Below are positions 1 to 64,000 of a DNA stretch of 64,000 nucleotides, one piece after another. The stretch's first letter is position 1; every line of letters starts with the position of its first letter. The stretch comes from Candidatus Obscuribacteraceae bacterium. GTDB taxonomy: Bacteria > Cyanobacteriota > Vampirovibrionia > Obscuribacterales > Obscuribacteraceae. The translations under genes and the position numbers were made by a program. The stretch spans positions 11,648-75,647 of the forward strand of contig JBGASG010000012.1 in the NCBI GenBank assembly GCA_044229845.1, read 5' to 3'. The notes beneath the pieces are model-generated. The model made no database searches, was not told the DNA's origin, and saw only the letters and a program-made list of their open reading frames with translations.

Positions 1-655
1 CGCCGGGCACAACCGGCAGATTGGTGTAATCGATGGTCCGTCCATCGATGCGCGGCGGCGTGCCAGTCTTGAGACGACCCAGGGTGAAACCGAGCGACTT
101 CAAATACCCGGACAAACCAACGGCAGGAAACTCGCCGGCGCGGCCGGCGGGTTGCGTTTCACGACCGATCCAGATTGTGCCTTCGAGAAACGTTCCCGCA
201 GTCAGAACCACCGCGCGAGCGGACATGCGCTCTCCAAAGCCGAGTTCGACGCCACCGACACGTCGGCCCTCGGTCAAAAACGCTTTCACCATGCCCTGAC
301 GCAGAGTCAAATTGGGAATCGATTCACAGAAAGCCTTCATCCACGCACTGTACTCGCGCTTGTCGGACTGAGCGCGCAGCGACTGCACTGCCGGTCCGCG
401 ACTGGAATTGAGCATGCGTAATTGCAGGTAAGTGGCGTCGGCCGCCAACCCCATCACGCCACCCAGGGCATCGACTTCCTTGGTGAGCTGCGACTTGCCT
501 GGTCCGCCCACGGCAGGGTTGCACGGCATGGCTCCGATTGTGTCGATGTTGACGGCGAGCATGAGCGTTTTACAGCCGAGCTTAGCCGCCGCGTGTGCTG
601 CCTCGCAGCCCGCGTGACCTCCGCCCACTACGATTACGTCGTAATCAAAGCCCAT
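1..655 (-). CDS. mnmG: tRNA uridine 5-carboxymethylaminomethyl modification enzyme MnmG/GidA, N-terminal ~218 codons (3' end lies left of the window)
   Basis: Manual minus-strand translation from ATG 655..653 gives MGFDYDVIVVGGGHAGCEAAHAAAKLGCKTLMLAVNIDTIGAMPCNPAVGGPGKSQLTKEVDALGG...LGRLKTGTPPRIDGRTIDY. It has the FAD-binding GGGHAG motif and is colinear with E. coli MnmG. The frame stays open to position 1, so it is absent from the ORF track. Confidence 0.93.
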   Translation of the reverse strand, partial: MGFDYDVIVVGGGHAGCEAAHAAAKLGCKTLMLAVNIDTIGAMPCNPAVGGPGKSQLTKEVDALGGVMGLAADATYLQLRMLNSSRGPAVQSLRAQSDKREYSAWMKAFCESIPNLTLRQGMVKAFLTEGRRVGGVELGFGERMSARAVVLTAGTFLEGTIWIGRETQPAGRAGEFPAVGLSGYLKSLGFTLGRLKTGTPPRIDGRTIDYTNLPVVPG

Positions 656-800
656 AAAACGCGCCGTAAACAGAGTACCGAGCCCTATTGCCCGGTTTGG
701 AAGATAATAGCAAAAAGCGCCGCCAGGAAGCAAAGCGGCGTTTGACGGTCACACTTTGCCTTTGTTACAACCTAAAGGTAGACGCTCTTGCAAGGTATCA

Positions 801-1544
801 ATGACGACTTCTAAGTTTTCCCTGTCTCTGACCATCGCTGGTCTGACCGTCCAGCTGATTACTTCGAGTTGCGCCGCCGCAGAAACGTCGCCGGCCAGCC
901 CGCCTCCGCCACCGCCACCCCGCAAGTCGCCGGCGAAATCGGGAGCAAAGCCCGCTCCTGCGGCTGCTTCCGCCAAGCCCAGCAGTTCGCCCAGCGCGCC
1001 GCCGCAGTCCTCAAGCCCGACAGCCTCTGCTGCCACAGGGAAAAAACCTCGCTCCGAGGTGCTCAATCCCGATCAGTTTTTCGGCATGGCAATGATCGGC
1101 TATGCAGCCGCAAAAGCCGCACCGGAAGTCATGGAAAACCTTTTTTGTTACTGCGGCTGCGATCTCACCGACAGCCACACCTCGCTTCTCGACTGTTTCA
1201 CCAGCATTCACGGCGTCGATTGCCACATCTGCCAGGACGAGGCACAGATTGCGCTGAAGCTGCATAAGCAGGGTCTGCCGATGCTGAAAATTCAGCAGCA
1301 AATCGATGAGGAATTTTCCAAGCAGTATCCCTTCGAAGAAGACACGCCGACTTACAAAAATTACAAGGCGCACCGTCTCTGGGTCAAAGGCGGCGCTGTG
1401 GACACAAAGCCCGATGCGGCTGCGTCCGGCAGCAACAGCGCTACCGGCAGCACCGGTCCCGATCCGAAAAATCCGAAGCTAAAACCAGGCGCAAAAGCCG
1501 GCAATTGCTGCGGAGCGAAACACACTTCCGACAAGGCGAAGTGA
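801..1544 (+). CDS. secreted PCYCGC-motif protein (leader peptide, Pro/Ala/Ser-rich linker, Cys-rich C-terminal domain)
   Basis: ORF 756..1544, with a likely ATG at 801 (MTTSKFSLSLTIAGLTVQLITSSCAAA looks like a signal or lipoprotein leader). A low-complexity PPPPPPPRKSPAKSGAKPAPAAASAKPSSSP linker follows. FCYCGCDLTDSHTSLLDCFTSIHGVDCHICQDEA then resembles the PCYCGC family signature (PF13798, from memory). Confidence 0.7.
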   Translation: MTTSKFSLSLTIAGLTVQLITSSCAAAETSPASPPPPPPPRKSPAKSGAKPAPAAASAKPSSSPSAPPQSSSPTASAATGKKPRSEVLNPDQFFGMAMIGYAAAKAAPEVMENLFCYCGCDLTDSHTSLLDCFTSIHGVDCHICQDEAQIALKLHKQGLPMLKIQQQIDEEFSKQYPFEEDTPTYKNYKAHRLWVKGGAVDTKPDAAASGSNSATGSTGPDPKNPKLKPGAKAGNCCGAKHTSDKAK

Positions 1545-1780
1545 CACCGTATTTGGCACCGCGTTGTCAAGCATTGTCGGTTGATACAGCTTTTATCGAA
1601 AGCCAGCCTGGCTGCGGGTCTCGCAAATATATCCAGCAGATTATCAGTGGTTGGAAAACGCGAAATTTAGATATCGGGCTTAAAGATCGTGTCTATATGT
1701 TTTCCCCACTTCCTAACTGTAAATTTAGTCGCTACAATTACTGGAGTGTTAGACGAAACACCTTGAAGGGGTGCGACCGA

Positions 1781-2173
1781 GTGACTTCAGTAGCCGCTGA
1801 CAACCTGGCGCCTTGGATCATCATCTCCGATGACAGATGTCCTGTTGTGCGCAAACTGAGCTGGTTGGTTCGCCAATGGGACAACGCCGGCAACTTCAAG
1901 TTCGTCAGCAAACATCATCACTCGGAAGGCGAAGCGACCCTCGTGCAAGAGCTTGATGCCTGCCCGTGGAGCCTGATTTTGATCCACGACGGCGACATGC
2001 GTTCCGCCGGTCCGGAAGCCATTCCTTTTATATTGCGCAATCTGCCGGGCGGCAAAATCGCCACGGTGGCTTATGTGGTGCCCGGCACCATGTGGTTGAC
2101 TCGCCAGCTGTACAATCTAGTCTCGCGCAACCGTCGCTTGCTGTCGGTACAACACGCCGCTTCCGCTCGCTAA
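1781..2173 (+). CDS. DCC1-like thiol-disulfide oxidoreductase family (DUF393) protein with degenerate CxxC (CPVV)
   Basis: Lies inside ORF 1505..2173. An in-frame GTG at 1781 preceded by GAAGGGG gives ~130 aa, the usual family size (alternative ATG at 1697). PWIIISDDRCPVVRKLSWLVRQWD and the C-terminal ILRNLPGGKIATVAYVVPGTMWLTRQLYNLVSRNR fit the family pattern. The second Cys is replaced by Val. Confidence 0.6.
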   Translation: MTSVAADNLAPWIIISDDRCPVVRKLSWLVRQWDNAGNFKFVSKHHHSEGEATLVQELDACPWSLILIHDGDMRSAGPEAIPFILRNLPGGKIATVAYVVPGTMWLTRQLYNLVSRNRRLLSVQHAASAR

Positions 2174-2188
2174 GCCGCTCCCCGCGCT

Positions 2189-3577
2189 CTAATGCTCTTT
2201 CTCTACCGGTTTGCTGGTAGCGATACGTGCCACTAATTTGTCGAGCGCCGCGCGACGTGAACCCTTGATCAAAATACAGGCATCGCTATCGAGTCGACGC
2301 ACTAGTTCGGTCTCGGCTTCGTTTTGATCGGCGCAGGGTATCACGTCAAAACCGGCTCCCTGAGCGCCTTCGGCAATGTTTCTCGCCAGATGACCAACCG
2401 TGATCAAAGCGTGCAGAGACTTGTCCTTCAGCCACTGCCCCAGCTCGCGATGCAATTCAGGTCCTTGCGGTCCCAACTCAGCCAGCTCGCCGACCACAAC
2501 TATGCGCTTCTTCTGAGGGCAGGCCGTGTCCGCCAGGATGCCCGCCACCGACGCCTTGACCGAGTCGGGATTACCGTTGTACGACTCATCTATTAGTAGA
2601 GAGCCCTCGCGCCCCACCATGCGATTGCCGCGTCCGCCAACCACTTCGAACTGACGCAGCCCGCGAACAATCAATTGCTCCTCGATGCCCAGTTCGTGCG
2701 CCGCCATGACCACACACCAGGCATCCTGCAATAGCGGCTCGCCATGCGCCCGCACTTCAAAGGTCGGTTCCAGTCCTTTCACTTTAAATTGCGTGCCGAT
2801 GTCAGTGATACCAACGACGGTGACTGATGAATCATCGAACAAACGAGTGCGTCCCTGCCAGAACTCCGGCAAGACCGTCATCAATTCAGGCGTCTGCCGT
2901 CCGATAATAGCCACTCCTCCGCCTCGCAAATGCATGAGCAATTCGCACTTGGCACGGGCGATGTTCTCCAACGAACCGAGCAGTTCTAAATGCGCGCTGC
3001 CGGCATTGGTGATGATGCCGACATCCGGCGCGGCACAACGTGCCAATTGATCTATCTGGCCCAGCCCCCGCATAGCCATTTCGATAATCGCTACTTGGGT
3101 GTCATCCGGCATATTGAGCAGAGTCTTGGGGACGCCGAACTCGTTGTTTTCGTTGGCCTTTGATTTATGGCACCGCAAGGCGGCACCAAATACGGAGGCA
3201 CACATTTCCTTCGTAGTGGTCTTGCCTGACGAGCCAGTAATACCGATCACTTTTGGATTTATACGGCGGCGCCAGTTTCGCGCCAGGTCATGAAAGGCAT
3301 CGAGACTGTCTTGCACAGCCATGAGCGGAAACGTCGAGTTGCCAATCGGATAGCTGGAGCGCTCGCCGACAATCGCTCCCAGCGCTCCCGCGGCAAAGGC
3401 ATCACCCAGGAAGTCGTGCCCGTCGAACGTTTCTCCCGAGAGGGCCAGGTACCACTGCCCGTCCTGCAACGCGCGCGTATCCGTGCAAATCTGCCCCGCG
3501 CCATCCGGCATCAATCCTTGCGCCAGGCGCGCGCCGCAAATGTCGATGATGTCCTCGGCGTTAAATTCGGCTGTCAT
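2189..3577 (-). CDS. murF: UDP-N-acetylmuramoyl-tripeptide--D-alanyl-D-alanine ligase
   Basis: 462-aa ORF with the Mur-ligase P-loop GITGSSGKTTTKEM. The MurF-type N-terminal domain is present (ICTDTRALQDGQWYLALSGETFDGHDF), along with central and C-terminal Mur ligase domains. Confidence 0.92.
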   Translation of the reverse strand: MTAEFNAEDIIDICGARLAQGLMPDGAGQICTDTRALQDGQWYLALSGETFDGHDFLGDAFAAGALGAIVGERSSYPIGNSTFPLMAVQDSLDAFHDLARNWRRRINPKVIGITGSSGKTTTKEMCASVFGAALRCHKSKANENNEFGVPKTLLNMPDDTQVAIIEMAMRGLGQIDQLARCAAPDVGIITNAGSAHLELLGSLENIARAKCELLMHLRGGGVAIIGRQTPELMTVLPEFWQGRTRLFDDSSVTVVGITDIGTQFKVKGLEPTFEVRAHGEPLLQDAWCVVMAAHELGIEEQLIVRGLRQFEVVGGRGNRMVGREGSLLIDESYNGNPDSVKASVAGILADTACPQKKRIVVVGELAELGPQGPELHRELGQWLKDKSLHALITVGHLARNIAEGAQGAGFDVIPCADQNEAETELVRRLDSDACILIKGSRRAALDKLVARIATSKPVEKEH

Positions 3578-3661
3578 TTATTTGCATCCGCGTGTTCAGG
3601 TGCCATCCGGCAGTTAGTATCCCACGGCGCGCGCCGCGAAATCCACCTCCGATTGTGTAAA

Positions 3662-4561
3662 TCAGGCGTCGACCGCCGCACCCACGAACAGGGAGCAGAG
3701 AAACACCGAGAAATCCTGCACGACCTTCGGACTGGGCGCCAGATCGGGATTGAGAATCGCCACATCCATACCCACGACCTTGCCTGATTTCAGGTGTTCG
3801 CGCAGAACTTGCTTGAGTTCAGAGTAGGTCAGCCCGCCGGCGAGCGGAAAGTCCACTGCCGGCATTTCGTCAAAATCAAGAACGTCGACATCGAGATGAA
3901 TCCACGTGCCTTTCGTCGGCAAGCCATCCAGATGCTTCGCCGACTGACGAGCCGCTTCCAGCGCCGTCAATTTGCGGACTTCTTCCAGATCATAGACCTT
4001 CATGCCGGTGGACTTAACGCTGACCGCACCCTCGGCGGCCGATTCGTCCTCATCGCGATAACCGAGGACGACAACGTTTTTGTCAGCTATGTATGATCTC
4101 TTGCCGTCGATGGCAGAAAGCACATCGGGACCGCGTCCGGTGATGATCGCCAACTCGGCAGCCGAAAGCTCGCCATCAGGGATGGTATCACCCTGATAGA
4201 AATCGCTGTGCCCGTCAAGAAACAGCAGCCCGTACTCGCCGAGCCTGGAAAGCCCAAGGGCGATGCCAATCAAAATGCTGCAGTCGCCGCCGACGATCAG
4301 CGGAAACTTGCCTTCGCTGAGAAACTTGACGATCTTGTCCGCCAGCGCCAGAGAATAATCGCGCGCCAGCGCTGCGTTACGCAACCCCGTATCCGGGTCG
4401 ATCTCGTCCGTCCCACCCATTGAAGGCATCCAGCCATGCCAGCTGGCGCCCAGGCAATCGAGCAGACCGGCGTCTTCGAGAGCTTCCGGCAAATTCTCCA
4501 CCCCGGTCTCACCTAGACCAAGGCAGGATGGAGCAGCAAATGGCGCGATGTCTCTTTTCAT
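3662..4561 (-). CDS. arginase/agmatinase/formiminoglutamase (ureohydrolase) family protein, atypical GGDCS motif
   Basis: 299-aa ORF with the family motifs in order: IVGGDCSIL, LFLDGHSDF (DAHxD type) and IHLDVDVLDFDEMPAVD (DxDxxD type). Confidence 0.85.
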   Translation of the reverse strand: MKRDIAPFAAPSCLGLGETGVENLPEALEDAGLLDCLGASWHGWMPSMGGTDEIDPDTGLRNAALARDYSLALADKIVKFLSEGKFPLIVGGDCSILIGIALGLSRLGEYGLLFLDGHSDFYQGDTIPDGELSAAELAIITGRGPDVLSAIDGKRSYIADKNVVVLGYRDEDESAAEGAVSVKSTGMKVYDLEEVRKLTALEAARQSAKHLDGLPTKGTWIHLDVDVLDFDEMPAVDFPLAGGLTYSELKQVLREHLKSGKVVGMDVAILNPDLAPSPKVVQDFSVFLCSLFVGAAVDA

Positions 4562-4631
4562 AGGCTTGCAGCGAGCAAGTCTATCATCGTGGCATCGTAC
4601 CGAGTGCCTGCAGGCGCTTGAGCGGAATGAG

Positions 4632-4808
4632 TTACGCCTCGACGGCGACTTTTTCTTCGCCCACGCTTTCAGTCACAGCAAACTTAGCAGCATCAGCCGG
4701 GTTCACTTCACGAGGGAAGGGACCCTTCTTGATGCGATCGTTAATTGCCTTTGAAAGAAGGCGGCTGGCGAAGTTGTTCCTGGTTGTAGTGGTTGTGCAA
4801 TCAGACAT
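4632..4808 (-). CDS. small hypothetical protein (58 aa)
   Basis: ATG at 4808..4806 is preceded by GGTGGAGGACGAATT, a strong SD. It is the C-terminal part of track ORF 4632..4952 and reads MSDCTTTTTRNNFASRLLSKAINDRIKKGPFPREVNPADAAKFAVTESVGEEKVAVEA. No family recognised. Confidence 0.5.
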   Translation of the reverse strand: MSDCTTTTTRNNFASRLLSKAINDRIKKGPFPREVNPADAAKFAVTESVGEEKVAVEA

Positions 4809-5061
4809 AATTCGTCCTCCACCCGGCGAAGGTGTAGATACACGGCTGGGTCGCAATCTTGTTTGATAGATTCGCGACCCGCCAACGCCTTCACTGATAG
4901 TAGTTGAGAACCGAATTGTTGGCAACCCGGTATTGATGCGGGTTAGACACATCTTATTGTTGGGGAGCCGCTCTCCTTCGTGTTCTTACGCTTATGGTTT
5001 GTGAGAAACCGCTCCAGATGCCGCCCACAGCGCACCACATCAGTATCAGCCCTTCGCCCAA

Positions 5062-5865
5062 TCAGTGTTTGACGGCGGCAGCAAATAGCTTCTCCTCGAA
5101 CAAACCCGAGTCATACAGGCTTTGCGGAGTAACGGTCTGCACAGCTCCGAACGTCGGCAGTTCGTCTTTGCGCACGTTCTTCTTGCGCTTCACGACCGCC
5201 TTCTCGATGAAGTTCATATGCAGCCGTCCGGGTTTGAATCCCGAGTGGATCGTCGCCAGCACATGCTGCGGGTCGTAATCGTCAGTGCGGGCAGCAGCAA
5301 GCGCCATCAGGATCCACTTATTGCAGTTGAGGCTGTCGGCGCTGTCGTATTGAGAGAGCAAGTTGTACTTGGTGGTGAAGGCCAGCTTGCGCAGCTTACC
5401 AGTCAAAACCGCGTCGTAGACTCGGTCTTGCGTCTCGTGATCGGGAATCAATACAAGCGCGTTTTCTTCATATCCTGTCTGCCCATAAAAGAAATCCACT
5501 GGTGCCAAGCGCCACAAGTCACAACTAGGTGGCATGGACTGACCAGTATTGAGAAGTTGATAGAGAATCCACGTCTGAGCGCGCGGGTCATACACCGCCA
5601 GCCCCGAGTGGGCCATTCCAGTCCAATCGCGTCCTTTCACATCATTTCCACCCTTGCGCGAAACTACAGCGACTATCGCCTTCTTCTCGTAAAGCGTCTT
5701 CTGCAGCCAATCGGTGAGATGTTTCGCAACCGTCAGTTTCTTCTCATCGATAAGTGCTGGTCCGTCGGTAGGGTTAGCGGCCACGCACGGCATCCCCTGA
5801 ACAGGCAACACAATTGCTGCCACCACCAGCACTTGCGTCCATAGATCAAGGATGACTTGTCGCAT
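5062..5865 (-). CDS. secreted DUF2145-like protein
   Basis: ORF 5062..5898. ATG at 5865 is preceded by GAAGGGAGCGGGCG (SD), giving MRQVILDLWTQVLVVAAIVLPVQG as a signal-like start. GMAHSGLAVYDPRAQTWILYQLLNTG...DLWRLAPVDFFYG...YNLLSQYDSADSLNCNKWILMALAAA follows the DUF2145 (PF09916) pattern as I remember it. Confidence 0.65.
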   Translation of the reverse strand: MRQVILDLWTQVLVVAAIVLPVQGMPCVAANPTDGPALIDEKKLTVAKHLTDWLQKTLYEKKAIVAVVSRKGGNDVKGRDWTGMAHSGLAVYDPRAQTWILYQLLNTGQSMPPSCDLWRLAPVDFFYGQTGYEENALVLIPDHETQDRVYDAVLTGKLRKLAFTTKYNLLSQYDSADSLNCNKWILMALAAARTDDYDPQHVLATIHSGFKPGRLHMNFIEKAVVKRKKNVRKDELPTFGAVQTVTPQSLYDSGLFEEKLFAAAVKH

Positions 5866-6280
5866 CGCCCGCTCCCTTCGGCTGCGGCCGCTGCTCATCC
5901 GCCAGCGCCTGGTTTAGTTCCAGATAATCGTTGCGCACCACTAGCGGTATCGTCTTTCCCTGCTTGCCGGTATGCACGACAACCGTACTCTCATTGCCTG
6001 AGGATGACTCCGTCGCTTCGACAGTTTCGATCACGTCGACAGTAAGGTCGGTCAATCCGCGACCGGCAGCACCAACAATGCGAACCACCTGCTTACCGCC
6101 GGCAATCGTCAGTGCTGCTGTCGCCGCGGATGCCAGTACAGGTGTGGCGATACCGGCAAGTCCGGCATATGCGGTGAGACCGCTGGCGTCGCCACTGGGC
6201 TCATCCGCCGCCTCCGCAGGCGTCAAGGCAAAAAGCGCAGCCGCAGCCAGAAGCGCCGCCACAGTTCGATTCATGTGCAT
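5846..6280 (-). CDS. secreted hypothetical protein
   Basis: 144-aa ORF with a clear signal peptide (MHMNRTVAALLAAAALFALTPAEA). The body is Ala/Gly/Thr-rich. Its stop overlaps the start of the downstream DUF2145-like gene. Confidence 0.6.
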   Translation of the reverse strand: MHMNRTVAALLAAAALFALTPAEAADEPSGDASGLTAYAGLAGIATPVLASAATAALTIAGGKQVVRIVGAAGRGLTDLTVDVIETVEATESSSGNESTVVVHTGKQGKTIPLVVRNDYLELNQALADEQRPQPKGAGDATSHP

Positions 6281-6391
6281 CTCCTCACTCTTGTTGCAAT
6301 GAGCGCTAACGCCGCTCTATCCAATTAGACCGTGCAGCGGCGGCGCACTAAGTTGAAGCCTTCACACTTAATCAACTGTTCGGGTGTGCAA

Positions 6392-8362
6392 TTAAATGCC
6401 GATGCGGTCGCGGTATCGCTTGATCAAAATCTGAGCTTCTTCGTAGTAGCCGGATGCGGGCGGAATCTGCTGCAGCGACTGAATGGCAGCGGGCAGGCGA
6501 TTGGCGCGCACATATTCGCGAGCGAGCGCCATGGACAGCTGATCCAGCTGTTCGTTGTCGGCAGCTCGATTGTCGTTGCGCAACAGTGCCAACACATGCC
6601 CGGCATCGTCCAGCTTGCCTTCAGAAAGTAACGTCTGACAATACTTTGGACTGGCCTGCGGCTGCGTCATAGCGATGCCCATAATGGCGCCGCCTGCGAT
6701 GATCACGCCCACCACGAGCAGCGTAATCAACATGCCGTGGCTGCTGGAAGCATCGCCGCCTTTGTTGCCGCTTGGCGCGAACGTCGTCGGCGCAAAACGT
6801 CCACTAGGAGTTGTGTCGTACTCCTCACTATCTCTATAAGTCTTAGTCCTGGCTCCAGAATCTCGCCAGCTGTAAGACTGATTGTTGGGGGTCGAAGTCT
6901 GGCTGGCTGGAGCAGCGGGCTGGCTCGGCGCAGCATCGGATAGATTGGACGGAACGGTGTCCGGCGTGGTCGCCGGGGTGTTTAGATAAGGACGCGGCGG
7001 TGCGGCACCGGCAGTGGGACGCAATGCGGGTTCTGGCGGCGGTGCGGGAGGTGCTGGTGCGGCTGGTGTCGGCTGCGCAGGCGGTTCGGCTGCCGGAGCG
7101 GCTGACGCAGACGGCACCCCCGGTGCAACGACCGGATTACCAGAGGGCTCCGCTGCAACGGGCACCGGTGCTGGAGTCGAAGACGAGGTCCACATGCCTG
7201 CATGGCTGGAGCCAATGTCAGCAGCTGGGGTCGGCGCGAGGTTTGGACTGTCAGCCACGGCTGCCGCACCTTCTATGACAGCTGCGGCACCCAGATTAGC
7301 CGGACCGGGGGGCGTGTCCGAAAGCAGTCCTTCCAGGCGTTTGAAAACATCGTGCGTCGAGGCATTACCGGTGGGATCAATGGGGCGCGCCGAGTCCGTC
7401 ACCGCAGTTGGTGCCGAGCGGGGCTTACAGGCCCGGTGGATCTCTTCCCAGAACTCCATCATCGACTGCGGGCGGTCGCTGGGGCTCTTAGATAGTGCGC
7501 GTTGCAACACCTGTTCCATCGCCGCCGGAATGGTCGCCTCGCATGTCACGCTTGCCACCGAGGGCGGTGCAGCAATCACGTGCGAAGAAATCAGATTGAT
7601 CAGGTCAGTCGACTTGAAGGGGACCACACCCGACAGCATCTGAAAAATCACCACTGCCAACGAATAGACATCTGACCGCACATCACCTGATTGTCCGAGA
7701 AAACGCTCCGGACTCATATAGACCGGACTGCCGAAGACCACGCCGGGAGCTGTCGAATCCGGATCGTTCATGCGCTCGGTACCCTTAGCAATACCGAAGT
7801 CGAGGATGATCACGTGGTTTTTGCGTCCCGCCCGCTCCACTAGAGCTATGTTTGCCGGTTTGATGTCCCGGTGAATCAAGCCCTGGTTGTGTGCTTCGCC
7901 AATCGCTTCGCACATCTGTTGAATGATCGGCAACGCTTCGAACAGCTCGAGCCGCTTGCGTTCGAGCAAATACTTATCCATGGTTGTGCCGTCCAGCAAC
8001 TCCATGGCAATGAAGGGTTGTCCGCCGGCGGCGATACCGAAGTCGTAAACGGTGATGATGTGGGGATGATTGAGCCGGCTGGCTGCCTTGGCTTCATGAT
8101 GAAACCGCTTGACCGCCTGCCGATTGGATGCCAGCTCTTTCGGCAAGACCTTGATCGCCACTTCCCGCGATACGGCCTCCTGCACTGCCCGATAAACCAC
8201 CCCCATCGAGCCCACACCGATAACATCGGTAATGCGGTAACGGTCCTCGATTACGCTGCCAATCAGCGGGTCGGTAATGAGCGGCATGAGGTCGGCGAAG
8301 TCATCAGGGCAATTCTGAATCTCATCGCCGAATTCCTTTTCGCACAGTGGACAAATCTTCAT
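6392..8362 (-). CDS. Hanks-type Ser/Thr protein kinase with N-terminal zinc-ribbon, Pro-rich linker, TM helix and TPR-like tail
   Basis: MKICPLCEKEFGDEIQNCPDD forms a Cys4-like ribbon. Kinase motifs are VAIKVL, HRDIKPANI, DFGIAKG and YMSPER. A ~190-aa Pro/Ala/Ser linker, the TM helix LITLLVVGVIIAGGAIMGIAM and a helical repeat tail follow. Confidence 0.92.
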   Translation of the reverse strand: MKICPLCEKEFGDEIQNCPDDFADLMPLITDPLIGSVIEDRYRITDVIGVGSMGVVYRAVQEAVSREVAIKVLPKELASNRQAVKRFHHEAKAASRLNHPHIITVYDFGIAAGGQPFIAMELLDGTTMDKYLLERKRLELFEALPIIQQMCEAIGEAHNQGLIHRDIKPANIALVERAGRKNHVIILDFGIAKGTERMNDPDSTAPGVVFGSPVYMSPERFLGQSGDVRSDVYSLAVVIFQMLSGVVPFKSTDLINLISSHVIAAPPSVASVTCEATIPAAMEQVLQRALSKSPSDRPQSMMEFWEEIHRACKPRSAPTAVTDSARPIDPTGNASTHDVFKRLEGLLSDTPPGPANLGAAAVIEGAAAVADSPNLAPTPAADIGSSHAGMWTSSSTPAPVPVAAEPSGNPVVAPGVPSASAAPAAEPPAQPTPAAPAPPAPPPEPALRPTAGAAPPRPYLNTPATTPDTVPSNLSDAAPSQPAAPASQTSTPNNQSYSWRDSGARTKTYRDSEEYDTTPSGRFAPTTFAPSGNKGGDASSSHGMLITLLVVGVIIAGGAIMGIAMTQPQASPKYCQTLLSEGKLDDAGHVLALLRNDNRAADNEQLDQLSMALAREYVRANRLPAAIQSLQQIPPASGYYEEAQILIKRYRDRIGI

Positions 8363-8453
8363 CGATTGAGCCTTACGCTCTCCTAATAGCTTCGCCCTCT
8401 AATCCGCCTTATAATCTGCGGAGCCCCAAAATTCAGGCAGGAGCATCAATTAC

Positions 8454-9482
8454 ATGCCCGAACTTTCGTCCCGGTCAAACGTTTCGGCAAACAAGGGCGG
8501 AGCTTTTACAGATGTCTCAAAACTGCCGGGCTGGCACCTCTGGCGTAGTCGCCGCCACCTCCTTGATGTTGACGATATCCAGGCCGAAGAGCTAAAAGCC
8601 CTGATGGCGCTGGCTGCCCATTGCAAAGAATCTTATGTAGACCGGGACTCTGAACCACTTCCCATTCTGGCACGAAAGACCATCGCCAATGTTTTCTACG
8701 AAAATTCGACAAGAACGCGCAGCAGCTTCGAATTAGCGGCACGCAAGCTCGGTGCCACCATCCTCAATTTCGAGCCCAAGATGTCGTCAGTGTCCAAGGG
8801 AGAAACGATATCGGACACTGCCAATATCCTCATCCAGCTGGGCGCCAGCGCCATCGTCCAGCGCCACAGTGCATCGGGCAGCGCTCACCAGATAGCGGCG
8901 GAACTTGGCGACCGCGTCCAGATTATCAACGCCGGAGATGGCTGGCATGCCCATCCTACTCAGGCTTTGCTCGACTATTTCACTATCACCGAAGTACGTC
9001 CGCAGGTGTCCGGCGCCAAGATTGCCATTGTCGGTGACATCAAACACAGTCGCGTGGCGCGTTCGAACATCGCACTCTTGACGCGTATGGGAGCGCACGT
9101 GCACGCAGTCGGTCCGCCTACCTTGCTACCGCTTCAACTGGACAAGCTGGGTGTCACCGTCCACACCCACCTGGAACCGGCGTTGGAAGGCGCCGACTTC
9201 GTCATCTGCCTGCGCCTGCAAACTGAACGCATGGAACAGGGCCTCATCCCCAGCATCGGCGAGTATAAGCGCCTCTACAGGATCGATCATCAAAAACTGA
9301 AGCTCTCCAGCAAAGCCGTGCGGCTTCTACACCCGGGTCCGGTCAACCGCAACATCGAAATCACCGACGCGCTCGTCAACGACGAAAACATCTCGCTCAT
9401 ATTCACACAGGTCCACAACGGAATCGCCGTCCGCATGGCGGCGCTCTACTTGCTGCTTGCCGACGACGAAGAGGAACGCTAA
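8454..9482 (+). CDS. pyrB: aspartate carbamoyltransferase catalytic subunit
   Basis: Contains ENSTRTRSSFELAA (STRTR carbamoyl-phosphate motif), HAHPTQALLD and LHPGPVNR. It has a ~35-aa N-terminal extension relative to typical PyrB if ATG 8454 is the start. Confidence 0.9.
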   Translation: MPELSSRSNVSANKGGAFTDVSKLPGWHLWRSRRHLLDVDDIQAEELKALMALAAHCKESYVDRDSEPLPILARKTIANVFYENSTRTRSSFELAARKLGATILNFEPKMSSVSKGETISDTANILIQLGASAIVQRHSASGSAHQIAAELGDRVQIINAGDGWHAHPTQALLDYFTITEVRPQVSGAKIAIVGDIKHSRVARSNIALLTRMGAHVHAVGPPTLLPLQLDKLGVTVHTHLEPALEGADFVICLRLQTERMEQGLIPSIGEYKRLYRIDHQKLKLSSKAVRLLHPGPVNRNIEITDALVNDENISLIFTQVHNGIAVRMAALYLLLADDEEER

Positions 9483-9486
9483 TCCG

Positions 9487-10776
9487 ATGACCGCTCCTGC
9501 GATTTTGATACAAGGCGGACTGGTGCTGGATCCAGCCTCCAGCAGCGAACGCGTCGCCGACATACGAATCAGCGACCAGCAGATAGCGGCGGTCGGAGAG
9601 AAACTGGAAAAACGCGACGGAGACACGGTTATCGATGCCAAAGGCATGTGGGTTTGTCCGGGGTTCATCGACCTGCACACCCACATGCGCGACCTCGGAC
9701 AAAAAGACAAAGAAGACGTAGTCAGCGCCACGAAAGCCGCAGCCGCAGGCGGATTCACCACTATCGTCGCCATGGCCAACACTGAACCGCCCGTCGACAA
9801 CACGGCGACACTACAGGTGGTGCTATCCCGCATCGCCGCCCACGCTCAGATAGAAGTCTTGCCGGTCGCTTGTGTCACTAAGGGTCTGCAGGGTGCCGAA
9901 CTCACCAATATGGTAGACCTGGCGGATGCCGGCGCTATCGCCTTCTCCGACGACGGCATGTGCATCATGAACATGGCAGTGCTACGCCGCGCCCTGGAAT
10001 ATTCCCGCCTGGCAGAGCGCGTGATCATCAGTCATTGCGAGGACAAAGATCTCGCGCTCGGTGGCGTCATACACGAAGGCGCCACGGCTACCAGACTGGG
10101 CTTGCCGGGCATCCCAACGACGTCTGAAACCGTGGCCGTGGCCCGCGAAATCGAAATGGTTCGCCAGTTCGATGCGCCGTATCACTTCACGCACATCTCG
10201 TGCGCCGACTCCGTCAATTTGATACGTCGCGCCAAGGAAGACGGGCTTCCTATCACAGCCGACGTCACTCCACACCACCTGACGTTGAGCGTCGACGAAA
10301 TCGAACCGTATCATACGTGTTATAAGATGAAACCACCCTTGCGCACCGCCCGCGATATCGAAGCGCTGATCAAGGGTCTAAAAGATCGCACCATCGACGC
10401 CATCGCCACCGACCACGCACCGCATACCAGACTGGAGAAGGCCGGTACAATGGCTGAGGCAAATGTCGGCATTATCGGATTGGAGTCGGCACTTTCAGTG
10501 ACGCTCGAGACGCTGGTTTCTTCAAAAGCTCTCAGTCCGCTCAAGTTTGTAGAACTGCTGACCACGGCTCCAGCTGCAGTTCTAGACCTGCCACAGCCAT
10601 CGCTGAGCGAAGGCGCAGTCGCCAACGTGACCGTCATCGATCCCAACACTAAGTGGACTTACGATGCCCACGCAGGTCATAGCAAATCAACCAATACCCC
10701 GTATCAAGGTCGCCAGCTCATCGGCCGGGTGATCACCACTATCTACCGCGGCAAGCAGGTCTACAAGCCCGCCTAG
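9487..10776 (+). CDS. pyrC: dihydroorotase (multifunctional-complex type)
   Basis: Track ORF starts at 9457. ATG at 9487 lies 4 nt after the pyrB stop and is the more likely start. Motifs: PGFIDLHTHMRD (HxH metal site), FTTIVAMANT and ATDHAPH. Confidence 0.9.
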   Translation: MTAPAILIQGGLVLDPASSSERVADIRISDQQIAAVGEKLEKRDGDTVIDAKGMWVCPGFIDLHTHMRDLGQKDKEDVVSATKAAAAGGFTTIVAMANTEPPVDNTATLQVVLSRIAAHAQIEVLPVACVTKGLQGAELTNMVDLADAGAIAFSDDGMCIMNMAVLRRALEYSRLAERVIISHCEDKDLALGGVIHEGATATRLGLPGIPTTSETVAVAREIEMVRQFDAPYHFTHISCADSVNLIRRAKEDGLPITADVTPHHLTLSVDEIEPYHTCYKMKPPLRTARDIEALIKGLKDRTIDAIATDHAPHTRLEKAGTMAEANVGIIGLESALSVTLETLVSSKALSPLKFVELLTTAPAAVLDLPQPSLSEGAVANVTVIDPNTKWTYDAHAGHSKSTNTPYQGRQLIGRVITTIYRGKQVYKPA

Positions 10777-10805
10777 GTTTGCGGAAGTCTATATAAAAGC
10801 AGCCT

Positions 10806-11501
10806 TTACAGGGCGATGAATTGGGACAGGTCACGCTTGAAATCTTCTGGCGTTTTGTACCAGCTTCTTTCAAGCAACACCTTGCCGTTGCCGTCAACGT
10901 AGATAACGCGCGGAAAACGTGTAACGTTGAAGCGCTTAGCCGTGGATTCATCCGCTTCAGCATCGATGCTGCGAAAATCAGCTTTGTTTCTCAGTTGGGA
11001 TGCAACCTGCTCCCACACGGGTTTGAACTCCGTGCAGTACTTTCACCAACTAGTCCAAAATTCGTACACTTTCAACCGCCCGGCAATCTGCGGACCAGTC
11101 GCTCCACCAGGCTGACCAGCAGCTTGTTGAGCCTGCTGCCCCGGCGACTGCTGTCCCGCAGGCGCTGGGTGAGTCTTCTCTAGCTGGGCGAGAGCCTGTT
11201 GCGCCTGCAGTCCAATTGCTGAATTGCCTGCCGCTCCAGCGACCCACTGAAAGTTTTGGCGCGCCATGGTGTACTGATGCATGCTCTGATAAGTCAAACC
11301 AAGGTAGTAATAGACCTCGGGATTCGATGGCGTTTGCCGGCCCGCCTGACCGAAATAGTTGAGCGCTTCGCTATATCGTTTGGCGGCGTAAGCTTTTTTG
11401 CCTTCATCTATTGGTCCGGCAAGTACAGCTTGGGTGCCGACGATCAGAGTTAGCGAAAGCCCCATGCTTAATTTCTTCCAGTGATGCGATCGTTCAACCA
11501 T
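10806..11501 (-). CDS. periplasmic TPR-like + thioredoxin-fold protein with in-frame TGA at the CxxC position (candidate selenocysteine, UxxC); alternative reading: nonsense-disrupted pseudogene
   Basis: Track ORFs 11043..11501 and 10806..11018 share one frame. The junction reads KVYEFWTSW-TGA-KYCTEFKPVWEQVA, with the TGA at 11043..11045. ATG 11501 follows GGAGGTTCTTCGA (SD), then a signal peptide (MGLSLTLIVGTQAVLAGP) and a TPR-like segment. The downstream part completes a Trx fold (RFPRVIYVDGNGKVLL). Confidence 0.6.
11013..11037 (-). promoter_or_regulatory. candidate SECIS-like hairpin 5 nt downstream of the in-frame TGA
   Basis: On the mRNA, CUGCACGG pairs with CCGUGUGG (8 bp, two G-U pairs) around the 9-nt loop AGUUCAAAC. 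The stem starts 5 nt after the UGA. Verified base by base on the plus strand (CCACACGG GTTTGAACT CCGTGCAG). Confidence 0.4.
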
Positions 11502-11566
11502 TCGAAGAACCTCCAGGGAAGAAACGGCAGTGTATCACGCGGCGAGCTTGTATCTATATTTTACGG

Positions 11567-11920
11567 CTACAGCAACCGGGCATACCAGGCATAACGGGCC
11601 AATCCAAGACCACCGCCCACCGCAACACCGGTCCTGGCGCTCCGCAACGATGATTGCCAGAGATCTTCGTACGAGTTGATCTTGCCGTCCAGAAAGTCAT
11701 TAGTGGGGACCGCAATCATCATCGCCACGTTACCCGCAATCATGTCACCGGCCGCGAATTTTCCCGCGCGCGCGATCGGACCGCCCCCTTCGTACAAGCT
11801 AAATCCCAAGCGGGTTGCCGTGGCGCGGTTGGTGGCCTCAGCCGCTCGAACGCCGATACCCATGCTCACTCCAATCATGGCTCCTGATCGCAGATCATCG
11901 AGCACCTGCCCCGCGTTCAC
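11567..11920 (-). CDS. hypothetical Gly/Ala-rich membrane protein (possibly the C-terminal part of the upstream ORF after a frameshift)
   Basis: 117-aa ORF with a GTG start and no SD. It contains glycine-zipper-like segments (GAMIGVSMGIGV, GVAVGGGLGLA) and overlaps ORF 11895..12659 by 26 nt. Confidence 0.4.
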   Translation of the reverse strand: MNAGQVLDDLRSGAMIGVSMGIGVRAAEATNRATATRLGFSLYEGGGPIARAGKFAAGDMIAGNVAMMIAVPTNDFLDGKINSYEDLWQSSLRSARTGVAVGGGLGLARYAWYARLL

Positions 11921-12659
11921 CGGCCATACGCGAGACAGCAGCCTTGGACACTGCTCCCACGGCAGCCAGAGCCAGTAAGTTTTTGCTGCGGAACGCCATT
12001 AAAGCGACCGCCATCCCGCCCGCCACAATGTTACCGGCAGTGTCAGCTGTCGGCATCCAGGACGACAATTGGCCTGAGCCGGGCTCCACCAGCGGTGACA
12101 CAATTGGGGCAGGCGGCTCAGTCGGTGGAGCAATCGGAGCAGGCGTGGGTGTTGAGGTTGATTTGCGCTTCTCCAGGATGATCGTCGTTTCTACTTCGGT
12201 TGAACCGACAGCATACAAGACCGTCACATTCGGCTTGTTTTCTGAAGTGGTACCGTTGGTGACCGTGACGGTACGACCTACTTCTTTGGAAATCTCCGCG
12301 GCAATCTGGTCGGACGAGGCATTGTTCGCCATCCACTCCGAAACACGGCGAGCAACCAGACTGTCTAGCTTGCCGTCCCGCTGCATCTGCCTTTGTTGCG
12401 CCATCATGTCAAAGCCGGCAGAATCTGTCAGCGATGCGGTGCTCACTTTGCCGACAATGGAATAGTCGGGATGGCTGGCTAGATCAAACTCTCTGTGCAA
12501 GCCGATGCCCAGTTGCGGCGCAGTCATTGCTGAAGCGGTGGCGAACAAATTGTTTTCCAGCCTGAGATTGAACTCGACTTTCAATGCATTGCGTTCAGTC
12601 GCGATGTACAGTTCCGGCTGCGCTTCGCTGTTTAAGCCTTTCGTTGACGATCTTGGCAA
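11895..12659 (-). CDS. hypothetical protein with Thr/Pro linker and hydrophobic Gly/Ala-rich C-terminus
   Basis: 254-aa ORF whose start is uncertain (TTG 12659). TSTPTPAPIAPPTEPPAPIVSP forms a linker, followed by GNIVAGGMAVALMAF. No family recognised. Confidence 0.45.
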   Translation of the reverse strand: MPRSSTKGLNSEAQPELYIATERNALKVEFNLRLENNLFATASAMTAPQLGIGLHREFDLASHPDYSIVGKVSTASLTDSAGFDMMAQQRQMQRDGKLDSLVARRVSEWMANNASSDQIAAEISKEVGRTVTVTNGTTSENKPNVTVLYAVGSTEVETTIILEKRKSTSTPTPAPIAPPTEPPAPIVSPLVEPGSGQLSSWMPTADTAGNIVAGGMAVALMAFRSKNLLALAAVGAVSKAAVSRMAGERGAGAR

Positions 12660-13303
12660 CCTTTGCCCAGTCTCCCTTTCGTATATTGGTAGTCAGCTCA
12701 CCCATGCGACTTCTCAGTCTGCGGGCAGATTCCGGCACCGCCTCGAGAGCGGCACTCAACCGATTAACATCCATACCAATCACCGTCGCCTTTGGCATTG
12801 TCTTGCCCAAAACAAAATTCGCGATGCGAACCCAGTTTGTATTCGACCGCAGGCGGCGCACATCCCAAGCCGAACGGCTCCGGGTCACCCTCGCCGCGCC
12901 ATCTCATATCGCGGGCTACGGCTACCATCGAATCCGAGAGCATACGCAGTGAAGCGGTTTCACTGGCATCACTGTTGGGTTCAAGACCTGGTTTCGAAAT
13001 CAAGTCAAACGACATCGGCGGCACCGTCCGTAGTGAAAGGGGTGTCGAGAGCGAAGCGCGGGGCTCAGCTCAATACATGCGGGATGTGCAGCCAAGTTTG
13101 TCAAACGCGCAGTGTCAGGTCTGCACGGTTTTTACTAATGAAGACCAGGCGAGTTAAATGAAACAGCTCTCAGGCTCGGAGATGGGAATGCCACCACATG
13201 CGGTGCGCTAATAGAGACGTAGATTTGCCCGGGATGACGAACGCCTAAAGGCGGTTGGAGGTTCCTTCAACACTTTCCTGTCAAGCCGCTAAAATGAGCC
13301 ACT

Positions 13304-13726
13304 GTGTCACCCATGCAATGGCTGCGCTTCAAGTTCCGACACCAGGGCGTTATTCTCATCTCCCTGGTGTTTGCCCTCATTGTCTTCAACGTTCCGCTAC
13401 AGCATTTCATCACCCTGGCGCGCTGGCAGCATTACGCGCTGTGCCTGGTTCCAGTTTCCGCCGGATACCTCATCCAGTTAGCGATTTCCTGGCGCCGCTT
13501 GCGTTTTTGGGGTAGAACGTGCCTCACCCTCTCGGCGGCATACCTGGCAGCGTTCGCCATCGTCATTTACACTAATCCCTGGCTCGATCCTGGAAGCCAA
13601 CTGGAGACGACGTATCAAAGTTCACTCCAGCGAGCGTTCGGTCTAGGGTTTCTTGCATTCGGCTTGATTCTAACCATCGCCCTGCTGGCCTGGAACTGGG
13701 AAGAGAAGGAGAAGCGCGACACGTGA
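13304..13726 (+). CDS. hypothetical integral membrane protein (about 4 TM segments)
   Basis: 140-aa ORF starting at GTG 13304 or ATG 13313. Hydrophobic segments include VILISLVFALIVF, ALCLVPVSAGYLIQLAI, LTLSAAYLAAFAIVIY and LGFLAFGLILTIALLAW. Its stop overlaps the next gene's start (GTGA). Confidence 0.55.
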   Translation: MSPMQWLRFKFRHQGVILISLVFALIVFNVPLQHFITLARWQHYALCLVPVSAGYLIQLAISWRRLRFWGRTCLTLSAAYLAAFAIVIYTNPWLDPGSQLETTYQSSLQRAFGLGFLAFGLILTIALLAWNWEEKEKRDT

Positions 13727-14250
13727 AGCGAATAGTGCTGCTTGTGGGCATTCCCGGCTCGGGAAAGACGACCCTCTCCAAACGTCTGACGGAACGCGGA
13801 TTTATCCGATTCTGCGCCGACGATATACGGCAGGAGCTCTGGGGCGATGCCGGCGATCAGAAAGACCCAGAGACCGTTTTCAACATTTTTTTCAAGAAAC
13901 TGGAAGAGGCGCTGATTCAGGGCGCCGATGTGGTGATCGACAACACCAATATCAACACGAAACACCGTCAGCCCATTCTGCAACGAGCTATTACTGCCGG
14001 CTACGAAGACATTCAGCTATGGGTCCTGGACACGCCTCTCAATATCTGCCTGGAACGCAACCGCTCACGCGCCCGCGCCGTACCCGACGATATCGTCACC
14101 AACATGTACAACAGCGTCACCGGTGCCGGCAGACCGCGGTCTCACGAAGGCAGAATTATTATTGTCCGCCCAGGAGTGGGCGATAACGACTTCCGGTTTT
14201 TCCCGCTTAAAGCTCCAGGACCACGTCCTACGCGAACATCTCCACACTGA
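13723..14250 (+). CDS. P-loop kinase of the AAA_33 / polynucleotide-kinase-like family
   Basis: Walker A in MKRIVLLVGIPGSGKTTLSKRL. VVIDNTNINTKHRQ matches the DNTN...R motif typical of PNK-like kinase domains. The start overlaps the previous stop. Confidence 0.7.
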   Translation: MKRIVLLVGIPGSGKTTLSKRLTERGFIRFCADDIRQELWGDAGDQKDPETVFNIFFKKLEEALIQGADVVIDNTNINTKHRQPILQRAITAGYEDIQLWVLDTPLNICLERNRSRARAVPDDIVTNMYNSVTGAGRPRSHEGRIIIVRPGVGDNDFRFFPLKAPGPRPTRTSPH

Positions 14251-14614
14251 GATTGCGGTTGGAGGCTGCCGGCTGTTCGGTCTGGAAGAAGCCAGCCATG
14301 CTGTGACCTTCTTCGGTCGCCACTGCCATCGGAGCTTCTTGTACATGCTCGGCGACCGGCTCGGCTGCCGCGGTGCTGACCGGCTCGGCTGCTGCTTTGG
14401 TTTCGACTTTGGCTACTTGAGGAGCTGATTTGACGGTAGTAAGGGTTTCCATGCCGAGGATGTCGAAAGCGCCATCCCCGAGCATTGCGTCATACTCGGT
14501 TTGGTTCATCGACGCTGCTTGCTTGCCGCCGGCGTTCAGACTTGCGAACTCTTTGTGCAGGTCTGCCGCTTCATTTACGAACTTCGATCGGATGGTTTCT
14601 GCCTTCGATGACAT
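14228..14614 (-). CDS. hypothetical acidic protein
   Basis: 128-aa ORF containing the short internal repeat AAAEPVSTAAAEPVAEH. No signal peptide and no family recognised. It is convergent with, and overlaps by 23 nt, the end of 13723..14250. Confidence 0.45.
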   Translation of the reverse strand: MSSKAETIRSKFVNEAADLHKEFASLNAGGKQAASMNQTEYDAMLGDGAFDILGMETLTTVKSAPQVAKVETKAAAEPVSTAAAEPVAEHVQEAPMAVATEEGHSMAGFFQTEQPAASNRNLSVEMFA

Positions 14615-14740
14615 TGCTTATCTCGCCCTAGATAGTAATGTGCCTTTCCTGAGCTGCAGTTTAGGCAACTAGCGTGACAAAGAAATGTCAGGGTTGTGGA
14701 AGATTCGTGAAATGCCATTTTCTATAGAAGGCGGCAGGAA

Positions 14741-16534
14741 TCAGGGCTTATATTCGAGCACCAGTGAGCCGTAAGGCGGCAAAGACACCTTATCTGGATT
14801 GGCAGGGGCGGCAGCGTTCGGCCAGCTGGCCTGCAACACCGAGCTATGCCCACGCCCGTGGCGCTGTTGCGGCTTCAGTTCGACCACCTGTTCTTCGGGA
14901 CTCATATTTACGGCAATCAGCAATAGCTGGTCGGGCGCCTGGCGCAGGTAAGAAACAACCTTAGGGTTGCCCTCTACTGCTTCATAGGTACCGTCGCGCA
15001 AAGCCGACGACTTTCGTCTCAATTGAATAAGGCTCTGGTAGTACCTGTATATGGACTGTTCGTCGGCCGTCTCGGACGCCACGTTATGGGTCTTGAAGTT
15101 GTCTGCCACGGGCACCCAGGTCTTTTTAGCTGTGGAGAAACCGGCGTTAGCTTCCGCGTTCCACTGCATGGGAGTCCTTTCGCCGTCGCGACCCTTTTCC
15201 TTGGGCCAACCGATTTTGCCAATCGGATCCTGGACCTCGTCCTTACTTACGGGATCGCGATTGGTCATACCAATCTCTTCTCCGTAATAGAGAATCGGCG
15301 TGCCCCGCAACGTAAGCAGCATCGTCGCCATCAGTTTGGCAATCTGGTCGTTGTGCTTGCCGTCTCCGTATCGAACGTAAGCACGCTGCTGATCGTGATT
15401 GCTGAACAGGTAAACCGGACATCCCTGCACCGGGTTGCCGTCCACCTCTTTGATAATCTTCTGGAACTGCTGCGCATCAAGTTTGTTGACGTCGGCAAAG
15501 AAGAAGTTCATGGGCAGCTGGATTTCATCGAGTTTCTTTCCATACATGTCCCACAAACCGCTGATGTCTGCAGTGAAGGTTTCGCCTATGACGACGCGGT
15601 CGCCATCGTACTTGCCCATCACGGTGCGCAACTCGCGCAACACATCATGAATCTGCGGCAGGCGGTCATTGAATTTGTGATCCATATTGGGATCGCCGAA
15701 ATTGTTGACGCCCGGCTTCGTCGGGTTATCTGTGAGCTTCTCGTCTTCATATAGGGTGCTGATTGCATCCAGGCGGAACCCCGCTACGCCTTTGTCGAGC
15801 CAGAAGCGCGTCACGTCGTACATCGCTTCTTTGACAGCAGGATTGCGCCAGTTGAGATCGGGTTGTTCCGGATAGAAGAAGTGATAGTAGTACTGACCGG
15901 TCGTCTTATCCAGCTGCCACGCCGAATGCCCGAAAACCGACTGCCAGTTGTTCGGGGGTCCACCGTTCTTGCCGTCGCGCCATACATAGAAATCTCTTTT
16001 GGAATCCTTGGCTGAAGACTTCGAAGCCACAAACCACGGATGCTTGTCGGAGGTATGGTTCATAACCAGGTCCATGATTATGCGGATATCGCGCTTCTTC
16101 GCCTCTCTCACCAGATTGTCGAAGTCGGCGAGCGTGCCGAATTCCGGTGCGATGTTGCAGTAGTCGGAGATGTCGTATCCGAAGTCTACTTGCGGCGACG
16201 GATAGCACGGCGTGATCCAGAGCGCGTCCACTCCCAGATCCTTCAAGTAATCGAGCTTGCTGGTAATGCCGTTGATGTCGCCGACGCCATCGCCATTTGA
16301 GTCCGCAAAACTACGCGGATATATTTCATAGAACACCGCGCGCTGCCACCAGGGCTTGGCTGTTCCTGCTCCCTCTTTCGGGAGCGGTTGCGGATCCATG
16401 GACGCCTCAGCGGGCACCTCTGCTGGTGCCGCGCCTGGCAACGCAAACGCGGAGGGCATTGCCGACCATGTCGATAAAGGCAGCAAAACAGAAAGACATG
16501 CAGCCGTCTGGCTGAATCTGCGCCAAAGCCCCAT
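14741..16534 (-). CDS. secreted GH13 alpha-glucosidase / oligo-1,6-glucosidase-like enzyme
   Basis: Signal peptide MGLWRRFSQTAACLSVLLPLSTWSAMPSAFA. GH13 conserved regions are FYEIYPRSFADSNGDGVGDINGI, DLVMNHTS, GFRLDAI, IGETF and LFSNHDQ. Confidence 0.9.
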   Translation of the reverse strand: MGLWRRFSQTAACLSVLLPLSTWSAMPSAFALPGAAPAEVPAEASMDPQPLPKEGAGTAKPWWQRAVFYEIYPRSFADSNGDGVGDINGITSKLDYLKDLGVDALWITPCYPSPQVDFGYDISDYCNIAPEFGTLADFDNLVREAKKRDIRIIMDLVMNHTSDKHPWFVASKSSAKDSKRDFYVWRDGKNGGPPNNWQSVFGHSAWQLDKTTGQYYYHFFYPEQPDLNWRNPAVKEAMYDVTRFWLDKGVAGFRLDAISTLYEDEKLTDNPTKPGVNNFGDPNMDHKFNDRLPQIHDVLRELRTVMGKYDGDRVVIGETFTADISGLWDMYGKKLDEIQLPMNFFFADVNKLDAQQFQKIIKEVDGNPVQGCPVYLFSNHDQQRAYVRYGDGKHNDQIAKLMATMLLTLRGTPILYYGEEIGMTNRDPVSKDEVQDPIGKIGWPKEKGRDGERTPMQWNAEANAGFSTAKKTWVPVADNFKTHNVASETADEQSIYRYYQSLIQLRRKSSALRDGTYEAVEGNPKVVSYLRQAPDQLLLIAVNMSPEEQVVELKPQQRHGRGHSSVLQASWPNAAAPANPDKVSLPPYGSLVLEYKP

Positions 16535-16956
16535 TACATCACCCCTGCCGGAACGGACAGAAGTATATCGCCACTTGCGCAGTGCTTACGTCAATCTGGC
16601 AATCTCTTGTCCGCACCGTTCAACTGGCACCGGCCCGCAGGAAAACGTGACCGCACTGGATGCGTCACCATCAGTAGTGGCAACCTGCATCGCCAGACAA
16701 ACGTCGCATAAATCAGAGAGTCAACTTTCATGGCATTCCGCGCATCCGGGACTTAACCGGTGATTTAACAAACCTCCAACCGTTATCGAAACGCTCCTCT
16801 TGAATATAGAAAAGAGATCCAAAATCCGCACCTCCGGCATGTCGGATATGCATACCGCGCATCCATCGGATATGGAATTAATGTAACAAGAACCCCGCCA
16901 GTGGCGGTATTGGGTAAGATTGGTAGTGTCATCCCCCATGGTTCGCCCTGGGGCCC

Positions 16957-16986
16957 CCCCGGTCGCAGGATCGGGGTCTTTTTTTT
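16957..16986 (+). terminator. intrinsic terminator with no annotated upstream plus-strand gene
   Basis: CCCCGGTC-GCAG-GATCGGGG forms an 8-bp stem (one G-U) with a tetraloop, followed by TCTTTTTTTT. It lies 14 nt upstream of the NYN gene start. Confidence 0.6.
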
Positions 16987-16999
16987 GCGAGCCTTACCT

Positions 17000-17580
17000 A
17001 TGAGCGGTTCCGTATCTTTCTTTATCGATGGCTTCAGAGGAAAGTGGCTGGATTACGAGGCTCTCTGCAAGCATTACCTTTCATTTTTCGGCGCACAAGT
17101 AGCCAACCTGCACTATTTTCCGCTTATGCGACTCATTTGCACACCAAAGGAGTCCCTCAGCGCCATAGGGCGCTAGTTGATGTCCTCCTCGATAAAGGTG
17201 TCGACGTGCAGCTCGGCAATTTCAAAGAAAAGTCGAGATGGTGCCCCAACTGTTCCACCAAAACTGCAGGTCACGAGGAAAAGGAAACTGACGTCAATAT
17301 TGCAATCGCCCTAATGGAAGCTTTTTTGAAGGATGAGTGTGACACAGCGGTCATCGTAACGGGCGACACCGATCTGGTCACTGCTGTCCGCAGCGCAAAG
17401 CGGATTTTCAATTCAAAACGAGTCGGAATACTCTTTCCTTATGGCAGGCAGAACAACAGCTTCAAGGGAGTAGCCGACATCTCGGTCAGAATCAATCCGG
17501 CTCGTTACGAGCAGTATCAGCTACCCGATCCCTATGTCTGTAAGAATGGCTCAGCGATCAACAAGCCCACAACCTGGTAG
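17000..17580 (+). pseudogene. NYN/LabA-like (DUF88) domain gene interrupted by a 1-nt frameshift in a T run
   Basis: Frame 1 reads MSGSVSFFIDGFRGKWLDYEALCKHYLSFFGAQVANLHYF. Frame 2 continues from 17119 as SAYATHLHTKGVPQRHRALVDVLLDKGVDVQLGNF...EKETDVNIAIALMEAF...VIVTGDTDLVTAV. The shift is at T4 (17116..17119); one extra T would restore a continuous NYN-domain ORF. Confidence 0.75.
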
Positions 17581-17686
17581 TTGGCTCCCTTCGACTTCTA
17601 TGAATTTTTGCACTATGCTGGTCACCAGCTACGCCTATGCCACCGCGATCTCAATAGCCTAATTTCAAGCTCACTTCCTACTGAAT

Positions 17687-18493
17687 TTAGCGCGATTTCG
17701 CAGCGGGTTTCTTCGCGGCGGTTTTGTTCGCAGCGGGTTTCTTCGCGGCCGGCTTCTTCGCGGCCGGCTTCTTCGCGGCTGGTTTCTTCGCAGCTGGTTT
17801 CTTCGCAGCTGGTTTCTTCGCAGCTGGTTTCTTCGCAGCTGGTTTCTTCGCAGCTGGTTTCTTCGCAGCTGGTTTCTTCGCAGCTGGTTTCTTCGCAGCT
17901 GGTTTCTTCGCGGCTGGTTTCTTCGCCACCGGCTTGGGGGCTGGCTTTGGCTGCGGCTTCTTCACCACGGCGGGCACAGATTTGACGGCCGGGATTGTCG
18001 CTGCCCCGACAGCAGCAGCGCTACCGTCGACACCGTCAGTAGTGGCAGGTGCAGGTGGCGGTGGCGGTTTTGGTGTTCCCTTCACCATGGTTTGCGAGAG
18101 CCGGCGGTTGAACTCGTTGAACCGCTGTTCCATGTCGTCGAGGTCTTCTTTCGGATAGCCCTTCTCCGAAACCTGGTTTTCCAAATAAGTGAGCGCCACT
18201 ACTTGATTCCTGAACATCTCGGATTCTTCGCCGGTCAACCAGCCTTTGGCAATTGCACTCTCTATCTGCGAACGGAAGTTGTTCAGGCGCTCTTTATATC
18301 TCGCCGCAATCAACGCCGTCTTGTTGCCGCTCAAGCTCTTGAAATATGCGGCGGCTGAGCCGCTAGAAGTATTTGCACCGGCGGTGGAATCCGTGACGGC
18401 GGACACGTCGGCGGAGGCTTCCTCGTCGGCAAAACAAGGCGCCTGCGCTAATAGACACAGCACCGCCAGCCACGCGCCCACGCCCCTTCTCAT
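17687..18493 (-). CDS. secreted protein with C-terminal (KKPAA)n repeat
   Basis: Signal peptide MRRGVGAWLAVLCLLAQAPCFA, then a ~120-aa helical domain, a Pro-rich linker and about 15 tandem KKPAA pentapeptides. Confidence 0.75.
   Translation of the reverse strand: MRRGVGAWLAVLCLLAQAPCFADEEASADVSAVTDSTAGANTSSGSAAAYFKSLSGNKTALIAARYKERLNNFRSQIESAIAKGWLTGEESEMFRNQVVALTYLENQVSEKGYPKEDLDDMEQRFNEFNRRLSQTMVKGTPKPPPPPAPATTDGVDGSAAAVGAATIPAVKSVPAVVKKPQPKPAPKPVAKKPAAKKPAAKKPAAKKPAAKKPAAKKPAAKKPAAKKPAAKKPAAKKPAAKKPAAKKPAAKKPAANKTAAKKPAAKSR
17697..17926. repeat. 15-nt tandem repeat (about 15 units, 8 identical) encoding KKPAA
   Basis: The unit CAGCTGGTTTCTTCG is repeated perfectly from 17791 to 17910, with degenerate copies on both sides. 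It lies inside CDS 17687..18493. Confidence 0.9.
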
Positions 18494-18590
18494 CTTCCCC
18501 TCCGCAGGTTAGACATTCACGTACAAAGTTGGTACTTTCCTTCTGTCGATCCTAGCAGGGTTGCAGTCTCTAGTCCGTGTTCGCAACATC

Positions 18591-19757
18591 ATGCACGTAA
18601 CTCAACTTCGCGTCAGCGGGTACCGATCAATTAAAGACGTCTGGCTCAAGCTCAAGCGAGTCAACGTCATTGTCGGCCCGAACGGCTGCGGCAAGAGCAA
18701 TCTCTATCGCTCGATGTATTTGCTGTGGACCGCCGCTACCGGTCAGCTCGCCCGCGCCCTCGCCGAGGAAGGCGGCATGCCGTCAGTCTGCTGGGCGGGC
18801 GCTCGCAAAAAGGGACCGGTGCGGGTCAAGTTCGCAGTCCGCTTTGATTCCCTGCACTACGAACTGGTTTGCGGCTTGCCACGCGCTGCCAGCAAAGACC
18901 GCGAGACGCCAAGTGCGTTCAATCTAGATCCGGAAGTGAAGAGCGAAGTGGTTTCGTACCGCCAGAACGGCCGCGAGACGAAGCTGCTGACGCGCGATGC
19001 CGGCACCGTTTCGGCGCGCGATGCCAGCGGCAAGCCGCTCGTTTTTCCGATGATCGCGGACAAAAATGAATCTGTGCTTTCTGAACTGCGCGAGCCACAT
19101 CGATTTCCTGAATTATCGATGCTCAGGCAAAACATCTTGCGCTGGCGCTTCTATCATCATTTTCGAACCGACGCGGCTGCGCCGGTTCGCCAACCACAAG
19201 TGGCAGTGCGCACGCCAGTGCTCAGTCACGATGGCAGCGATCTGGCGGCGGCATTGGAGACCATCGAAGAAATCGGTGATGGGCAGGCGCTGCACAACTT
19301 GCTGGAGGCGGCATTTCCCGGCAGTCGCATGTCAGTGCAGCGTGACGGCGGGAGGCTGGCGGTGTCCATGGAGATGCCCGAGTTTCATCGACCTTTTTTA
19401 GCACACGAACTGTCTGACGGCACTCTGCAGTATATCTGCCTGGTGGCAGCGCTACTCAGCCCGCGGCCGCCGCTCCTGCTGGCGTTGAATGAACCGGAAA
19501 ACAGCATTCACCCCAACCTCTATGAACCGCTCGCGATGTTGATTGCCAAAGCTTCGGAAGAATCGCAGTTGTGGATCACAACCCACTCGCAAGAGTTGGC
19601 GGACCACATCCTGGAATACACCGGTGTCTCGCAGATCGAACTGGAAAAGGTCGAAGGAGAAACGCGCATAGTCGGGCAAAAGCTGGGGGACGAGGAAGAA
19701 ACCGAAGATAGCGACGACGATCAGGAAGCCGAAGCGGAGGCGCATGCCGCGCGATGA
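18591..19757 (+). CDS. stand-alone ABC/SMC-like AAA ATPase (AAA_21 / COG4637-like)
   Basis: ATG at 18591 (the track ORF starts at TTG 18561). MHVTQLRVSGYRSIKD...IVGPNGCGKSNLY carries Walker A. LSDGTLQYICL is signature-like, LLLALNEPENSIHP is Walker B, and ITTHS follows. The tail is acidic. Confidence 0.75.
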   Translation: MHVTQLRVSGYRSIKDVWLKLKRVNVIVGPNGCGKSNLYRSMYLLWTAATGQLARALAEEGGMPSVCWAGARKKGPVRVKFAVRFDSLHYELVCGLPRAASKDRETPSAFNLDPEVKSEVVSYRQNGRETKLLTRDAGTVSARDASGKPLVFPMIADKNESVLSELREPHRFPELSMLRQNILRWRFYHHFRTDAAAPVRQPQVAVRTPVLSHDGSDLAAALETIEEIGDGQALHNLLEAAFPGSRMSVQRDGGRLAVSMEMPEFHRPFLAHELSDGTLQYICLVAALLSPRPPLLLALNEPENSIHPNLYEPLAMLIAKASEESQLWITTHSQELADHILEYTGVSQIELEKVEGETRIVGQKLGDEEETEDSDDDQEAEAEAHAAR

Positions 19758-21127
19758 GTGAGCGTTCTGAAGCACCACTGCAACTGAAACACCTCTGGCA
19801 GGCAGCAGTCATCGGTATCGCCGCCGGCGGCAGCGCTCTGGCCTTCGAACACTCGGTCGATTTGCTGGGAACACTGCGCGTCGAGGCGGCCGCCCATTAT
19901 CCCGCCTATATACTGTTGCCAGCGTTCGGGCTGATCGGTGGACTGATCTCCGGTGCCATCGTCCAGTTTTGCGCGCCGGAGATCTCCGGCAGCGGCATCC
20001 CTCAGGTGAAAGCGGCTCTCGAGGGGCTGAAGATGCCTCTGACAATCCGTATCGCGCTCTGGAAACTGGTAGCAGGAGTAGTGGCACTCGGTTCCGGCTT
20101 GTTTATGGGTCGCGAAGGCCCGACCGTGCACATAGGCGCCGTAATCGGCGCGCAGCTCGGCAAAAAGTCCCAACACGACCGTCACCTGGCAGCGGCCGGC
20201 GCCGCGGCCGGATTGGCGGCCGCGTTCAACGCGCCACTGGCTGGCGTCTTGTTCGTGATCGAAGAACTGTTCAGAAACCTGTCCGTCGGCGCGATTACCA
20301 CGGCTGCCTTCGCGTGCTTTCTGGCATCAGTCGTCACCAATATGTTGCACTCACCACATACGGTGACAAAGCTTTGGGTAGAACACACACCTGTGACCGT
20401 GGACGATCTGCTCTTCTGGCCTTTGATAGGCATTGTCGGCGGCGTACTGGGTGCGGGTTTCAATGCTTCCGTCATGGCTGCTTTACGCATAAACAAGGCT
20501 ATGAAAATCCCCACCACATTGAAAGTCGGACTCGCCGGTTTGCTCTCCGGGATAGTTGTGGCGCTGTTGCCCCACAACGCCATCGACTATGCACACCTGC
20601 GTGAATTGGTCATCGCCGGCTCAACTCCGGCACCGCTGCTGGCGATGATGTCGGTCGCGTTTCTGTTTCTCACTGCCTCGGCTTACGGCTCCGGCGCGCC
20701 GGGTGGATTATTTGCGCCCGCGCTTACCATCGGATCATTCGGCGGCGCTGCGGTCGCCTGGCTGCAAAGCATGACCACCGGCGCCGACTCGATGCAGGCA
20801 TTCGCGGTGCTCGGCATGGGCGCAGTCTTCGCCGGCGTCGCCCGTGTCCCACTCACCGCCATCGTCATCATTTGCGAGATGACCGCGCAATTCGAATTGA
20901 TGCTGCCTCTGATGATCACGTGTATCATCGCCACACTGGTCGCCGAAAAACTGTATCCCCGCTCCATCTACGATCGCCTCGTCGACTGGGGAGGCTACAC
21001 AAAGGAAGAGACTTCTAAAGCTCAGGAAGAAACTTCGACAGCTGCGGAAGAGACCCAGGCAGAGCCAACAGAAACGCCCGATGCAGAGCCAGTTACCTCC
21101 CCACTGCCCGCGGAAGAAAAGTCGTGA
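19754..21127 (+). CDS. ClC family chloride channel / H+-Cl- antiporter
   Basis: Contains GSGIPQV, GREGPTVH and GGLFAP selectivity-filter motifs and about 10 TM segments. The C-terminal tail is acidic with no CBS domains. The start overlaps the previous stop (ATGA). Confidence 0.9.
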   Translation: MSERSEAPLQLKHLWQAAVIGIAAGGSALAFEHSVDLLGTLRVEAAAHYPAYILLPAFGLIGGLISGAIVQFCAPEISGSGIPQVKAALEGLKMPLTIRIALWKLVAGVVALGSGLFMGREGPTVHIGAVIGAQLGKKSQHDRHLAAAGAAAGLAAAFNAPLAGVLFVIEELFRNLSVGAITTAAFACFLASVVTNMLHSPHTVTKLWVEHTPVTVDDLLFWPLIGIVGGVLGAGFNASVMAALRINKAMKIPTTLKVGLAGLLSGIVVALLPHNAIDYAHLRELVIAGSTPAPLLAMMSVAFLFLTASAYGSGAPGGLFAPALTIGSFGGAAVAWLQSMTTGADSMQAFAVLGMGAVFAGVARVPLTAIVIICEMTAQFELMLPLMITCIIATLVAEKLYPRSIYDRLVDWGGYTKEETSKAQEETSTAAEETQAEPTETPDAEPVTSPLPAEEKS

Positions 21128-21618
21128 AACCTATAAAACTATCGCGTCAGGCATACGAACGCTATGGCACCGTAATTGGTGCCGATGAAACCTTGCCGTT
21201 CAAGCCGGCGAATATGGGTACTGCAAAGCGTTTCAACTATCTCGCCGACATCCAGAATCGACGCCCGGACGCACGTCTCAACATGTGTGTGTTTCGTTGC
21301 AGCGCCGCTCAATTGCCCCTCGAAATCAGATTGCTGGAGAAACATGAACACTCCACGCAGATTTTCCTGCCCATGAATGCCACCGCCAAATATCTGGCCA
21401 TCGTTTGCCTGGGCGGCGACGCGCCAGATCTGGAGACGCTCTCGGCGTTTCTCGTCGAAGGCCCGCAAGGCATAAGTTATTACCCGGGAGTGTGGCACTA
21501 CCCGATGACGGCGCTTAGCGAACCAATCGACTTCGCCTGCCTGGTCGCCGAGAACGACTCCGTCGACGACTGCACCATTCACACTTTCGAGCACCCGCTC
21601 ACTATCGAGACGGAGTGA
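21124..21618 (+). CDS. allA: ureidoglycolate lyase
   Basis: 164 aa, colinear with E. coli AllA as remembered (YGTVI, LEKHEHSTQIFLPM, DLETLSAFLVEGPQGISYYPGVWHYPM). The GTG start overlaps the ClC stop (GTGA). Confidence 0.8.
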   Translation: MKPIKLSRQAYERYGTVIGADETLPFKPANMGTAKRFNYLADIQNRRPDARLNMCVFRCSAAQLPLEIRLLEKHEHSTQIFLPMNATAKYLAIVCLGGDAPDLETLSAFLVEGPQGISYYPGVWHYPMTALSEPIDFACLVAENDSVDDCTIHTFEHPLTIETE

Positions 21619-21628
21619 GATGGGATGC

Positions 21629-24600
21629 TCAGGCGAATTTCGGGTTGAGGACCGGAGTCTGGCTTTCGTCGGCTACGGTGGCGACAGCCGTCGGGTCCTT
21701 CGGTCCACGCAGTTGCGCCTTGGCCTTCAGCTTCGCCAGCACGGGCAATGCAATTAGCGGTCCCACAGGATTGTCGGGAGCACCTGTATCAACATTGACG
21801 ACAACAGCTGCCAATGCTGGTTGCAAGCCCCCTTGTAGCGCCGGCTGCATGGCGGGTATAACTGCAGTCGTTGCAGGCGCCGCCGCCACTCCCATCACAC
21901 TTGCCAATGCGGTCTGCATCAACTCATTCTGCACTGCGGATTCAGTCACTACAGTCACCAGGTTTTCGATATCAAATTCGATCTTCCGTTCATGGAAGTC
22001 GACGATGTCCTGCCAGACTGGCAATTCAATCTTCTGGCGCACTCGCAGTTCGACAATTCGTTTGCCGCCTTCATAGATTTCATTCGTGAAGGGCGCGTTG
22101 AGGTCGGCAATCAGCCAACCCAATTTGGCATCGCGAAACAGGTGTTCGGCCAGCGCAGCCAAGTCTTCGTTTGCACGCACCAGCCACGTCGGGCGCACGA
22201 GAGCGCGATAGCGACCTATTTGTTTCGCCTGCTGGGCAGTGGTGCGCGCCAGTTCTTGCGCCTTTGTCGCAGGCACATCGGCAGCGACTTCGGGAGTATT
22301 GCCTTTCTGTCCGCGCGCCCTGGCAATGCCGGCACTGATGAACAGGGCAGCCAGAGCCAGCTCCGGACCGATGAGCAGAAGGTCTTTCTTCTTGCCGCGC
22401 AGCGCTCTGGCATTCGCAAAATACAGTGTCCCTGTTAGAGGACCGATTTCTCCTGCCGCGCCACGCACCGGGAAGCGACGTGCAATCGGCACGACCAAGC
22501 CGTTGTCCAGCCTGATTTGCCCGACGCCGCCGGGTCCGACCAATGGCAACTGCGCACGCGTCACCGATTGAGCCAGTGGTCGGTCGGATGCAGCTGCTAC
22601 ATATCGGCCGTTGAACGAACTGCCGTCCCAACGATGTCCGACGGCTTCGAAGAACTTGGTGCCGCCACCGAAGTGACTGAGGTGGACGTTGGCAGAGCCA
22701 GTGACGTTGGCACCGGCAGAACGGATATCTGATACTTTCAACGCGCCGAAAGCGGCATTAGCGATGGTGATTGACGAGCGCGCGGCATCCGATGCGCTCA
22801 ATGCGCCACTGAGCGTGCGCCTGAAGGAAGGATCTTGAAGAATGTCGGCAACGTTGAGAACAGCTCCTGCCATCCGCCGGAAGATTTCTTTCTCGGTTTC
22901 GGTTTGCTCGAAAGCGCGGTATCTGCCGCCCCGAGCACCGGCGATGCCGCCTTCGGCGGCTGCCCAGGTAGCAGCCATCAAAATCGCATGCGTGCGATTG
23001 CTGTCGCGCCAGAGGATGGCGCTGTCGTCCTTGCCCGGCACTATGCGAGCGAACTTCAGCAGTGCATCGGTTCCGGCGGCGCGTTCGTCACCCGCACTCT
23101 TCACGTATTTCTTGACCGCGTTTTCCACCCGGCGAATCTCTTCTTCCGCAGCTCTTGCTGCTTCCACCAGGTTCTGCTTGATGCGTTGCAACTCAGCTGC
23201 CGCTAACGCAGCCTTGTCGCCAGGCTTGAGCGGGTCTGTCCCCGCCGGTGTCTCGCCGGTCCGACGCGCGTCTCCCGGTGTGGCCGATCCGCCTGAACGC
23301 GTGACGGCTGAAGGATCGGGCATCATGAAGCTGCCGGAGAAATCATTGACGCGCCAACCAATCATCTCGCCTGGAGGAAACTTGACGGACGCGACCGACT
23401 CTCCCGGAAGCGCCCCGGCGCTCGGCGCTGCCGGCTTGCCATCGAGGCGCACAGGCTGTCCAGAGGTTGCATGCTCGGTCGTCGAGTCGGCGGTAGCCTT
23501 AACATCGGTCGCGGGAATGGCTGGCTTGAAGCCCAGTTCAGCCGACGTGGCGCGCATTGATGCCAGCGCTGTTTCTTGTTGCGCAATCGGCATTGCCTGC
23601 AATCTGTCCAGCGCCTGTCTGACGTTGCCGTCTTGATTGCTGGCAGACAGCCGAGCCAACCCGGCATTGAGGTTGCCATTGCCGGCGGTGGCGACCATGG
23701 CTACGTCGGTTTCATTCAACTTGCCGTCCGGCGGTGCAATAGCCGCCTTCAAAACGCGAGCGCCGTCAACAAAGGTGCCGTTCTGCCCGCTGTTGATCAC
23801 CGCCTGGGCGCCCACTCTGCCGTCGCCGCCTCCGGCTGCCACGACCACGCGGCCAAGCTGCTCTACGTTGCCGCCTGTGGTGGCACGCGCCGCACGCTGA
23901 ACTTGATCGATACCATTGACGAGATTGTCCTGTCCCTGGTTGTTGCGACCGATGACATCGCGCACGACGGCGGCGCCTTCGTTGAATTGCTGCGTGGCGC
24001 TGAAGCTTTGCGTGGCGCGCACACCGGCATCGTACGAATCACGCTTGTCGGACATGCCCGCGACATAGCCCGCGCCGGTCAGGAAATTCTGTGTGCGCCC
24101 TTCAGGCACGAAACTCGCCGTATTGGTGATGCCGTCTTCGATGGTGCGATACTGCGGCGGTCCGTTGCCGGCGTTTTGCACCGAGAGCAGCGACCTCTCG
24201 ACCGACCGCGGATAGCCGCTGGGTCCGATTGTGTACTCCCCGTATGGACCTTCATGCGTCTGCAGAAGAATTGCCGGCGCATCGCTGGCCAGTCCTGGCT
24301 TCTTCCCATCCGGACTGGCAATGCGTTCGAGATTAGTGGTGGCACGGTCGGTGAAATTGTATGTTCCGGGCGGCAACACCCCATCGCGCACCATGGCCTC
24401 GATGGCGGCGCGGTCGCCCGCGACATCGATGACACGTTGCATATTGCGCGCATCCGTGGTTTTCTGACCGGACGCATCTATCGAAGCCGTCAGTTCAAGA
24501 GAGGTCTGCACGCCCACTTCCAGGGGCTCGGCGCCATTGTTGTTTCTTCCCAGCCGCTCGATGGCAGCATTAGCGCGCCGCATGTCGTAAGAGCTGGTGA

Positions 24601-27112
24601 CGTTGCCTTGCGCATCTATTGAATAGACCCGTCCCATGTAAGTCCAGTTGTCGAAGCCGAGACTGGAGTCGCGCACCACTTTGCCCGAGGCATCCGTGTA
24701 TTCGCCTAAATGAGTAGCGCGATCTTCCCCGACGGCGGCACTGTAGACCACTTCGCCTTTGTCATTCTTGGTGCGACCGAGTTCAGTGACAAACGTCTGT
24801 CCGGCCCAGCCATTGCCCTGCCCAGCCTTGTCGGCTACGTTGTGAGCACCAATCACCGGGTCGTAAGTGCCGTCCGGCTGAATGCCGGCTTGCGCGACAG
24901 TGTCCAGAACCTGACCGATGTTCTTGCGTGCTTCTGCGAGTTGTTCGGGGGTGAGCTTTCCGGCTTCGTCTGTGGCTTTCAGCTCATCGGCAGACTGCAC
25001 CAGCCCGCCGCGCAACATACATTCGCTACCGGTGCAGGCGCTGGGCGGCTCCCCGGGCTTAGAACCATAGACCAGGGCTGTCTCGATGAAACGCCCAAAA
25101 CTGCCGGCACCCGCTGATTGTATGTTGTCTATAGCTTCTTCGAGGGTTTCCCCCCACTTCTTCGTTTCAACGGCGCCGCGATCGACGTCGTTGTCGCCCA
25201 ACGCTTCGTAGAAATCGATGCCATCAGCGCCGCAACCAAAGCCTATTCGGCAGGTGTTTCGCAGAAAGTCGCGTTTGTTGCCGCCGGCCAGCAGTTCGGC
25301 CAGTTCGTGCGCGTGGTCGGCATCGCCTTTTTTATAACGCTCTGCAGCATCGCCCATGTCAGAGGCCAGCGCTTTTTCCAACTCTTTGGTGGCGCCCTTC
25401 CAGTCGCCCAAGAAACTGAGTGCAGCCGCGCTCACCCACGCTTTCGTGCCCTCGTCCATGCGCTTTTTCGCATCACCGCGCCCGCCGCGAATGAAGTCGG
25501 CAATGCCTCGAGCCAGATCACCACCACCGAAGTCTTTGAATTCTTCGGCACCAGATACGGCACTGTTACCGAGTCCGTATTCACCCAGGTTTTTGACGGC
25601 GTGTTCGAACTTGGCAGCGATATCGATGGTTTTCTTGCCGCCTAATTTGCTGATGGTGTGGAAGCCTTCCAGCAGGTCACCATGGCCCGCATCGGCTAAA
25701 AGAGCCACAGCTCGGTCGACGGAGCCGTCACCGAGTCGTTTCACCACATCGCCGCTAATCTTCTTGGGTTTTGAGGCTCTTCGTTCGCCATCGACATATT
25801 TGGCGGTCTCGATCGTCAGAGCGCCTTTGTCGACTGTTAAGACTATCTCGCCATTCTTCTTGTCGCCGTTGATAAAGGACTCGCGAGTGGTTTTGGACTC
25901 GCCACCCATTTTTACGTCGCTGGTGGTTTTCTCAAGCAGCTTGCCCTTCGAATCCCGCTTGAAATGAACGTCGTGAGATGTACCGGCAACGAAGTCCGCA
26001 TCATGCGTGCGCACCAGGTTTTTCTTTTCGGCATCGCTGTATGTTTGCGTATGAGAGGCAATCAGTTTGCCGGTCGCAGGGTCGTACTGGTTCTGAACGT
26101 CCTTGTATTCAGGCTTTCCTTTCAGTCCATCTTGGCGCATGATGCTCTGGGTGGCGACTTGTTTCTTGCCGTTCACCTCTATGTAGGTGTAGTTGAGCCG
26201 CTCTTCATGCAGTGTCTCGCCTTTGGCATTCTTCCTCAGATTGTGGACGCTGGCGCGATCTGAGCTGTCGCCGTCATACGCAATTGTGGTGGTATCAGTG
26301 CCAAGCGGCTTGCCGAGGGCGTCTTTGAGTTCACTGGTGCTGCTGACCAACCGACCCTTCTCGTCATACTTATAGTCGGTGGTCTCTTTCGTCAGCTCTG
26401 CCCGCTTCTTGCAGCGCTCATTGAAAGTAGTGGTTTCAGATTTGGTTATCCGGTCTTTGTCGCCAAAGTGCTCATAACTATTGTGAGTTTCGCTTACACG
26501 CAGACCCTGCGAATCGAAACGACGCTTGAACTTCTCTTGCAGTTGCTGTTTGCCATCGACAATGTTGTAGAGGCGGAGCGTTTCAATCTCTACTTGATCT
26601 GGCTTGCCGTCAGCGTATTCGAGAAACTTCTCGGCAATGATGTTGCCTTTGTCGTCGTACTTCGCATAGTCGGTTTCGGTGCGCACGCCACTTTCATCAA
26701 ACACGTGCGTGCGCTGGGCTTCGAGTTTGCCCTTCGCATCGTACTTGAAGGCATGATCTTCGACCAGGTCACCGGCTGTCGAATAAAGTCGCTGTGCGAC
26801 CTTGACGCCATTGATGTAGATGGTGCGGACTTCGTGCTCGCCTTCATATGTGACCTCTGTGCGATCAGGACCCGTGCCCTGGGGCGGCTCGTCGCCTTCG
26901 AAGAAACCCTTATCGTCGAAACTCGCGGAGGCTGCCTGCGCCTGTGACAGAGTCTCGTGATCGTGGTCGTGATGGCATACGCCGGCTTCGTCGTCATCAT
27001 CCTCATAGGCGGATGCCTGAAGGCTATCCGAACTGCCTTCGCTGACCTCCTCATCTTCGTCGACGGGCGGCTCTTCTTCTAAATGCTCGTGTTTGTTCTT
27101 ATCGTCGACCAC
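21629..27112 (-). CDS. giant (1827 aa) uncharacterised protein: acidic N-terminus, YD-repeat-like segment, long unique middle, C-terminal TM helix and LysM-like module
   Basis: Single uninterrupted ORF with GTG start at 27112. YD-like repeats include FKYDAKGKLEAQ, YAKYDDKGNIIAEK, YKYDEKGRLVSS and YDPATGKLIAS. The TM helix is LLLIGPELALAALFISAGIARA. TWLVRANEDLAALAEHLFRDAKLGWLIADLNAP...RQKIELP resembles LysM. No signal peptide. Confidence 0.8.
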   Translation of the reverse strand: MVDDKNKHEHLEEEPPVDEDEEVSEGSSDSLQASAYEDDDDEAGVCHHDHDHETLSQAQAASASFDDKGFFEGDEPPQGTGPDRTEVTYEGEHEVRTIYINGVKVAQRLYSTAGDLVEDHAFKYDAKGKLEAQRTHVFDESGVRTETDYAKYDDKGNIIAEKFLEYADGKPDQVEIETLRLYNIVDGKQQLQEKFKRRFDSQGLRVSETHNSYEHFGDKDRITKSETTTFNERCKKRAELTKETTDYKYDEKGRLVSSTSELKDALGKPLGTDTTTIAYDGDSSDRASVHNLRKNAKGETLHEERLNYTYIEVNGKKQVATQSIMRQDGLKGKPEYKDVQNQYDPATGKLIASHTQTYSDAEKKNLVRTHDADFVAGTSHDVHFKRDSKGKLLEKTTSDVKMGGESKTTRESFINGDKKNGEIVLTVDKGALTIETAKYVDGERRASKPKKISGDVVKRLGDGSVDRAVALLADAGHGDLLEGFHTISKLGGKKTIDIAAKFEHAVKNLGEYGLGNSAVSGAEEFKDFGGGDLARGIADFIRGGRGDAKKRMDEGTKAWVSAAALSFLGDWKGATKELEKALASDMGDAAERYKKGDADHAHELAELLAGGNKRDFLRNTCRIGFGCGADGIDFYEALGDNDVDRGAVETKKWGETLEEAIDNIQSAGAGSFGRFIETALVYGSKPGEPPSACTGSECMLRGGLVQSADELKATDEAGKLTPEQLAEARKNIGQVLDTVAQAGIQPDGTYDPVIGAHNVADKAGQGNGWAGQTFVTELGRTKNDKGEVVYSAAVGEDRATHLGEYTDASGKVVRDSSLGFDNWTYMGRVYSIDAQGNVTSSYDMRRANAAIERLGRNNNGAEPLEVGVQTSLELTASIDASGQKTTDARNMQRVIDVAGDRAAIEAMVRDGVLPPGTYNFTDRATTNLERIASPDGKKPGLASDAPAILLQTHEGPYGEYTIGPSGYPRSVERSLLSVQNAGNGPPQYRTIEDGITNTASFVPEGRTQNFLTGAGYVAGMSDKRDSYDAGVRATQSFSATQQFNEGAAVVRDVIGRNNQGQDNLVNGIDQVQRAARATTGGNVEQLGRVVVAAGGGDGRVGAQAVINSGQNGTFVDGARVLKAAIAPPDGKLNETDVAMVATAGNGNLNAGLARLSASNQDGNVRQALDRLQAMPIAQQETALASMRATSAELGFKPAIPATDVKATADSTTEHATSGQPVRLDGKPAAPSAGALPGESVASVKFPPGEMIGWRVNDFSGSFMMPDPSAVTRSGGSATPGDARRTGETPAGTDPLKPGDKAALAAAELQRIKQNLVEAARAAEEEIRRVENAVKKYVKSAGDERAAGTDALLKFARIVPGKDDSAILWRDSNRTHAILMAATWAAAEGGIAGARGGRYRAFEQTETEKEIFRRMAGAVLNVADILQDPSFRRTLSGALSASDAARSSITIANAAFGALKVSDIRSAGANVTGSANVHLSHFGGGTKFFEAVGHRWDGSSFNGRYVAAASDRPLAQSVTRAQLPLVGPGGVGQIRLDNGLVVPIARRFPVRGAAGEIGPLTGTLYFANARALRGKKKDLLLIGPELALAALFISAGIARARGQKGNTPEVAADVPATKAQELARTTAQQAKQIGRYRALVRPTWLVRANEDLAALAEHLFRDAKLGWLIADLNAPFTNEIYEGGKRIVELRVRQKIELPVWQDIVDFHERKIEFDIENLVTVVTESAVQNELMQTALASVMGVAAAPATTAVIPAMQPALQGGLQPALAAVVVNVDTGAPDNPVGPLIALPVLAKLKAKAQLRGPKDPTAVATVADESQTPVLNPKFA

Positions 27113-27229
27113 AACCGAAATTACCTGGCCAGGTACAAGGGGTAGAGGAGTTCCCTCGGGTGCGCATTGACACTATTCCTCGATTCCGTGCAAATGTCGT
27201 GAAATCGAAGTGGCAAATTTGTGAAACGC

Positions 27230-28303
27230 CTAGTTCGAGCCAGGACTGAGTTTGCGCCGCTCGTTGCGGTCGATTGCCATCTGTAGCGAGTCAATGACCG
27301 CTCGGTTGATCTCCCAACGGTCGTTCAGCTCTGCGGCTATGTCTTGCGCCTCGTCCAGTTTTCGGTCTACCTCGGCGCCTTGCTGACCTTGCAAGACTGG
27401 AATGATTGCCAGCACGATAGCTGCCTTCTTATGATAACGGGAATCTAGACTGACATCGCCATTTCTCTCAGACGGGTTCGCTCCGGTCATACGCGCAAGC
27501 TTGCTGCACGCTTTATCGATGTCGCCCGCTATTACTTGATGCAAGGCTTCATCAAATTCCCTACCAATCCCATACCCTTCATACACTCTTCGGTGAAAGA
27601 AGCTCCAACGATCCGCTTTGTCGCGGTACTTTCTAACTGCCCCAGTATCCCCCAGTTTGGAGTTAACTGCGATTGCTGTGGCATAGAAGTCGTCCATCGG
27701 ACCGGTTAACACATCAATGGTTTTCACGCGATCGTCCATTTCCCTGATGAGATCGGCTGCCTCTCTGTATTCATTGCGCCTTTGATAGTAGTCGAACAAT
27801 TTCTTGCATCGTGGATCCCACGGCAACACATGCACGTCGTCCATCATAACTTGATGCAACACGGCCAGAGCACGGTCGTCCTGACCAGTAAAGAACAAGG
27901 CCTCCGACAGGTTGTTACGGGCCATCTTCAGCCGGCGGTTATCCATCAAGAGCTCGGCGCGGCGCAACCGCAGCTCCAGTTTTGTCAGCCATTCTTTTTG
28001 CCTGGCTGGTTCCTCGTTTGCAAACTGACTCTGCCGAAAAACTTCATCCGGACCAATCCAGGTATTCACAAAGGCGACTGCCATGGCAAATACCACCATT
28101 GTCAGAAAGAATGAATGGCTGAACCATCCTTTTTTGTTCTTGGAAGAGTCCGGCGGATTTTGAACCGCACTGGCGCCTGGAAGAGAAACGCCTTCGGCGT
28201 CCCCGCTGGTGAGAACGTTGGTATTCGGCGCGGTTTCGGCCGCGTCTGCGATGAAGCTGGTGTCGTCCTGCAGTCGCGGCGATGTCGGCTCTTCAGTCGG
28301 CAA
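27230..28303 (-). CDS. single-pass membrane helical-repeat (TPR-like) protein, paralog B
   Basis: Track ORF 27230..28462. The start is probably TTG 28303, preceded by GGGGGTGATGAA. It contains KKGWFSHSFFLTMVVFAMAVAFVNTWIGPDEVF...EEPARQKEWLTKLELRLRRAELLMDNRR. Clear paralog of 28350..29435. Confidence 0.7.
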   Translation of the reverse strand: MPTEEPTSPRLQDDTSFIADAAETAPNTNVLTSGDAEGVSLPGASAVQNPPDSSKNKKGWFSHSFFLTMVVFAMAVAFVNTWIGPDEVFRQSQFANEEPARQKEWLTKLELRLRRAELLMDNRRLKMARNNLSEALFFTGQDDRALAVLHQVMMDDVHVLPWDPRCKKLFDYYQRRNEYREAADLIREMDDRVKTIDVLTGPMDDFYATAIAVNSKLGDTGAVRKYRDKADRWSFFHRRVYEGYGIGREFDEALHQVIAGDIDKACSKLARMTGANPSERNGDVSLDSRYHKKAAIVLAIIPVLQGQQGAEVDRKLDEAQDIAAELNDRWEINRAVIDSLQMAIDRNERRKLSPGSN

Positions 28304-28349
28304 TTCATCACCCCCTAAAATGTAGAGAGAGTGGGCAATTTCAGATTGA

Positions 28350-29435
28350 TTATTGCAGTTTCTGCACCTCGTTTCTCTCCATAGCAGCATATAGCGCTTC
28401 GAGAGTCGCTCGAATGGCGCCGTCTGACTGTCCGAGAAGCTCGAGTTGCTCCTTCGCGTCATTTAGTCCTTTATCCACGTCAGGTGAATGCTTGTGCTCT
28501 AGAACGGGCAATATTGCCAACATCGCTTTCGCTCTGATCGAGTGATCGTGATCGAACCGCTGGTCCCAGCGCCGTTGCGCTCCATCCGCATGGTCCGACA
28601 GGGGATTGGCGAGTCGCTCAAGCTCTTTCTGGGCTTTGCCATAATTTCCATCCAAGAGGTCCCGGCAGGCTTGGTTGAAATCCAACCCGTTTCCCCATTG
28701 CGTCACCTGATGCGGCACCAGATCCCAGCGGTCGACCTTGTCCCGGTATCTTTGTGCCTCCGCCTCATCGCCCAGTTTTCTATTGACTGCGGCGGCATGC
28801 TTGTAGAACTCGTCCGTCGGGCCGATCAGAACAGCTGAACTGATCATCTCGGCGTCAATGTCCTTCATCAGGTTAGCTTCTTGACGATACATTTGACTTT
28901 GCTCGTACATATTGAGCAGCGCCTTGTACTTGGGATTCCATGGGGTCTTGAAGTCGCTGTTCTCCACATCTGACGCAATCAACGGCAAAACCCGGTTGTT
29001 CTCTTTCATGAAAAGCAGTGCTTCGGCAAGGCTTTCACGAGCAGTGCTGATGCGTTTGCGATCCATTAAAAGCTCGGCGCGGCGCAGACGGAGCACCAGC
29101 TTTGTAATCAGTTCTTGCTGCCGCGCGGGCTCTTCGCCCGCCAGTTCATGGGAGACAAATCGGTTGTCTGGTCCAATCCACGTGTTGACGGCTGACATGC
29201 ACATGGCGAAGGTGACCATGACGAGAAAAAAGGTGTGGCTGAACCAGCCCTTCTTGGGAGGTGCCGGCGCGGAGAAAGACTCAGATGCGCACGACTCCTG
29301 GGCAGGCGGCGCGGCGATACCGGACGGACCACCTTCCGCTTCCTCACACGGTCCCGAGCCATCGAGGGAAGCCGATTCGTCGCGGCTGGCGGCATCTTGT
29401 AATTGCGGGGTGGTTATGGGCTCTTCAGTCGACAC
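28350..29435 (-). CDS. single-pass membrane helical-repeat (TPR-like) protein, paralog A
   Basis: Track ORF 28350..29543. The start is probably GTG 29435, just before the conserved TEEP. It contains KKGWFSHTFFLVMVTFAMCMSAVNTWIGPDNRF...EEPARQQELITKLVLRLRRAELLMDRKR. Confidence 0.7.
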   Translation of the reverse strand: MSTEEPITTPQLQDAASRDESASLDGSGPCEEAEGGPSGIAAPPAQESCASESFSAPAPPKKGWFSHTFFLVMVTFAMCMSAVNTWIGPDNRFVSHELAGEEPARQQELITKLVLRLRRAELLMDRKRISTARESLAEALLFMKENNRVLPLIASDVENSDFKTPWNPKYKALLNMYEQSQMYRQEANLMKDIDAEMISSAVLIGPTDEFYKHAAAVNRKLGDEAEAQRYRDKVDRWDLVPHQVTQWGNGLDFNQACRDLLDGNYGKAQKELERLANPLSDHADGAQRRWDQRFDHDHSIRAKAMLAILPVLEHKHSPDVDKGLNDAKEQLELLGQSDGAIRATLEALYAAMERNEVQKLQ

Positions 29436-29523
29436 ATCTTTGTTCCGGATTCGGTGTGGACGAAGCGACACTCTGATTATGCCATGAGGGGCATATAACA
29501 AATGACAGCGATTTCTGGCACTT

Positions 29524-30549
29524 ATGAGCACCGACAAACCCACCTTGAAGACTGCAGCGCCAGCCCATCCCGAAAAGGATGCAGTGGCTGGGAAATTGCT
29601 GGCTGGCGCCGGCCCATCGGTGTTTCAAATTCAGACCGAAACCGAAAATGGTACCGGCTGGATGGTAAAACCCGGAGTGATCGTCACTGACTACCATGTC
29701 ATCAAAGGCAATCAGGAAATTAAAGCTGTCGCCAGCGACGGCACAATCTTGCGCACGGCTTCCAGCAGTCTAATGAACCCGAGCGACAAGACCTTTTCGG
29801 TCGGCTGGAAAAGCGGACTCGGTCTGGATATCTACCCCGGCACATATGTCGGCTACACCGATAAGCCCTATTACTCGCCCTTCGGGCGCCAAAGCGGCTC
29901 TGCCGGCAATCTCCTCGGCGGGGCACGCCAGTGGGTGCACTTGCAAAACAACGCGGGGCGAGGCATGTCGGGTGGTCCCGATTTGAATGCGGCTGGCGAA
30001 GTGGTGAGCGTCGTGGACCGGGCTTATGGTGACCAGGAAGGGCAGGCACTGTCGAACCCGATTGAGTATGTGAAGGAGATGTCTGACCATCCAGAACGAT
30101 TTCGCATGACTGAGGGTGCTTATGAAAATGGCTTTCAGGCGCTGCCTCACTTTGTGACATCGCGTCCCTTGCACGCCGGTGTGTATGGCACCGCGTACGG
30201 GTTGGGCATCACCGGTGGTGCGCGATTTGGATTGACCGAGGGCCCTCTTTCAATCAAGCGAGGGCTGGGGGGCGCGCTGGCGGCGACCGTGCTCGGGGTG
30301 CGCACCTGGCAGGACGTGAACGGCCTGGTCAATTCCGCCAATGCAGGGGACCAGTGGAAGTATGGAGTTGCCACCGGATTTGATGCCACCATGGCTGTGG
30401 GATTAGTCACATCTGCACTTAGCCGCCGCGTACCGGGACTGGCGCTGGCATCGCGCATACTGATCGGCACCGGCCTGGCAGGCCGCATCGGAGCCGAGTT
30501 GATTCCAAATCGCTTTGTAGTAGATACCGGCGACGACAAGATCGGCTAG
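29524..30549 (+). CDS. trypsin-like (S1/Trypsin_2-type) serine peptidase domain fused to a Gly-rich hydrophobic C-terminal region
   Basis: GTGWMVKPGVIVTDYHVI carries the catalytic His context and GRGMSGGPDLN the GxSGGP serine motif. The C-terminal ~140 aa is Gly/Ala-rich (GVYGTAYGLGITGGARFG, GLGGALAATVLGV, LIGTGLAGRIGAEL). No signal peptide. Confidence 0.75.
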   Translation: MSTDKPTLKTAAPAHPEKDAVAGKLLAGAGPSVFQIQTETENGTGWMVKPGVIVTDYHVIKGNQEIKAVASDGTILRTASSSLMNPSDKTFSVGWKSGLGLDIYPGTYVGYTDKPYYSPFGRQSGSAGNLLGGARQWVHLQNNAGRGMSGGPDLNAAGEVVSVVDRAYGDQEGQALSNPIEYVKEMSDHPERFRMTEGAYENGFQALPHFVTSRPLHAGVYGTAYGLGITGGARFGLTEGPLSIKRGLGGALAATVLGVRTWQDVNGLVNSANAGDQWKYGVATGFDATMAVGLVTSALSRRVPGLALASRILIGTGLAGRIGAELIPNRFVVDTGDDKIG

Positions 30550-30567
30550 GAGAGGACGCCGTATTGC

Positions 30568-30723
30568 GACTGCGGTTTTGTCAAGGAAACCGCACAGAAA
30601 CTTGTCAAAACTGCCTTTCCACTGCGGTTCTGTCAACAGATCGGCTCAGAAACTTGACAAAACCCTGCTCCGACTGCCGCTCTGTCAAGACACCGGCTCG
30701 ATAAATTGACAAAAACGCGTCCG
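30568..30723. repeat. three tandem 52-bp units, each carrying an inverted TGTCAA...TTGACA pair
   Basis: Motif A is ACTGCGGTT(T/C)TGTCAA, starting at 30568, 30620 and 30672. Motif B is AGAAACTTG(T/A)CAAAA, starting at 30595, 30647 and 30699. The period is exactly 52 bp. Confidence 0.85.
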
Positions 30724-31238
30724 ACAGCAGAACCGGTGATGCGTTGCGCCACATACTGGTTTTTATAGTAGCTCAGGGGAAAGCGATAAGGACGGGGGCG
30801 CGCGTTTGTTAGAACGCCAATCTTCTCGAAGCCGCGCGGCGCCAGGTGGCCGGAGTTCCAGAGACTGGCCCCCAGCTGCTCGCCGTTCACTTCTTCGTCG
30901 ATGCGCGATAAGAGAACCCGCCGACCAGTCGGTGGGCTCAAAGCCGCCACCAACAGCCCATGATACTTGCGCGTGTTGGCACCGAAAATGGTGCCGGACG
31001 CGTAAGAACCCAGGCCGTTGGTGATCAGCCACTCGCGCTCATCACTTCCGTCCAGCCTCGACACATCCGCAAGCGGAAGATCGAGGGCTTCGTTGCTGTT
31101 GCCCAGCTGGTTTGCCAACCAGGCGGCCAGGTTTAAAGCGATGTCAGAGGACTCCAGGAAGTATTCTAGGCGAACCTGCACCACCCTGGTGGGCGGTGCA
31201 GGTTCACTGTGAGCAGTTGACTGCGAGGGCGACGCCAA
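30633..31238 (-). pseudogene. 5' fragment of a glycogen debranching enzyme (GDE N-terminal domain) gene, truncated
   Basis: EREWLITNGLGSYASGTIFGANTRKYHGLLVAALSPPTGRRVLLSRIDEEV matches the N-terminal domain of archaeal/bacterial-type amylo-alpha-1,6-glucosidases, which are usually 650+ aa. Here homology stops after about 150 aa and the ORF tail reads through the 52-bp repeats. Confidence 0.7.
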
Positions 31239-31280
31239 CGCAGCAGAAGTTGTCTGCGTGCGCCGCCCTCGTCAGGGACG

Positions 31281-31949
31281 TCAGGCAGCGCGACGGGACA
31301 GCATCATGCCGAGCAGCTGTCCGACTGCGAAGGCGCAGCAGACACCGGGCACGATGGTCACGAAGGTGAACGTCTGGAACGTGGCGTACGCGCAGATCGT
31401 GCACAGCACCGTCATGATGCCGAACCCGATGTAGGTGCCGCTGCCGAAGCCCCAGCCCTTGAGCGTCGAACCGGGCAGCACGACGTTGCCCATGAAGAAA
31501 CCGCTGATGGCGAGCGCCACAGCGGCAGTCCACAGGAACGGCGAGGCCATCAGGTACAAGCCGCCGAGCAGGTAGAGCGCGGCAAGCGTGACGCCGCTGA
31601 AGTCCTTGTCGCCGGCCTGGTCGCGGTCTTCCTGCTTGCCGAACGACCAGGTGAGGTGAGTCACTCGTTCGCTCTGCAGCGGGCGCTTGCGCACCACGAC
31701 ATCGGCATCGACGAGTGCCTTGGTCTGGAACTCGGCGACGCGATCGACCGGCAGAGCCACGACCAGCATGCGGCCGTCGTGTCCAACCAGGTTCATGTAG
31801 GCGTTGCGCCCGGTCGGACCGACGTAGGCAGTGACACCGGGACCGGTGGCCTTGCCCTTGTAGACGACGCGGTCGGACAACGACCAGATGAGGAAGAGCA
31901 CCGCGGGCAGAGCCAGTGCCGCGATGATCAGGGGCAGTGTGAGAGTCAT
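31281..31949 (-). CDS. hypothetical polytopic membrane protein
   Basis: 222 aa with an N-terminal TM (LPLIIAALALPAVLFLIW), a ~100-aa soluble segment and then about 4 TM helices. AAGAAGGGA (SD) lies upstream of ATG 31949. GC-rich codon usage. Confidence 0.65.
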   Translation of the reverse strand: MTLTLPLIIAALALPAVLFLIWSLSDRVVYKGKATGPGVTAYVGPTGRNAYMNLVGHDGRMLVVALPVDRVAEFQTKALVDADVVVRKRPLQSERVTHLTWSFGKQEDRDQAGDKDFSGVTLAALYLLGGLYLMASPFLWTAAVALAISGFFMGNVVLPGSTLKGWGFGSGTYIGFGIMTVLCTICAYATFQTFTFVTIVPGVCCAFAVGQLLGMMLSRRAA

Positions 31950-32062
31950 TGTAGTATGTCCCTTCTTGGTTTCAACACGCCATGCCTCGGCAGCGCACGC
32001 ACGCAGCTCACCGAACAGACGGTGCGGCGGCGTACGGGCGCTGGGTTCGGCACGAGCGCAGG

Positions 32063-33178
32063 CTATGTCGAGCGGTGGTGCAGCGGATACTTGCCGAGTC
32101 GATCGCGCACCAGCTGAACTCCGAGACCAGGCTCGGCTTCCAGCATGGTGGCGACGAGAGCGGCAAGCTCCGGCGCCCGGAAGCTGATCGGACCGTCACC
32201 CGGCACCAGTACATCGGGCTTTTGCCCGACTTCCGCTTGACGCGGATTGTAAGTGCCGTGCTGCAGTCCGACCGCAATCACATCGGGAAACACTGCCGGC
32301 TCGACGACGAGCAGTGGGTCGACGTGACTGAGGAAGTAGGCGTGTTCGCTGTCTTGCGACCAGCAATGCCAGGCGATCGGTTCAGCGTCCTCACCACCTG
32401 TGGTGCTGCGGTTGCGTACCACGAGCGTGAATTCGCCGTCGCCTGCAATCTGAAACCGCAGCTGTTGCTTGCCGTTCCAGATGTTGGACACCAGTTGCCG
32501 CGAGTCGGACTCGTGCACCATGTGTCCCTGCTGGTTGTAGACCTCGAGCGACCACTGGCGATCGTCTCCCGATTCGCGACGCACGTCGGCCCACAGATTG
32601 TAGGTCGCCGTTTGCCGCTGGAAGATTTTCACCTGGGTCTGTCCGCCGAAAGGCACACGCCAGGAGGCGTGAGCTGAGCGTCCATCACCAGCGCCGGCTG
32701 CAGCCACGATGATGTGGCCGCCGCCGGCGATGGCTTCAGACAGGCGACTGGCTTCCCAACCAGTGCCGTCCGCCGCGTGGCGGAAACCGCCAAACGAGCA
32801 GTTGGTGACGCTTTGCAGTGAACGAGCCCGGCAGATGCCGGTCGCCCACAGCAAAGCCTCAGTCCATCCGGGACGGACGATATTGCCACCGCAGAAAGTG
32901 GCATCGTATCCGCCCCATTGCGTGGTGATCAGCCCGTCGTCACCGAAGGCGCGCACGAGAATCACCGGGGCATCGGGAATGCGGTCGAGAAACTTCTCCA
33001 GCACGATGGTTCCGTGCCGGCCGGGGTCTCCCGCAAACGCATTGAGGACGTCGTCTGCAACCAGGGGCGCACCCTCCACTTGCAGTCCGGTTCGCAAATC
33101 GTACACGCCGATGACGTTGGCGCGACGAATGACGTCCCTCTCAAAACCGGAATCTATGACGATGAAAGCAGTCTTCAT
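32063..33178 (-). CDS. cytoplasmic subtilisin-like (S8) peptidase-family protein with a ~130-aa insertion
   Basis: ATG 33178 follows AAAGGAGGAGTGAC (strong SD). S8 landmarks appear in order: FIVIDSG (Asp), RHGTIV (His), NCSFGG (oxyanion Asn), VAAAGAGDG, VIAVG and PGDGPISFRAPELAALVATML (Ser, the GTSxAxP equivalent). No signal peptide. Confidence 0.65.
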   Translation of the reverse strand: MKTAFIVIDSGFERDVIRRANVIGVYDLRTGLQVEGAPLVADDVLNAFAGDPGRHGTIVLEKFLDRIPDAPVILVRAFGDDGLITTQWGGYDATFCGGNIVRPGWTEALLWATGICRARSLQSVTNCSFGGFRHAADGTGWEASRLSEAIAGGGHIIVAAAGAGDGRSAHASWRVPFGGQTQVKIFQRQTATYNLWADVRRESGDDRQWSLEVYNQQGHMVHESDSRQLVSNIWNGKQQLRFQIAGDGEFTLVVRNRSTTGGEDAEPIAWHCWSQDSEHAYFLSHVDPLLVVEPAVFPDVIAVGLQHGTYNPRQAEVGQKPDVLVPGDGPISFRAPELAALVATMLEAEPGLGVQLVRDRLGKYPLHHRST

Positions 33179-33273
33179 GTCACTCCTCCTTTTGTTGTTT
33201 CTCAAAAGAACAGTCGCGTCGCGCCTGGAGGCGAGACGGAGCAGTTTGTTGTGCGAGTTTCTTGCTTGCCTAG

Positions 33274-34245
33274 TTATGCCGCCAGAAGCTTTTCAGCGCG
33301 CTCGGCGATTTCTTTGACCAGATTGGCGATTACGCCGTCTACCGGTCCGACTGTTGTGCCCATGATGCCGCGGCGGCGCCGTTCCACGAGCCAGTCGAGG
33401 AAGAGCAGGCGCGACAGGGTGTACGAAGCCGGCAGCAGTTTCTTCACTTCTTGATAGTCGCGTCCCGCTTCATCGCAATAAGCTTCCAGGACGACCGGCT
33501 GCCAGCTCTTGTCCTCGCCATTCTTAAAATGGTCGGAGGTGAGCGTTGCCAGGTCCAGAAGCGGCATGCCGATGGTGGTGAACCACGACCAGTCGATGAT
33601 GTAGAACTTGCCGCCACGCAGAATGATGTTTTCCGCGTAGAGATCGCCGTGCACCAGCGAGAGGCGCTCGGAAGACAGCTGGTCATCCAGGTGTCTTCCC
33701 AACGTCTCCAGCTGCTGTCCATCGGCGCTGCTAGCCAATTGCCAGTCGTCTATCGATGCGCGCAGACCTTGCGCCAGCTTGCCGTACTGCCCGGGTCGCA
33801 ACGTGCGCAGGATGCCCAGCGGCTCCAGCTCTTCGATGCGATAGGAATAGGCGCGGTGCATCTTGGCCAGCTCGGTACCAATCAAATTTGCTGTGCGGTG
33901 ATCGGTGCCGCCGATCAAAGACTGCGTGCCCAGGTCTTCCATGAACAGCGCGATCATTTGGCCGCAGGTTCCGGAAAGAAACAGCCGCGCCGAATTCGAG
34001 ATAGACGGGATGAGCACGCGCTCATGCAGGTCTTGCTCGACATCCCAGGGCGGCAGCACCACTTTGTAAATCAGCGTCTCCGGAAGCGCATCGCGCATGT
34101 GCAGCCGTTCTACCAGCGACAGGTCGCGATGGCGCAACAAATTTCTCTCCGCTACTTCCACCTCTTTGCCGTAGAACTCATGCAGCCAACCCATCAACCT
34201 CTCTTGAGAGGGCGGGTCGAGCAACTTGAGCGATTCGTTTTCCAC
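33274..34245 (-). CDS. aminoglycoside-phosphotransferase/choline-kinase-like (APH family) kinase
   Basis: LSLVHGDLYAENIIL (HGDxxxxN catalytic loop) and FYIIDWS (IDW metal-binding equivalent). The start is GTG 34245 (17 nt after the upstream stop) or ATG 34194 (preceded by GAGAGG). Confidence 0.75.
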   Translation of the reverse strand: MENESLKLLDPPSQERLMGWLHEFYGKEVEVAERNLLRHRDLSLVERLHMRDALPETLIYKVVLPPWDVEQDLHERVLIPSISNSARLFLSGTCGQMIALFMEDLGTQSLIGGTDHRTANLIGTELAKMHRAYSYRIEELEPLGILRTLRPGQYGKLAQGLRASIDDWQLASSADGQQLETLGRHLDDQLSSERLSLVHGDLYAENIILRGGKFYIIDWSWFTTIGMPLLDLATLTSDHFKNGEDKSWQPVVLEAYCDEAGRDYQEVKKLLPASYTLSRLLFLDWLVERRRRGIMGTTVGPVDGVIANLVKEIAERAEKLLAA

Positions 34246-34262
34246 GGTGTTTGGCGAGTGGG

Positions 34263-35348
34263 TCAGAACTTCCAGTAAGGCGCGGTGGTCAGGCGCTCGG
34301 CACCATCGGTGGTGACGACCAGGTCGTCTTCGATGCGCACGCCGCCGAAGCCGTCGATGTAGATGCCGGGCTCGTCGGTGACAACCATGCCGACCTTGAA
34401 AGGGTCATGCTCGTAGTCGTACGGGTCGTGCGCCACCAGTCCCAGACTGTGTCCGAGACCGTGAGTGAAGTACTTGCCGTAACCGAGTCGGGTGATGTAA
34501 TCGCGCGCCACCTTGTCGTAAGCCTTGTATTTGATGCCAGGCTTCAACGCCTTGAAAGCAGTTTTGTTGGCCGCCAGCACGATGTTGTAAATCTCGACCA
34601 TCTTGGGGTCGGGTTTCTTGCCGGGCACAAAGGCTGTGCGCGTGATATCGCTGCAGTAGCCGCCGGTGTACAGCCCGCCGAAATCCATGATCACCGGCTC
34701 GCCGGCTTTCACCTTGCGGTCTGAGGTCGCATGGTGCGGAATCGCGGAATTGGGGCCGCTGGCGACAATCGATGTGAAACTGTTGCAGATGGCACCATGC
34801 TTGCGCAGGCGCACATCTATCTCGAAAGATATGTCCAGTTCGGTCATGCCGGGACGAATGAGTGCCGCCACTTCGTTGTAGACCTTGCTGGTGGCACGGC
34901 AGCCGCGGCGCAAGACCTCCACCTCATCTGCATCTTTATACTGTCGGAAGCGTTCCACTAGATGCTGAGTCGGCACCAGTTTCGCGGTGATCTCTTTCTT
35001 CCAGCGCTCAAGTACGGCGACGGCGATGTGCTCGGCTTCAAAACCGACTTTCGCGGTTTTGGTCAGTCCGGCCAGCGCCAGCGCTTCATTGACGAATTCA
35101 GAGACTTTCTTGCCACGCTGCACCTTCACCAGCTTGTAGTCAGGTGCTTCGGCAGCGGCGCGCAGGAAATAGCGGGCATCAGTGACGATGAACGCTTTCT
35201 TGCGCGTGATCACCAGCACCGCGGTGGTGCCGGCGAAGCCGCTCAGATAGAGAACGTTCTGGTTGTCGCCCTCGAAGACACGCACAATCAATGCGTCGAG
35301 GTTTTGCTTGACCAGGGCTTGTTGTAGTTTTTTCAGACGTGCATTCAT
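34263..35348 (-). CDS. M24B family Xaa-Pro aminopeptidase/dipeptidase
   Basis: Creatinase-like N-terminal domain plus the pita-bread fold motifs DFGGLYTGGYCSDITRT, HGLGHSLGLVAHD, GMVVTDEPGIY and VRIEDDL. Confidence 0.9.
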   Translation of the reverse strand: MNARLKKLQQALVKQNLDALIVRVFEGDNQNVLYLSGFAGTTAVLVITRKKAFIVTDARYFLRAAAEAPDYKLVKVQRGKKVSEFVNEALALAGLTKTAKVGFEAEHIAVAVLERWKKEITAKLVPTQHLVERFRQYKDADEVEVLRRGCRATSKVYNEVAALIRPGMTELDISFEIDVRLRKHGAICNSFTSIVASGPNSAIPHHATSDRKVKAGEPVIMDFGGLYTGGYCSDITRTAFVPGKKPDPKMVEIYNIVLAANKTAFKALKPGIKYKAYDKVARDYITRLGYGKYFTHGLGHSLGLVAHDPYDYEHDPFKVGMVVTDEPGIYIDGFGGVRIEDDLVVTTDGAERLTTAPYWKF

Positions 35349-35507
35349 GACGTCCTATTGTAACCACTTGAATTTCCAGCCACTGCCGCCGGACACCGTT
35401 CGCTTACAAAGCGAGAAGTGCCCGGCGGCATATGGAGGAAACCGCCGATTGTCGTTAGGAGACGACGGGTGCGCGAGGCGCCCGTCGTTTCTTCCCGACC
35501 TTCGACG

Positions 35508-37031
35508 TCACACGGCGCTGCGCTGAGCGAAGTGCTCGGCAACCGCCACCAGAGTGCGCGTGGCGAACCCGGTGCCACCCTTGGGGCGGACGCCGTCTTC
35601 GGCACCGAGAGATGCAGATCCCGCGATGTCCAGGTGCACCCACGGGGTTTCGCCGACGAACTTGCGGATAAACCAAGCAGCCGTGATCGAGCCGGCACCG
35701 AAGTCGGCGCCGCCGGAGTTCTTCAAGTCAGCCATGGGCGTTTCATTCGCCTTGGCGTACTCGGGGAACATCGGCATCTGCCAGAGGCGCTCGCCAGCGT
35801 TTTTGCCGCAGGCGACCACCAGCTGGGTGAACTCGTCGTGATTGCCGAACGCACCGGCAGCAACGCTGCCCAGCGCGACGACCATCGCACCGGTGAGGGT
35901 AGCGACATCAATGATGCGCGTCACGCCGCAGCGCTTCGCCCACTCGATGGCGTCGACCAGGGTCAGGCGACCCTCGGCGTCGGTGTTGTCGACCTCGATG
36001 GTGAGCCCCCGCAGCGACGTCAGCACATTGCCCGGCAGGTTCATCAGCCCGTTCACCACGTTGTCCGTCGCCGGTAAGAACGCTTTCACGCGCACCGGCA
36101 GCTTGTAGGACACGATGGTGGCAAATGCACCAAGCACTGCCGCGCCGCCTGCCATGTCGCACTTCATCGTCCGCATACCGGCTGCGGGCTTCAGGTCGGC
36201 GCCGCCGGTGTCGAACGTGATGGACTTGCCGACGAAACCGAGCACCTCGTCGTTGACCGGGTTTTCCGGTTCATACGAAAGCTCGATGAACACGGGCTCG
36301 TTAGTGGAGGCGAGCGCCACTGCCATGTAGGCGCCGAACCCTCGTTTCGTCAGCTCGCGCCTGTACATGAGGCGGATTTTGACGCGTCCTTTGCCCGTGG
36401 CCGCGATCTTCTTCGCCACGTTAGCGAGGTACAGCGGGGTGCAGATATTGGCGGGCAGGTTGCACAGGTTGCGGGCGAGATTGGTGTTCTCGGCCAGCGT
36501 CCGTCCATCCACGAGTCCGCGCCGCAGTGCGCGCGCGTCCTTGCTCGCCACCGACACGACGTTGACCTGCTCGAGGTGCACGACCGGCTTGTAGCCGCCC
36601 GCAGCGGTGCGGAAGTGGTTGATCTCGTAGTCGACGAGACCGGCGTACTCCGCAATCGCGCGACCGAACTGGTAGGCGGTGATGCCCAGCCCGTCCAGCG
36701 GCGGCAGCTCGAATGCGATCACCTTGGCGCGCACCCGCTTCGCCTCTTTGAAGGCGGCGGTCAGCGAGTCACGCAGGGTCTCGAGGGTGAAATCGGCTCG
36801 CGAACCCAATCCGAAGCTGACGATGCGAGCAACGCCGCGCTCTGGGTTGGGCACATGGTGGGACGTCTGCCCCACTGAGCCGGTGAACTCGTCGAGGTGC
36901 GCCTTGTGCAGGAGCGTGCCTGTCTGCCCGCGGTTCTCGAGGGAGAAGGCGCCGCTATCGAGTTCGGAAGTGAATACGCCGAGAAGCAGAACGTCGGCAC
37001 CGACGTCCGTCTTCGAGATTTGAAATTTCAT
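35508..37031 (-). CDS. pepA: leucyl aminopeptidase (M17)
   Basis: 507 aa with VGKSITFDTGG, MKCDMAGGAAV and NTDAEGRLTLVDA M17 signatures. Confidence 0.92.
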   Translation of the reverse strand: MKFQISKTDVGADVLLLGVFTSELDSGAFSLENRGQTGTLLHKAHLDEFTGSVGQTSHHVPNPERGVARIVSFGLGSRADFTLETLRDSLTAAFKEAKRVRAKVIAFELPPLDGLGITAYQFGRAIAEYAGLVDYEINHFRTAAGGYKPVVHLEQVNVVSVASKDARALRRGLVDGRTLAENTNLARNLCNLPANICTPLYLANVAKKIAATGKGRVKIRLMYRRELTKRGFGAYMAVALASTNEPVFIELSYEPENPVNDEVLGFVGKSITFDTGGADLKPAAGMRTMKCDMAGGAAVLGAFATIVSYKLPVRVKAFLPATDNVVNGLMNLPGNVLTSLRGLTIEVDNTDAEGRLTLVDAIEWAKRCGVTRIIDVATLTGAMVVALGSVAAGAFGNHDEFTQLVVACGKNAGERLWQMPMFPEYAKANETPMADLKNSGGADFGAGSITAAWFIRKFVGETPWVHLDIAGSASLGAEDGVRPKGGTGFATRTLVAVAEHFAQRSAV

Positions 37032-37157
37032 TGGTGAGGTCTCCTTGTCACCACAGGTGGTGACGCTTAGCGATAGAGCGGCAGCCGGCGAGGTGACGCG
37101 GGCGCAATTGCCTGCGTCGGAGCCTCGCCGTGCTGCTGCACTACCTTCCGGGATGGC

Positions 37158-37826
37158 TCAGGACGCGGGCGTTGCGTCCTGGGTGACCGGCTCTTTCAGA
37201 TGACGGACGCCCTTGGCTTGCAGATCGCGGTTGGCGATGCTGTCGATGCCGTTGGGGCCCTCGATGCGGGTCTGGAAGTAATCTACCTCGATCACGCGGC
37301 CTTTGACGTCCGCAAGACCGAGAACCTGGATGTTGTCGCCGACTTTGACGTTCTGCCAGTACCCCATGCGCCCGTAGGCGATGATGTCGGCGAACGTGTC
37401 CTTGAGCACAACCGCGATGGCGGCGCCGAAAAGACCGATGCCGACGGTCAACTTGCCCATGACGTCGGGAGCGAACAGCGTCAGGACGACGTACAGGGTG
37501 ACCAGCCAGTAGAGCGGCTTGAACACCTTGAACGTGATCTCCTTGCTGCGTGCCTCCATTTTCGACTTGCCGAGCCACTTCTGGAGGTAGTGGCAGGCAG
37601 GGTGATAGAGCACGTAGGCGATGTTGATGGCGACTACCAGGATGATGAAGTTCACGACGTAGGGCGTCAGGCTCGAGGTGAATTGCTCGATGCCGCGACG
37701 CACAGTTTCGCGAACAGTCTCGCCGAGGGTGTTGGTGAAGCCCGCGAGGGCTCCCACTCCCAGCACAAGAAACGAAGGCCAGAGCTTCTTGAGCGTGGCC
37801 TTGATACCGTGATGTTCACATTCCAT
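37158..37826 (-). CDS. short MscS-family mechanosensitive channel protein
   Basis: Track ORF extends to 38006; the likely start is ATG 37826 (MECEHHGIKATLKKLWPSFLVLG). TM helices are followed by the MscS beta-domain pattern VKVGDNIQVLGLADVKGRVIEVDYFQTRIEGPNGIDSIANRDL. The usual C-terminal alpha/beta domain is missing. Confidence 0.7.
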   Translation of the reverse strand: MECEHHGIKATLKKLWPSFLVLGVGALAGFTNTLGETVRETVRRGIEQFTSSLTPYVVNFIILVVAINIAYVLYHPACHYLQKWLGKSKMEARSKEITFKVFKPLYWLVTLYVVLTLFAPDVMGKLTVGIGLFGAAIAVVLKDTFADIIAYGRMGYWQNVKVGDNIQVLGLADVKGRVIEVDYFQTRIEGPNGIDSIANRDLQAKGVRHLKEPVTQDATPAS

Positions 37827-38394
37827 GATGTGTCTCCGGAAGAAACCGGTCAGCATGCACACAGACGGGTGTCTGCGCGCGACCGGGTTGACGTGGTTGA
37901 TAGCGAATCTGCGGGAGAGCAAATCCGCCACGATATAGCGACTGCGAGAACAGCCGCCGACGAGAGTGATGCAACGCCGTTCTGCGGTGTTGCCAGGTGC
38001 GAGCACTGCGTCGCTTTCGCAACGTTGCCAGTGGAAGAAACGCTCAAAGAGCCGCTCTTGTGGAGCGGGGGAGGTTCGTTAGAAAGCTCAGAACTTGTGG
38101 GTTTGGAACTAAGCGGCTGGTACTATCAACCTCAGGGGCTAAAAAGAGAAAAAGTGAGCGGGTTCTGAAACTACTTGGAATTCATTCACGGGCGCAATTT
38201 GTGTTAAAGACTATTTGCGCGAGCCTTCTCGCGCAATCAGGCCGGACGGCAATATTGCAACTCGCACAGATCAGCGAGCGACTTGTTTGTGAGACAGCGA
38301 TAAGCTTGCACCACGAGTGGTGTCATGTGGCGCGAGGCTGCCAACAAGCACCAGTGCGTTCGTGCTGCAATTAGCGCAGCGGCACGAACGCAAA

Positions 38395-38720
38395 ACATCA
38401 GGTGAAACAAGGGAGGGAACGCGAGCGGCAGGCACAGGTCGGGGAACGAGCGCGAGTGGTCAGGGTGGGAACGGAACGTGGTGTGTGTGGAAAAGAATGG
38501 TGGTGGTGGGTCGTTCGTTCTATGTCGGACTGGTGTGGACTGAGGACGGATGGTGCGCGAGCGGGGACAGTCAGTAGAACGGCAGCGGGGAACGCAGACC
38601 TGCGGGGAGCGGATCCATCGAGAGTTAGAGGCCTGAACAGCTAAGGCGAATGTTGCGGGTAAAAAGGTCAACGGAAAAGAGGGGACTAAAAGGAGGAGAA
38701 ACGGTGGGTCGTTGCCTTTG
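38395..38720 (+). other. ORF-poor, strongly purine/G-rich, C-poor tract (candidate structured or protein-binding ncRNA; strand not established)
   Basis: Four GGGAACG heptamers (near 38413, 38442, 38467, 38588) and runs such as GGTGGTGGTGGG and AAAAGGAGGAGAAACGG. It is preceded by two long hairpins (38215..38236 and 38355..38392). The only ORFs here are low-complexity. Confidence 0.3.
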
Positions 38721-38870
38721 CTGCTCAGTTTTGACCGATTTGGTACCTCTTTCTTGAACGCCAGCACTACTGCTTGACATTCTTATTCCCGACTGTCCGA
38801 ATCTCTAATCAGATTTATCACCGAATTACCGCCAAAACCCAAAAAACCTCACGGGGCGGCTCGAACTGGA

Positions 38871-38910
38871 GGCGGTGCACTCCTCGGGTAGGCGGTGCAC
38901 TCCTCGGGTA
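38871..38910. repeat. perfect 20-bp tandem duplication
   Basis: GGCGGTGCACTCCTCGGGTA occurs twice in tandem, followed by a partial third start (GGCGATTCAC). Confidence 0.9.
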
Positions 38911-39055
38911 GGCGATTCACCGTTGGTGCCACCTCGTATCAATGCACCGGCACCATATTTGATGGCAGCAGAAGACTTTCTTAAAATGGGCTCATACGCA
39001 CCAACAAACCTCGACAATTGTTATTGACAACCTCGTCAATTCAAGGATTGCATGC

Positions 39056-39406
39056 ATGGACATCTTCAGAAAAGCAGCGGCAGTAGCGGACTCGATTTTT
39101 GAAACTGTCACCAGCCTCGTGCAGAGAGCAGAAACTCCCGGGAACACCTACAGGTCAGGCGATGCCGTCGGCTCGACCGCTGAAGTTGCGGTGTCGATTC
39201 CGGCGGGCGGCACCGGAGAGGTACTGGTGAAGCTCGGTCGCGGGCTCCATAATTACCCGGCGCGAGCCGTTCGCGATGGAGAAACCTTCAGCCGCGGCAC
39301 GAAAGTGCGCATTGCCGATGTTGGTGGACAGACCATCTTCGTCGAAGCTCTGCAGCCGGAAAGTACGCCCACAGAGGGTCCAAAGGAAGGCGACATTATC
39401 GCTTGA
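39056..39406 (+). CDS. NfeD-like OB-fold domain protein (no TM segment)
   Basis: 116 aa. GSTAEVAVSIPAGGTGEVLVKLGRGLHNYPARAVRDGETFSRGTKVRIADVGGQTIFVE follows the NfeD C-terminal beta-barrel pattern (G.a.t.l.P.G.v...G....a......i..G..V.V..v.G..l.V). Confidence 0.55.
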   Translation: MDIFRKAAAVADSIFETVTSLVQRAETPGNTYRSGDAVGSTAEVAVSIPAGGTGEVLVKLGRGLHNYPARAVRDGETFSRGTKVRIADVGGQTIFVEALQPESTPTEGPKEGDIIA

Positions 39407-39519
39407 GCGACCGCAGCGTTTCTTGCAAGAGTGGCTCAGCAAGCCAGGCTCGGCTGTAGAAACATCCCCCGATAGCAGGCGTCGAAATGCCTGGAACGAG
39501 AGTTCGGGGGACCTGAATT

Positions 39520-39792
39520 ATGAAAGCACAAACGATACTTGCCTCGGCACTGGTCGCAATCGCGGCTTTGGGTTCGGTGTCGGTGGGCTCCGCGCAAGCG
39601 GACAACTGGCGTGACTGGCGAAGACACGAATTCAACCAGCAGCAGAGATACTTCAATCGTTTCGTCCGGAACCAGCGAAGAGACTATCGACAATTCCGCA
39701 ACCACCACAACAACTGGTACGGCAACCATCCGCGCGTCTACGGACAGAATCGCTGGTACGGCTATAACCGCTACTACAACCCGTACTGGTAA
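39520..39792 (+). CDS. small secreted Arg/Asn/Tyr/Trp-rich protein
   Basis: Signal peptide MKAQTILASALVAIAALGSVSVGSAQA. The 63-aa mature part has no Cys (DNWRDWRRHEFNQQQRYFNRFVRNQRRDYRQFRNHHNNWYGNHPRVYGQNRWYGYNRYYNPYW). GGGGGA (SD) lies upstream and a terminator downstream. Confidence 0.7.
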   Translation: MKAQTILASALVAIAALGSVSVGSAQADNWRDWRRHEFNQQQRYFNRFVRNQRRDYRQFRNHHNNWYGNHPRVYGQNRWYGYNRYYNPYW

Positions 39793-39825
39793 ACCGGCGC
39801 TACAGGACAGGCTCGATTGAGACGC

Positions 39826-39858
39826 GGGTGGTGATGCAATGATCACCACCCGTGTTTC
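39826..39858 (+). terminator. hairpin terminator after the small secreted protein gene
   Basis: GGGTGGTGAT-GCAATG-ATCACCACCC forms a 10-bp perfect stem, followed by GTGTTTCC (a weak U tract). Confidence 0.55.
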
Positions 39859-39888
39859 CACGGTGCCGAAATGGAAGGCATCCTCAAG

Positions 39889-40000
39889 AATTGCCAGATT
39901 GGCAATTTTCTGGGTCCTGCGCATGCCAGTTCAGATTAAGCGGGAGGTCTCTTGCCAGATTGGCAATTCTTGACTGCTGGAAATTGCCAGATTGGCAATT
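39889..40000. promoter_or_regulatory. three copies of the palindrome (AA)TTGCCAGATTGGCAA(TT)
   Basis: Copies lie at 39889..39907, 39952..39968 and 39982..40000. The arms AATTGCCA/TGGCAATT flank the centre GAT. Centre-to-centre spacing is 61 and 32 bp. The site lies between convergent genes. Confidence 0.6.
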
Positions 40001-40245
40001 TCTCTCTGGCTTTTTACTAGCTCATATCGTATCTAGAAGAACAAGAAGAGGGCTCGGGGTTCCAGTCAGACCTTGCGGTCATCATGGCGCTCCCCGAGCC
40101 CTTCGCACGCAGCCCTTTTGCACTCTTGCCGGTGCGGAGTCCAGAGGACAGCCGGCATTGACCATGTGATGTGTCAATGCCGGTCCGTCCCGAACCCCAC
40201 ACAAGCAGCCTTGCCTGCGACAGTCGCGTGTCTTGTAGTGATGGA

Positions 40246-41769
40246 TCACTTCGCGATCTCCCCCTTGTGTTGGCGGATCTCGACGTTGGGGCTGTCGGCG
40301 GGGTCGCGCCCGTAGACAGCTTTCAGCTCGGTCATCTGCTCGTTGGTGCACTCGACGATGAACACCGCCGCCCACGGAGCGCGGAACTGCGTCGAAACCG
40401 ACACCAGCTCCATCCCGTAGACCTCGGTCGCGTCATGCACGAACTGACCAGACTGCTTGGTGAGCGAAGCCTTGGACTTCGCGTGCAGGATGACATCGAA
40501 CGCGATCAGGTTGCCGTTGGTCTGTGCACCCTGGGCAGCGCGATTGATGCGCCGCTGGATGGCCTGACCTTCGACCCGATCCTCGTCCTCGTCCTCCACC
40601 TCAGCCGCCAGTCCACGGTTTGCACCGCGGGGGTCAGCAGCGTCGGCGTCGTCGCCGGTTCCGCCCGCCACCTTCTCGCCTTCGGCGATGAAGAAGGACA
40701 GAGCGTCGCCTTCGACGTGCTGCACGATCACCTTGGCGCATCCCGGAATCGCACCAGTCTTCAGCGCCTTGCCGAGCGGGTCGGACAGGTGCATCTGGAT
40801 GGCACGACGGAGGTTGCTGACGTCGCCGCTGTTGGCGAGCGCCTTGCCGAGGATGAACTCCTTCGCGGAAGCCTCGAGTTCGATACCGAAGTACTTGCCC
40901 TTCGGCAGCTTGTCGATGCGCTCCACGACGAAGCGGTCCAGCTCCACATCGAGGATCGAGCGGATCTGGTCTTCGGTCAGCGACCCGAAGATGATGGTGT
41001 CGTCGAGGCGGTTCAGCCACTGGGGCTCATACCGCTCCTTGAGCGCCTCATCCACCGAGTCCTTGATCTCGTCGACCGTCACCGGCTCGTCACGCTTGTC
41101 GGCGCCGGCGTGGAAGCCGATCTTGTGACGCTTCTTCTGCTCGGCCTGCTTCATGCCCAGGTTGGTGGTCATGAACAGGATGACGTTGCGGAAGTCGGCG
41201 ACCTCGTTGTTGCCCATGTCCAGCTCGCCCTTGTCCATGATGGACAGGATGAGGTTGTCCAGGCTCCGGTGCAGTTCGTCCACCTCGTCGAGGAGGGCGA
41301 CCGTTACCGGAATCTTGGTGCCGCGATGGGCGATGATGTTGGCGTTGTTGAGCTTCGCAGCGGTGCTCTTGCCCGGCTTCTTCGCTTCCGCGGGGTCGTC
41401 CCAGCCGTAGTAGCCGGTCGGAGAACCGATGAAACGAGAAGCGTGATGCCGCTCTTTGTAGTTCGAGCAGTTGATCTTCAGGAGTTCCGCACCGACGATC
41501 TCCGCCACCAGTTCGGCGAGACGGGTCTTACCGGTACGGCTCTTGCCGACGAGCAGCACGCACGCGATCGGGCGCGTCATGTCACGAAGCGGGTTCGTGG
41601 CACGGGCGACGATCTCGAGCGCCACGCGCCGAGCTTCCTTCTGACCGACGAAGCGGGTATCGAGGACGATAGCCGCGTTGTCTTCTGCCGGAGTCGTTCC
41701 CGTCACACTGATCGGGACCAACTTCCTTTCCAGGCCCTTATCGGGCTTCTTGATTCGTTTGGTAGTCAT
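40246..41769 (-). CDS. single-ring Clp/Hsp100 D2-type AAA+ ATPase (AAA_2 + ClpB_D2-small) with an unrecognised ~130-aa C-terminal domain
   Basis: ATG 41769 follows GAAGGAAGGTTACAGTC (SD). FVGQKEARRVALEIV...VLLVGKSRTGKTRLAELVAE carries Walker A. Other landmarks are RFIGSPTGYYGWD, VALLDEVDELH (Walker B), NVILFMTTNLG and EPQWLNRLDDTIIFGSLTEDQIRSIL (D2-small). An acidic linker and a unique C-terminus follow. Confidence 0.8.
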   Translation of the reverse strand: MTTKRIKKPDKGLERKLVPISVTGTTPAEDNAAIVLDTRFVGQKEARRVALEIVARATNPLRDMTRPIACVLLVGKSRTGKTRLAELVAEIVGAELLKINCSNYKERHHASRFIGSPTGYYGWDDPAEAKKPGKSTAAKLNNANIIAHRGTKIPVTVALLDEVDELHRSLDNLILSIMDKGELDMGNNEVADFRNVILFMTTNLGMKQAEQKKRHKIGFHAGADKRDEPVTVDEIKDSVDEALKERYEPQWLNRLDDTIIFGSLTEDQIRSILDVELDRFVVERIDKLPKGKYFGIELEASAKEFILGKALANSGDVSNLRRAIQMHLSDPLGKALKTGAIPGCAKVIVQHVEGDALSFFIAEGEKVAGGTGDDADAADPRGANRGLAAEVEDEDEDRVEGQAIQRRINRAAQGAQTNGNLIAFDVILHAKSKASLTKQSGQFVHDATEVYGMELVSVSTQFRAPWAAVFIVECTNEQMTELKAVYGRDPADSPNVEIRQHKGEIAK

Positions 41770-42010
41770 GACTGTAACCTTCCTTCTGCGCATTAGCGCG
41801 CTGATAGATGACTACAGCGGCGCGTGAGCGTCGCTGCAGATGTCGTGCCGTGGTGGCGGCAGACGTGATTTGCACGGTTTGTTCCGCCACCAGCGGAACG
41901 TCTTCTGGCACGGCGACTACTGATCGCCATGTGTTGCTATGCGCGTCGTTTTTGACACGACACGTCGCAGCCGCTTGCTAGCCGGCTGCTCTTCAGTTTG
42001 TAACCGCGTG

Positions 42011-42700
42011 CTAGGCGGCTACTGTTTCGTGTTCAGCTCGCGCGGCGATCAGCATGTCGAGGTACGACTGCTTCACGTCTTCGCGAGCCTCGCCGAAGAT
42101 CTTCTCTGCCACTTCGTATATGGCAGACTTGGCTGCTTTCAGATTGGATTCCCTGTCAGCGTGCGGAACCATGATCTCGATCTCGACGTAATGTCCTGAG
42201 AAACGTCCCAGCCCGACCACCTGGTCGATGCCGACGACTACCTCGCCCGGACCATACGCGCCGCGATAGAGCGAGCGTTCCTTGCTGAAACCGAGGAGTG
42301 GTCCACCCTGGACCAACCTGCCGAGAACGATGAGCAACGAGGCAATCAGCGGACGCGTGGGATGCTCCGCTTCTTGTCGCTCCTTGCCACCATCCGGAGT
42401 GGCGACCCATGTCTTGTAGGTGAGCAGCACGTCCTTGTGACCATTCAAGGTCTCGCGACGAACGCGCATCATCTCGCCTTTGACAGGACTGGGCAGAAAC
42501 GTGTCCGCCAGAGTCGCATCACCGAAGTGCTCGAACAGGAGTGCGCTCAAACGCGTCCTGATGGCGGCGACTTCGGCTTCTGCGATGCGGAACTTGCGTT
42601 CGACCTCAAGGTGAGTATCCTCGGGCGCGAACCGCATCAGAGATTGGAAGAAACCGCGCAATGCCTTTTGCATCAGGTTGCGCGCGAGCTGGGTGAACAT
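42011..42700 (-). CDS. CYTH domain protein (CyaB class IV adenylate cyclase / triphosphatase superfamily)
   Basis: GAAGGAGAA (SD) lies upstream of ATG 42700. LEVERKFRI is the ExExK signature. MMRVRRE, LLTYKTW, FSKERSLYRG, VGIDQVVGLGRFSGHYVEIEI follow the CYTH beta-barrel pattern. There is a ~30-aa N-terminal amphipathic extension. Confidence 0.75.
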   Translation of the reverse strand: MFTQLARNLMQKALRGFFQSLMRFAPEDTHLEVERKFRIAEAEVAAIRTRLSALLFEHFGDATLADTFLPSPVKGEMMRVRRETLNGHKDVLLTYKTWVATPDGGKERQEAEHPTRPLIASLLIVLGRLVQGGPLLGFSKERSLYRGAYGPGEVVVGIDQVVGLGRFSGHYVEIEIMVPHADRESNLKAAKSAIYEVAEKIFGEAREDVKQSYLDMLIAARAEHETVAA

Positions 42701-43547
42701 GCTTTTTGTTCTCCTTCAGGAAACAGGAGCACCCAAGTATGCCCCATACGAAAACGAACCGTTCGAGACAGTCAAAAGCGCCTGCACATTTCTCCCAACT
42801 TGCGATACCGCATGACAACTAGCCGTGGAGAAACGTTGGTTTCTACAGCCTGAGGTCAAACAGGTGCGCGGAAGCGGAAGAACGGATAGGGTGAACGGTT
42901 GGTGTTCTGGTGGCTTGGGATTCCTAACGAAGCTTGATGAAAAGCTAAAGACAATATGAACCTACCTTTTACGTCTCTTGAAAAGCCAGATCCAGATCGT
43001 GCCCGTGCCTGACATCGCGAATTCTGTCTTTTCAGCTCATTCCAGGTGCTTCTCACATAGTCGATCTTGCGCAAGCTCATTGAAACCCGCATGGAATGAG
43101 GGGATTTTTGGGGCGTCGCAGAGAGACATCGACACTAGTCGAAGAACCAGTGCCCATCAAACATTCGGCTCGCTGACGGAAATGACCAATGGCGGGGTTA
43201 GCGCAGGCCTTTATTTCGCGAGTTTCTATTTGTTATGAAAGAGGCACCTTTTCTTGACCCACCCAAAAAAACAAGTCGTTCCTCCGAACAACAATTCTCT
43301 CTTAGTCTGTCTGCGGCTTTGAACCTGCAACTGCGCACAATGACGTGTGTGGATGTGGACCATCTCTCTAACAGGACGTAGCTAAGCTGCGCTCTCTGTG
43401 GCCTCAGGCAATCGATAAACCAACTTGAGCTGGCGTCTCGCACATATCACCAGCTCACACTTGGCGGCAGTGCATCTCAGCAGGGCTTTCTGACTGCTGT
43501 GACACACACATTGCTGCCTCAACTCTCGCCAGAGAAGGCGTCGTGTC

Positions 43548-44369
43548 ATGACCAAATATCTGAACTTACGCCGCATTGCGGCGCGAGTTAGACTGCAGAT
43601 CCGTCAGTGGCGTGCGGCTTTTGACGCTTACGCGCAGAAATGCGTGACGAGCGGCTTCATCCCGTACACCTTCTGGCCGGTCCAGCTTCTCGCAAGATTC
43701 TTGGCGAATCTTATCGTCTTCATCCAGTTGGGTCGCCTGCGCATCATCGGCGCGGAAAACCTGCGACTGCCCGGAAGATTCATCTTCTGCCCCAACCACA
43801 GCTCCATGTTCGACGCTGTCATCATGTACGCCATCATGCGGCGTAACGATGGCCCGCGTTACATGACCGCACTCGAAGAGATGCGCGGTCTCTGGGGCTT
43901 GAAGGCAATCGCGATGGGAGCCATGGGTTGCTTCCCGGTTGATCGTTCCAAGGGAAAGAGTGTCATCGAGCCGGCCATCAACATGGTGGTCAATGGTGGC
44001 TCGCTGGTCATCTTCCCCGAAGGCAAGATCAGCCCCACTGGAGAATGCCTGCCCTTCAAAATGGGCCCCGCAATCATCGGCCTCACGGCGATGGAGCGTC
44101 TCGGCGGTCTCGGCGGCACCGAAAGGGTTGCCATCGTGCCCATCAACCTCCATTACCACAAGCGCGATGTTGCCACTGCCACTAAGTTCTTCACCGAGTG
44201 CGGTTTGAAGTGGCGTGGGGGCGTGACGGTCACCGTCGGTGAACCGATCTACCTCAACGACCTCAACACCACACATCCCGAAGACGTGATGGCGGTTGCG
44301 CACCGTTTCGTTTGCCGTGCCCAGGCCCGTGCCAACGCGATGGGGTGCCCGTGTGATGGGAATCGATAA
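43548..44369 (+). CDS. 1-acyl-sn-glycerol-3-phosphate acyltransferase family (PlsC-like)
   Basis: CPNHSSMFD (NHxxxxD), GCFPVDRS and VIFPEGKIS (FPEG) acyltransferase motifs. Confidence 0.85.
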   Translation: MTKYLNLRRIAARVRLQIRQWRAAFDAYAQKCVTSGFIPYTFWPVQLLARFLANLIVFIQLGRLRIIGAENLRLPGRFIFCPNHSSMFDAVIMYAIMRRNDGPRYMTALEEMRGLWGLKAIAMGAMGCFPVDRSKGKSVIEPAINMVVNGGSLVIFPEGKISPTGECLPFKMGPAIIGLTAMERLGGLGGTERVAIVPINLHYHKRDVATATKFFTECGLKWRGGVTVTVGEPIYLNDLNTTHPEDVMAVAHRFVCRAQARANAMGCPCDGNR

Positions 44370-44947
44370 CCTTCGCCAGACTACGCGAAGCATCTGCTCC
44401 GTGCAGTGTTCTCGCATCCACCTGGAGAATCAGCCGTTCCTCGAATCCTCGAGGATTCTGCGTCTCCTCAACCGCAGGACTACACATCCTGTGCAATGCA
44501 GGACTTTGCTTTCCGCTCAGCTCAGGACCTTGAGTCCGGTGCTCCGCAGAAAACGTCGCCCTGTTAACTATGGGACTGAGTGTCCCGGTCCGCCACCAAT
44601 ACGACAGGGTAGGGGTATGGATTCACACTGGCGGCCTGGTAGCGGGTGGTGTTCATGAGTGCAGCAATGCTGTATCCATGGGCGCCCCCGCTACTGGCCG
44701 CTGTTGTGAGGACGTGCTCTTACCCCGTCGGTGGACCTTCCCCCCGACTCACCCCCCCACCCCAATTTTTAAAAACCTGTTCTACTATTTTTTTTAGTAT
44801 TCTATTGCGTCAGTTCTGACGCAGAAGGAGCCAATTTTGCTTGCCAACCCACGTACGCAGGCAAACTGACAAGCAAAATCGACGCTGGCTGCATCAAAAC
44901 TGACGCAACCAGCTTTCGCTTTCGCGTTCGCGGTTCGACTCCCCCGG

Positions 44948-46072
44948 TTAGCCGGAGTTGGCGTTTTTCGCGCGTCGGCGATTGTCCATCGCGACTCGTT
45001 TCCAACGCTTGCGCTCCTCTACCGCCAGCCGCTGATCGGTTTTGCGCTGGTTGTATGCTAGCTCGCGACTCAGTTGCCGGTACGTCTCGAAGTCGCTCTC
45101 GCTGAGCGCCCCACTTTGCAGCGCCTCCAGCACGGCGCATCCGGGTTCGCTGGTGTGGATGCAGTCGATGAAACGACAAGACTCCGCTAGCTCCGAAACA
45201 GTTGGCATCAGCGAGTCCAGCGTTTCCTCATCGCAGATCAGTCCGACCTGGCGCAGCCCGGCCGTGTCGATGATCATGCCTCCGCCATCCGGCACGAAGA
45301 ACAGTTCGCTCCCCGATGTCGTATGGCGACCGCGTTGATCGACCCCCCGAATGTCGCCGGTTTTCTGCACATCGGCATCAAGCAGCGCGTTCACGAGAGT
45401 CGATTTGCCGACTCCGGACGACCCCAGAAAGACAGCTGTCTTTCCCGCCGGCAGCATGCTGCGAATCTCGCCCAGTCCCCGACCGGACACAGTGCTGGCG
45501 AAGATGCGACGCACTTCTGGAAAAGTCGCCTCGACATCATTCAGCGCCGCGCTCAACTCGGCATAGTCGTCGCTGTCCACATCGCACGCGTCGAACAGGT
45601 CCATCTTCGAAAAGACGAACACCAACTCGACTCCGCCCTGCATCGCCAGCAAAACATAACGGCGCAGCCGGTTGACGTTGAGATCGCGGTTGACTGAAGT
45701 GACCACGAACATCACGTCAACGTTGGCGGCCAACGTCTGGTGATCGCTGGTTAATCCGGCTGCTGCGCGCGTTATGAAAGTGCGGCGAGGGAGCACAGTT
45801 TCGATGACAGCAGCAGCTTCGTTGCTTTCGTCCACGAAACGCTCACCCATCACACACCAATCGCCGACAACGACGTCTAGCGGCGCCTCCGAGTAACCAT
45901 GCCGCAGCCGGGCAGGCAGGTACAGATTGACCCGCTCGCCGCCCACAGCCGTCAGCGCCGGTGCAGTTTGCCTGTGTCGCGCCACGACTCTGCATAAGTT
46001 TTTCAATTCGTACTGTTGTTGATCCAGAGCTGATGCCCATTCCGAGGGCCAGCCCAAAGCAAAATGATCCAC
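44948..46072 (-). CDS. rsgA: ribosome small-subunit-dependent GTPase A
   Basis: GTG 46072 follows GAAGGAGTGTCAGA (SD). It has a circularly permuted GTPase (VFSKMDL then GSSGVGKSTLVNALL), GRHTTS, DTAGLR and the zinc knuckle CRFIDCIHTSEPGCAV. Confidence 0.92.
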   Translation of the reverse strand: MDHFALGWPSEWASALDQQQYELKNLCRVVARHRQTAPALTAVGGERVNLYLPARLRHGYSEAPLDVVVGDWCVMGERFVDESNEAAAVIETVLPRRTFITRAAAGLTSDHQTLAANVDVMFVVTSVNRDLNVNRLRRYVLLAMQGGVELVFVFSKMDLFDACDVDSDDYAELSAALNDVEATFPEVRRIFASTVSGRGLGEIRSMLPAGKTAVFLGSSGVGKSTLVNALLDADVQKTGDIRGVDQRGRHTTSGSELFFVPDGGGMIIDTAGLRQVGLICDEETLDSLMPTVSELAESCRFIDCIHTSEPGCAVLEALQSGALSESDFETYRQLSRELAYNQRKTDQRLAVEERKRWKRVAMDNRRRAKNANSG

Positions 46073-46150
46073 TCTGACACTCCTTCAAGTGACATCGCTT
46101 TCAAATATTTAGCGTTAAAGAGTGGTCGACGAGGAAGCCGCGCTCAAGCG

Positions 46151-46201
46151 TCAGCTGCGGGTGCGCACGAAGACCACTGCCATTACTTTTTCATTTTTCA
46201 T
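46151..46201 (-). CDS. 16-codon upstream ORF (MKNEKVMAVVFVRTRS) ahead of rsgA
   Basis: GGAAGGAGGCCACC-ATG gives a near-perfect SD at 5-nt spacing. The ORF ends 78 nt upstream of the rsgA start. No homology evidence. Confidence 0.3.
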   Translation of the reverse strand: MKNEKVMAVVFVRTRS

Positions 46202-46342
46202 GGTGGCCTCCTTCCATTAATGCGGCACATTCTCTGCGCCGCGATTTGTCGTAAGCGAGCATTGTAACCCATTTTGCAATTGCTGCTATACTCGTTCTGC
46301 TGTGCGCAGCAAAAAAAGTTTGCACCATAAGGATTTTCATTA

Positions 46343-46366
46343 ATGATCGACATGACACAAGGCTAA
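46343..46366 (+). promoter_or_regulatory. 7-codon leader ORF (MIDMTQG) upstream of the ABC-F gene
   Basis: AAGGA lies 9 nt upstream of ATG ATC GAC ATG ACA CAA GGC TAA. The stop is 4 nt before the terminator hairpin. Confidence 0.45.
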
Positions 46367-46370
46367 ATCG

Positions 46371-46402
46371 GCTCAGGCATTAACTCCTGAGCGTTTCTCT
46401 TC
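46371..46402 (+). terminator. leader terminator/attenuator hairpin upstream of the ABC-F gene
   Basis: GCTCAGG-CATTAACT-CCTGAGC forms a 7-bp perfect stem, followed by GTTTCTCTTCC. It ends about 20 nt before the ABC-F start (GGAGG SD at 46411). Confidence 0.5.
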
Positions 46403-46421
46403 CTGCTCATGGAGGTAGCTT

Positions 46422-48071
46422 ATGCTGCGTGTCATAGATCTGCGTAAAGACTACGGCGATCGAATATTGTTCGAGGGCGCCGCTTTCAGCGTTTCCCCCG
46501 GCGAAAAAATCGGTATCGTCGGTCCCAACGGCTGCGGAAAAACAACGCTCCTGAAAATGATCCAGAACGCCGCAACAATCGATGGCGGCGTCGTTTCGTT
46601 CGTCGGCAATCCTAGCGTTGCGTTTCTTCCACAACACATACTCGACTTCGGCGGCGAAACCACTGTCGGCGACCTGCTGTCCCCGGCGTTCGTCCGAGCA
46701 TCGGCTCAGTTGTCTTTGATCGAGAAGAAACTGCAACACGACGCCGCCGACGAAGTCGCCATGGCGGCTTACAATCGCGCGTACGAGACATTCGAAGCCG
46801 CCGGCGGATACGCATTCGCGGGCAAACTCGATGCTTTGATGCGCGACCTGGGCTTGTCCGCGGCGATTGACCTGTCGCGAAACCTGGCCACTTTGAGCGG
46901 CGGACAACTGACGAAACTGGCGCTTGCCCGCGTTCTGCTTCAAGACGCGGACCTCCTGCTGCTGGATGAACCGACCAACAACCTGGACTTAGCTTCACTG
47001 CAGTGGCTGGAAAAATCGCTTGCGGCCTGCCCTTCGGCGTGCCTGATCGTTTCCCACGACCGACACTTCCTCGATCAGATCACCACACGCACACTGGTTA
47101 TCGACCCGCAAACCGCGACTGTGGCTGATTACGGCGGCAACTACTCCTTTTACAGGATGCGGCGGCAACAAGACGTCGAACGCCAGTGGCGCGAATTCGA
47201 AGTGCAGCAGCGCAAGATTCGTCGCCTCACCGAGGATGTGCGCGCGGTCAAACAACAAGCTGAGGCTACCGAAAACACGACCGTCAACGACTACTTGCGC
47301 GGGCGTTCGAAGAAAGTCGCGGCTAAAGCGAAGGCACGAGAGAATCGTCTCAATCGCATCATCGAACAGGAGAAGATCGAGAAGCCACGCGACCCCGAAC
47401 AAATGCACATGCGGTTGCGTTTGCACGGGCGCCGACAATATGATTCGCCGCTGCTCGTGGCGCGGGACATCGATTTCACATACGAGCAGCCCATTTTGAC
47501 TAAAGCCAGTTTCGAAATCGTGGGATCGGCGCGCATACTGCTTTCCGGCGACAACGGTTGCGGCAAATCCACGCTCCTCAAAATAATCACGGGCGAGCTC
47601 GCACCAGCGTCCGGTTTCCTGACCCGCAAGCCGACTGCCAAAATCTGCTACCTGCCGCAACAACAAGAAACACTAGACGCCGGCGACGGCACGCAGAACG
47701 CGCTGGAGTTTCTGCGCGCCCAAGCCGGCACCCGCAAATGGGCATCCGACGCCGAGCTGCGCACGTTTCTTCACCGGTTTCAGTTCGGCGGCGAGCAGGT
47801 GTTTGAGCCAGTGAGAAACCTCAGTCGCGGCGAACGCACCAAACTAATGCTGGCAGCATTCATGGCCCTGGAGCCCGATTTACTGATCATGGATGAACCG
47901 ACAAACCACCTCGACCTGTCCACTGCAGAATTGCTGGAGGAGGCACTGGATCAGTTTCAGGGCGCTCTGCTGGTCGTCAGTCACGATCGCTATTTCATCG
48001 AGAGAATTGCGCCGCACTACATATGGTGCCTGGCGCAAGCACAGCTGGTGCCCACAGTCACATGGAGGTAA
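46422..48071 (+). CDS. ABC-F family ATPase (two NBDs, ~80-aa basic interdomain linker, no TM domain)
   Basis: Walker A motifs are GPNGCGKTT and GDNGCGKST. Signatures are LSGGQLTKL and LSRGERTKL. Walker B motifs are LLLLDEPTN and LLIMDEPTN. The linker reads QRKIRRLTEDVRAVKQQAEATENT...KAKARENRLNRIIEQEKIEKP. Confidence 0.9.
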   Translation: MLRVIDLRKDYGDRILFEGAAFSVSPGEKIGIVGPNGCGKTTLLKMIQNAATIDGGVVSFVGNPSVAFLPQHILDFGGETTVGDLLSPAFVRASAQLSLIEKKLQHDAADEVAMAAYNRAYETFEAAGGYAFAGKLDALMRDLGLSAAIDLSRNLATLSGGQLTKLALARVLLQDADLLLLDEPTNNLDLASLQWLEKSLAACPSACLIVSHDRHFLDQITTRTLVIDPQTATVADYGGNYSFYRMRRQQDVERQWREFEVQQRKIRRLTEDVRAVKQQAEATENTTVNDYLRGRSKKVAAKAKARENRLNRIIEQEKIEKPRDPEQMHMRLRLHGRRQYDSPLLVARDIDFTYEQPILTKASFEIVGSARILLSGDNGCGKSTLLKIITGELAPASGFLTRKPTAKICYLPQQQETLDAGDGTQNALEFLRAQAGTRKWASDAELRTFLHRFQFGGEQVFEPVRNLSRGERTKLMLAAFMALEPDLLIMDEPTNHLDLSTAELLEEALDQFQGALLVVSHDRYFIERIAPHYIWCLAQAQLVPTVTWR

Positions 48072-48188
48072 CCAGGTAACCGTCTGCAGAAAACCGCGCG
48101 ATCACATTCAGTACGAATTCGACAAATCTTTTGGATAGCTCGCTAAAGTAGTGAGTTCAATTCGAACGCGCAATCAGCGGGGTGAACC

Positions 48189-49217
48189 ATGGAATACAGA
48201 CAGTTTGGCAATTCGGGATTGAAAGTGCCGGTGCTCAGTTTCGGCGCCGGAACGTTCGGCGGCGGCAACGATTTTTTCAAAGCCTGGGGCGCCACAGATG
48301 ATGTCAACGCAGCCAAGCGCATGGTGGACATTTGTCTTGATGCCGGCATCAACTTCTTCGATACTGCCGACATCTATTCCATCGGCACATCCGAAGAAAT
48401 CCTCGGCAAAGCCATCGGCAAACGCCGCGACAAGTGCCTGATTTCGACGAAAGCCACCTTCAAGATGAGCGATGATCCCAACGACATCGGCTCCTCGCGT
48501 TTCCACCTTATCAAGTCCTGCGATGCCAGCTTGAAGCGCCTGGGCACTGACTACATCGACGTTTATTTCATGCACGGCTTCGACGCCCTGACGCCCGTTG
48601 ACGAAGTGGTCAGCACACTCGACGGACTGGTCAAATCGGGCAAGGTGCGCTACATCGGCTGCTCCAACTTCTCAGGTTGGCACCTGATGAAGTCGCTGGA
48701 TGTCGCCGAGCGCTACGGCTGGTCGCGTTATGTGTCGCATCAGGCGTACTACTCTTTGATAGGCAGAGAATACGAGTGGGAGTTGATGCCGCTGGCACTT
48801 GATCAGAAAGTCGCCACCATGGTCTGGAGCCCGCTTGGCTGGGGTCGCCTGACCGGTAAAATCCGCCGCGGACAGCCGCTGCCCAAAGACAGCCGCCTGC
48901 ACGGCACCGCCGACTACGGCCCGCCCGTCGACGACGAGTACCTGTACCGCGTTGTAGACGCTCTCGACGAAATCGCCAAGGAAACCGGCAAGTCGGTGGC
49001 GCAAATTTCGCTCAACTGGCTTCTGCAGCGCCCGACCGTGGCTAACATCATTGTCGGAGCAAGAAACGAAGAACAGCTGAAACAGAACCTGGGCGCCATC
49101 GGTTGGAATCTGAGCGCAGAGCAAATCGCCAAACTGGACGAAGCCAGCGCCATAACGCCGGCTTATCCTTACTGGCACCAGCACCAGTTCAAAGAGCGCA
49201 ATCCGTTGCCGGTTTGA
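48189..49217 (+). CDS. aldo/keto reductase family oxidoreductase
   Basis: MEYRQFGNSGLKVPVLSFGAGTFGG, INFFDTADIY, LISTKA, YIDVYFMHGFD, RYIGCSNF and a C-terminal IVGARN pattern. Confidence 0.9.
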   Translation: MEYRQFGNSGLKVPVLSFGAGTFGGGNDFFKAWGATDDVNAAKRMVDICLDAGINFFDTADIYSIGTSEEILGKAIGKRRDKCLISTKATFKMSDDPNDIGSSRFHLIKSCDASLKRLGTDYIDVYFMHGFDALTPVDEVVSTLDGLVKSGKVRYIGCSNFSGWHLMKSLDVAERYGWSRYVSHQAYYSLIGREYEWELMPLALDQKVATMVWSPLGWGRLTGKIRRGQPLPKDSRLHGTADYGPPVDDEYLYRVVDALDEIAKETGKSVAQISLNWLLQRPTVANIIVGARNEEQLKQNLGAIGWNLSAEQIAKLDEASAITPAYPYWHQHQFKERNPLPV

Positions 49218-49307
49218 TGAAGAAACGGCAGAGTCCTGCCTCTGCCTGACAGCGCAACCGGTGCTAAGCGGATAGAATGAGACCTCTACAAAAGGAGAGG
49301 TCGATCA

Positions 49308-49997
49308 ATGCCGCCCCGGCTCAGAAACGGAATTCCAGTCGCGCTGCTGGCACTCTTGACAGTCGGTGCCGCGTGCGAACCAGCCGTCGCGGCTGACACG
49401 AAGGCGCCCGCCAAGGCTGCCGTTCCGGCGGCGGCGAAACCTGTGGACGCCAAGGCTGGCGCAGCTCCGGCGGCGGCACCGGCGACGAAGCCTCATACCC
49501 CCAGCCCGATCGACAAGACGTTTCTTCAATTGGCAGATTTTCCCGCCGGCTATAAGCTCGTGGAAGAACACTACGGCAGCCTGGGCGACCAGCCCAAAGC
49601 GTTTACAGCCAATAAGGGCGTTGAATCGGGCATCAAGGTCTACGAAGGTCCGCTAGAAGCACCACTCAACAGAATCGTCGACATTCGTTGGACTTTTCCA
49701 ACCGACAAGCAGGCCAAGCAGTTTCTCCAGGATTGCGGCAAACAGCTAGGCGAAGGCGCAGATGAGGCGACCGCCTGGGCAAAGCCGCGCGGTTCGGAAG
49801 GCAGAATATTTGGTGGCGCAAACCCGCTGATGTTGCGCAAGAAAGCACTGATCTATCACTGGTACTACATCTTTCGAGAAGGTCGCGTGGTTGTGAAGCT
49901 GTACGGCTCGGAGGGGCTAATCTCCAAACGGCACCCGCACCCCGACGATATGATTCCCTTCGCAGAAGCCGCAATCAAGCGGTGCAAAGGCTTTTGA
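49308..49997 (+). CDS. secreted hypothetical protein
   Basis: Signal peptide MPPRLRNGIPVALLALLTVGAACEPAVA, then an Ala/Pro/Lys-rich linker and a ~150-aa globular domain. No family recognised. Confidence 0.65.
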   Translation: MPPRLRNGIPVALLALLTVGAACEPAVAADTKAPAKAAVPAAAKPVDAKAGAAPAAAPATKPHTPSPIDKTFLQLADFPAGYKLVEEHYGSLGDQPKAFTANKGVESGIKVYEGPLEAPLNRIVDIRWTFPTDKQAKQFLQDCGKQLGEGADEATAWAKPRGSEGRIFGGANPLMLRKKALIYHWYYIFREGRVVVKLYGSEGLISKRHPHPDDMIPFAEAAIKRCKGF

Positions 49998-50006
49998 CGT
50001 ATCTAT

Positions 50007-51203
50007 ATGAATCCGCACCTCGCTCAGTTGCAGCCCTATCCGTTTGAAAAACTGGCTCGCCTTAAAGAAGGCGTGCAGCCACCTGCCGACTTGCCATCCG
50101 TCCTCCTCTCAGTCGGCGAGCCGAAACACGAAACTCCAGAATTCATCAAAGAAACGCTTGCCTCATCACTCAGCGGCTTATCGAACTATCCGCTGACGGT
50201 CGGTTCCGTCGAACTCCGGGAGGCAATTGCCAAATGGCTGACAGTGCGCTTCTCACTCACATACGTTGATGCAGAGACAAACATTTTGCCGGTCAACGGC
50301 ACGAGAGAGGCGCTTTTCGCGTTTGCTCAGTGTCTGGTGGAACCAGGTCCAGATGCGCTCGTTGCCATGCCCAATCCCTTCTATCAGATTTATGAGGGTG
50401 CGGTGTTGCTGGCCGGCGCCCAGCCATATTTTGTCAACGCCTCGCCCAAGACGGGCTATTTGCCGGACTTTGATGCGGTTCCGGTTGAAATCTGGAAACG
50501 CTGTCAGATGGTATACATCTGCAGTCCATATAATCCGACCGGTGCGGTAATGAGCACGGAACAGCTTCAGAGGCTGATTTTGCTTGCCGACAAACACAAT
50601 TTCGTGATTGCTTCCGATGAGTGTTATTCGGAAATTTATTTCGATGTCGCTCCGCCCGGTCTTCTAGAAGTCGCTGCCGGTCTCGGTCGCCACGATTACA
50701 AAAACTGTGTCGTCTTCCACAGCCTGTCGAAACGATCAAATGTGCCCGGCATGCGTTCGGGTTTCGTCGCCGGCGATGCGCAGCTGCTCGACAAATTTCG
50801 TCTCTATAGAACCTATCACGGATGCGCGATGTCGCCGCCGGTGCAGGCAGCCAGTGCGAAAGCCTGGTCCGACGAAAAGCACGTGGAAGAAAATCGGCGC
50901 CTCTACAAAGAAAAATTTGATGCGGTACTGGCGATTCTACAGCCGATCATGGAAGTAGAACGCCCAGCCGGTGCCTTCTATCTCTGGCCGAAAACACCGG
51001 GCGACGATGCCGATTTCACTCGCGATCTGTTTGCCCAGACCAACATCACCGTTCTCCCTGGTTCTTACCTCTCGCGGTCGGCGCACGGTGCCAACCCCGG
51101 ACAGGGACGAATCAGGATGGCGCTGGTTGCCCCGTACGACCAGTGCGTCGCAGCTGCCCAGCGCATGGCAGCGTTTCTCAGCAAAGTGAAGGAGACTGTA
51201 TGA
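50007..51203 (+). CDS. dapC: succinyldiaminopimelate transaminase (class I/II aminotransferase)
   Basis: The N-terminus [22 protein letters not shown] is typical of proteobacterial-type Dap[15 protein letters not shown] carries the PLP Lys context. It is immediately followed by, and translationally coupled to, dapD and dapE. Confidence 0.8.
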
Positions 51204-52033
51204 CACAGACCGCCGAGCGTCTGCGCGACTTAATCGAGGCTTCATTCGAGAAGCGCGCCGATATCACGCCACTGTCAGCCGGTAAAGAGCTGAAGCAAGC
51301 CGTGGATGAAACCATCGACGGGCTCGACAACGGTTCATTGCGCGTGGCAGAAAAGCAGGGCAACGAGTGGGTGGTCAACGAATGGGTGAAGAAAGCGGTG
51401 CTGCTCTCTTTTCGCATCTACGACAACCGCATCATGCCGGGCGGTTATACAGAGTACTGGGACAAAGTGCCGGCCAAATACGCCGGTTACAGCGAAGCCA
51501 TGTTCCGGGCCGGCGGGGCGCGCATAGTGCCACCGGCAGCGGTGCGCCGCGGTTCGTACGTGGCGCCTGATGTGATCGTCATGCCTTCCTTCATAAATAT
51601 CGGTGCCTACGTGGACACCGGCACCATGGTCGATACGTGGGCTACGGTAGGCTCGTGCGCTCAGGTCGGCAAGAACGTTCACCTCTCCGGCGGCGCGGGA
51701 ATCGGCGGAGTCCTGGAACCGCTGCAGGCCAAACCGACCATCATCGAAGACAACTGTTTCATCGGAGCCCGCTCCGAGATTGTCGAAGGCGTGATTGTAG
51801 AGACCGGCTCGGTCATCTCTATGGGCGTTTTCATCGGGCAGAGCACGCGCATTTACAATCGCATGACGGGCGAAGTCACGTACGGACGCATTCCGGCGGG
51901 CTCCGTGGTGGTCTCCGGCAACCTGCCCTCGGAAGACGGCAAATACAGCTTGTATTGCGCCGTTATCGTCAAGCAAGTAGACGAGAAAACACGCGGCAAG
52001 GTGAGCTTGAACGAGCTGCTGCGCGATATATGA
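51200..52033 (+). CDS. dapD: 2,3,4,5-tetrahydropyridine-2,6-dicarboxylate N-succinyltransferase
   Basis: ATG 51200 overlaps the dapC stop (ATGA). It reads [24 protein letters not shown]...[13 protein letters not shown], then left-handed beta-helix hexapeptide repeats ([40 protein letters not shown]). Confidence 0.9.
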
Positions 52034-53190
52034 GTTCCACGCCTTCTACGACTTCCACAACCTCCTCGCCGACCGCTCGGCTGGCAGTAGCGCTGATTGA
52101 GAAACAGTCGGTGACGCCGGAAGATGCCGGCTGCCAGTCCTTGATTGCCGAGCGTTTGCAGCAGGTCGGGTTTCGCATCGAGCACATAGACCTCGCCGAT
52201 ACGAAAAACCTGTGGGCAACGCACGGCGAGGGTGCACCGCTGATGGTGCTGGTCGGGCACACCGATGTGGTGCCTACCGGTCCCACCAATCTCTGGGGAA
52301 CGCCGCCATTCGAGCCGACTGTGCGCGACGGCGTCCTCTACGGACGTGGCGCCGCCGACATGAAGGGCGCACTGGCTGCGCTCGTGGTGGCGGCAGAGGA
52401 GTTCGCGAAGAAACATGAGAAACATCGCGGCACACTGGCCTTCTTGATCACCAGCGACGAAGAGGCAACCGGCGAAAACGGAACCAAGCCCGTCGTGGAA
52501 AAACTGGCAGCCCGCGGGGATAAAATAGATTACTGCCTGGTTGGGGAACCCTCCTCGGTCGCCACCGTCGGTGATACCGTCAAAGTTGGACGGCGCGGCT
52601 CCATCACCGGCAAGCTGATCGTCAAAGGAGTACAGGGGCACGTAGCTTATCCAGATAAAGCGCGCAACCCAATCCACCTCTTTGCGCCGGCCCTGGCGGC
52701 GTTATGCGCCGCTCAGTGGGATCAGGGCAACGAATTTTTTCCGCCCACATCGTTTCAGGTCTCCAATGTAAATTCAGGGACAGGCGCAGACAACGTTATA
52801 CCGGCGCATCTGGAAGCGTTGATCAACTTTCGTTTCTCCCCGGAAGTCACCCATGAACAATTGCAGCGGCGCGTCGCAGAGATTCTCGATCAGCACAAAC
52901 TGGACTATGAATTGACATGGCGTCTATCGGGAGAGCCTTTCCTCACTCGTGCCGGTGAGCTGGTCGCCGCAGTCAAAGCCGCCGTGGAAGAACATCTCGG
53001 CGTGACACCCGAATTGTCCACATCCGGCGGCACATCCGATGGACGATTCGTCGCCAAGGTCGGCGCCCAGGTAGTGGAGCTGGGACCGATCAACGCCACC
53101 ATCCATAAAGTCAACGAACACGTGCGCCTAGCGGACCTGGACGCACTGACGCGCGCGTATGAAAGCATCTTCGAACGCATGCTGGGATGA
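52030..53190 (+). CDS. dapE: succinyl-diaminopimelate desuccinylase (M20)
   Basis: ATG 52030 overlaps the dapD stop (ATGA). The longer track ORF from 51637 is an upstream out-of-context extension. Motifs: [27 protein letters not shown] and a C-terminal [10 protein letters not shown]. Confidence 0.9.
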
Positions 53191-53284
53191 TATCGACTAT
53201 CAGTCAGGAATGTGGATTGAGACCACTGGGCAGATACACCCCTCGTGTGGACAATAGATCTGGGAAGGCAGCGTCAGACGACAG

Positions 53285-54133
53285 GTGAACCCGCATATGA
53301 CAGAAGTCGAAACGAAACGCGTCATAGGCGGGCTGCCGGCTCTCACCAACGAGCTGATTCGCCGATTTGAGGTGATTGACGCCTTGCACGCGCAGCAGCG
53401 AATGGAAGGCATACGCGCTCAAAAGAACAATCCGTTCGGCATCGAGATCGGGAAATTCGGGCGAGCAATTGCATTAAAAGCCTCCGAGTTGCCCAGTCAC
53501 TTCTTCAACCACGTGGTCGGACTGGGCGTTCCAGAACAAGACTTGATCGGCGATCTTTTGCAGTTTTACGGCACAACGCCATTTGCCATCGAGCTTCTTC
53601 CCAACGATATCAATGAAAGTCTGGCGGACAAGCTGACTGCGCATGGATTTCGCCACACGCAGTTTCACGCGGGATTGTTCGGCAGCGCCGAGAGTGACGA
53701 CATCGATGACTTTGTCGAGATAGAAAAAGTTGAAAACCCAGAGCAATTCAGCGATTTCCTTGATACCAACTTTCACGGGTACGAGATTCCCGTTTCGATC
53801 AAAGAGCAGGCGCTGAGCAACATGCAGCACTGGATAGAGATTCCAAACTGGCACCTCTATCTCGCTCGGGTCGAAGACGAGCCAGCCGCCTCCGCCATAT
53901 TGCAAGTCGGCGGCGATCTCGGATACCTGGCTTCGGCAGCCACTTTGCCTGGGTTCCGCAAACGTGGATTGCAGACAGCATTGATCAGGCGGCGGATCGC
54001 CGAAGCTGAGAAACTTGGTTGCCGACTAGTTTGCAGCCAGGCCCAATTCGGGTCGTCCAGCTTCCACAATTTGGAAACAGCCGGTCTGCGCCTGGCTTAC
54101 CTGAAGGCTATCTGGACCCGGCAGTCTGTATGA
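53285..54133 (+). CDS. GNAT family N-acetyltransferase
   Basis: Start is GTG 53285 or ATG 53297. The C-terminal half has the acetyl-CoA motif LASAATLPGFRKRGLQTALIRRRIAEAEKLGC (Q/RxxGxG/A type). The N-terminal half looks like a degenerate second GNAT-like lobe. Confidence 0.75.
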   Translation: MNPHMTEVETKRVIGGLPALTNELIRRFEVIDALHAQQRMEGIRAQKNNPFGIEIGKFGRAIALKASELPSHFFNHVVGLGVPEQDLIGDLLQFYGTTPFAIELLPNDINESLADKLTAHGFRHTQFHAGLFGSAESDDIDDFVEIEKVENPEQFSDFLDTNFHGYEIPVSIKEQALSNMQHWIEIPNWHLYLARVEDEPAASAILQVGGDLGYLASAATLPGFRKRGLQTALIRRRIAEAEKLGCRLVCSQAQFGSSSFHNLETAGLRLAYLKAIWTRQSV

Positions 54134-54182
54134 TCCACGTGTGTTGGTGCTGGGGTGGTGTCATGCACGCAGCCTATGATAC

Positions 54183-54290
54183 ATAATGCAATCTTATCGG
54201 TCTGAACGCGCGTAGCGCGCGTTAATCCGCGACAAGCGGATTATGCCCAGGCGACCTCGCCTGGGTTCACCTAATGCAATGCTATCGGTC
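54183..54290. repeat. three consecutive perfect hairpins bounded by 20-nt imperfect direct repeats (REP/MITE-like cassette)
   Basis: DR1 is ATAATGCAATCTTATCGGTC (54183..54202) and DR2 is CTAATGCAATGCTATCGGTC (54271..54290), 17/20 identical. The hairpins are AACGCGCG-TAG-CGCGCGTT (54205..54223), TAATCCGC-GACAA-GCGGATTA (54223..54243) and CCCAGGCGA-CC-TCGCCTGGG (54246..54265). Confidence 0.85.
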
Positions 54291-54875
54291 ATCCGAATGG
54301 GATTTAGCCGATCCACTCTCCAGTGGATGTGCCTTTCTGAAATCATTAACAAGCCTAGAACCAGCAGGCAGAATTTCTGTGTCTAGTCTTCCCATCTGCT
54401 TCCACCCCAAGAGCGTACTTAGCTCGCCTCTGTTTGACATGGCTTCATTCGCCACGTAATCCCAATTCGCTTTCATCTTGTCTTCGGACACATTAGCAAA
54501 TTCGTTTCGGCTATCTACGAATGTAGTGTAATCATGGACGCTTGATTTGTATCGAAGGTAGGTTTTCTTAACGACTAATAAATCAGGTCGCGGGCATGGT
54601 GGGATCAGTTGATCTTTCTTTCTGTGTGCATTAGTTACCTTGAGTGCGTTGTCGATTTCAGCTGTTCGTTGTTTCACAAAGTTGTTCAAAAATTCCAGTT
54701 CGTCTTGGGACAATTGCTTATCAACATCTTCGGGTGACAGCCTTTTTTGGGGACGTATGGATTGTCTCAACTTGGAGTCACGCTGATCGAGCGGAAGAGT
54801 TTGCGCCCCGGACTGCTGCATCAGGAGCCCGGCAACGGCTACGACCACGCCAACCTGGAAATAGTCAAATTTCAT
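54282..54875 (-). CDS. secreted hypothetical protein (lower-GC gene)
   Basis: 197 aa with signal-like MKFDYFQVGVVVAVAGLLMQQSGAQT. The mature part is charged and Lys-rich. No family recognised. Confidence 0.6.
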   Translation of the reverse strand: MKFDYFQVGVVVAVAGLLMQQSGAQTLPLDQRDSKLRQSIRPQKRLSPEDVDKQLSQDELEFLNNFVKQRTAEIDNALKVTNAHRKKDQLIPPCPRPDLLVVKKTYLRYKSSVHDYTTFVDSRNEFANVSEDKMKANWDYVANEAMSNRGELSTLLGWKQMGRLDTEILPAGSRLVNDFRKAHPLESGSAKSHSDDR

Positions 54876-55015
54876 AAGAAGGAACCCTACAACCTGCTAG
54901 GAATATGCTACCAAGCCCCGGGTTGAACTGGACTGGTATTTTCCCCGGATTCTGCTGGATGCGCACTGGCAAATGAGGCGTAGCACAATACTATTTGGGA
55001 ACTCTTCTTTTAGGT

Positions 55016-55054
55016 AAAACACTGCGGAAAAGAACCAATATAGGCAGTGTTTTT
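55016..55054 (-). terminator. hairpin terminator downstream of the response-regulator gene
   Basis: AAAACACTGC...GCAGTGTTTT forms a 10-bp perfect stem with an 18-nt loop and T/A runs on both sides. It lies 37 nt past the stop at 55091. Confidence 0.55.
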
Positions 55055-55090
55055 AGTGTCAAATGAACCAATCCCTCTCACGGGGCGCAG

Positions 55091-57202
55091 TCAGCGGCGT
55101 TCCAGCCGGCTTTGCGCCGCGTGCGTCAGAGCTTCCAGTGAGAAACCATCGGCAGGATACTTGCCCACCGCTGTGCGCACAGTCACCGAAAAGCGCATGC
55201 CGTTCTCGGCGGTGAATTGCACTTGCTCGACCTCGCGCGCCCAACGGCTGATGGCACGCTCGACGGCGCGGCCGTCTTCGTTCACGATCGCAAGACAGAA
55301 TCCGCCCGGCCAGACGCCGCGCAATGACTCCGAGGGAAATCGAGAATGCAGCAATTTCCCCACGGTGGAAAAGACATTGATCTTCGAAAACATGCCGTAG
55401 TCTACGCCCGGTGCTTGATCGACTTGCACCAGCCCTAGTGTCATCTCCTGGCTGGAGCGGCCGCAATTGATCAGCAAGTCGGACACCTTGGCCATGAAAG
55501 CCCGCTCCCGTAAAAGCCCAGTCAGCTCATCGTCGGCTCCTTGAGCCTTGTCTTGTTGCGCACGCTTGATCTGCATGTTGACGCGACCGACAAGTTCTTC
55601 CGGAATAATCGGCTTGGATAGAAAGTCATTGGCTCCGGCCTGAAAAGCCGCCGCGCGCCCCTGGGCATCAGCCTTGGAAGTGAGGAAGATGATCGGCAGT
55701 TGAGACCATTTTTCCGTCGCGCGCACGATGCGGCAGATATCATATCCGCTCAATCCCGGCATGATCACATCGAGCAAGAGCACGTCTGGCTGCACCTTCT
55801 CGAGGGTGTCGAGGATGTTGATCGGTTCGTGCAAGACAGAAACATTGATCGATTGAGAGGTGAGAATTCTCTCCATCAACTTGGTCAGAACCTTGTCGTC
55901 ATCGACCGCAAGTACAGTCGGCGGCTTGACCGGAGCCAGCGAAGCCAGCTTGGTGAGGCAGGCTTCGAACTGACGCGGATCGCATGGTGCCGGCATAGCG
56001 ACTGAGGCGCCGGCGAAAATGCGATCGACATCGTCGAGCCGATAGCCTCGCGAGTGCAGAAACGCCAGCGGCAAAGTGGCATTCAATCCCGATACTCGCA
56101 GCTCTTTCGCCAGGCTGATCGCCACGTCCACACCGATTGCAGTGGTATCAATAATGGCGGCATCAAATCGGCTGGAGGCACCTTCTACGGCAGCCTGCAC
56201 CGCGTTATCCGTGAAAATTACTTTGGCGTCAACGCCCGGCGTGTAGGGCTCCGGTGACACTTGCAACGTTTGCTGGCTGCCGACCAGAAGAACTCGTCCG
56301 GCCTGCAATCTTTTCTCCGCTGCCGGCGGCTCCTGCGCTTCCATAACTGCGCGCAGCTCAGCCTCGCCGTCGGCAAGTGACCTGAAAATTTCCAACCACA
56401 AAATGTTCTGAGCCAGCGGGTCGTTGGGATCGAGAAGCTTCACGTAACCCTCGATTTTGGCTGCCGCATTGCTGAATGCAGTTAGACCCAGCGATGCCGC
56501 AGCACCGCGCAATGCATGCGAAATAAACAATGCTTGATCGCGCGCCTCGCGGCTTGCACCACCGGAATTTTGCAGAGAGCGCAATTCCCGAGCCAGATTT
56601 TGCCAGTGCGAAGGCAGGTTGGCCGCCAGTTCCCGCTGGGCATCGCGCACCGAATTTTCGGCGAACTGCTGCTGACTGATCTCTTGCTGATGTTGCTCGT
56701 AATGCGGATCGGAGAAGCTCTCTTCCGAACGCACCCGCTCGGCACGAAAGCTCGGCATATTGGCGACGGCAGATTGCGCTCGCGGCCGCTCCATCGACAT
56801 TGGTTGATAACGAGACATGCGATCGCCGACTTGTCGTGCCGGTAACAGTGAACCAATTTGATCCAGAAACAGATTGGGATCGACGGGCTTCTGCAAAATC
56901 AGCGAGACGTTGAGGATATTGCGCAGATACTTGAAAGTCTCCGGGTCGCAAGCCTGGGCGCTGATAAAGACGACCGGTGTATTGTTTCCCATTTCACGCA
57001 AACGTTGAATGAAAGAGATACCGTTCGCATCCGGCAACTTGAAATCGACTACTGCCAGAGCCAGTTCTCTCTGACCGGCAGTGCGAAGTCCCTCGGAGGC
57101 AGTACGCGCTTCCTCGACACCAAACCCGGTGCAGGACAGTATGCGCTGCATCAACTGAATGAAGTTGTCGTCGTCATCTAGAACTAGGATCGATTTGGAC
57201 AC
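55091..57202 (-). CDS. multidomain response regulator: REC - HPt - REC-like - REC - degenerate GGDEF
   Basis: REC1 is ILVLDDDDNF...AVVDFKLPDANG. The HPt region is FISHALRGAAASLGL. A third receiver reads VLAVDDDKVL...LLLDVIMPGLSGYDI...FLTSKAD...DFLSKP. The GGDEF domain starts DELTGLLRERAF, but the signature reads RGVWPGGFCLAIV. Confidence 0.85.
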   Translation of the reverse strand: MSKSILVLDDDDNFIQLMQRILSCTGFGVEEARTASEGLRTAGQRELALAVVDFKLPDANGISFIQRLREMGNNTPVVFISAQACDPETFKYLRNILNVSLILQKPVDPNLFLDQIGSLLPARQVGDRMSRYQPMSMERPRAQSAVANMPSFRAERVRSEESFSDPHYEQHQQEISQQQFAENSVRDAQRELAANLPSHWQNLARELRSLQNSGGASREARDQALFISHALRGAAASLGLTAFSNAAAKIEGYVKLLDPNDPLAQNILWLEIFRSLADGEAELRAVMEAQEPPAAEKRLQAGRVLLVGSQQTLQVSPEPYTPGVDAKVIFTDNAVQAAVEGASSRFDAAIIDTTAIGVDVAISLAKELRVSGLNATLPLAFLHSRGYRLDDVDRIFAGASVAMPAPCDPRQFEACLTKLASLAPVKPPTVLAVDDDKVLTKLMERILTSQSINVSVLHEPINILDTLEKVQPDVLLLDVIMPGLSGYDICRIVRATEKWSQLPIIFLTSKADAQGRAAAFQAGANDFLSKPIIPEELVGRVNMQIKRAQQDKAQGADDELTGLLRERAFMAKVSDLLINCGRSSQEMTLGLVQVDQAPGVDYGMFSKINVFSTVGKLLHSRFPSESLRGVWPGGFCLAIVNEDGRAVERAISRWAREVEQVQFTAENGMRFSVTVRTAVGKYPADGFSLEALTHAAQSRLERR

Positions 57203-57442
57203 GAGTGACTGAAAAAGTTGACAATTAACGGCAATTTCCTAATGCCACTTTAGGCGTGGAACGCTTATTTGGCAAGGGTTCCAGGAGTTGTCAGTTGCAT
57301 TTTCTTTTCGCTCGTTGTACTATTCGCTATCGTATTTCAAATCAAAAGCAAAGACAAGAGGGATCGGAGTCGCCACGGGCGGTGCTTGATGCCACCATCG
57401 GTGAGTTCTCTGATCTCTCTTGCCTGCTTTCGGTGTGCTTCT

Positions 57443-58312
57443 TCAGCGCACCTTCGACTTCCGCTTCGTCGACTTCGGCTTCACGCCTCGATCTCGAACG
57501 CCGTACTCCACTGGCGCCAGTCGCGCTTCGTGGCGTGCCACCAGACGCATCTGGCGCAAGCGCTCGTTCATCGTGGCGATCATCGTCTGGTCGTACGCCC
57601 TGTCGTATCCGCTGCCGGCAGCCATCAGGCGCCGTTCGGACAGCTGCGTCCGCAGCGCGTGATACGCCTCTTCCACGGACATCGCCGAATCGAGCCAGAT
57701 CTCACCTTCCGGGACGAAAGGCAGATCGTAGTCGTGCGTGCCGAAGCAGAAGTCGGGATAGAGATCCCGCCTCACCTTCGGACCGTCGACGATCCAGACG
57801 TCCAGACCTTGCCGGCGCCCGAAATATTGGCGGTAGACACCGACCAGGCTGACGGGCTCGACACGATGCTTGCGCCGCGTGCCGGCTCTGATCACGGTCT
57901 CGTGCTTGCGCAATTGCGCTTCGCGCTTCTCAGCGCGGCGCCGGTCGCGCTCTCGCAAGAGCTTTTCGAGCTTCAGACCTTCCCCGTGCGCCCGGTCGTA
58001 AGACCAGCCGCGTTCGCGCATGAGCTTGCGCTCGATCAGCTCATGCTCCAGGGTGTAGAGGTATTCTTCGATACCCAGACGGTTGTCGATCCAGATATCG
58101 TCCGGCGGGTTGTAGCGGTACCGCTGGTCGTTGCCACCCATGATGAAATCAGGGAACAACGTACGGGCCACCTTCTCGCCGTCGACAATCCAGATTTTCT
58201 GGCCTTGCCGCGTGCCGGTTTGCATGCGGTAGATGCCGGTTAGTTTGACCCGACCATGCCGCTTGTAAACCAAGCCGCACTGCGGGTGCTCTTTGCAGGA
58301 GTTGTTCTGCAT
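57443..58312 (-). CDS. hypothetical basic protein made of two tandem ~130-aa homologous domains
   Basis: Repeat 1 reads GIYRMQTGTRQGQKIWIVDGEKVARTLFPDFIMGGND...DDIWIDNRLGIEEYLYTLEHELIERKLMRERGWSYDRAH. Repeat 2 reads GVYRQYFGRRQGLDVWIVDGPKVRRDLYPDFCFGTHD...GEIWLDSAMSVEEAYHALRTQLSERRLMAAGSGYDRAY. GC-rich. Confidence 0.65.
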   Translation of the reverse strand: MQNNSCKEHPQCGLVYKRHGRVKLTGIYRMQTGTRQGQKIWIVDGEKVARTLFPDFIMGGNDQRYRYNPPDDIWIDNRLGIEEYLYTLEHELIERKLMRERGWSYDRAHGEGLKLEKLLRERDRRRAEKREAQLRKHETVIRAGTRRKHRVEPVSLVGVYRQYFGRRQGLDVWIVDGPKVRRDLYPDFCFGTHDYDLPFVPEGEIWLDSAMSVEEAYHALRTQLSERRLMAAGSGYDRAYDQTMIATMNERLRQMRLVARHEARLAPVEYGVRDRGVKPKSTKRKSKVR

Positions 58313-58412
58313 GTTCTTATCCTCAGCCTTCAGGTGAGGCCACTCCGGCGCAGTTTCTCAATCGAGACCGCACCGCCGAGAAGGCTTTACCGAAAGGCTT
58401 ACGAAGCTTGGT

Positions 58413-59738
58413 TTAGTTCTTGATTCGACCGTAAGTGCGCATCAGCTCGACGACACGATCGAGCGGCATCGCAGTCGACGTGTTTCCATCACGTCCAACC
58501 ACAGTGTCAGCCATGCAGAGCGCATTGATGATGGCTTCCTCGGTGGCATCAGCCGTCGCCGCGTAGAGCGGATCGATGGCGTTGTCACTGAGTTCGGGCA
58601 ACGACAGGACGGTGTCTTCGGAGGCGCGAGGAATCTTGCGCCCGGTGGAGAAACCGACAATGAAGTCGCCGCTGGAAGTGTTGGCTACCGACCCGGTGCG
58701 GGCCAGCCCCATGGCAGCGCGCTTGCACAGGCGTTCCACCTGGCGCGCGTTCAGCGGAGCATCGGTTGCCACCACGATCACAATCGAGCCTTCGCGATGA
58801 ACCGTAGCCATGTCTTGCTCGAGATGGACGCCGACGGGAACGCCGTCGATGCGCATCTGGTCGCGGTCGCCATGGTTGCAGTTGACCAGAACGCCGACGG
58901 TGTAGCCACCGTCGTCTTCGGAAAGCACGCGCGAAGACGTGCCGATGCCGCCCTTCCAGTCGTAGCAGGACATGCCTGTCCCGGCCCCGACCGCGCCTTC
59001 GGCGACGGCACCGCTGGCGGCACCATCGAGAGCAGCGAAGACGTGCTCTTGTTTGACGTGGAAGCCCTGTGCATCGTTGAGCGCGCTGTCATCGCACTCG
59101 CCGACCACCGGCACGTAAGTCTCGTCGTCGACGCCGATGTCCGGATACTTGCTGATCATCCAGCGCACCATGGCTGATGCCACGTCGCCGACCTGATGGG
59201 TGTTGGTGAGCGCGATCGGGCCTTCGATTCCTCCCGATTCACGAATCCAGTCGAGACCCAGCATGCCGCCGTTGCCGTTGACGACGAACGATGCCGCCGT
59301 CACCTTGTCGCGCCAGATATCTCCGGAGTGCGGCATGATGACTGTGACACCGGTGCGGGCAGGACCTTCACCGCGAACGAGGTCGCCCTCGCCGTGGAAA
59401 ACAGTCGTGTGCCCGACCTTGACGCCCGGGACGTCGGTGATGGCGTTGAATTTGCCGGGAGCCAGCGAGCCGATCTCAACGCCGAGGTCGCGTAAGCGCC
59501 GGCGGGTCGATTTGTCGGTCTCAACTGGCTGGTCTGCGTCAGCGCCTTGCGCATCGGCAGAAGTGAGAGTCATGGCGCGAACATCTCCGGCGAAACACCG
59601 GTTGATTTTAGCGCCACGGGTTTGTTTCCGGCTCGTCCACCAGGCCCAGATCAGGAACCCGATGTTGAAGGCGAGCGAGAGAAACAGGAGAATCGCAATG
59701 CCCAGAAGGCCGTTGCTGTGGCTGTGCATCTCAGTCAC
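58413..59738 (-). CDS. DmpA/S58 family aminopeptidase (L-aminopeptidase/D-esterase-like) with N-terminal TM anchor
   Basis: TM helix LLGIAILLFLSLAFNIGFLIWAWW. GKFNAITDVPGVKVGHTTV, GVTVIMP, VNGNGGMLG, GAGTGMSCYDWKGGIGTSS and VVATDAPL match the S58 pattern. Confidence 0.8.
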   Translation of the reverse strand: MTEMHSHSNGLLGIAILLFLSLAFNIGFLIWAWWTSRKQTRGAKINRCFAGDVRAMTLTSADAQGADADQPVETDKSTRRRLRDLGVEIGSLAPGKFNAITDVPGVKVGHTTVFHGEGDLVRGEGPARTGVTVIMPHSGDIWRDKVTAASFVVNGNGGMLGLDWIRESGGIEGPIALTNTHQVGDVASAMVRWMISKYPDIGVDDETYVPVVGECDDSALNDAQGFHVKQEHVFAALDGAASGAVAEGAVGAGTGMSCYDWKGGIGTSSRVLSEDDGGYTVGVLVNCNHGDRDQMRIDGVPVGVHLEQDMATVHREGSIVIVVATDAPLNARQVERLCKRAAMGLARTGSVANTSSGDFIVGFSTGRKIPRASEDTVLSLPELSDNAIDPLYAATADATEEAIINALCMADTVVGRDGNTSTAMPLDRVVELMRTYGRIKN

Positions 59739-60093
59739 TCCGTGTTATCGCAAGCCGCGCCATCGTGCAATGGGGGCTGTGCGTTGGTTAAAGGGGGTCA
59801 TCCACCCGAACGGCATAAGCAGCCGTCAGTAAATCCCGAGAATTCGTGGCGAGTTGGCTTTTGAGAAAGCTCTGGTTTTTGTGTTGGGTGGGTGTAGAGA
59901 AAAAGTACCTGCACCCTAAAACAATCAGGATCTGGAACTCAAGAGAAAATCGGTCAAAAAGAGGCCACTAACAGAGCGAGGCCAATTACGAACACCGTCC
60001 CTGCCAGCCGGTTTCCAAGAGACCAATCGAGAAATTCAAGCGCCTGAGAAATTGGTAACCCCGGCAGCGCATGGCGCACCGCCGGTGGTTGCA

Positions 60094-60411
60094 TCAGGGT
60101 TTCTTTTCCGATCCGCCGGCTGCGCCGGTTTCTTTCCCGGCATTGACTGCCGGCTTGCCTTCGTAACCGCCGACCATGAAGTTGAGAAAAGCACCGCCGG
60201 TGACTGCACGCGGGGATGTTCCGCCCTTCGGCTTGGCGGTTGCCTTACCAGCCTCCTGCTCTTTGATTGTCGCGTGCCAGACCGGTTTTGACGACTTGGT
60301 CTTGGCGCCCTTTACGGCCGACTGTTGGGACAGGGCCGGCTCAACACCCCAAGCAAAACCTGTGAGCGCCAGCGTGCAACTTGTAGCAGCAATCAGCAGT
60401 TTTCGTCTCAT
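60094..60411 (-). CDS. small secreted Lys/Gly/Ala-rich protein
   Basis: 105 aa with signal peptide MRRKLLIAATSCTLALTGFAWG. The mature part is low-complexity and basic. Confidence 0.55.
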   Translation of the reverse strand: MRRKLLIAATSCTLALTGFAWGVEPALSQQSAVKGAKTKSSKPVWHATIKEQEAGKATAKPKGGTSPRAVTGGAFLNFMVGGYEGKPAVNAGKETGAAGGSEKKP

Positions 60412-60622
60412 CTCGATCCTGGTTCGTGCAGGGATGCATCCACCTCAAGTTACCACAACGGCAGCCGATGCTCGCTAGGAAAAACCCGGACTGTTCCACC
60501 CGAGCAATCAGTGCCCCATGCCACTACCAGCGGTGCCAGCCCTGCAAGCGGCCAGACCTCCTCCGAAACCAAATACGGTGTCGCTCAACACAAAAATTTG
60601 CGCAGCCTGAACCCGGGCATAC

Positions 60623-63271
60623 ATGACCATCACGCCTGACAACACCCAGCCTATCGAGCATTATCGGCTCCTCGTATGTTTTATTTGTTATGTACCGGGT
60701 ATTTATCTAGCGGAAGTTGGCTACCCTGCAGCGCCAGGTCGGGCTATGTCATCCGAACACGCGGGACAGAATCCAGGACATTCATCCGAACCAGTCCAAA
60801 GGCTGGACGGTGAGATTTCTGCGCTGGGATTGAGACCGGCTCTGGAGCAGATCTTGGCGTCCGGGATTGAGGTCGGCATCCTGCACGTCGCCGCCCCCAA
60901 CCGGTCCGGTGCCCTGTTCATACGCACCGGAGCAGTCAAAGCCGCAATCGCACCCGCTTCCAACTTGCAGGGCATGCCGGCCCTCAAGCAAGTGCTGGCC
61001 GCCGGCGAAGGTAAATTCCGATTTTCCACTGAGCTCCCGCGCGAGCCAATTCGCGAAACGCTCAATATCGACATCGGCTCCCTGCTCGCATGGCGCAATG
61101 CCAACGTCGCCGACCAGATTCCATCTCTGGCTGAAGCACTGAGCGTCCTGTCCGCCAATGCTTACAGCACCTGGCCGACCGGACAGGAACAGCGACCGAC
61201 CGTCGCCGGCCCTCCGCCTGAACAGCAAGCCGCTGCTCCGTCCGCCCCGCCTCAGCAAGCCCCGTCCAGCGCCGACTTATTTGGGCTGCAAGAAGCGCTG
61301 GCCGCCTACGAAGAACAGAAAAAACAAGAGCGGCAGCAGACAGGCGAAGACCAGAGCGACAGCGCCAGACAGTACACCCTGGAGCAGATGCAGTTTCAAC
61401 AGGGTGCGATTCCCACTCCCGCGCCAGCCAGCAAGAGCGGTGAAATCACGCAGCGCTACGACATCAGCGATTTGAAGGCGATCGCCACACCTGAGACGGC
61501 CGCCCCAGGCAGTGCCGCGCTGGGCGCCGCCGCCGGCAACATGCGCGCCACAGGCGAGATGAACACCACGGGCGAACGTCCACGCGACCGCATCCAGGGT
61601 GACCCACGCCGCATCAGCATGCCCTATCAACGGGTGGGAGGACACGACCGCCCCAGCGGGGCGCACCGCATGCCGGGTGCGCCCGGAGCGCCCGGTGCGC
61701 CGGATCCCACCGCCATGCGCAGCACTGCTGAACTGACACTGCCCACCGGCGAGACTCTGAAAGCCTCTAAAGTGCGCCAGTTGCGGCACACACTGATCAG
61801 TGTCGGCATCGCCGGCGTGCTGCTTTTGACGGCGGTGATTGCCACCAACAAGATGCTGTCGGAAACCAATTCGGCGCAGAACTATGCCCGCGGGACGAAA
61901 CTGCTCAAGGACGGATACAAAGACCTGGCGAAAAAGAGTTTCGACAAAGTGTTGGCGTCCGATCCGAAACACATCAAGGCGCTTCTGGCGCGCGGTACAG
62001 CCAATATTCAACTCAACGACCTCCCGGCAGCCCAACGCGACTTCGATGCGGTACTGGAGATCGACAAGAAAAACCTTGATGCGCTCAACGGCAAGGCTCT
62101 GTGCTATCTCAAAATGCGTGACTTCAACCGGGCTGTGTCCGCCACTGAAGATCTGCTGATGATCGCGCCCAGAAACATTGAGGCACTGTCCACCTCAGCT
62201 CAAGCTCTGCTGGAACTGCGCAGATTTAAGCTGGCACAAGATGCTGCGGACAGAATCATCGCCGCCAAGCCTGACACCGGCATGGCAGCTGCTTATTCAT
62301 TGCGCGGAGACTCATTTTTCGGTCGCCAGAAATTTGTCGATGCCCGCAAAGACTACAGCGAGGCGCTTACGCTCGAACCGGGCAATCGGGCTAATTATGC
62401 CAAGCGTGCCCGCACCGCCTTGCAGGTGGACGACTTTCAGGGCGCGGTCGCAGACACTACCCAAGCCATCTTCGGGGATCAGAGCAACCCCGACCTGTAC
62501 ATGCTGCGCGGTCAAGCCTACGAAAAGCTGAACCAACCAGACAAAGCAGTCCAGGACTATGACAAGGCAGTCGGACTGAAACCAGGCCGCGACACCTACG
62601 CAGCGCGCGCGCATGCGCACCTGTCCATGAAAAACTATAACCGCGCCGCCGCTGACCTGGCTGAAGTGCTTAAAGACCCCAAGGCGCCAAAGATCTATCA
62701 CGATGAATTGGCGATGGTGCAACAGAAAATCAAGACGATGCCGGTGGCGAAAATCGATATGGATGCTTTAATTGGCAAGCCCGAAAAAGCTGTCGTCATG
62801 AAGTACGAACAAATGGTGCCGCACGGTCAGGCCTTGCTGGAATCTGGACGAGCCGCCGATGCCGTCAAAATACTGACAATGGCTGTCCGCGCCAAACCTC
62901 AAGACGTCTGGGCCAGGCGCTACCTGGCTCGCGCCATGGCGATGGCCGGCATGCCTCAACAAGCTATCGATCAGTTCAAGCAAGTGCAGTTCACTGACCG
63001 ATTGGGTCCAAAAGATCGCACCGCCTATGCACACGCGCTCGTCGACCTGAAACAGCCCAACGAGGCTATTTCGCTGCTCAACGGTGTGGTCTCTGAAGAC
63101 CCGGATTACGCCGACGCGCGCATATTACTCATCGAGTGCCTGCTAAAGAGGAATGACCGCGCCAACGCGGTAGAACTTTGCCGCGTTGGCTTGAGCCGCG
63201 CCAGAACCGCCAAGGACCAAGAAAACTTCCAGAAGCTCTATCAAGTTGCGGTTGGTTGGCAGGGCAAATAG
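60623..63271 (+). CDS. DUF4388-like N-terminal domain + single TM + multi-TPR protein
   Basis: ORF 60623..63271; the functional start is more likely ATG 60746 (MSSEHAGQNP). GILHVAAPNRSGALFIRTGAVKAAI...GMPALKQVLAAGEGKFRFS fits the DUF4388 pattern. The TM helix is LISVGIAGVLLLTAVIATN. At least 10 TPR-like repeats follow. Confidence 0.8.
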   Translation: MTITPDNTQPIEHYRLLVCFICYVPGIYLAEVGYPAAPGRAMSSEHAGQNPGHSSEPVQRLDGEISALGLRPALEQILASGIEVGILHVAAPNRSGALFIRTGAVKAAIAPASNLQGMPALKQVLAAGEGKFRFSTELPREPIRETLNIDIGSLLAWRNANVADQIPSLAEALSVLSANAYSTWPTGQEQRPTVAGPPPEQQAAAPSAPPQQAPSSADLFGLQEALAAYEEQKKQERQQTGEDQSDSARQYTLEQMQFQQGAIPTPAPASKSGEITQRYDISDLKAIATPETAAPGSAALGAAAGNMRATGEMNTTGERPRDRIQGDPRRISMPYQRVGGHDRPSGAHRMPGAPGAPGAPDPTAMRSTAELTLPTGETLKASKVRQLRHTLISVGIAGVLLLTAVIATNKMLSETNSAQNYARGTKLLKDGYKDLAKKSFDKVLASDPKHIKALLARGTANIQLNDLPAAQRDFDAVLEIDKKNLDALNGKALCYLKMRDFNRAVSATEDLLMIAPRNIEALSTSAQALLELRRFKLAQDAADRIIAAKPDTGMAAAYSLRGDSFFGRQKFVDARKDYSEALTLEPGNRANYAKRARTALQVDDFQGAVADTTQAIFGDQSNPDLYMLRGQAYEKLNQPDKAVQDYDKAVGLKPGRDTYAARAHAHLSMKNYNRAAADLAEVLKDPKAPKIYHDELAMVQQKIKTMPVAKIDMDALIGKPEKAVVMKYEQMVPHGQALLESGRAADAVKILTMAVRAKPQDVWARRYLARAMAMAGMPQQAIDQFKQVQFTDRLGPKDRTAYAHALVDLKQPNEAISLLNGVVSEDPDYADARILLIECLLKRNDRANAVELCRVGLSRARTAKDQENFQKLYQVAVGWQGK

Positions 63272-63409
63272 CCGAATCCGGACGGAACGAGGATCGCAGT
63301 GCACGTGCCTCGCTTCAAGTTGACCCCTCGTATTCCCTAGGCTACAGTGGTATTAGTCTGGAATCCGATCCCGCCTTATGCATCCTGAGTTACCTGAGAG
63401 GTTCACACC

Positions 63410-64000
63410 GTGAAGGCTCAAAAACACGTACGGGCACCCCGTGGTAATACCCTCGCGATGGTCGCCGGCGTGACGATTGTTTTGCTCATGGTCGTCGGAC
63501 TGATTGTTCTCTATCTCTCGATGGTCCGTTCAGGCAGCGAACACAGGAGCGCCATCGACTCAGCCGCGCTGGCGGCAGCCAAAGACATCTCCCGCATCGC
63601 GATTAACACGCCTGAGTTTGGTTGGGTTGCATTGACCACCGAACCACCAATCGGACGCGACACGAATGCGCCGGACCAGTGGTTTCAGGAAGTTCATAGC
63701 CTCAACGAGCTAATGGCTACCGTCCGCCTCGAGATGATCATTGCTAACGAGCTGGGCGACAACTTCATGCGCGATCTGGCTATCAGCGATTACAACGACG
63801 TAATGCAAGTCAAAGACGATTTGACGACGGAAATCAACCAGGCGCTGCCCAGTGGCGGTTCTGCGAAGGATGCCGCCGGCAACACGTTGACTCCCTATCA
63901 AAGCGCCCAGCGCGTCTATCTGATGAACCAGGCGAAACAGTCCACTTATGTACCAGGCTCAATGACACTCACACTCGGATGCGTGCAGGGCGGACTGGAG
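63410..64000 (+). CDS. TadE/TadG-like (Flp pilus assembly) protein, N-terminal part; continues beyond the window
   Basis: GTG 63410 follows GAGAGGTTCACACC. VKAQKHVRAPRGNTLAMVAGVTIVLLMVVGLIVLYLSMVRSGSEHRSAIDSAALAAAKDI matches the TadE/G-like N-terminal pattern (RG...TM helix...D...AaDaAALAaA). The frame is open to 64000. Confidence 0.65.
   Translation, partial: MKAQKHVRAPRGNTLAMVAGVTIVLLMVVGLIVLYLSMVRSGSEHRSAIDSAALAAAKDISRIAINTPEFGWVALTTEPPIGRDTNAPDQWFQEVHSLNELMATVRLEMIIANELGDNFMRDLAISDYNDVMQVKDDLTTEINQALPSGGSAKDAAGNTLTPYQSAQRVYLMNQAKQSTYVPGSMTLTLGCVQGGLE

Follow-up and report, generated by a model that had tools for sequence, protein, structure and literature searches.

Exported selenoproteins include the periplasmic formate dehydrogenases and the [NiFeSe] hydrogenases, and several thioredoxin (Trx)-fold families (DsbA-, DsbG- and thiol:disulfide-interchange-like) act in the periplasm. 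A Trx domain is joined to TPR repeats in CnoX/YbbN, a cytoplasmic protein whose Trx domain is N-terminal and whose TPR repeats lie at the C-terminus; the active site of E. coli CnoX is SxxC. The tabulated selenoproteins with a Trx fold and a UxxC motif comprise Trx itself (PF00085, experimentally verified), the thiol:disulfide interchange protein (PF13098), and DsbA-like and DsbG-like proteins (PMC13188914). The gene described here resembles them in its Trx fold, in the apparent use of selenocysteine (Sec) for the N-terminal Cys of CxxC, in the existence of Cys homologues and in a SECIS, here a candidate, that follows the UGA directly and is itself part of the coding sequence. It differs from them in its N-terminal TPR module and long low-complexity linker, and all members of the TPR-fused family known to date come from contigs of the Obscuribacterales type.

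The gene lies on the minus strand at 10806..11501 of the 64-kb stretch of DNA that was analysed (the window). With a probability of roughly 0.85, this region is one functional gene for a secreted TPR-Trx protein with a UGA-encoded Sec at residue 153, its insertion driven by a SECIS. Judged from its sequence, it would be an addition to the Trx-fold UxxC selenoproteins, in Candidatus Obscuribacterales.

Architecture of the TPR-thioredoxin gene

Read directly, the minus strand from 11501 to 10806 is a single reading frame whose sole interruption is a TGA at 11045..11043. The ORF 11043..11501 closes with this TGA, after which the same frame is free of stops up to the TAA at 10806..10808; the second listed ORF, 10806..11018 (minus strand), is just the first GTG of that frame, 8 codons past the TGA. 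The original prediction had placed the two ORFs in one frame with only the TGA and 8 codons between them, and both the coordinates and the junction FWTSW-TGA-KYC were confirmed; on the minus strand it reads ...LKVYEFWTSW-TGA-KYCTEFKPVWEQVASQL... If the TGA is read through, the complete gene has 231 codons and a stop, from the ATG at 11501..11499 to the TAA at 10808..10806, and it is colinear with two full-length orthologues of the Cys form, P0001 (229 aa, locus L008) and P0002 (241 aa, locus L011). The junction-spanning peptide of the full-length product would be VYEFWTSW-U-K / YCTEFKPVWEQVASQLR. The strong Shine-Dalgarno sequence that had been noted is a GGAGG at 11510..11514 (minus strand), 8 nt 5' of the ATG.

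The predicted product begins with a signal peptide; one TPR-like module comes next, then a flexible linker, and a minimal thioredoxin fold forms the C-terminal part. Residues 1-28 (11418..11501, minus strand), MVERSHHWKKLSMGLSLTLIVGTQAVLA followed by GP, were judged by eye to be a Sec-type signal peptide with a basic n-region, a hydrophobic core and a VLA cleavage motif (MVERSHHWKK / LSMGLSLTLIVGTQAVLA / GP), and a hydrophobic N-terminal segment with an AxA-like end is present throughout the 56-member family alignment. The TPR-like helical module covers residues 31-108 (11178..11411, minus strand). Here Pfam TPR_11 matched residues 36-73 with 28.4 bits (cutoff 26.8) and TPR_2 matched residues 61-85 with 28.2 (cutoff 27), which bears out the TPR-like N-terminal module proposed earlier, but narrowly and with only one or two repeats; the motif HYYxGLCYQ..NQ...A..EY.WV is kept family-wide. 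The low-complexity Q/A/G/P-rich linker, residues 109-141 (11079..11177, minus strand), differs in length and sequence among the homologues and has a pLDDT <50 in the AF2 model.

The thioredoxin-fold domain, residues 142-231 (10809..11078, minus strand), contains the predicted active site W-U153-K-Y-C156 right after the strand LKVYEFW, and the cis-Pro P197. When the TGA was read as Cys, Pfam Thioredoxin (PF00085) matched residues 144-205 with 46.3 bits against a cutoff of 23.5. No NCBIfam model recognised the protein, the best matches being generic Trx models under their cutoffs. The family alignment shows no variation at P197, and at least 90% of the members keep the W and both C of the motif. 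An AlphaFold model of a Cys orthologue gave the order beta-alpha-beta-alpha-beta-beta-alpha with a helix beginning at the motif; this model, built from a 4-sequence alignment, is of low confidence (mean pLDDT 56) and good only for the order of secondary-structure elements. The TGA (codon 153, 11043..11045, minus strand) falls, as had been claimed, exactly at the first redox Cys: it aligns with the TGC of two Cys-form loci, L008 and L011, and the WCGHC of the PDB thioredoxin and PDI domains aligns exactly onto W-TGA-KYC. The resolving Cys of the UxxC motif, Cys156 (TGC, 11034..11036, minus strand), is kept in every Sec and Cys form examined. Every comparative test run backed the proposed UxxC selenoprotein, in which the TGA replaces the attacking Cys, and we infer that the active-site nucleophile is Sec, encoded by UGA codon 153 in the motif W-U-K-Y-C.

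The predicted protein is best explained as a thiol:disulfide oxidoreductase that is secreted and, once mature, about 200 residues long. It shares with CnoX/YbbN the presence of a Trx domain and TPR repeats in one polypeptide, a combination that by analogy suggests redox activity coupled to protein-protein binding. Unlike CnoX/YbbN, it has the order TPR then Trx, a signal peptide and a full UxxC/CxxC motif. The reversed domain order and the signal peptide do not agree with a CnoX/YbbN chaperedoxin as that family is generally defined, and searches of NCBIfam and PDB gave no significant specific sequence match.

Conservation of the TGA and of the RNA behind it

In the alignment of homologues, codon 153 was occupied by TGA or by a Cys codon. 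It is TGC in homologues both near and far (L008 and L011) and TGA in L001-L007, L012, L014-L015, L017-L020, L022, L024 and L026-L029, where the TGA of L015 is deduced from a 181-aa gene call that ends at this codon. Reads with TGC or TGT in place of the TGA had been named as evidence against recoding; the opposite was seen, as all of the 12 or more independent assemblies of the window lineage, which come from several projects and represent three haplotypes, carry TGA. The UGA at the active-site position is conserved across eight diverged lineages (the window, L014, L022, L024, L026, L027, L028 and L029), down to about 40% protein identity, and in all eight it is followed by xxC and then by in-frame Trx-domain sequence, with the contig of L027 stopping short of the gene's stop codon.

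An exhaustive HMMER search returned at least eight clusters of 143-156 aa and one 75-aa downstream stub. Seven of these short clusters end at the W preceding the Cys, and P0274, seen at the protein level only, ends in ...TDT. The DNA of six was fetched, and each showed the TGA, xxC and in-frame Trx sequence, intact to the stop in five and cut by the contig end in the sixth, L027. Cys fills the codon-153 column in at least 90% of the 56 full-length family members, and the family alternates solely between TGA and TGC/TGT at this codon. Neither a frameshift nor a second stop was found in the TPR-thioredoxin gene of any lineage. Genomes that are nearly conspecific differ in whether they carry the Sec or the Cys allele: the two alleles are deeply diverged and occupy the same locus, although the flanking genes of these genomes differ by a dS of only 0.15-0.36. 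The TGA allele is carried, among others, by the MAG STL-CYA3 (JAXLXI01), the MAG with HEY9792988.1 and GCA_016307145.1, and the Cys allele by the MAG GCA_964385655.1. The two versions probably interconvert and are exchanged by recombination among Obscuribacterales genomes.

Between the window and L014, a pair with saturated synonymous divergence, the 65 nt from the TGA contain zero substitutions, whereas elsewhere 65-75% of the synonymous sites differ. The substitution-free block is 71 nt long (10981..11051, minus strand); it begins 6 nt ahead of the TGA and ends 62 nt past it. In codons TGA+1 to TGA+20, 0 of 11.7 synonymous sites had changed, and not one of 100000 shuffles reached the 23-codon identical run. 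Over the same 20 codons the Cys forms differ by 7-12 synonymous changes, a contrast that draws on two Cys-form DNA sequences (L008 and L011). By this comparison, the RNA 3' of the TGA is constrained, and specifically so in the TGA forms.

Two adjacent hairpins and the SECIS candidate

The SECIS-like hairpin of the original prediction, H1 (11013..11037, minus strand), has an 8-bp stem, CUGCACGG/CCGUGUGG, and the loop AGUUCAAAC. In the minimum-energy fold it forms 6 bp and 2 apical pairs. Its energy came out at -9.4 to -10.6 kcal/mol, with -12.2 as the lowest value overall, and 1 of 200 shuffles folded equally well. H1 is absent from the Cys form L008 and much weaker in L011 (-4.5 vs -12.2 kcal/mol). 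Published criteria for bacterial SECIS elements (bSECIS) are an apical loop of 3-9 nt with G in its first two positions, an upper stem of 4-16 bp, a distance of 16-37 nt from the UGA and an MFE of -7.5 kcal/mol or lower (PMC13188914). The apical loop of H1 begins only 13 nt after the UGA, and spacing is the sole one of these on which it falls outside. Among the 2006 UGA triplets of the window, only about 5-6% precede a hairpin that passes comparable criteria. The CGG..CCG core of H1 recurs in L022, L024, L026 and L028, in shifted registers and with loops without the consensus G. Thus, the predicted hairpin itself is real, but as a SECIS it is placed too close to the UGA and shifts its register elsewhere, and a second hairpin fits instead.

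This hairpin, H2 (10996..11015, minus strand), adjoins H1 directly on its 3' side. It reads U-GGGAGCA-[GGU]-UGC(A)UCCC-A, with the apical loop at 11005..11007, 35 nt after the UGA. H2 agrees with all four of the bSECIS criteria: its loop is GGU, its stem has 7-8 bp and a single bulge, its distance from the UGA is 35 nt and its energy is -8.5 kcal/mol. These criteria are permissive, as about 5% of the window's UGA triplets pass a comparable test, and the weight given to H2 therefore rests on its conservation. It is kept in six of the eight Sec lineages, although weakly in L026 and in L024, which swaps a G-C for an A-U pair, and it is missing in L027 and L029. In L028 it has a perfect 8-bp stem, a GGUC loop and -11.1 kcal/mol. 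Over the 8 sequences, 81% of the cells can pair, compared with 72% in shuffled sequences (0/500) and 22-48% when the pairing is slid, and three pairs are altered on both sides (compensatory). Of the Cys forms, L008 retains nothing of H2 and L011 just the basal GGGA/UCCC pairs. Rfam searches, both with the gathering threshold and with E<=10, yielded neither a SECIS nor any other RNA family of note. When the 8 sequences were aligned without gaps, RNAalifold recovered the base of H2 alone because the upper stems lie in shifted registers, and the stability of the whole-region fold is unremarkable (z -0.8 to -1.3). The comparative data make H2, rather than H1, the conserved hairpin and the best candidate for a SECIS.

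The E. coli fdhF SECIS resembles H2 in being a hairpin directly 3' of the UGA and inside the ORF, in its apical GCA/UGC stem closing a G-G-U(-C) loop (the fdhF apex is GCA-GGUC-UGC) and in having one bulged nucleotide under the apex; the GGUC loop of L028 is identical. In contrast, the loop lies 35 nt after the UGA in H2 and 18 nt after it in fdhF, H2 bulges an A on its 3' side where fdhF bulges a U on its 5' side, and the extra hairpin H1 occupies the gap between UGA and H2. The fdhF element is SelB-binding, as H2 would be if it is the SECIS.

Decoding of the UGA

In the proposed mechanism, the mRNA just 3' of the UGA would fold into the two adjacent hairpins during translation, and H2, acting as a bacterial SECIS, would recruit SelB·GTP·Sec-tRNA(Sec) to the ribosome, so that Sec is inserted in place of termination. 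The finished chain would leave via the Sec translocon. In the periplasm the selenolate would attack disulfides or sulfenates of substrates, Cys156 would resolve the selenenylsulfide so formed, and the TPR module would probably serve in partner or substrate binding. The original prediction regarded an exported selenoprotein as unusual since Sec is needed before export; this objection is weak, because Sec insertion is co-translational and exported selenoproteins are known or predicted. A changed genetic code is excluded because TGA ends ordinary window genes with complete products: 34 of the 57 ORFs in the window end in TGA, more than in any other stop, and the TGA-ended genes include dapC, dapE and pepA, whose products match family models through to the end.

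The Sec machinery was looked for in the 64-kb window and about 200 kb of related loci, where no selA, selB, selD or tRNA-Sec was found: ARAGORN detected no tRNA-Sec, and tblastn with E. coli SelA, SelB and SelD gave no match. A homologue search with E. coli SelA returned enterobacterial matches only, among those listed. A PSTK-like kinase at 13723..14250 does not belong to the Sec pathway, as it scored 61 bits where the cutoff is 290. Two scans of the window for in-frame TGA codons, one of long ORF pairs and one of Cys-motif contexts, revealed no credible second selenoprotein gene, and a scan of metagenome contigs gave one unrelated weak TPR match, L013. For the CYCXC '(seleno)protein' of the window, the best 120 Obscuribacterales relatives all contain PF13798 and are apparently of the Cys form. 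Literature searches brought up no relevant work on selenocysteine for Obscuribacterales, Melainabacteria or Vampirovibrionia. Reviews state that Cyanobacteria have no Sec-decoding trait (PMC1794560, PMC9312934), in surveys that predate Vampirovibrionia or leave them unmentioned.

The negative result for the machinery, together with these reports on Cyanobacteria (PMC1794560, PMC9312934), would fit a recoding that is independent of Sec, in which a near-cognate or suppressor tRNA puts Trp, Cys, Gly or Arg at the UGA, stimulated by the RNA structure, and a mix of TPR-only and full-length protein is made without selenocysteine machinery. The conserved TGA, the purifying selection downstream of it and the RNA constraint would fit such a read-through signal equally. 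However, the UGA stands on the sole residue where Sec is chemically equal to Cys, and Trp, Gly or Arg at residue 153 would destroy the CxxC chemistry. In addition, codon 153 toggles only between TGA and TGC/TGT across the family, and the apex of H2 and its distance from the UGA fit the model of a SelB-type SECIS, the apex also fitting fdhF. We therefore consider this recoding unlikely. If Obscuribacterales lack SelA, SelB and tRNA-Sec, there is a small chance, which we rate as quite unlikely, that the UGA and the invariant 65-nt RNA are decoded by an undescribed mechanism, one possibility being a structure-directed insertion of Cys or another residue at the catalytic site. Sec-like and Cys alleles would then be swapped by recombination within species.

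Gene callers and NCBI present the locus as two genes: record MFN8655577.1 is a 152-aa stub named 'tetratricopeptide repeat protein', and the 70-aa downstream ORF is the orphan P0012. Accordingly, translation could stop at the TGA to give a secreted 152-residue TPR protein, with the remaining ~70 residues made from an internal start or not made at all, and a GGAG is indeed found 10 nt 5' of the GTG that lies 8 codons past the TGA. This internal start is, however, not conserved: L022 has GTC where the window has GTG, no downstream ORF can be called in L022 and L028, and among the others the position of the first start codon varies. The 8 codons between TGA and GTG retain the family's xxC and FKP residues, which also speaks against a split. 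A fragment begun at the GTG would be without beta-1 and the whole UxxC motif and could not form a redox-active Trx fold, and as a cytoplasmic product it would be parted from the exported TPR half. From TGA+21 to the end, dN/dS between the window and L014 was 0.015 (25 synonymous and 3 non-synonymous changes), which we deem equal to the 0.023 of the upstream half. The downstream value rules out an untranslated remnant, and by this measure the downstream half is translated and under purifying selection. Independent decay of the two halves had been named as evidence against recoding; the opposite was observed, both being conserved together. Altogether, a split gene is very improbable.

A pseudogene or artefact, in which the Cys codon of a decaying gene was hit by a nonsense mutation or misread in sequencing or assembly, would need only the one-base change TGC -> TGA and has a true pseudogene as its neighbour in the window, but it is refuted in practice by the identical TGA in 12 or more independent assemblies and seven further lineages, by the intact frame and by the strong purifying selection on both halves. 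The same TGA in eight diverged lineages, each with in-frame Trx sequence after it, makes a nonsense mutation untenable, in agreement with the earlier judgement that recoding is likelier than a random nonsense change. In the same genomes, the window's included, a 492-aa gene next to it has suffered frameshifts or deletion, and the contrast between this real decay and the frameshift-free TPR-thioredoxin gene favours recoding.

The unusual aspect of a Sec-encoding TPR-thioredoxin gene is its lineage, as reviews count the phylum Cyanobacteriota among the few lineages of bacteria that seem to do without Sec (PMC1794560, PMC9312934). If true, our reading implies Sec decoding in the class Vampirovibrionia (Obscuribacterales), which is non-photosynthetic and a sister lineage within Cyanobacteriota. 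It would correct a systematic mis-annotation, since the 152-aa TPR stub and the orphan 70-aa ORF would be one gene, and a secreted TPR-fused family would join the Trx-fold selenoproteins. The tandem H1/H2 element would be a testable SECIS variant, and the diverged Sec and Cys alleles at one locus would offer an unusually clean natural system for learning when Sec is preferred over Cys.

Reading frame and active site of the TPR-Trx gene

The TPR-Trx gene runs on the minus strand from an ATG at 11501 to a TAA at 10806..10808, and its sole interruption is the TGA at 11045..11043. The two ORFs called here share one frame, as stated in the original prediction; the second is merely counted from the first GTG, eight codons past the TGA. 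Across the junction the sequence reads LKVYEFWTSW-TGA-KYCTEFKPVWEQVASQL. When the TGA was translated as Cys, the Pfam Thioredoxin model matched residues 144-205 with 46.3 bits (cutoff 23.5), and TPR_11 and TPR_2 both passed their cutoffs over residues 36-85, in line with the TPR-like N-terminal module proposed earlier. Thioredoxin and PDI domains from the PDB aligned with EFWTSW-U-KYCTEFKPVWEQVA, so the TGA falls on the nucleophilic Cys; the predicted position at the N-terminal active-site Cys is borne out as well by the TGC found at this codon in Cys forms. The strong SD is present as GGAGG 8 nt before the ATG, and the N-terminus resembles a type I signal peptide, both on inspection by eye and in the family alignment. 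The NCBI entry is the 152-aa stub MFN8655577.1, named 'tetratricopeptide repeat protein', and the gene is thus mis-annotated as truncated.

A changed genetic code was ruled out. TGA is the commonest stop in the window, ending 34 of 57 ORFs, and the housekeeping genes terminated by it give full-length products that fit family models to the last residues, so the genetic code is standard.

Conservation of the TGA and selection on both halves

The first homologue search gave four clusters, two of them full-length Cys forms with FWTKWCKYC (P0001 and P0002) and two of them stubs ending at FWTSW (P0003, 99% identical, and P0004, 74% identical). The alignment of homologues suggested in the original prediction showed TGG TGA AAG TAC TGC in every assembly of the window lineage and in a second lineage (contigs L001, L014, and L015), and TGG TGC AAG TA[CT] TGC in the Cys forms of L008 and L011. 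The TGA was found in three haplotypes and in 12 or more independent assemblies, obtained in several sequencing projects, which excludes an error of sequencing or assembly. A genome-collection scan also placed an orthologue in the MAG 'Candidatus Obscuribacterales bacterium STL-CYA3' (JAXLXI010000002.1), which is related but not identical to the window (84-98% nucleotide identity over 20 kb); the TPR-Trx gene differs at seven synonymous positions.

An exhaustive HMMER search with a Cys orthologue as query returned 3162 relatives at E <= 1e-3, many of them full-length (215-260 aa) with the same order of signal peptide, TPR module, linker, and Trx domain. In the family alignment the W, C, xx, C pattern was nearly invariant and the cis-Pro invariant. 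Among the relatives were one 75-aa downstream stub and no fewer than eight short representative clusters (143-156 aa). Seven of the short clusters stop precisely at the W that precedes the Cys, and one, P0274, ends ...TDT. All six short clusters followed to their DNA had a TGA, then xxC, and then in-frame Trx-domain sequence, intact to the stop codon in five (contig L027 ends first). Their junctions read EFWTSW-U-KSC (L022), EFYTDW-U-VHC (L024), EFSTDW-U-GAC (L026), DFYTDW-U-AAC (L027), EFYADW-U-GVC (L028), and EYYTDW-U-TYC (L029), and one of the six loci is likewise named Candidatus Obscuribacterales.

Selection was assessed between the window and L014, both with TGA and with synonymous divergence saturated. 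Upstream of the TGA dN/dS was 0.023. From codon TGA+21 to the end there were 25 synonymous and 3 non-synonymous changes (dN/dS 0.015), indicating that both TGA lineages keep the downstream half as protein; independent decay of the two halves was looked for and not seen. At codons TGA+1 to +20 none of 11.7 synonymous sites had changed, versus 65-75% differing elsewhere, and a run as long as the observed 23 identical codons arose in none of 100000 shuffles. The invariant block spans 71 nt (10981..11051, minus strand). The same 20 codons carry 7-8 synonymous differences between Cys and Sec forms and 12 between one Cys form and another. Invariance in the TGA forms together with variation in the Cys forms is the signature expected of a putative RNA element that would be needed only with UGA.

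Hairpins beyond the UGA and the probable coding of Sec

The invariant block folds into two adjoining hairpins. H1 (11013..11037, minus strand) is an 8-bp stem with a 9-nt loop beginning 13 nt past the UGA, at -9.4 to -10.6 kcal/mol, a stability matched by one of 200 shuffles. H2 (10996..11015, minus strand), U-GGGAGCA-[GGU]-UGC(A)UCCC-A, has -8.5 kcal/mol and a loop beginning 35 nt past the UGA. The bSECIS model describes an apical loop of 3-9 nt, an upper stem of 4-16 bp, a G in the first two loop positions, a spacing of 16-37 nt from the UGA, and an MFE of -7.5 kcal/mol or lower (PMC13188914). H2 satisfies all of these and H1 departs from them in spacing only; thus, of the SECIS originally proposed at H1, the 8-bp stem is real and the position is too close to the UGA. 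Of all UGA triplets in the window, about 5% satisfy similar criteria, so the model is permissive and conservation carries the weight of evidence.

In the Cys forms, H1 is absent in L008 and weakened in L011, while H2 has left nothing in L008 and only the basal GGGA/UCCC pairs in L011. H2 was found at the equivalent codon-aligned position in six of eight Sec lineages with these basal pairs invariant; an upper G-C pair is replaced by A-U in L024, and in L028 the stem is a perfect 8 bp under a GGUC loop (-11.1 kcal/mol). In the 8-sequence alignment 81% of cells were paired, versus 72% when shuffled (0/500) and 22-48% with partners slid, and three pairs were altered on both sides. The CGG..CCG core of H1 recurs across lineages in shifted registers, with loops lacking the leading G. 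The E. coli fdhF SECIS, taken from the K-12 genome, has the apex GCA-GGUC-UGC with a bulge beneath, compared with GCA-GGU-UGC in the window. H2 is absent in L027 and L029, which may use another element. These two (147..776 and 207..914, respectively) form a TGA-form subgroup with GGGG where the Trx fold has its cis-Pro motif, and a different SECIS or a modified fold may be involved.

Judged from these sequence comparisons, the UGA of the TPR-Trx gene encodes Sec with a probability of about 0.85, and the proposed decoding would be the standard bacterial selenoprotein mechanism. Sec-independent read-through keeps a small probability. Against it, only Sec would preserve the chemistry at the TGA residue, and the RNA element fits a SelB-type model. 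No Sec-pathway gene or tRNA was found within the 64-kb window, nor any Sec-related gene in the ~260 kb of window and related loci, and a search with E. coli SelA gave only enteric species among the matches listed. A split gene with a separately made downstream fragment is unlikely, as the fragment would have neither strand 1 nor the UxxC motif, the lineages do not share the internal start (GTC in L022), and L022 and L028 have no callable downstream ORF. A pseudogene or artefact is excluded, and the random nonsense mutation already doubted in the original prediction is improbable, by retention of the TGA in the window-lineage assemblies, a second lineage, and six further loci and by purifying selection on both halves, in contrast to a truly decaying neighbour, a 492-aa gene, which is frame-split in the window and partly or almost wholly deleted in related genomes.

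Sec/Cys alleles and genomic surroundings

In a neighbour-joining tree all Sec forms fell into one subclade, interleaved with the Cys forms P0001, P0002, P0136, and P0140, which indicates repeated Sec/Cys switches. The convergent pyrC ends 29 nt from the TPR-Trx gene. Between the window and the Cys-allele MAG L008, pyrC is 95.8% identical (dS 0.15) and pyrB has a dS of 0.36, but the TPR-Trx gene only 77.6% nucleotide identity (dS 1.77). From the Sec-allele strain L017 the gene differs at 9 of 696 nt, and yet the window pyrC is farther from L017 (dS 0.23) than from L008. Sec and Cys forms are thus deeply diverged alleles, and the mosaic implies allele replacement through recombination among near-conspecific genomes, over about 10769..13274 of the window (compare L008 9842..10694).

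The 492-aa hypothetical gene directly upstream (remnant at 11570..13015, minus strand; no family match) is a decaying accessory gene: it survives intact in L002 (2680..4158) but lies in pieces across four frames in the window; L012 has lost part of it, L017 nearly all, and L008 and L014 lack it. An AAA_33/zeta-toxin-like P-loop kinase (13723..14250, plus strand) and an adjacent 137-140-aa ORF are conserved neighbours in close relatives with contigs long enough (L002-L004, L008, L014, L015, and L017). The kinase was rejected as PSTK, its likeness being weak (61 bits against a cutoff of 290 for L-seryl-tRNA(Sec) kinase). The plus-strand ORF 756..1544 matched NCBIfam NF041379 'CYCXC family (seleno)protein' (99 bits, cutoff 90) as a Cys form with FCYCGC; its 120 best relatives, many from Obscuribacterales, keep PF13798 untruncated and are apparently Cys forms too. 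The 1827-aa ORF at 21629..27112 (minus strand) has an 1833-aa orthologue in L008 with no Pfam match on record. Otherwise the window carries housekeeping genes: murF, an arginase-like gene, a Ser/Thr kinase, pyrB, pyrC, a ClC channel, pepA, pepP, rsgA, an ABC-F gene, dapC, and dapE.

Across lineages, no conserved operon surrounds the Sec-form genes. Those of L022 (4314..9998; cytochrome bd oxidase subunits, TonB-like genes, and Fe/Mn superoxide dismutase) and L024 (7828..13663; a PDZ protein, an AhpC/Prx-type redoxin, and a trypsin-like protease) have neighbours of redox or envelope-stress type. The L028 gene (10001..10432 and onward) is flanked by VirB4/TrbE-like and TraG/VirD4-like genes and, at its opposite end, by a relaxase gene (1612..8819 and 15993..16811); it may lie on a conjugative element, which would help account for the allele exchange.

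Several Trx-fold UxxC selenoprotein families act in the periplasm. Such selenoproteins are well established, and a number of families are tabulated, in a table that gives no localisation (PMC13188914). Our literature search yielded no publication dealing with Sec in Melainabacteria or Vampirovibrionia. What is new relative to the known families is the TPR-fused secreted family with its mis-annotation and tandem-hairpin SECIS candidate, the host lineage of this selenoprotein candidate, and the exchange of Sec and Cys alleles.
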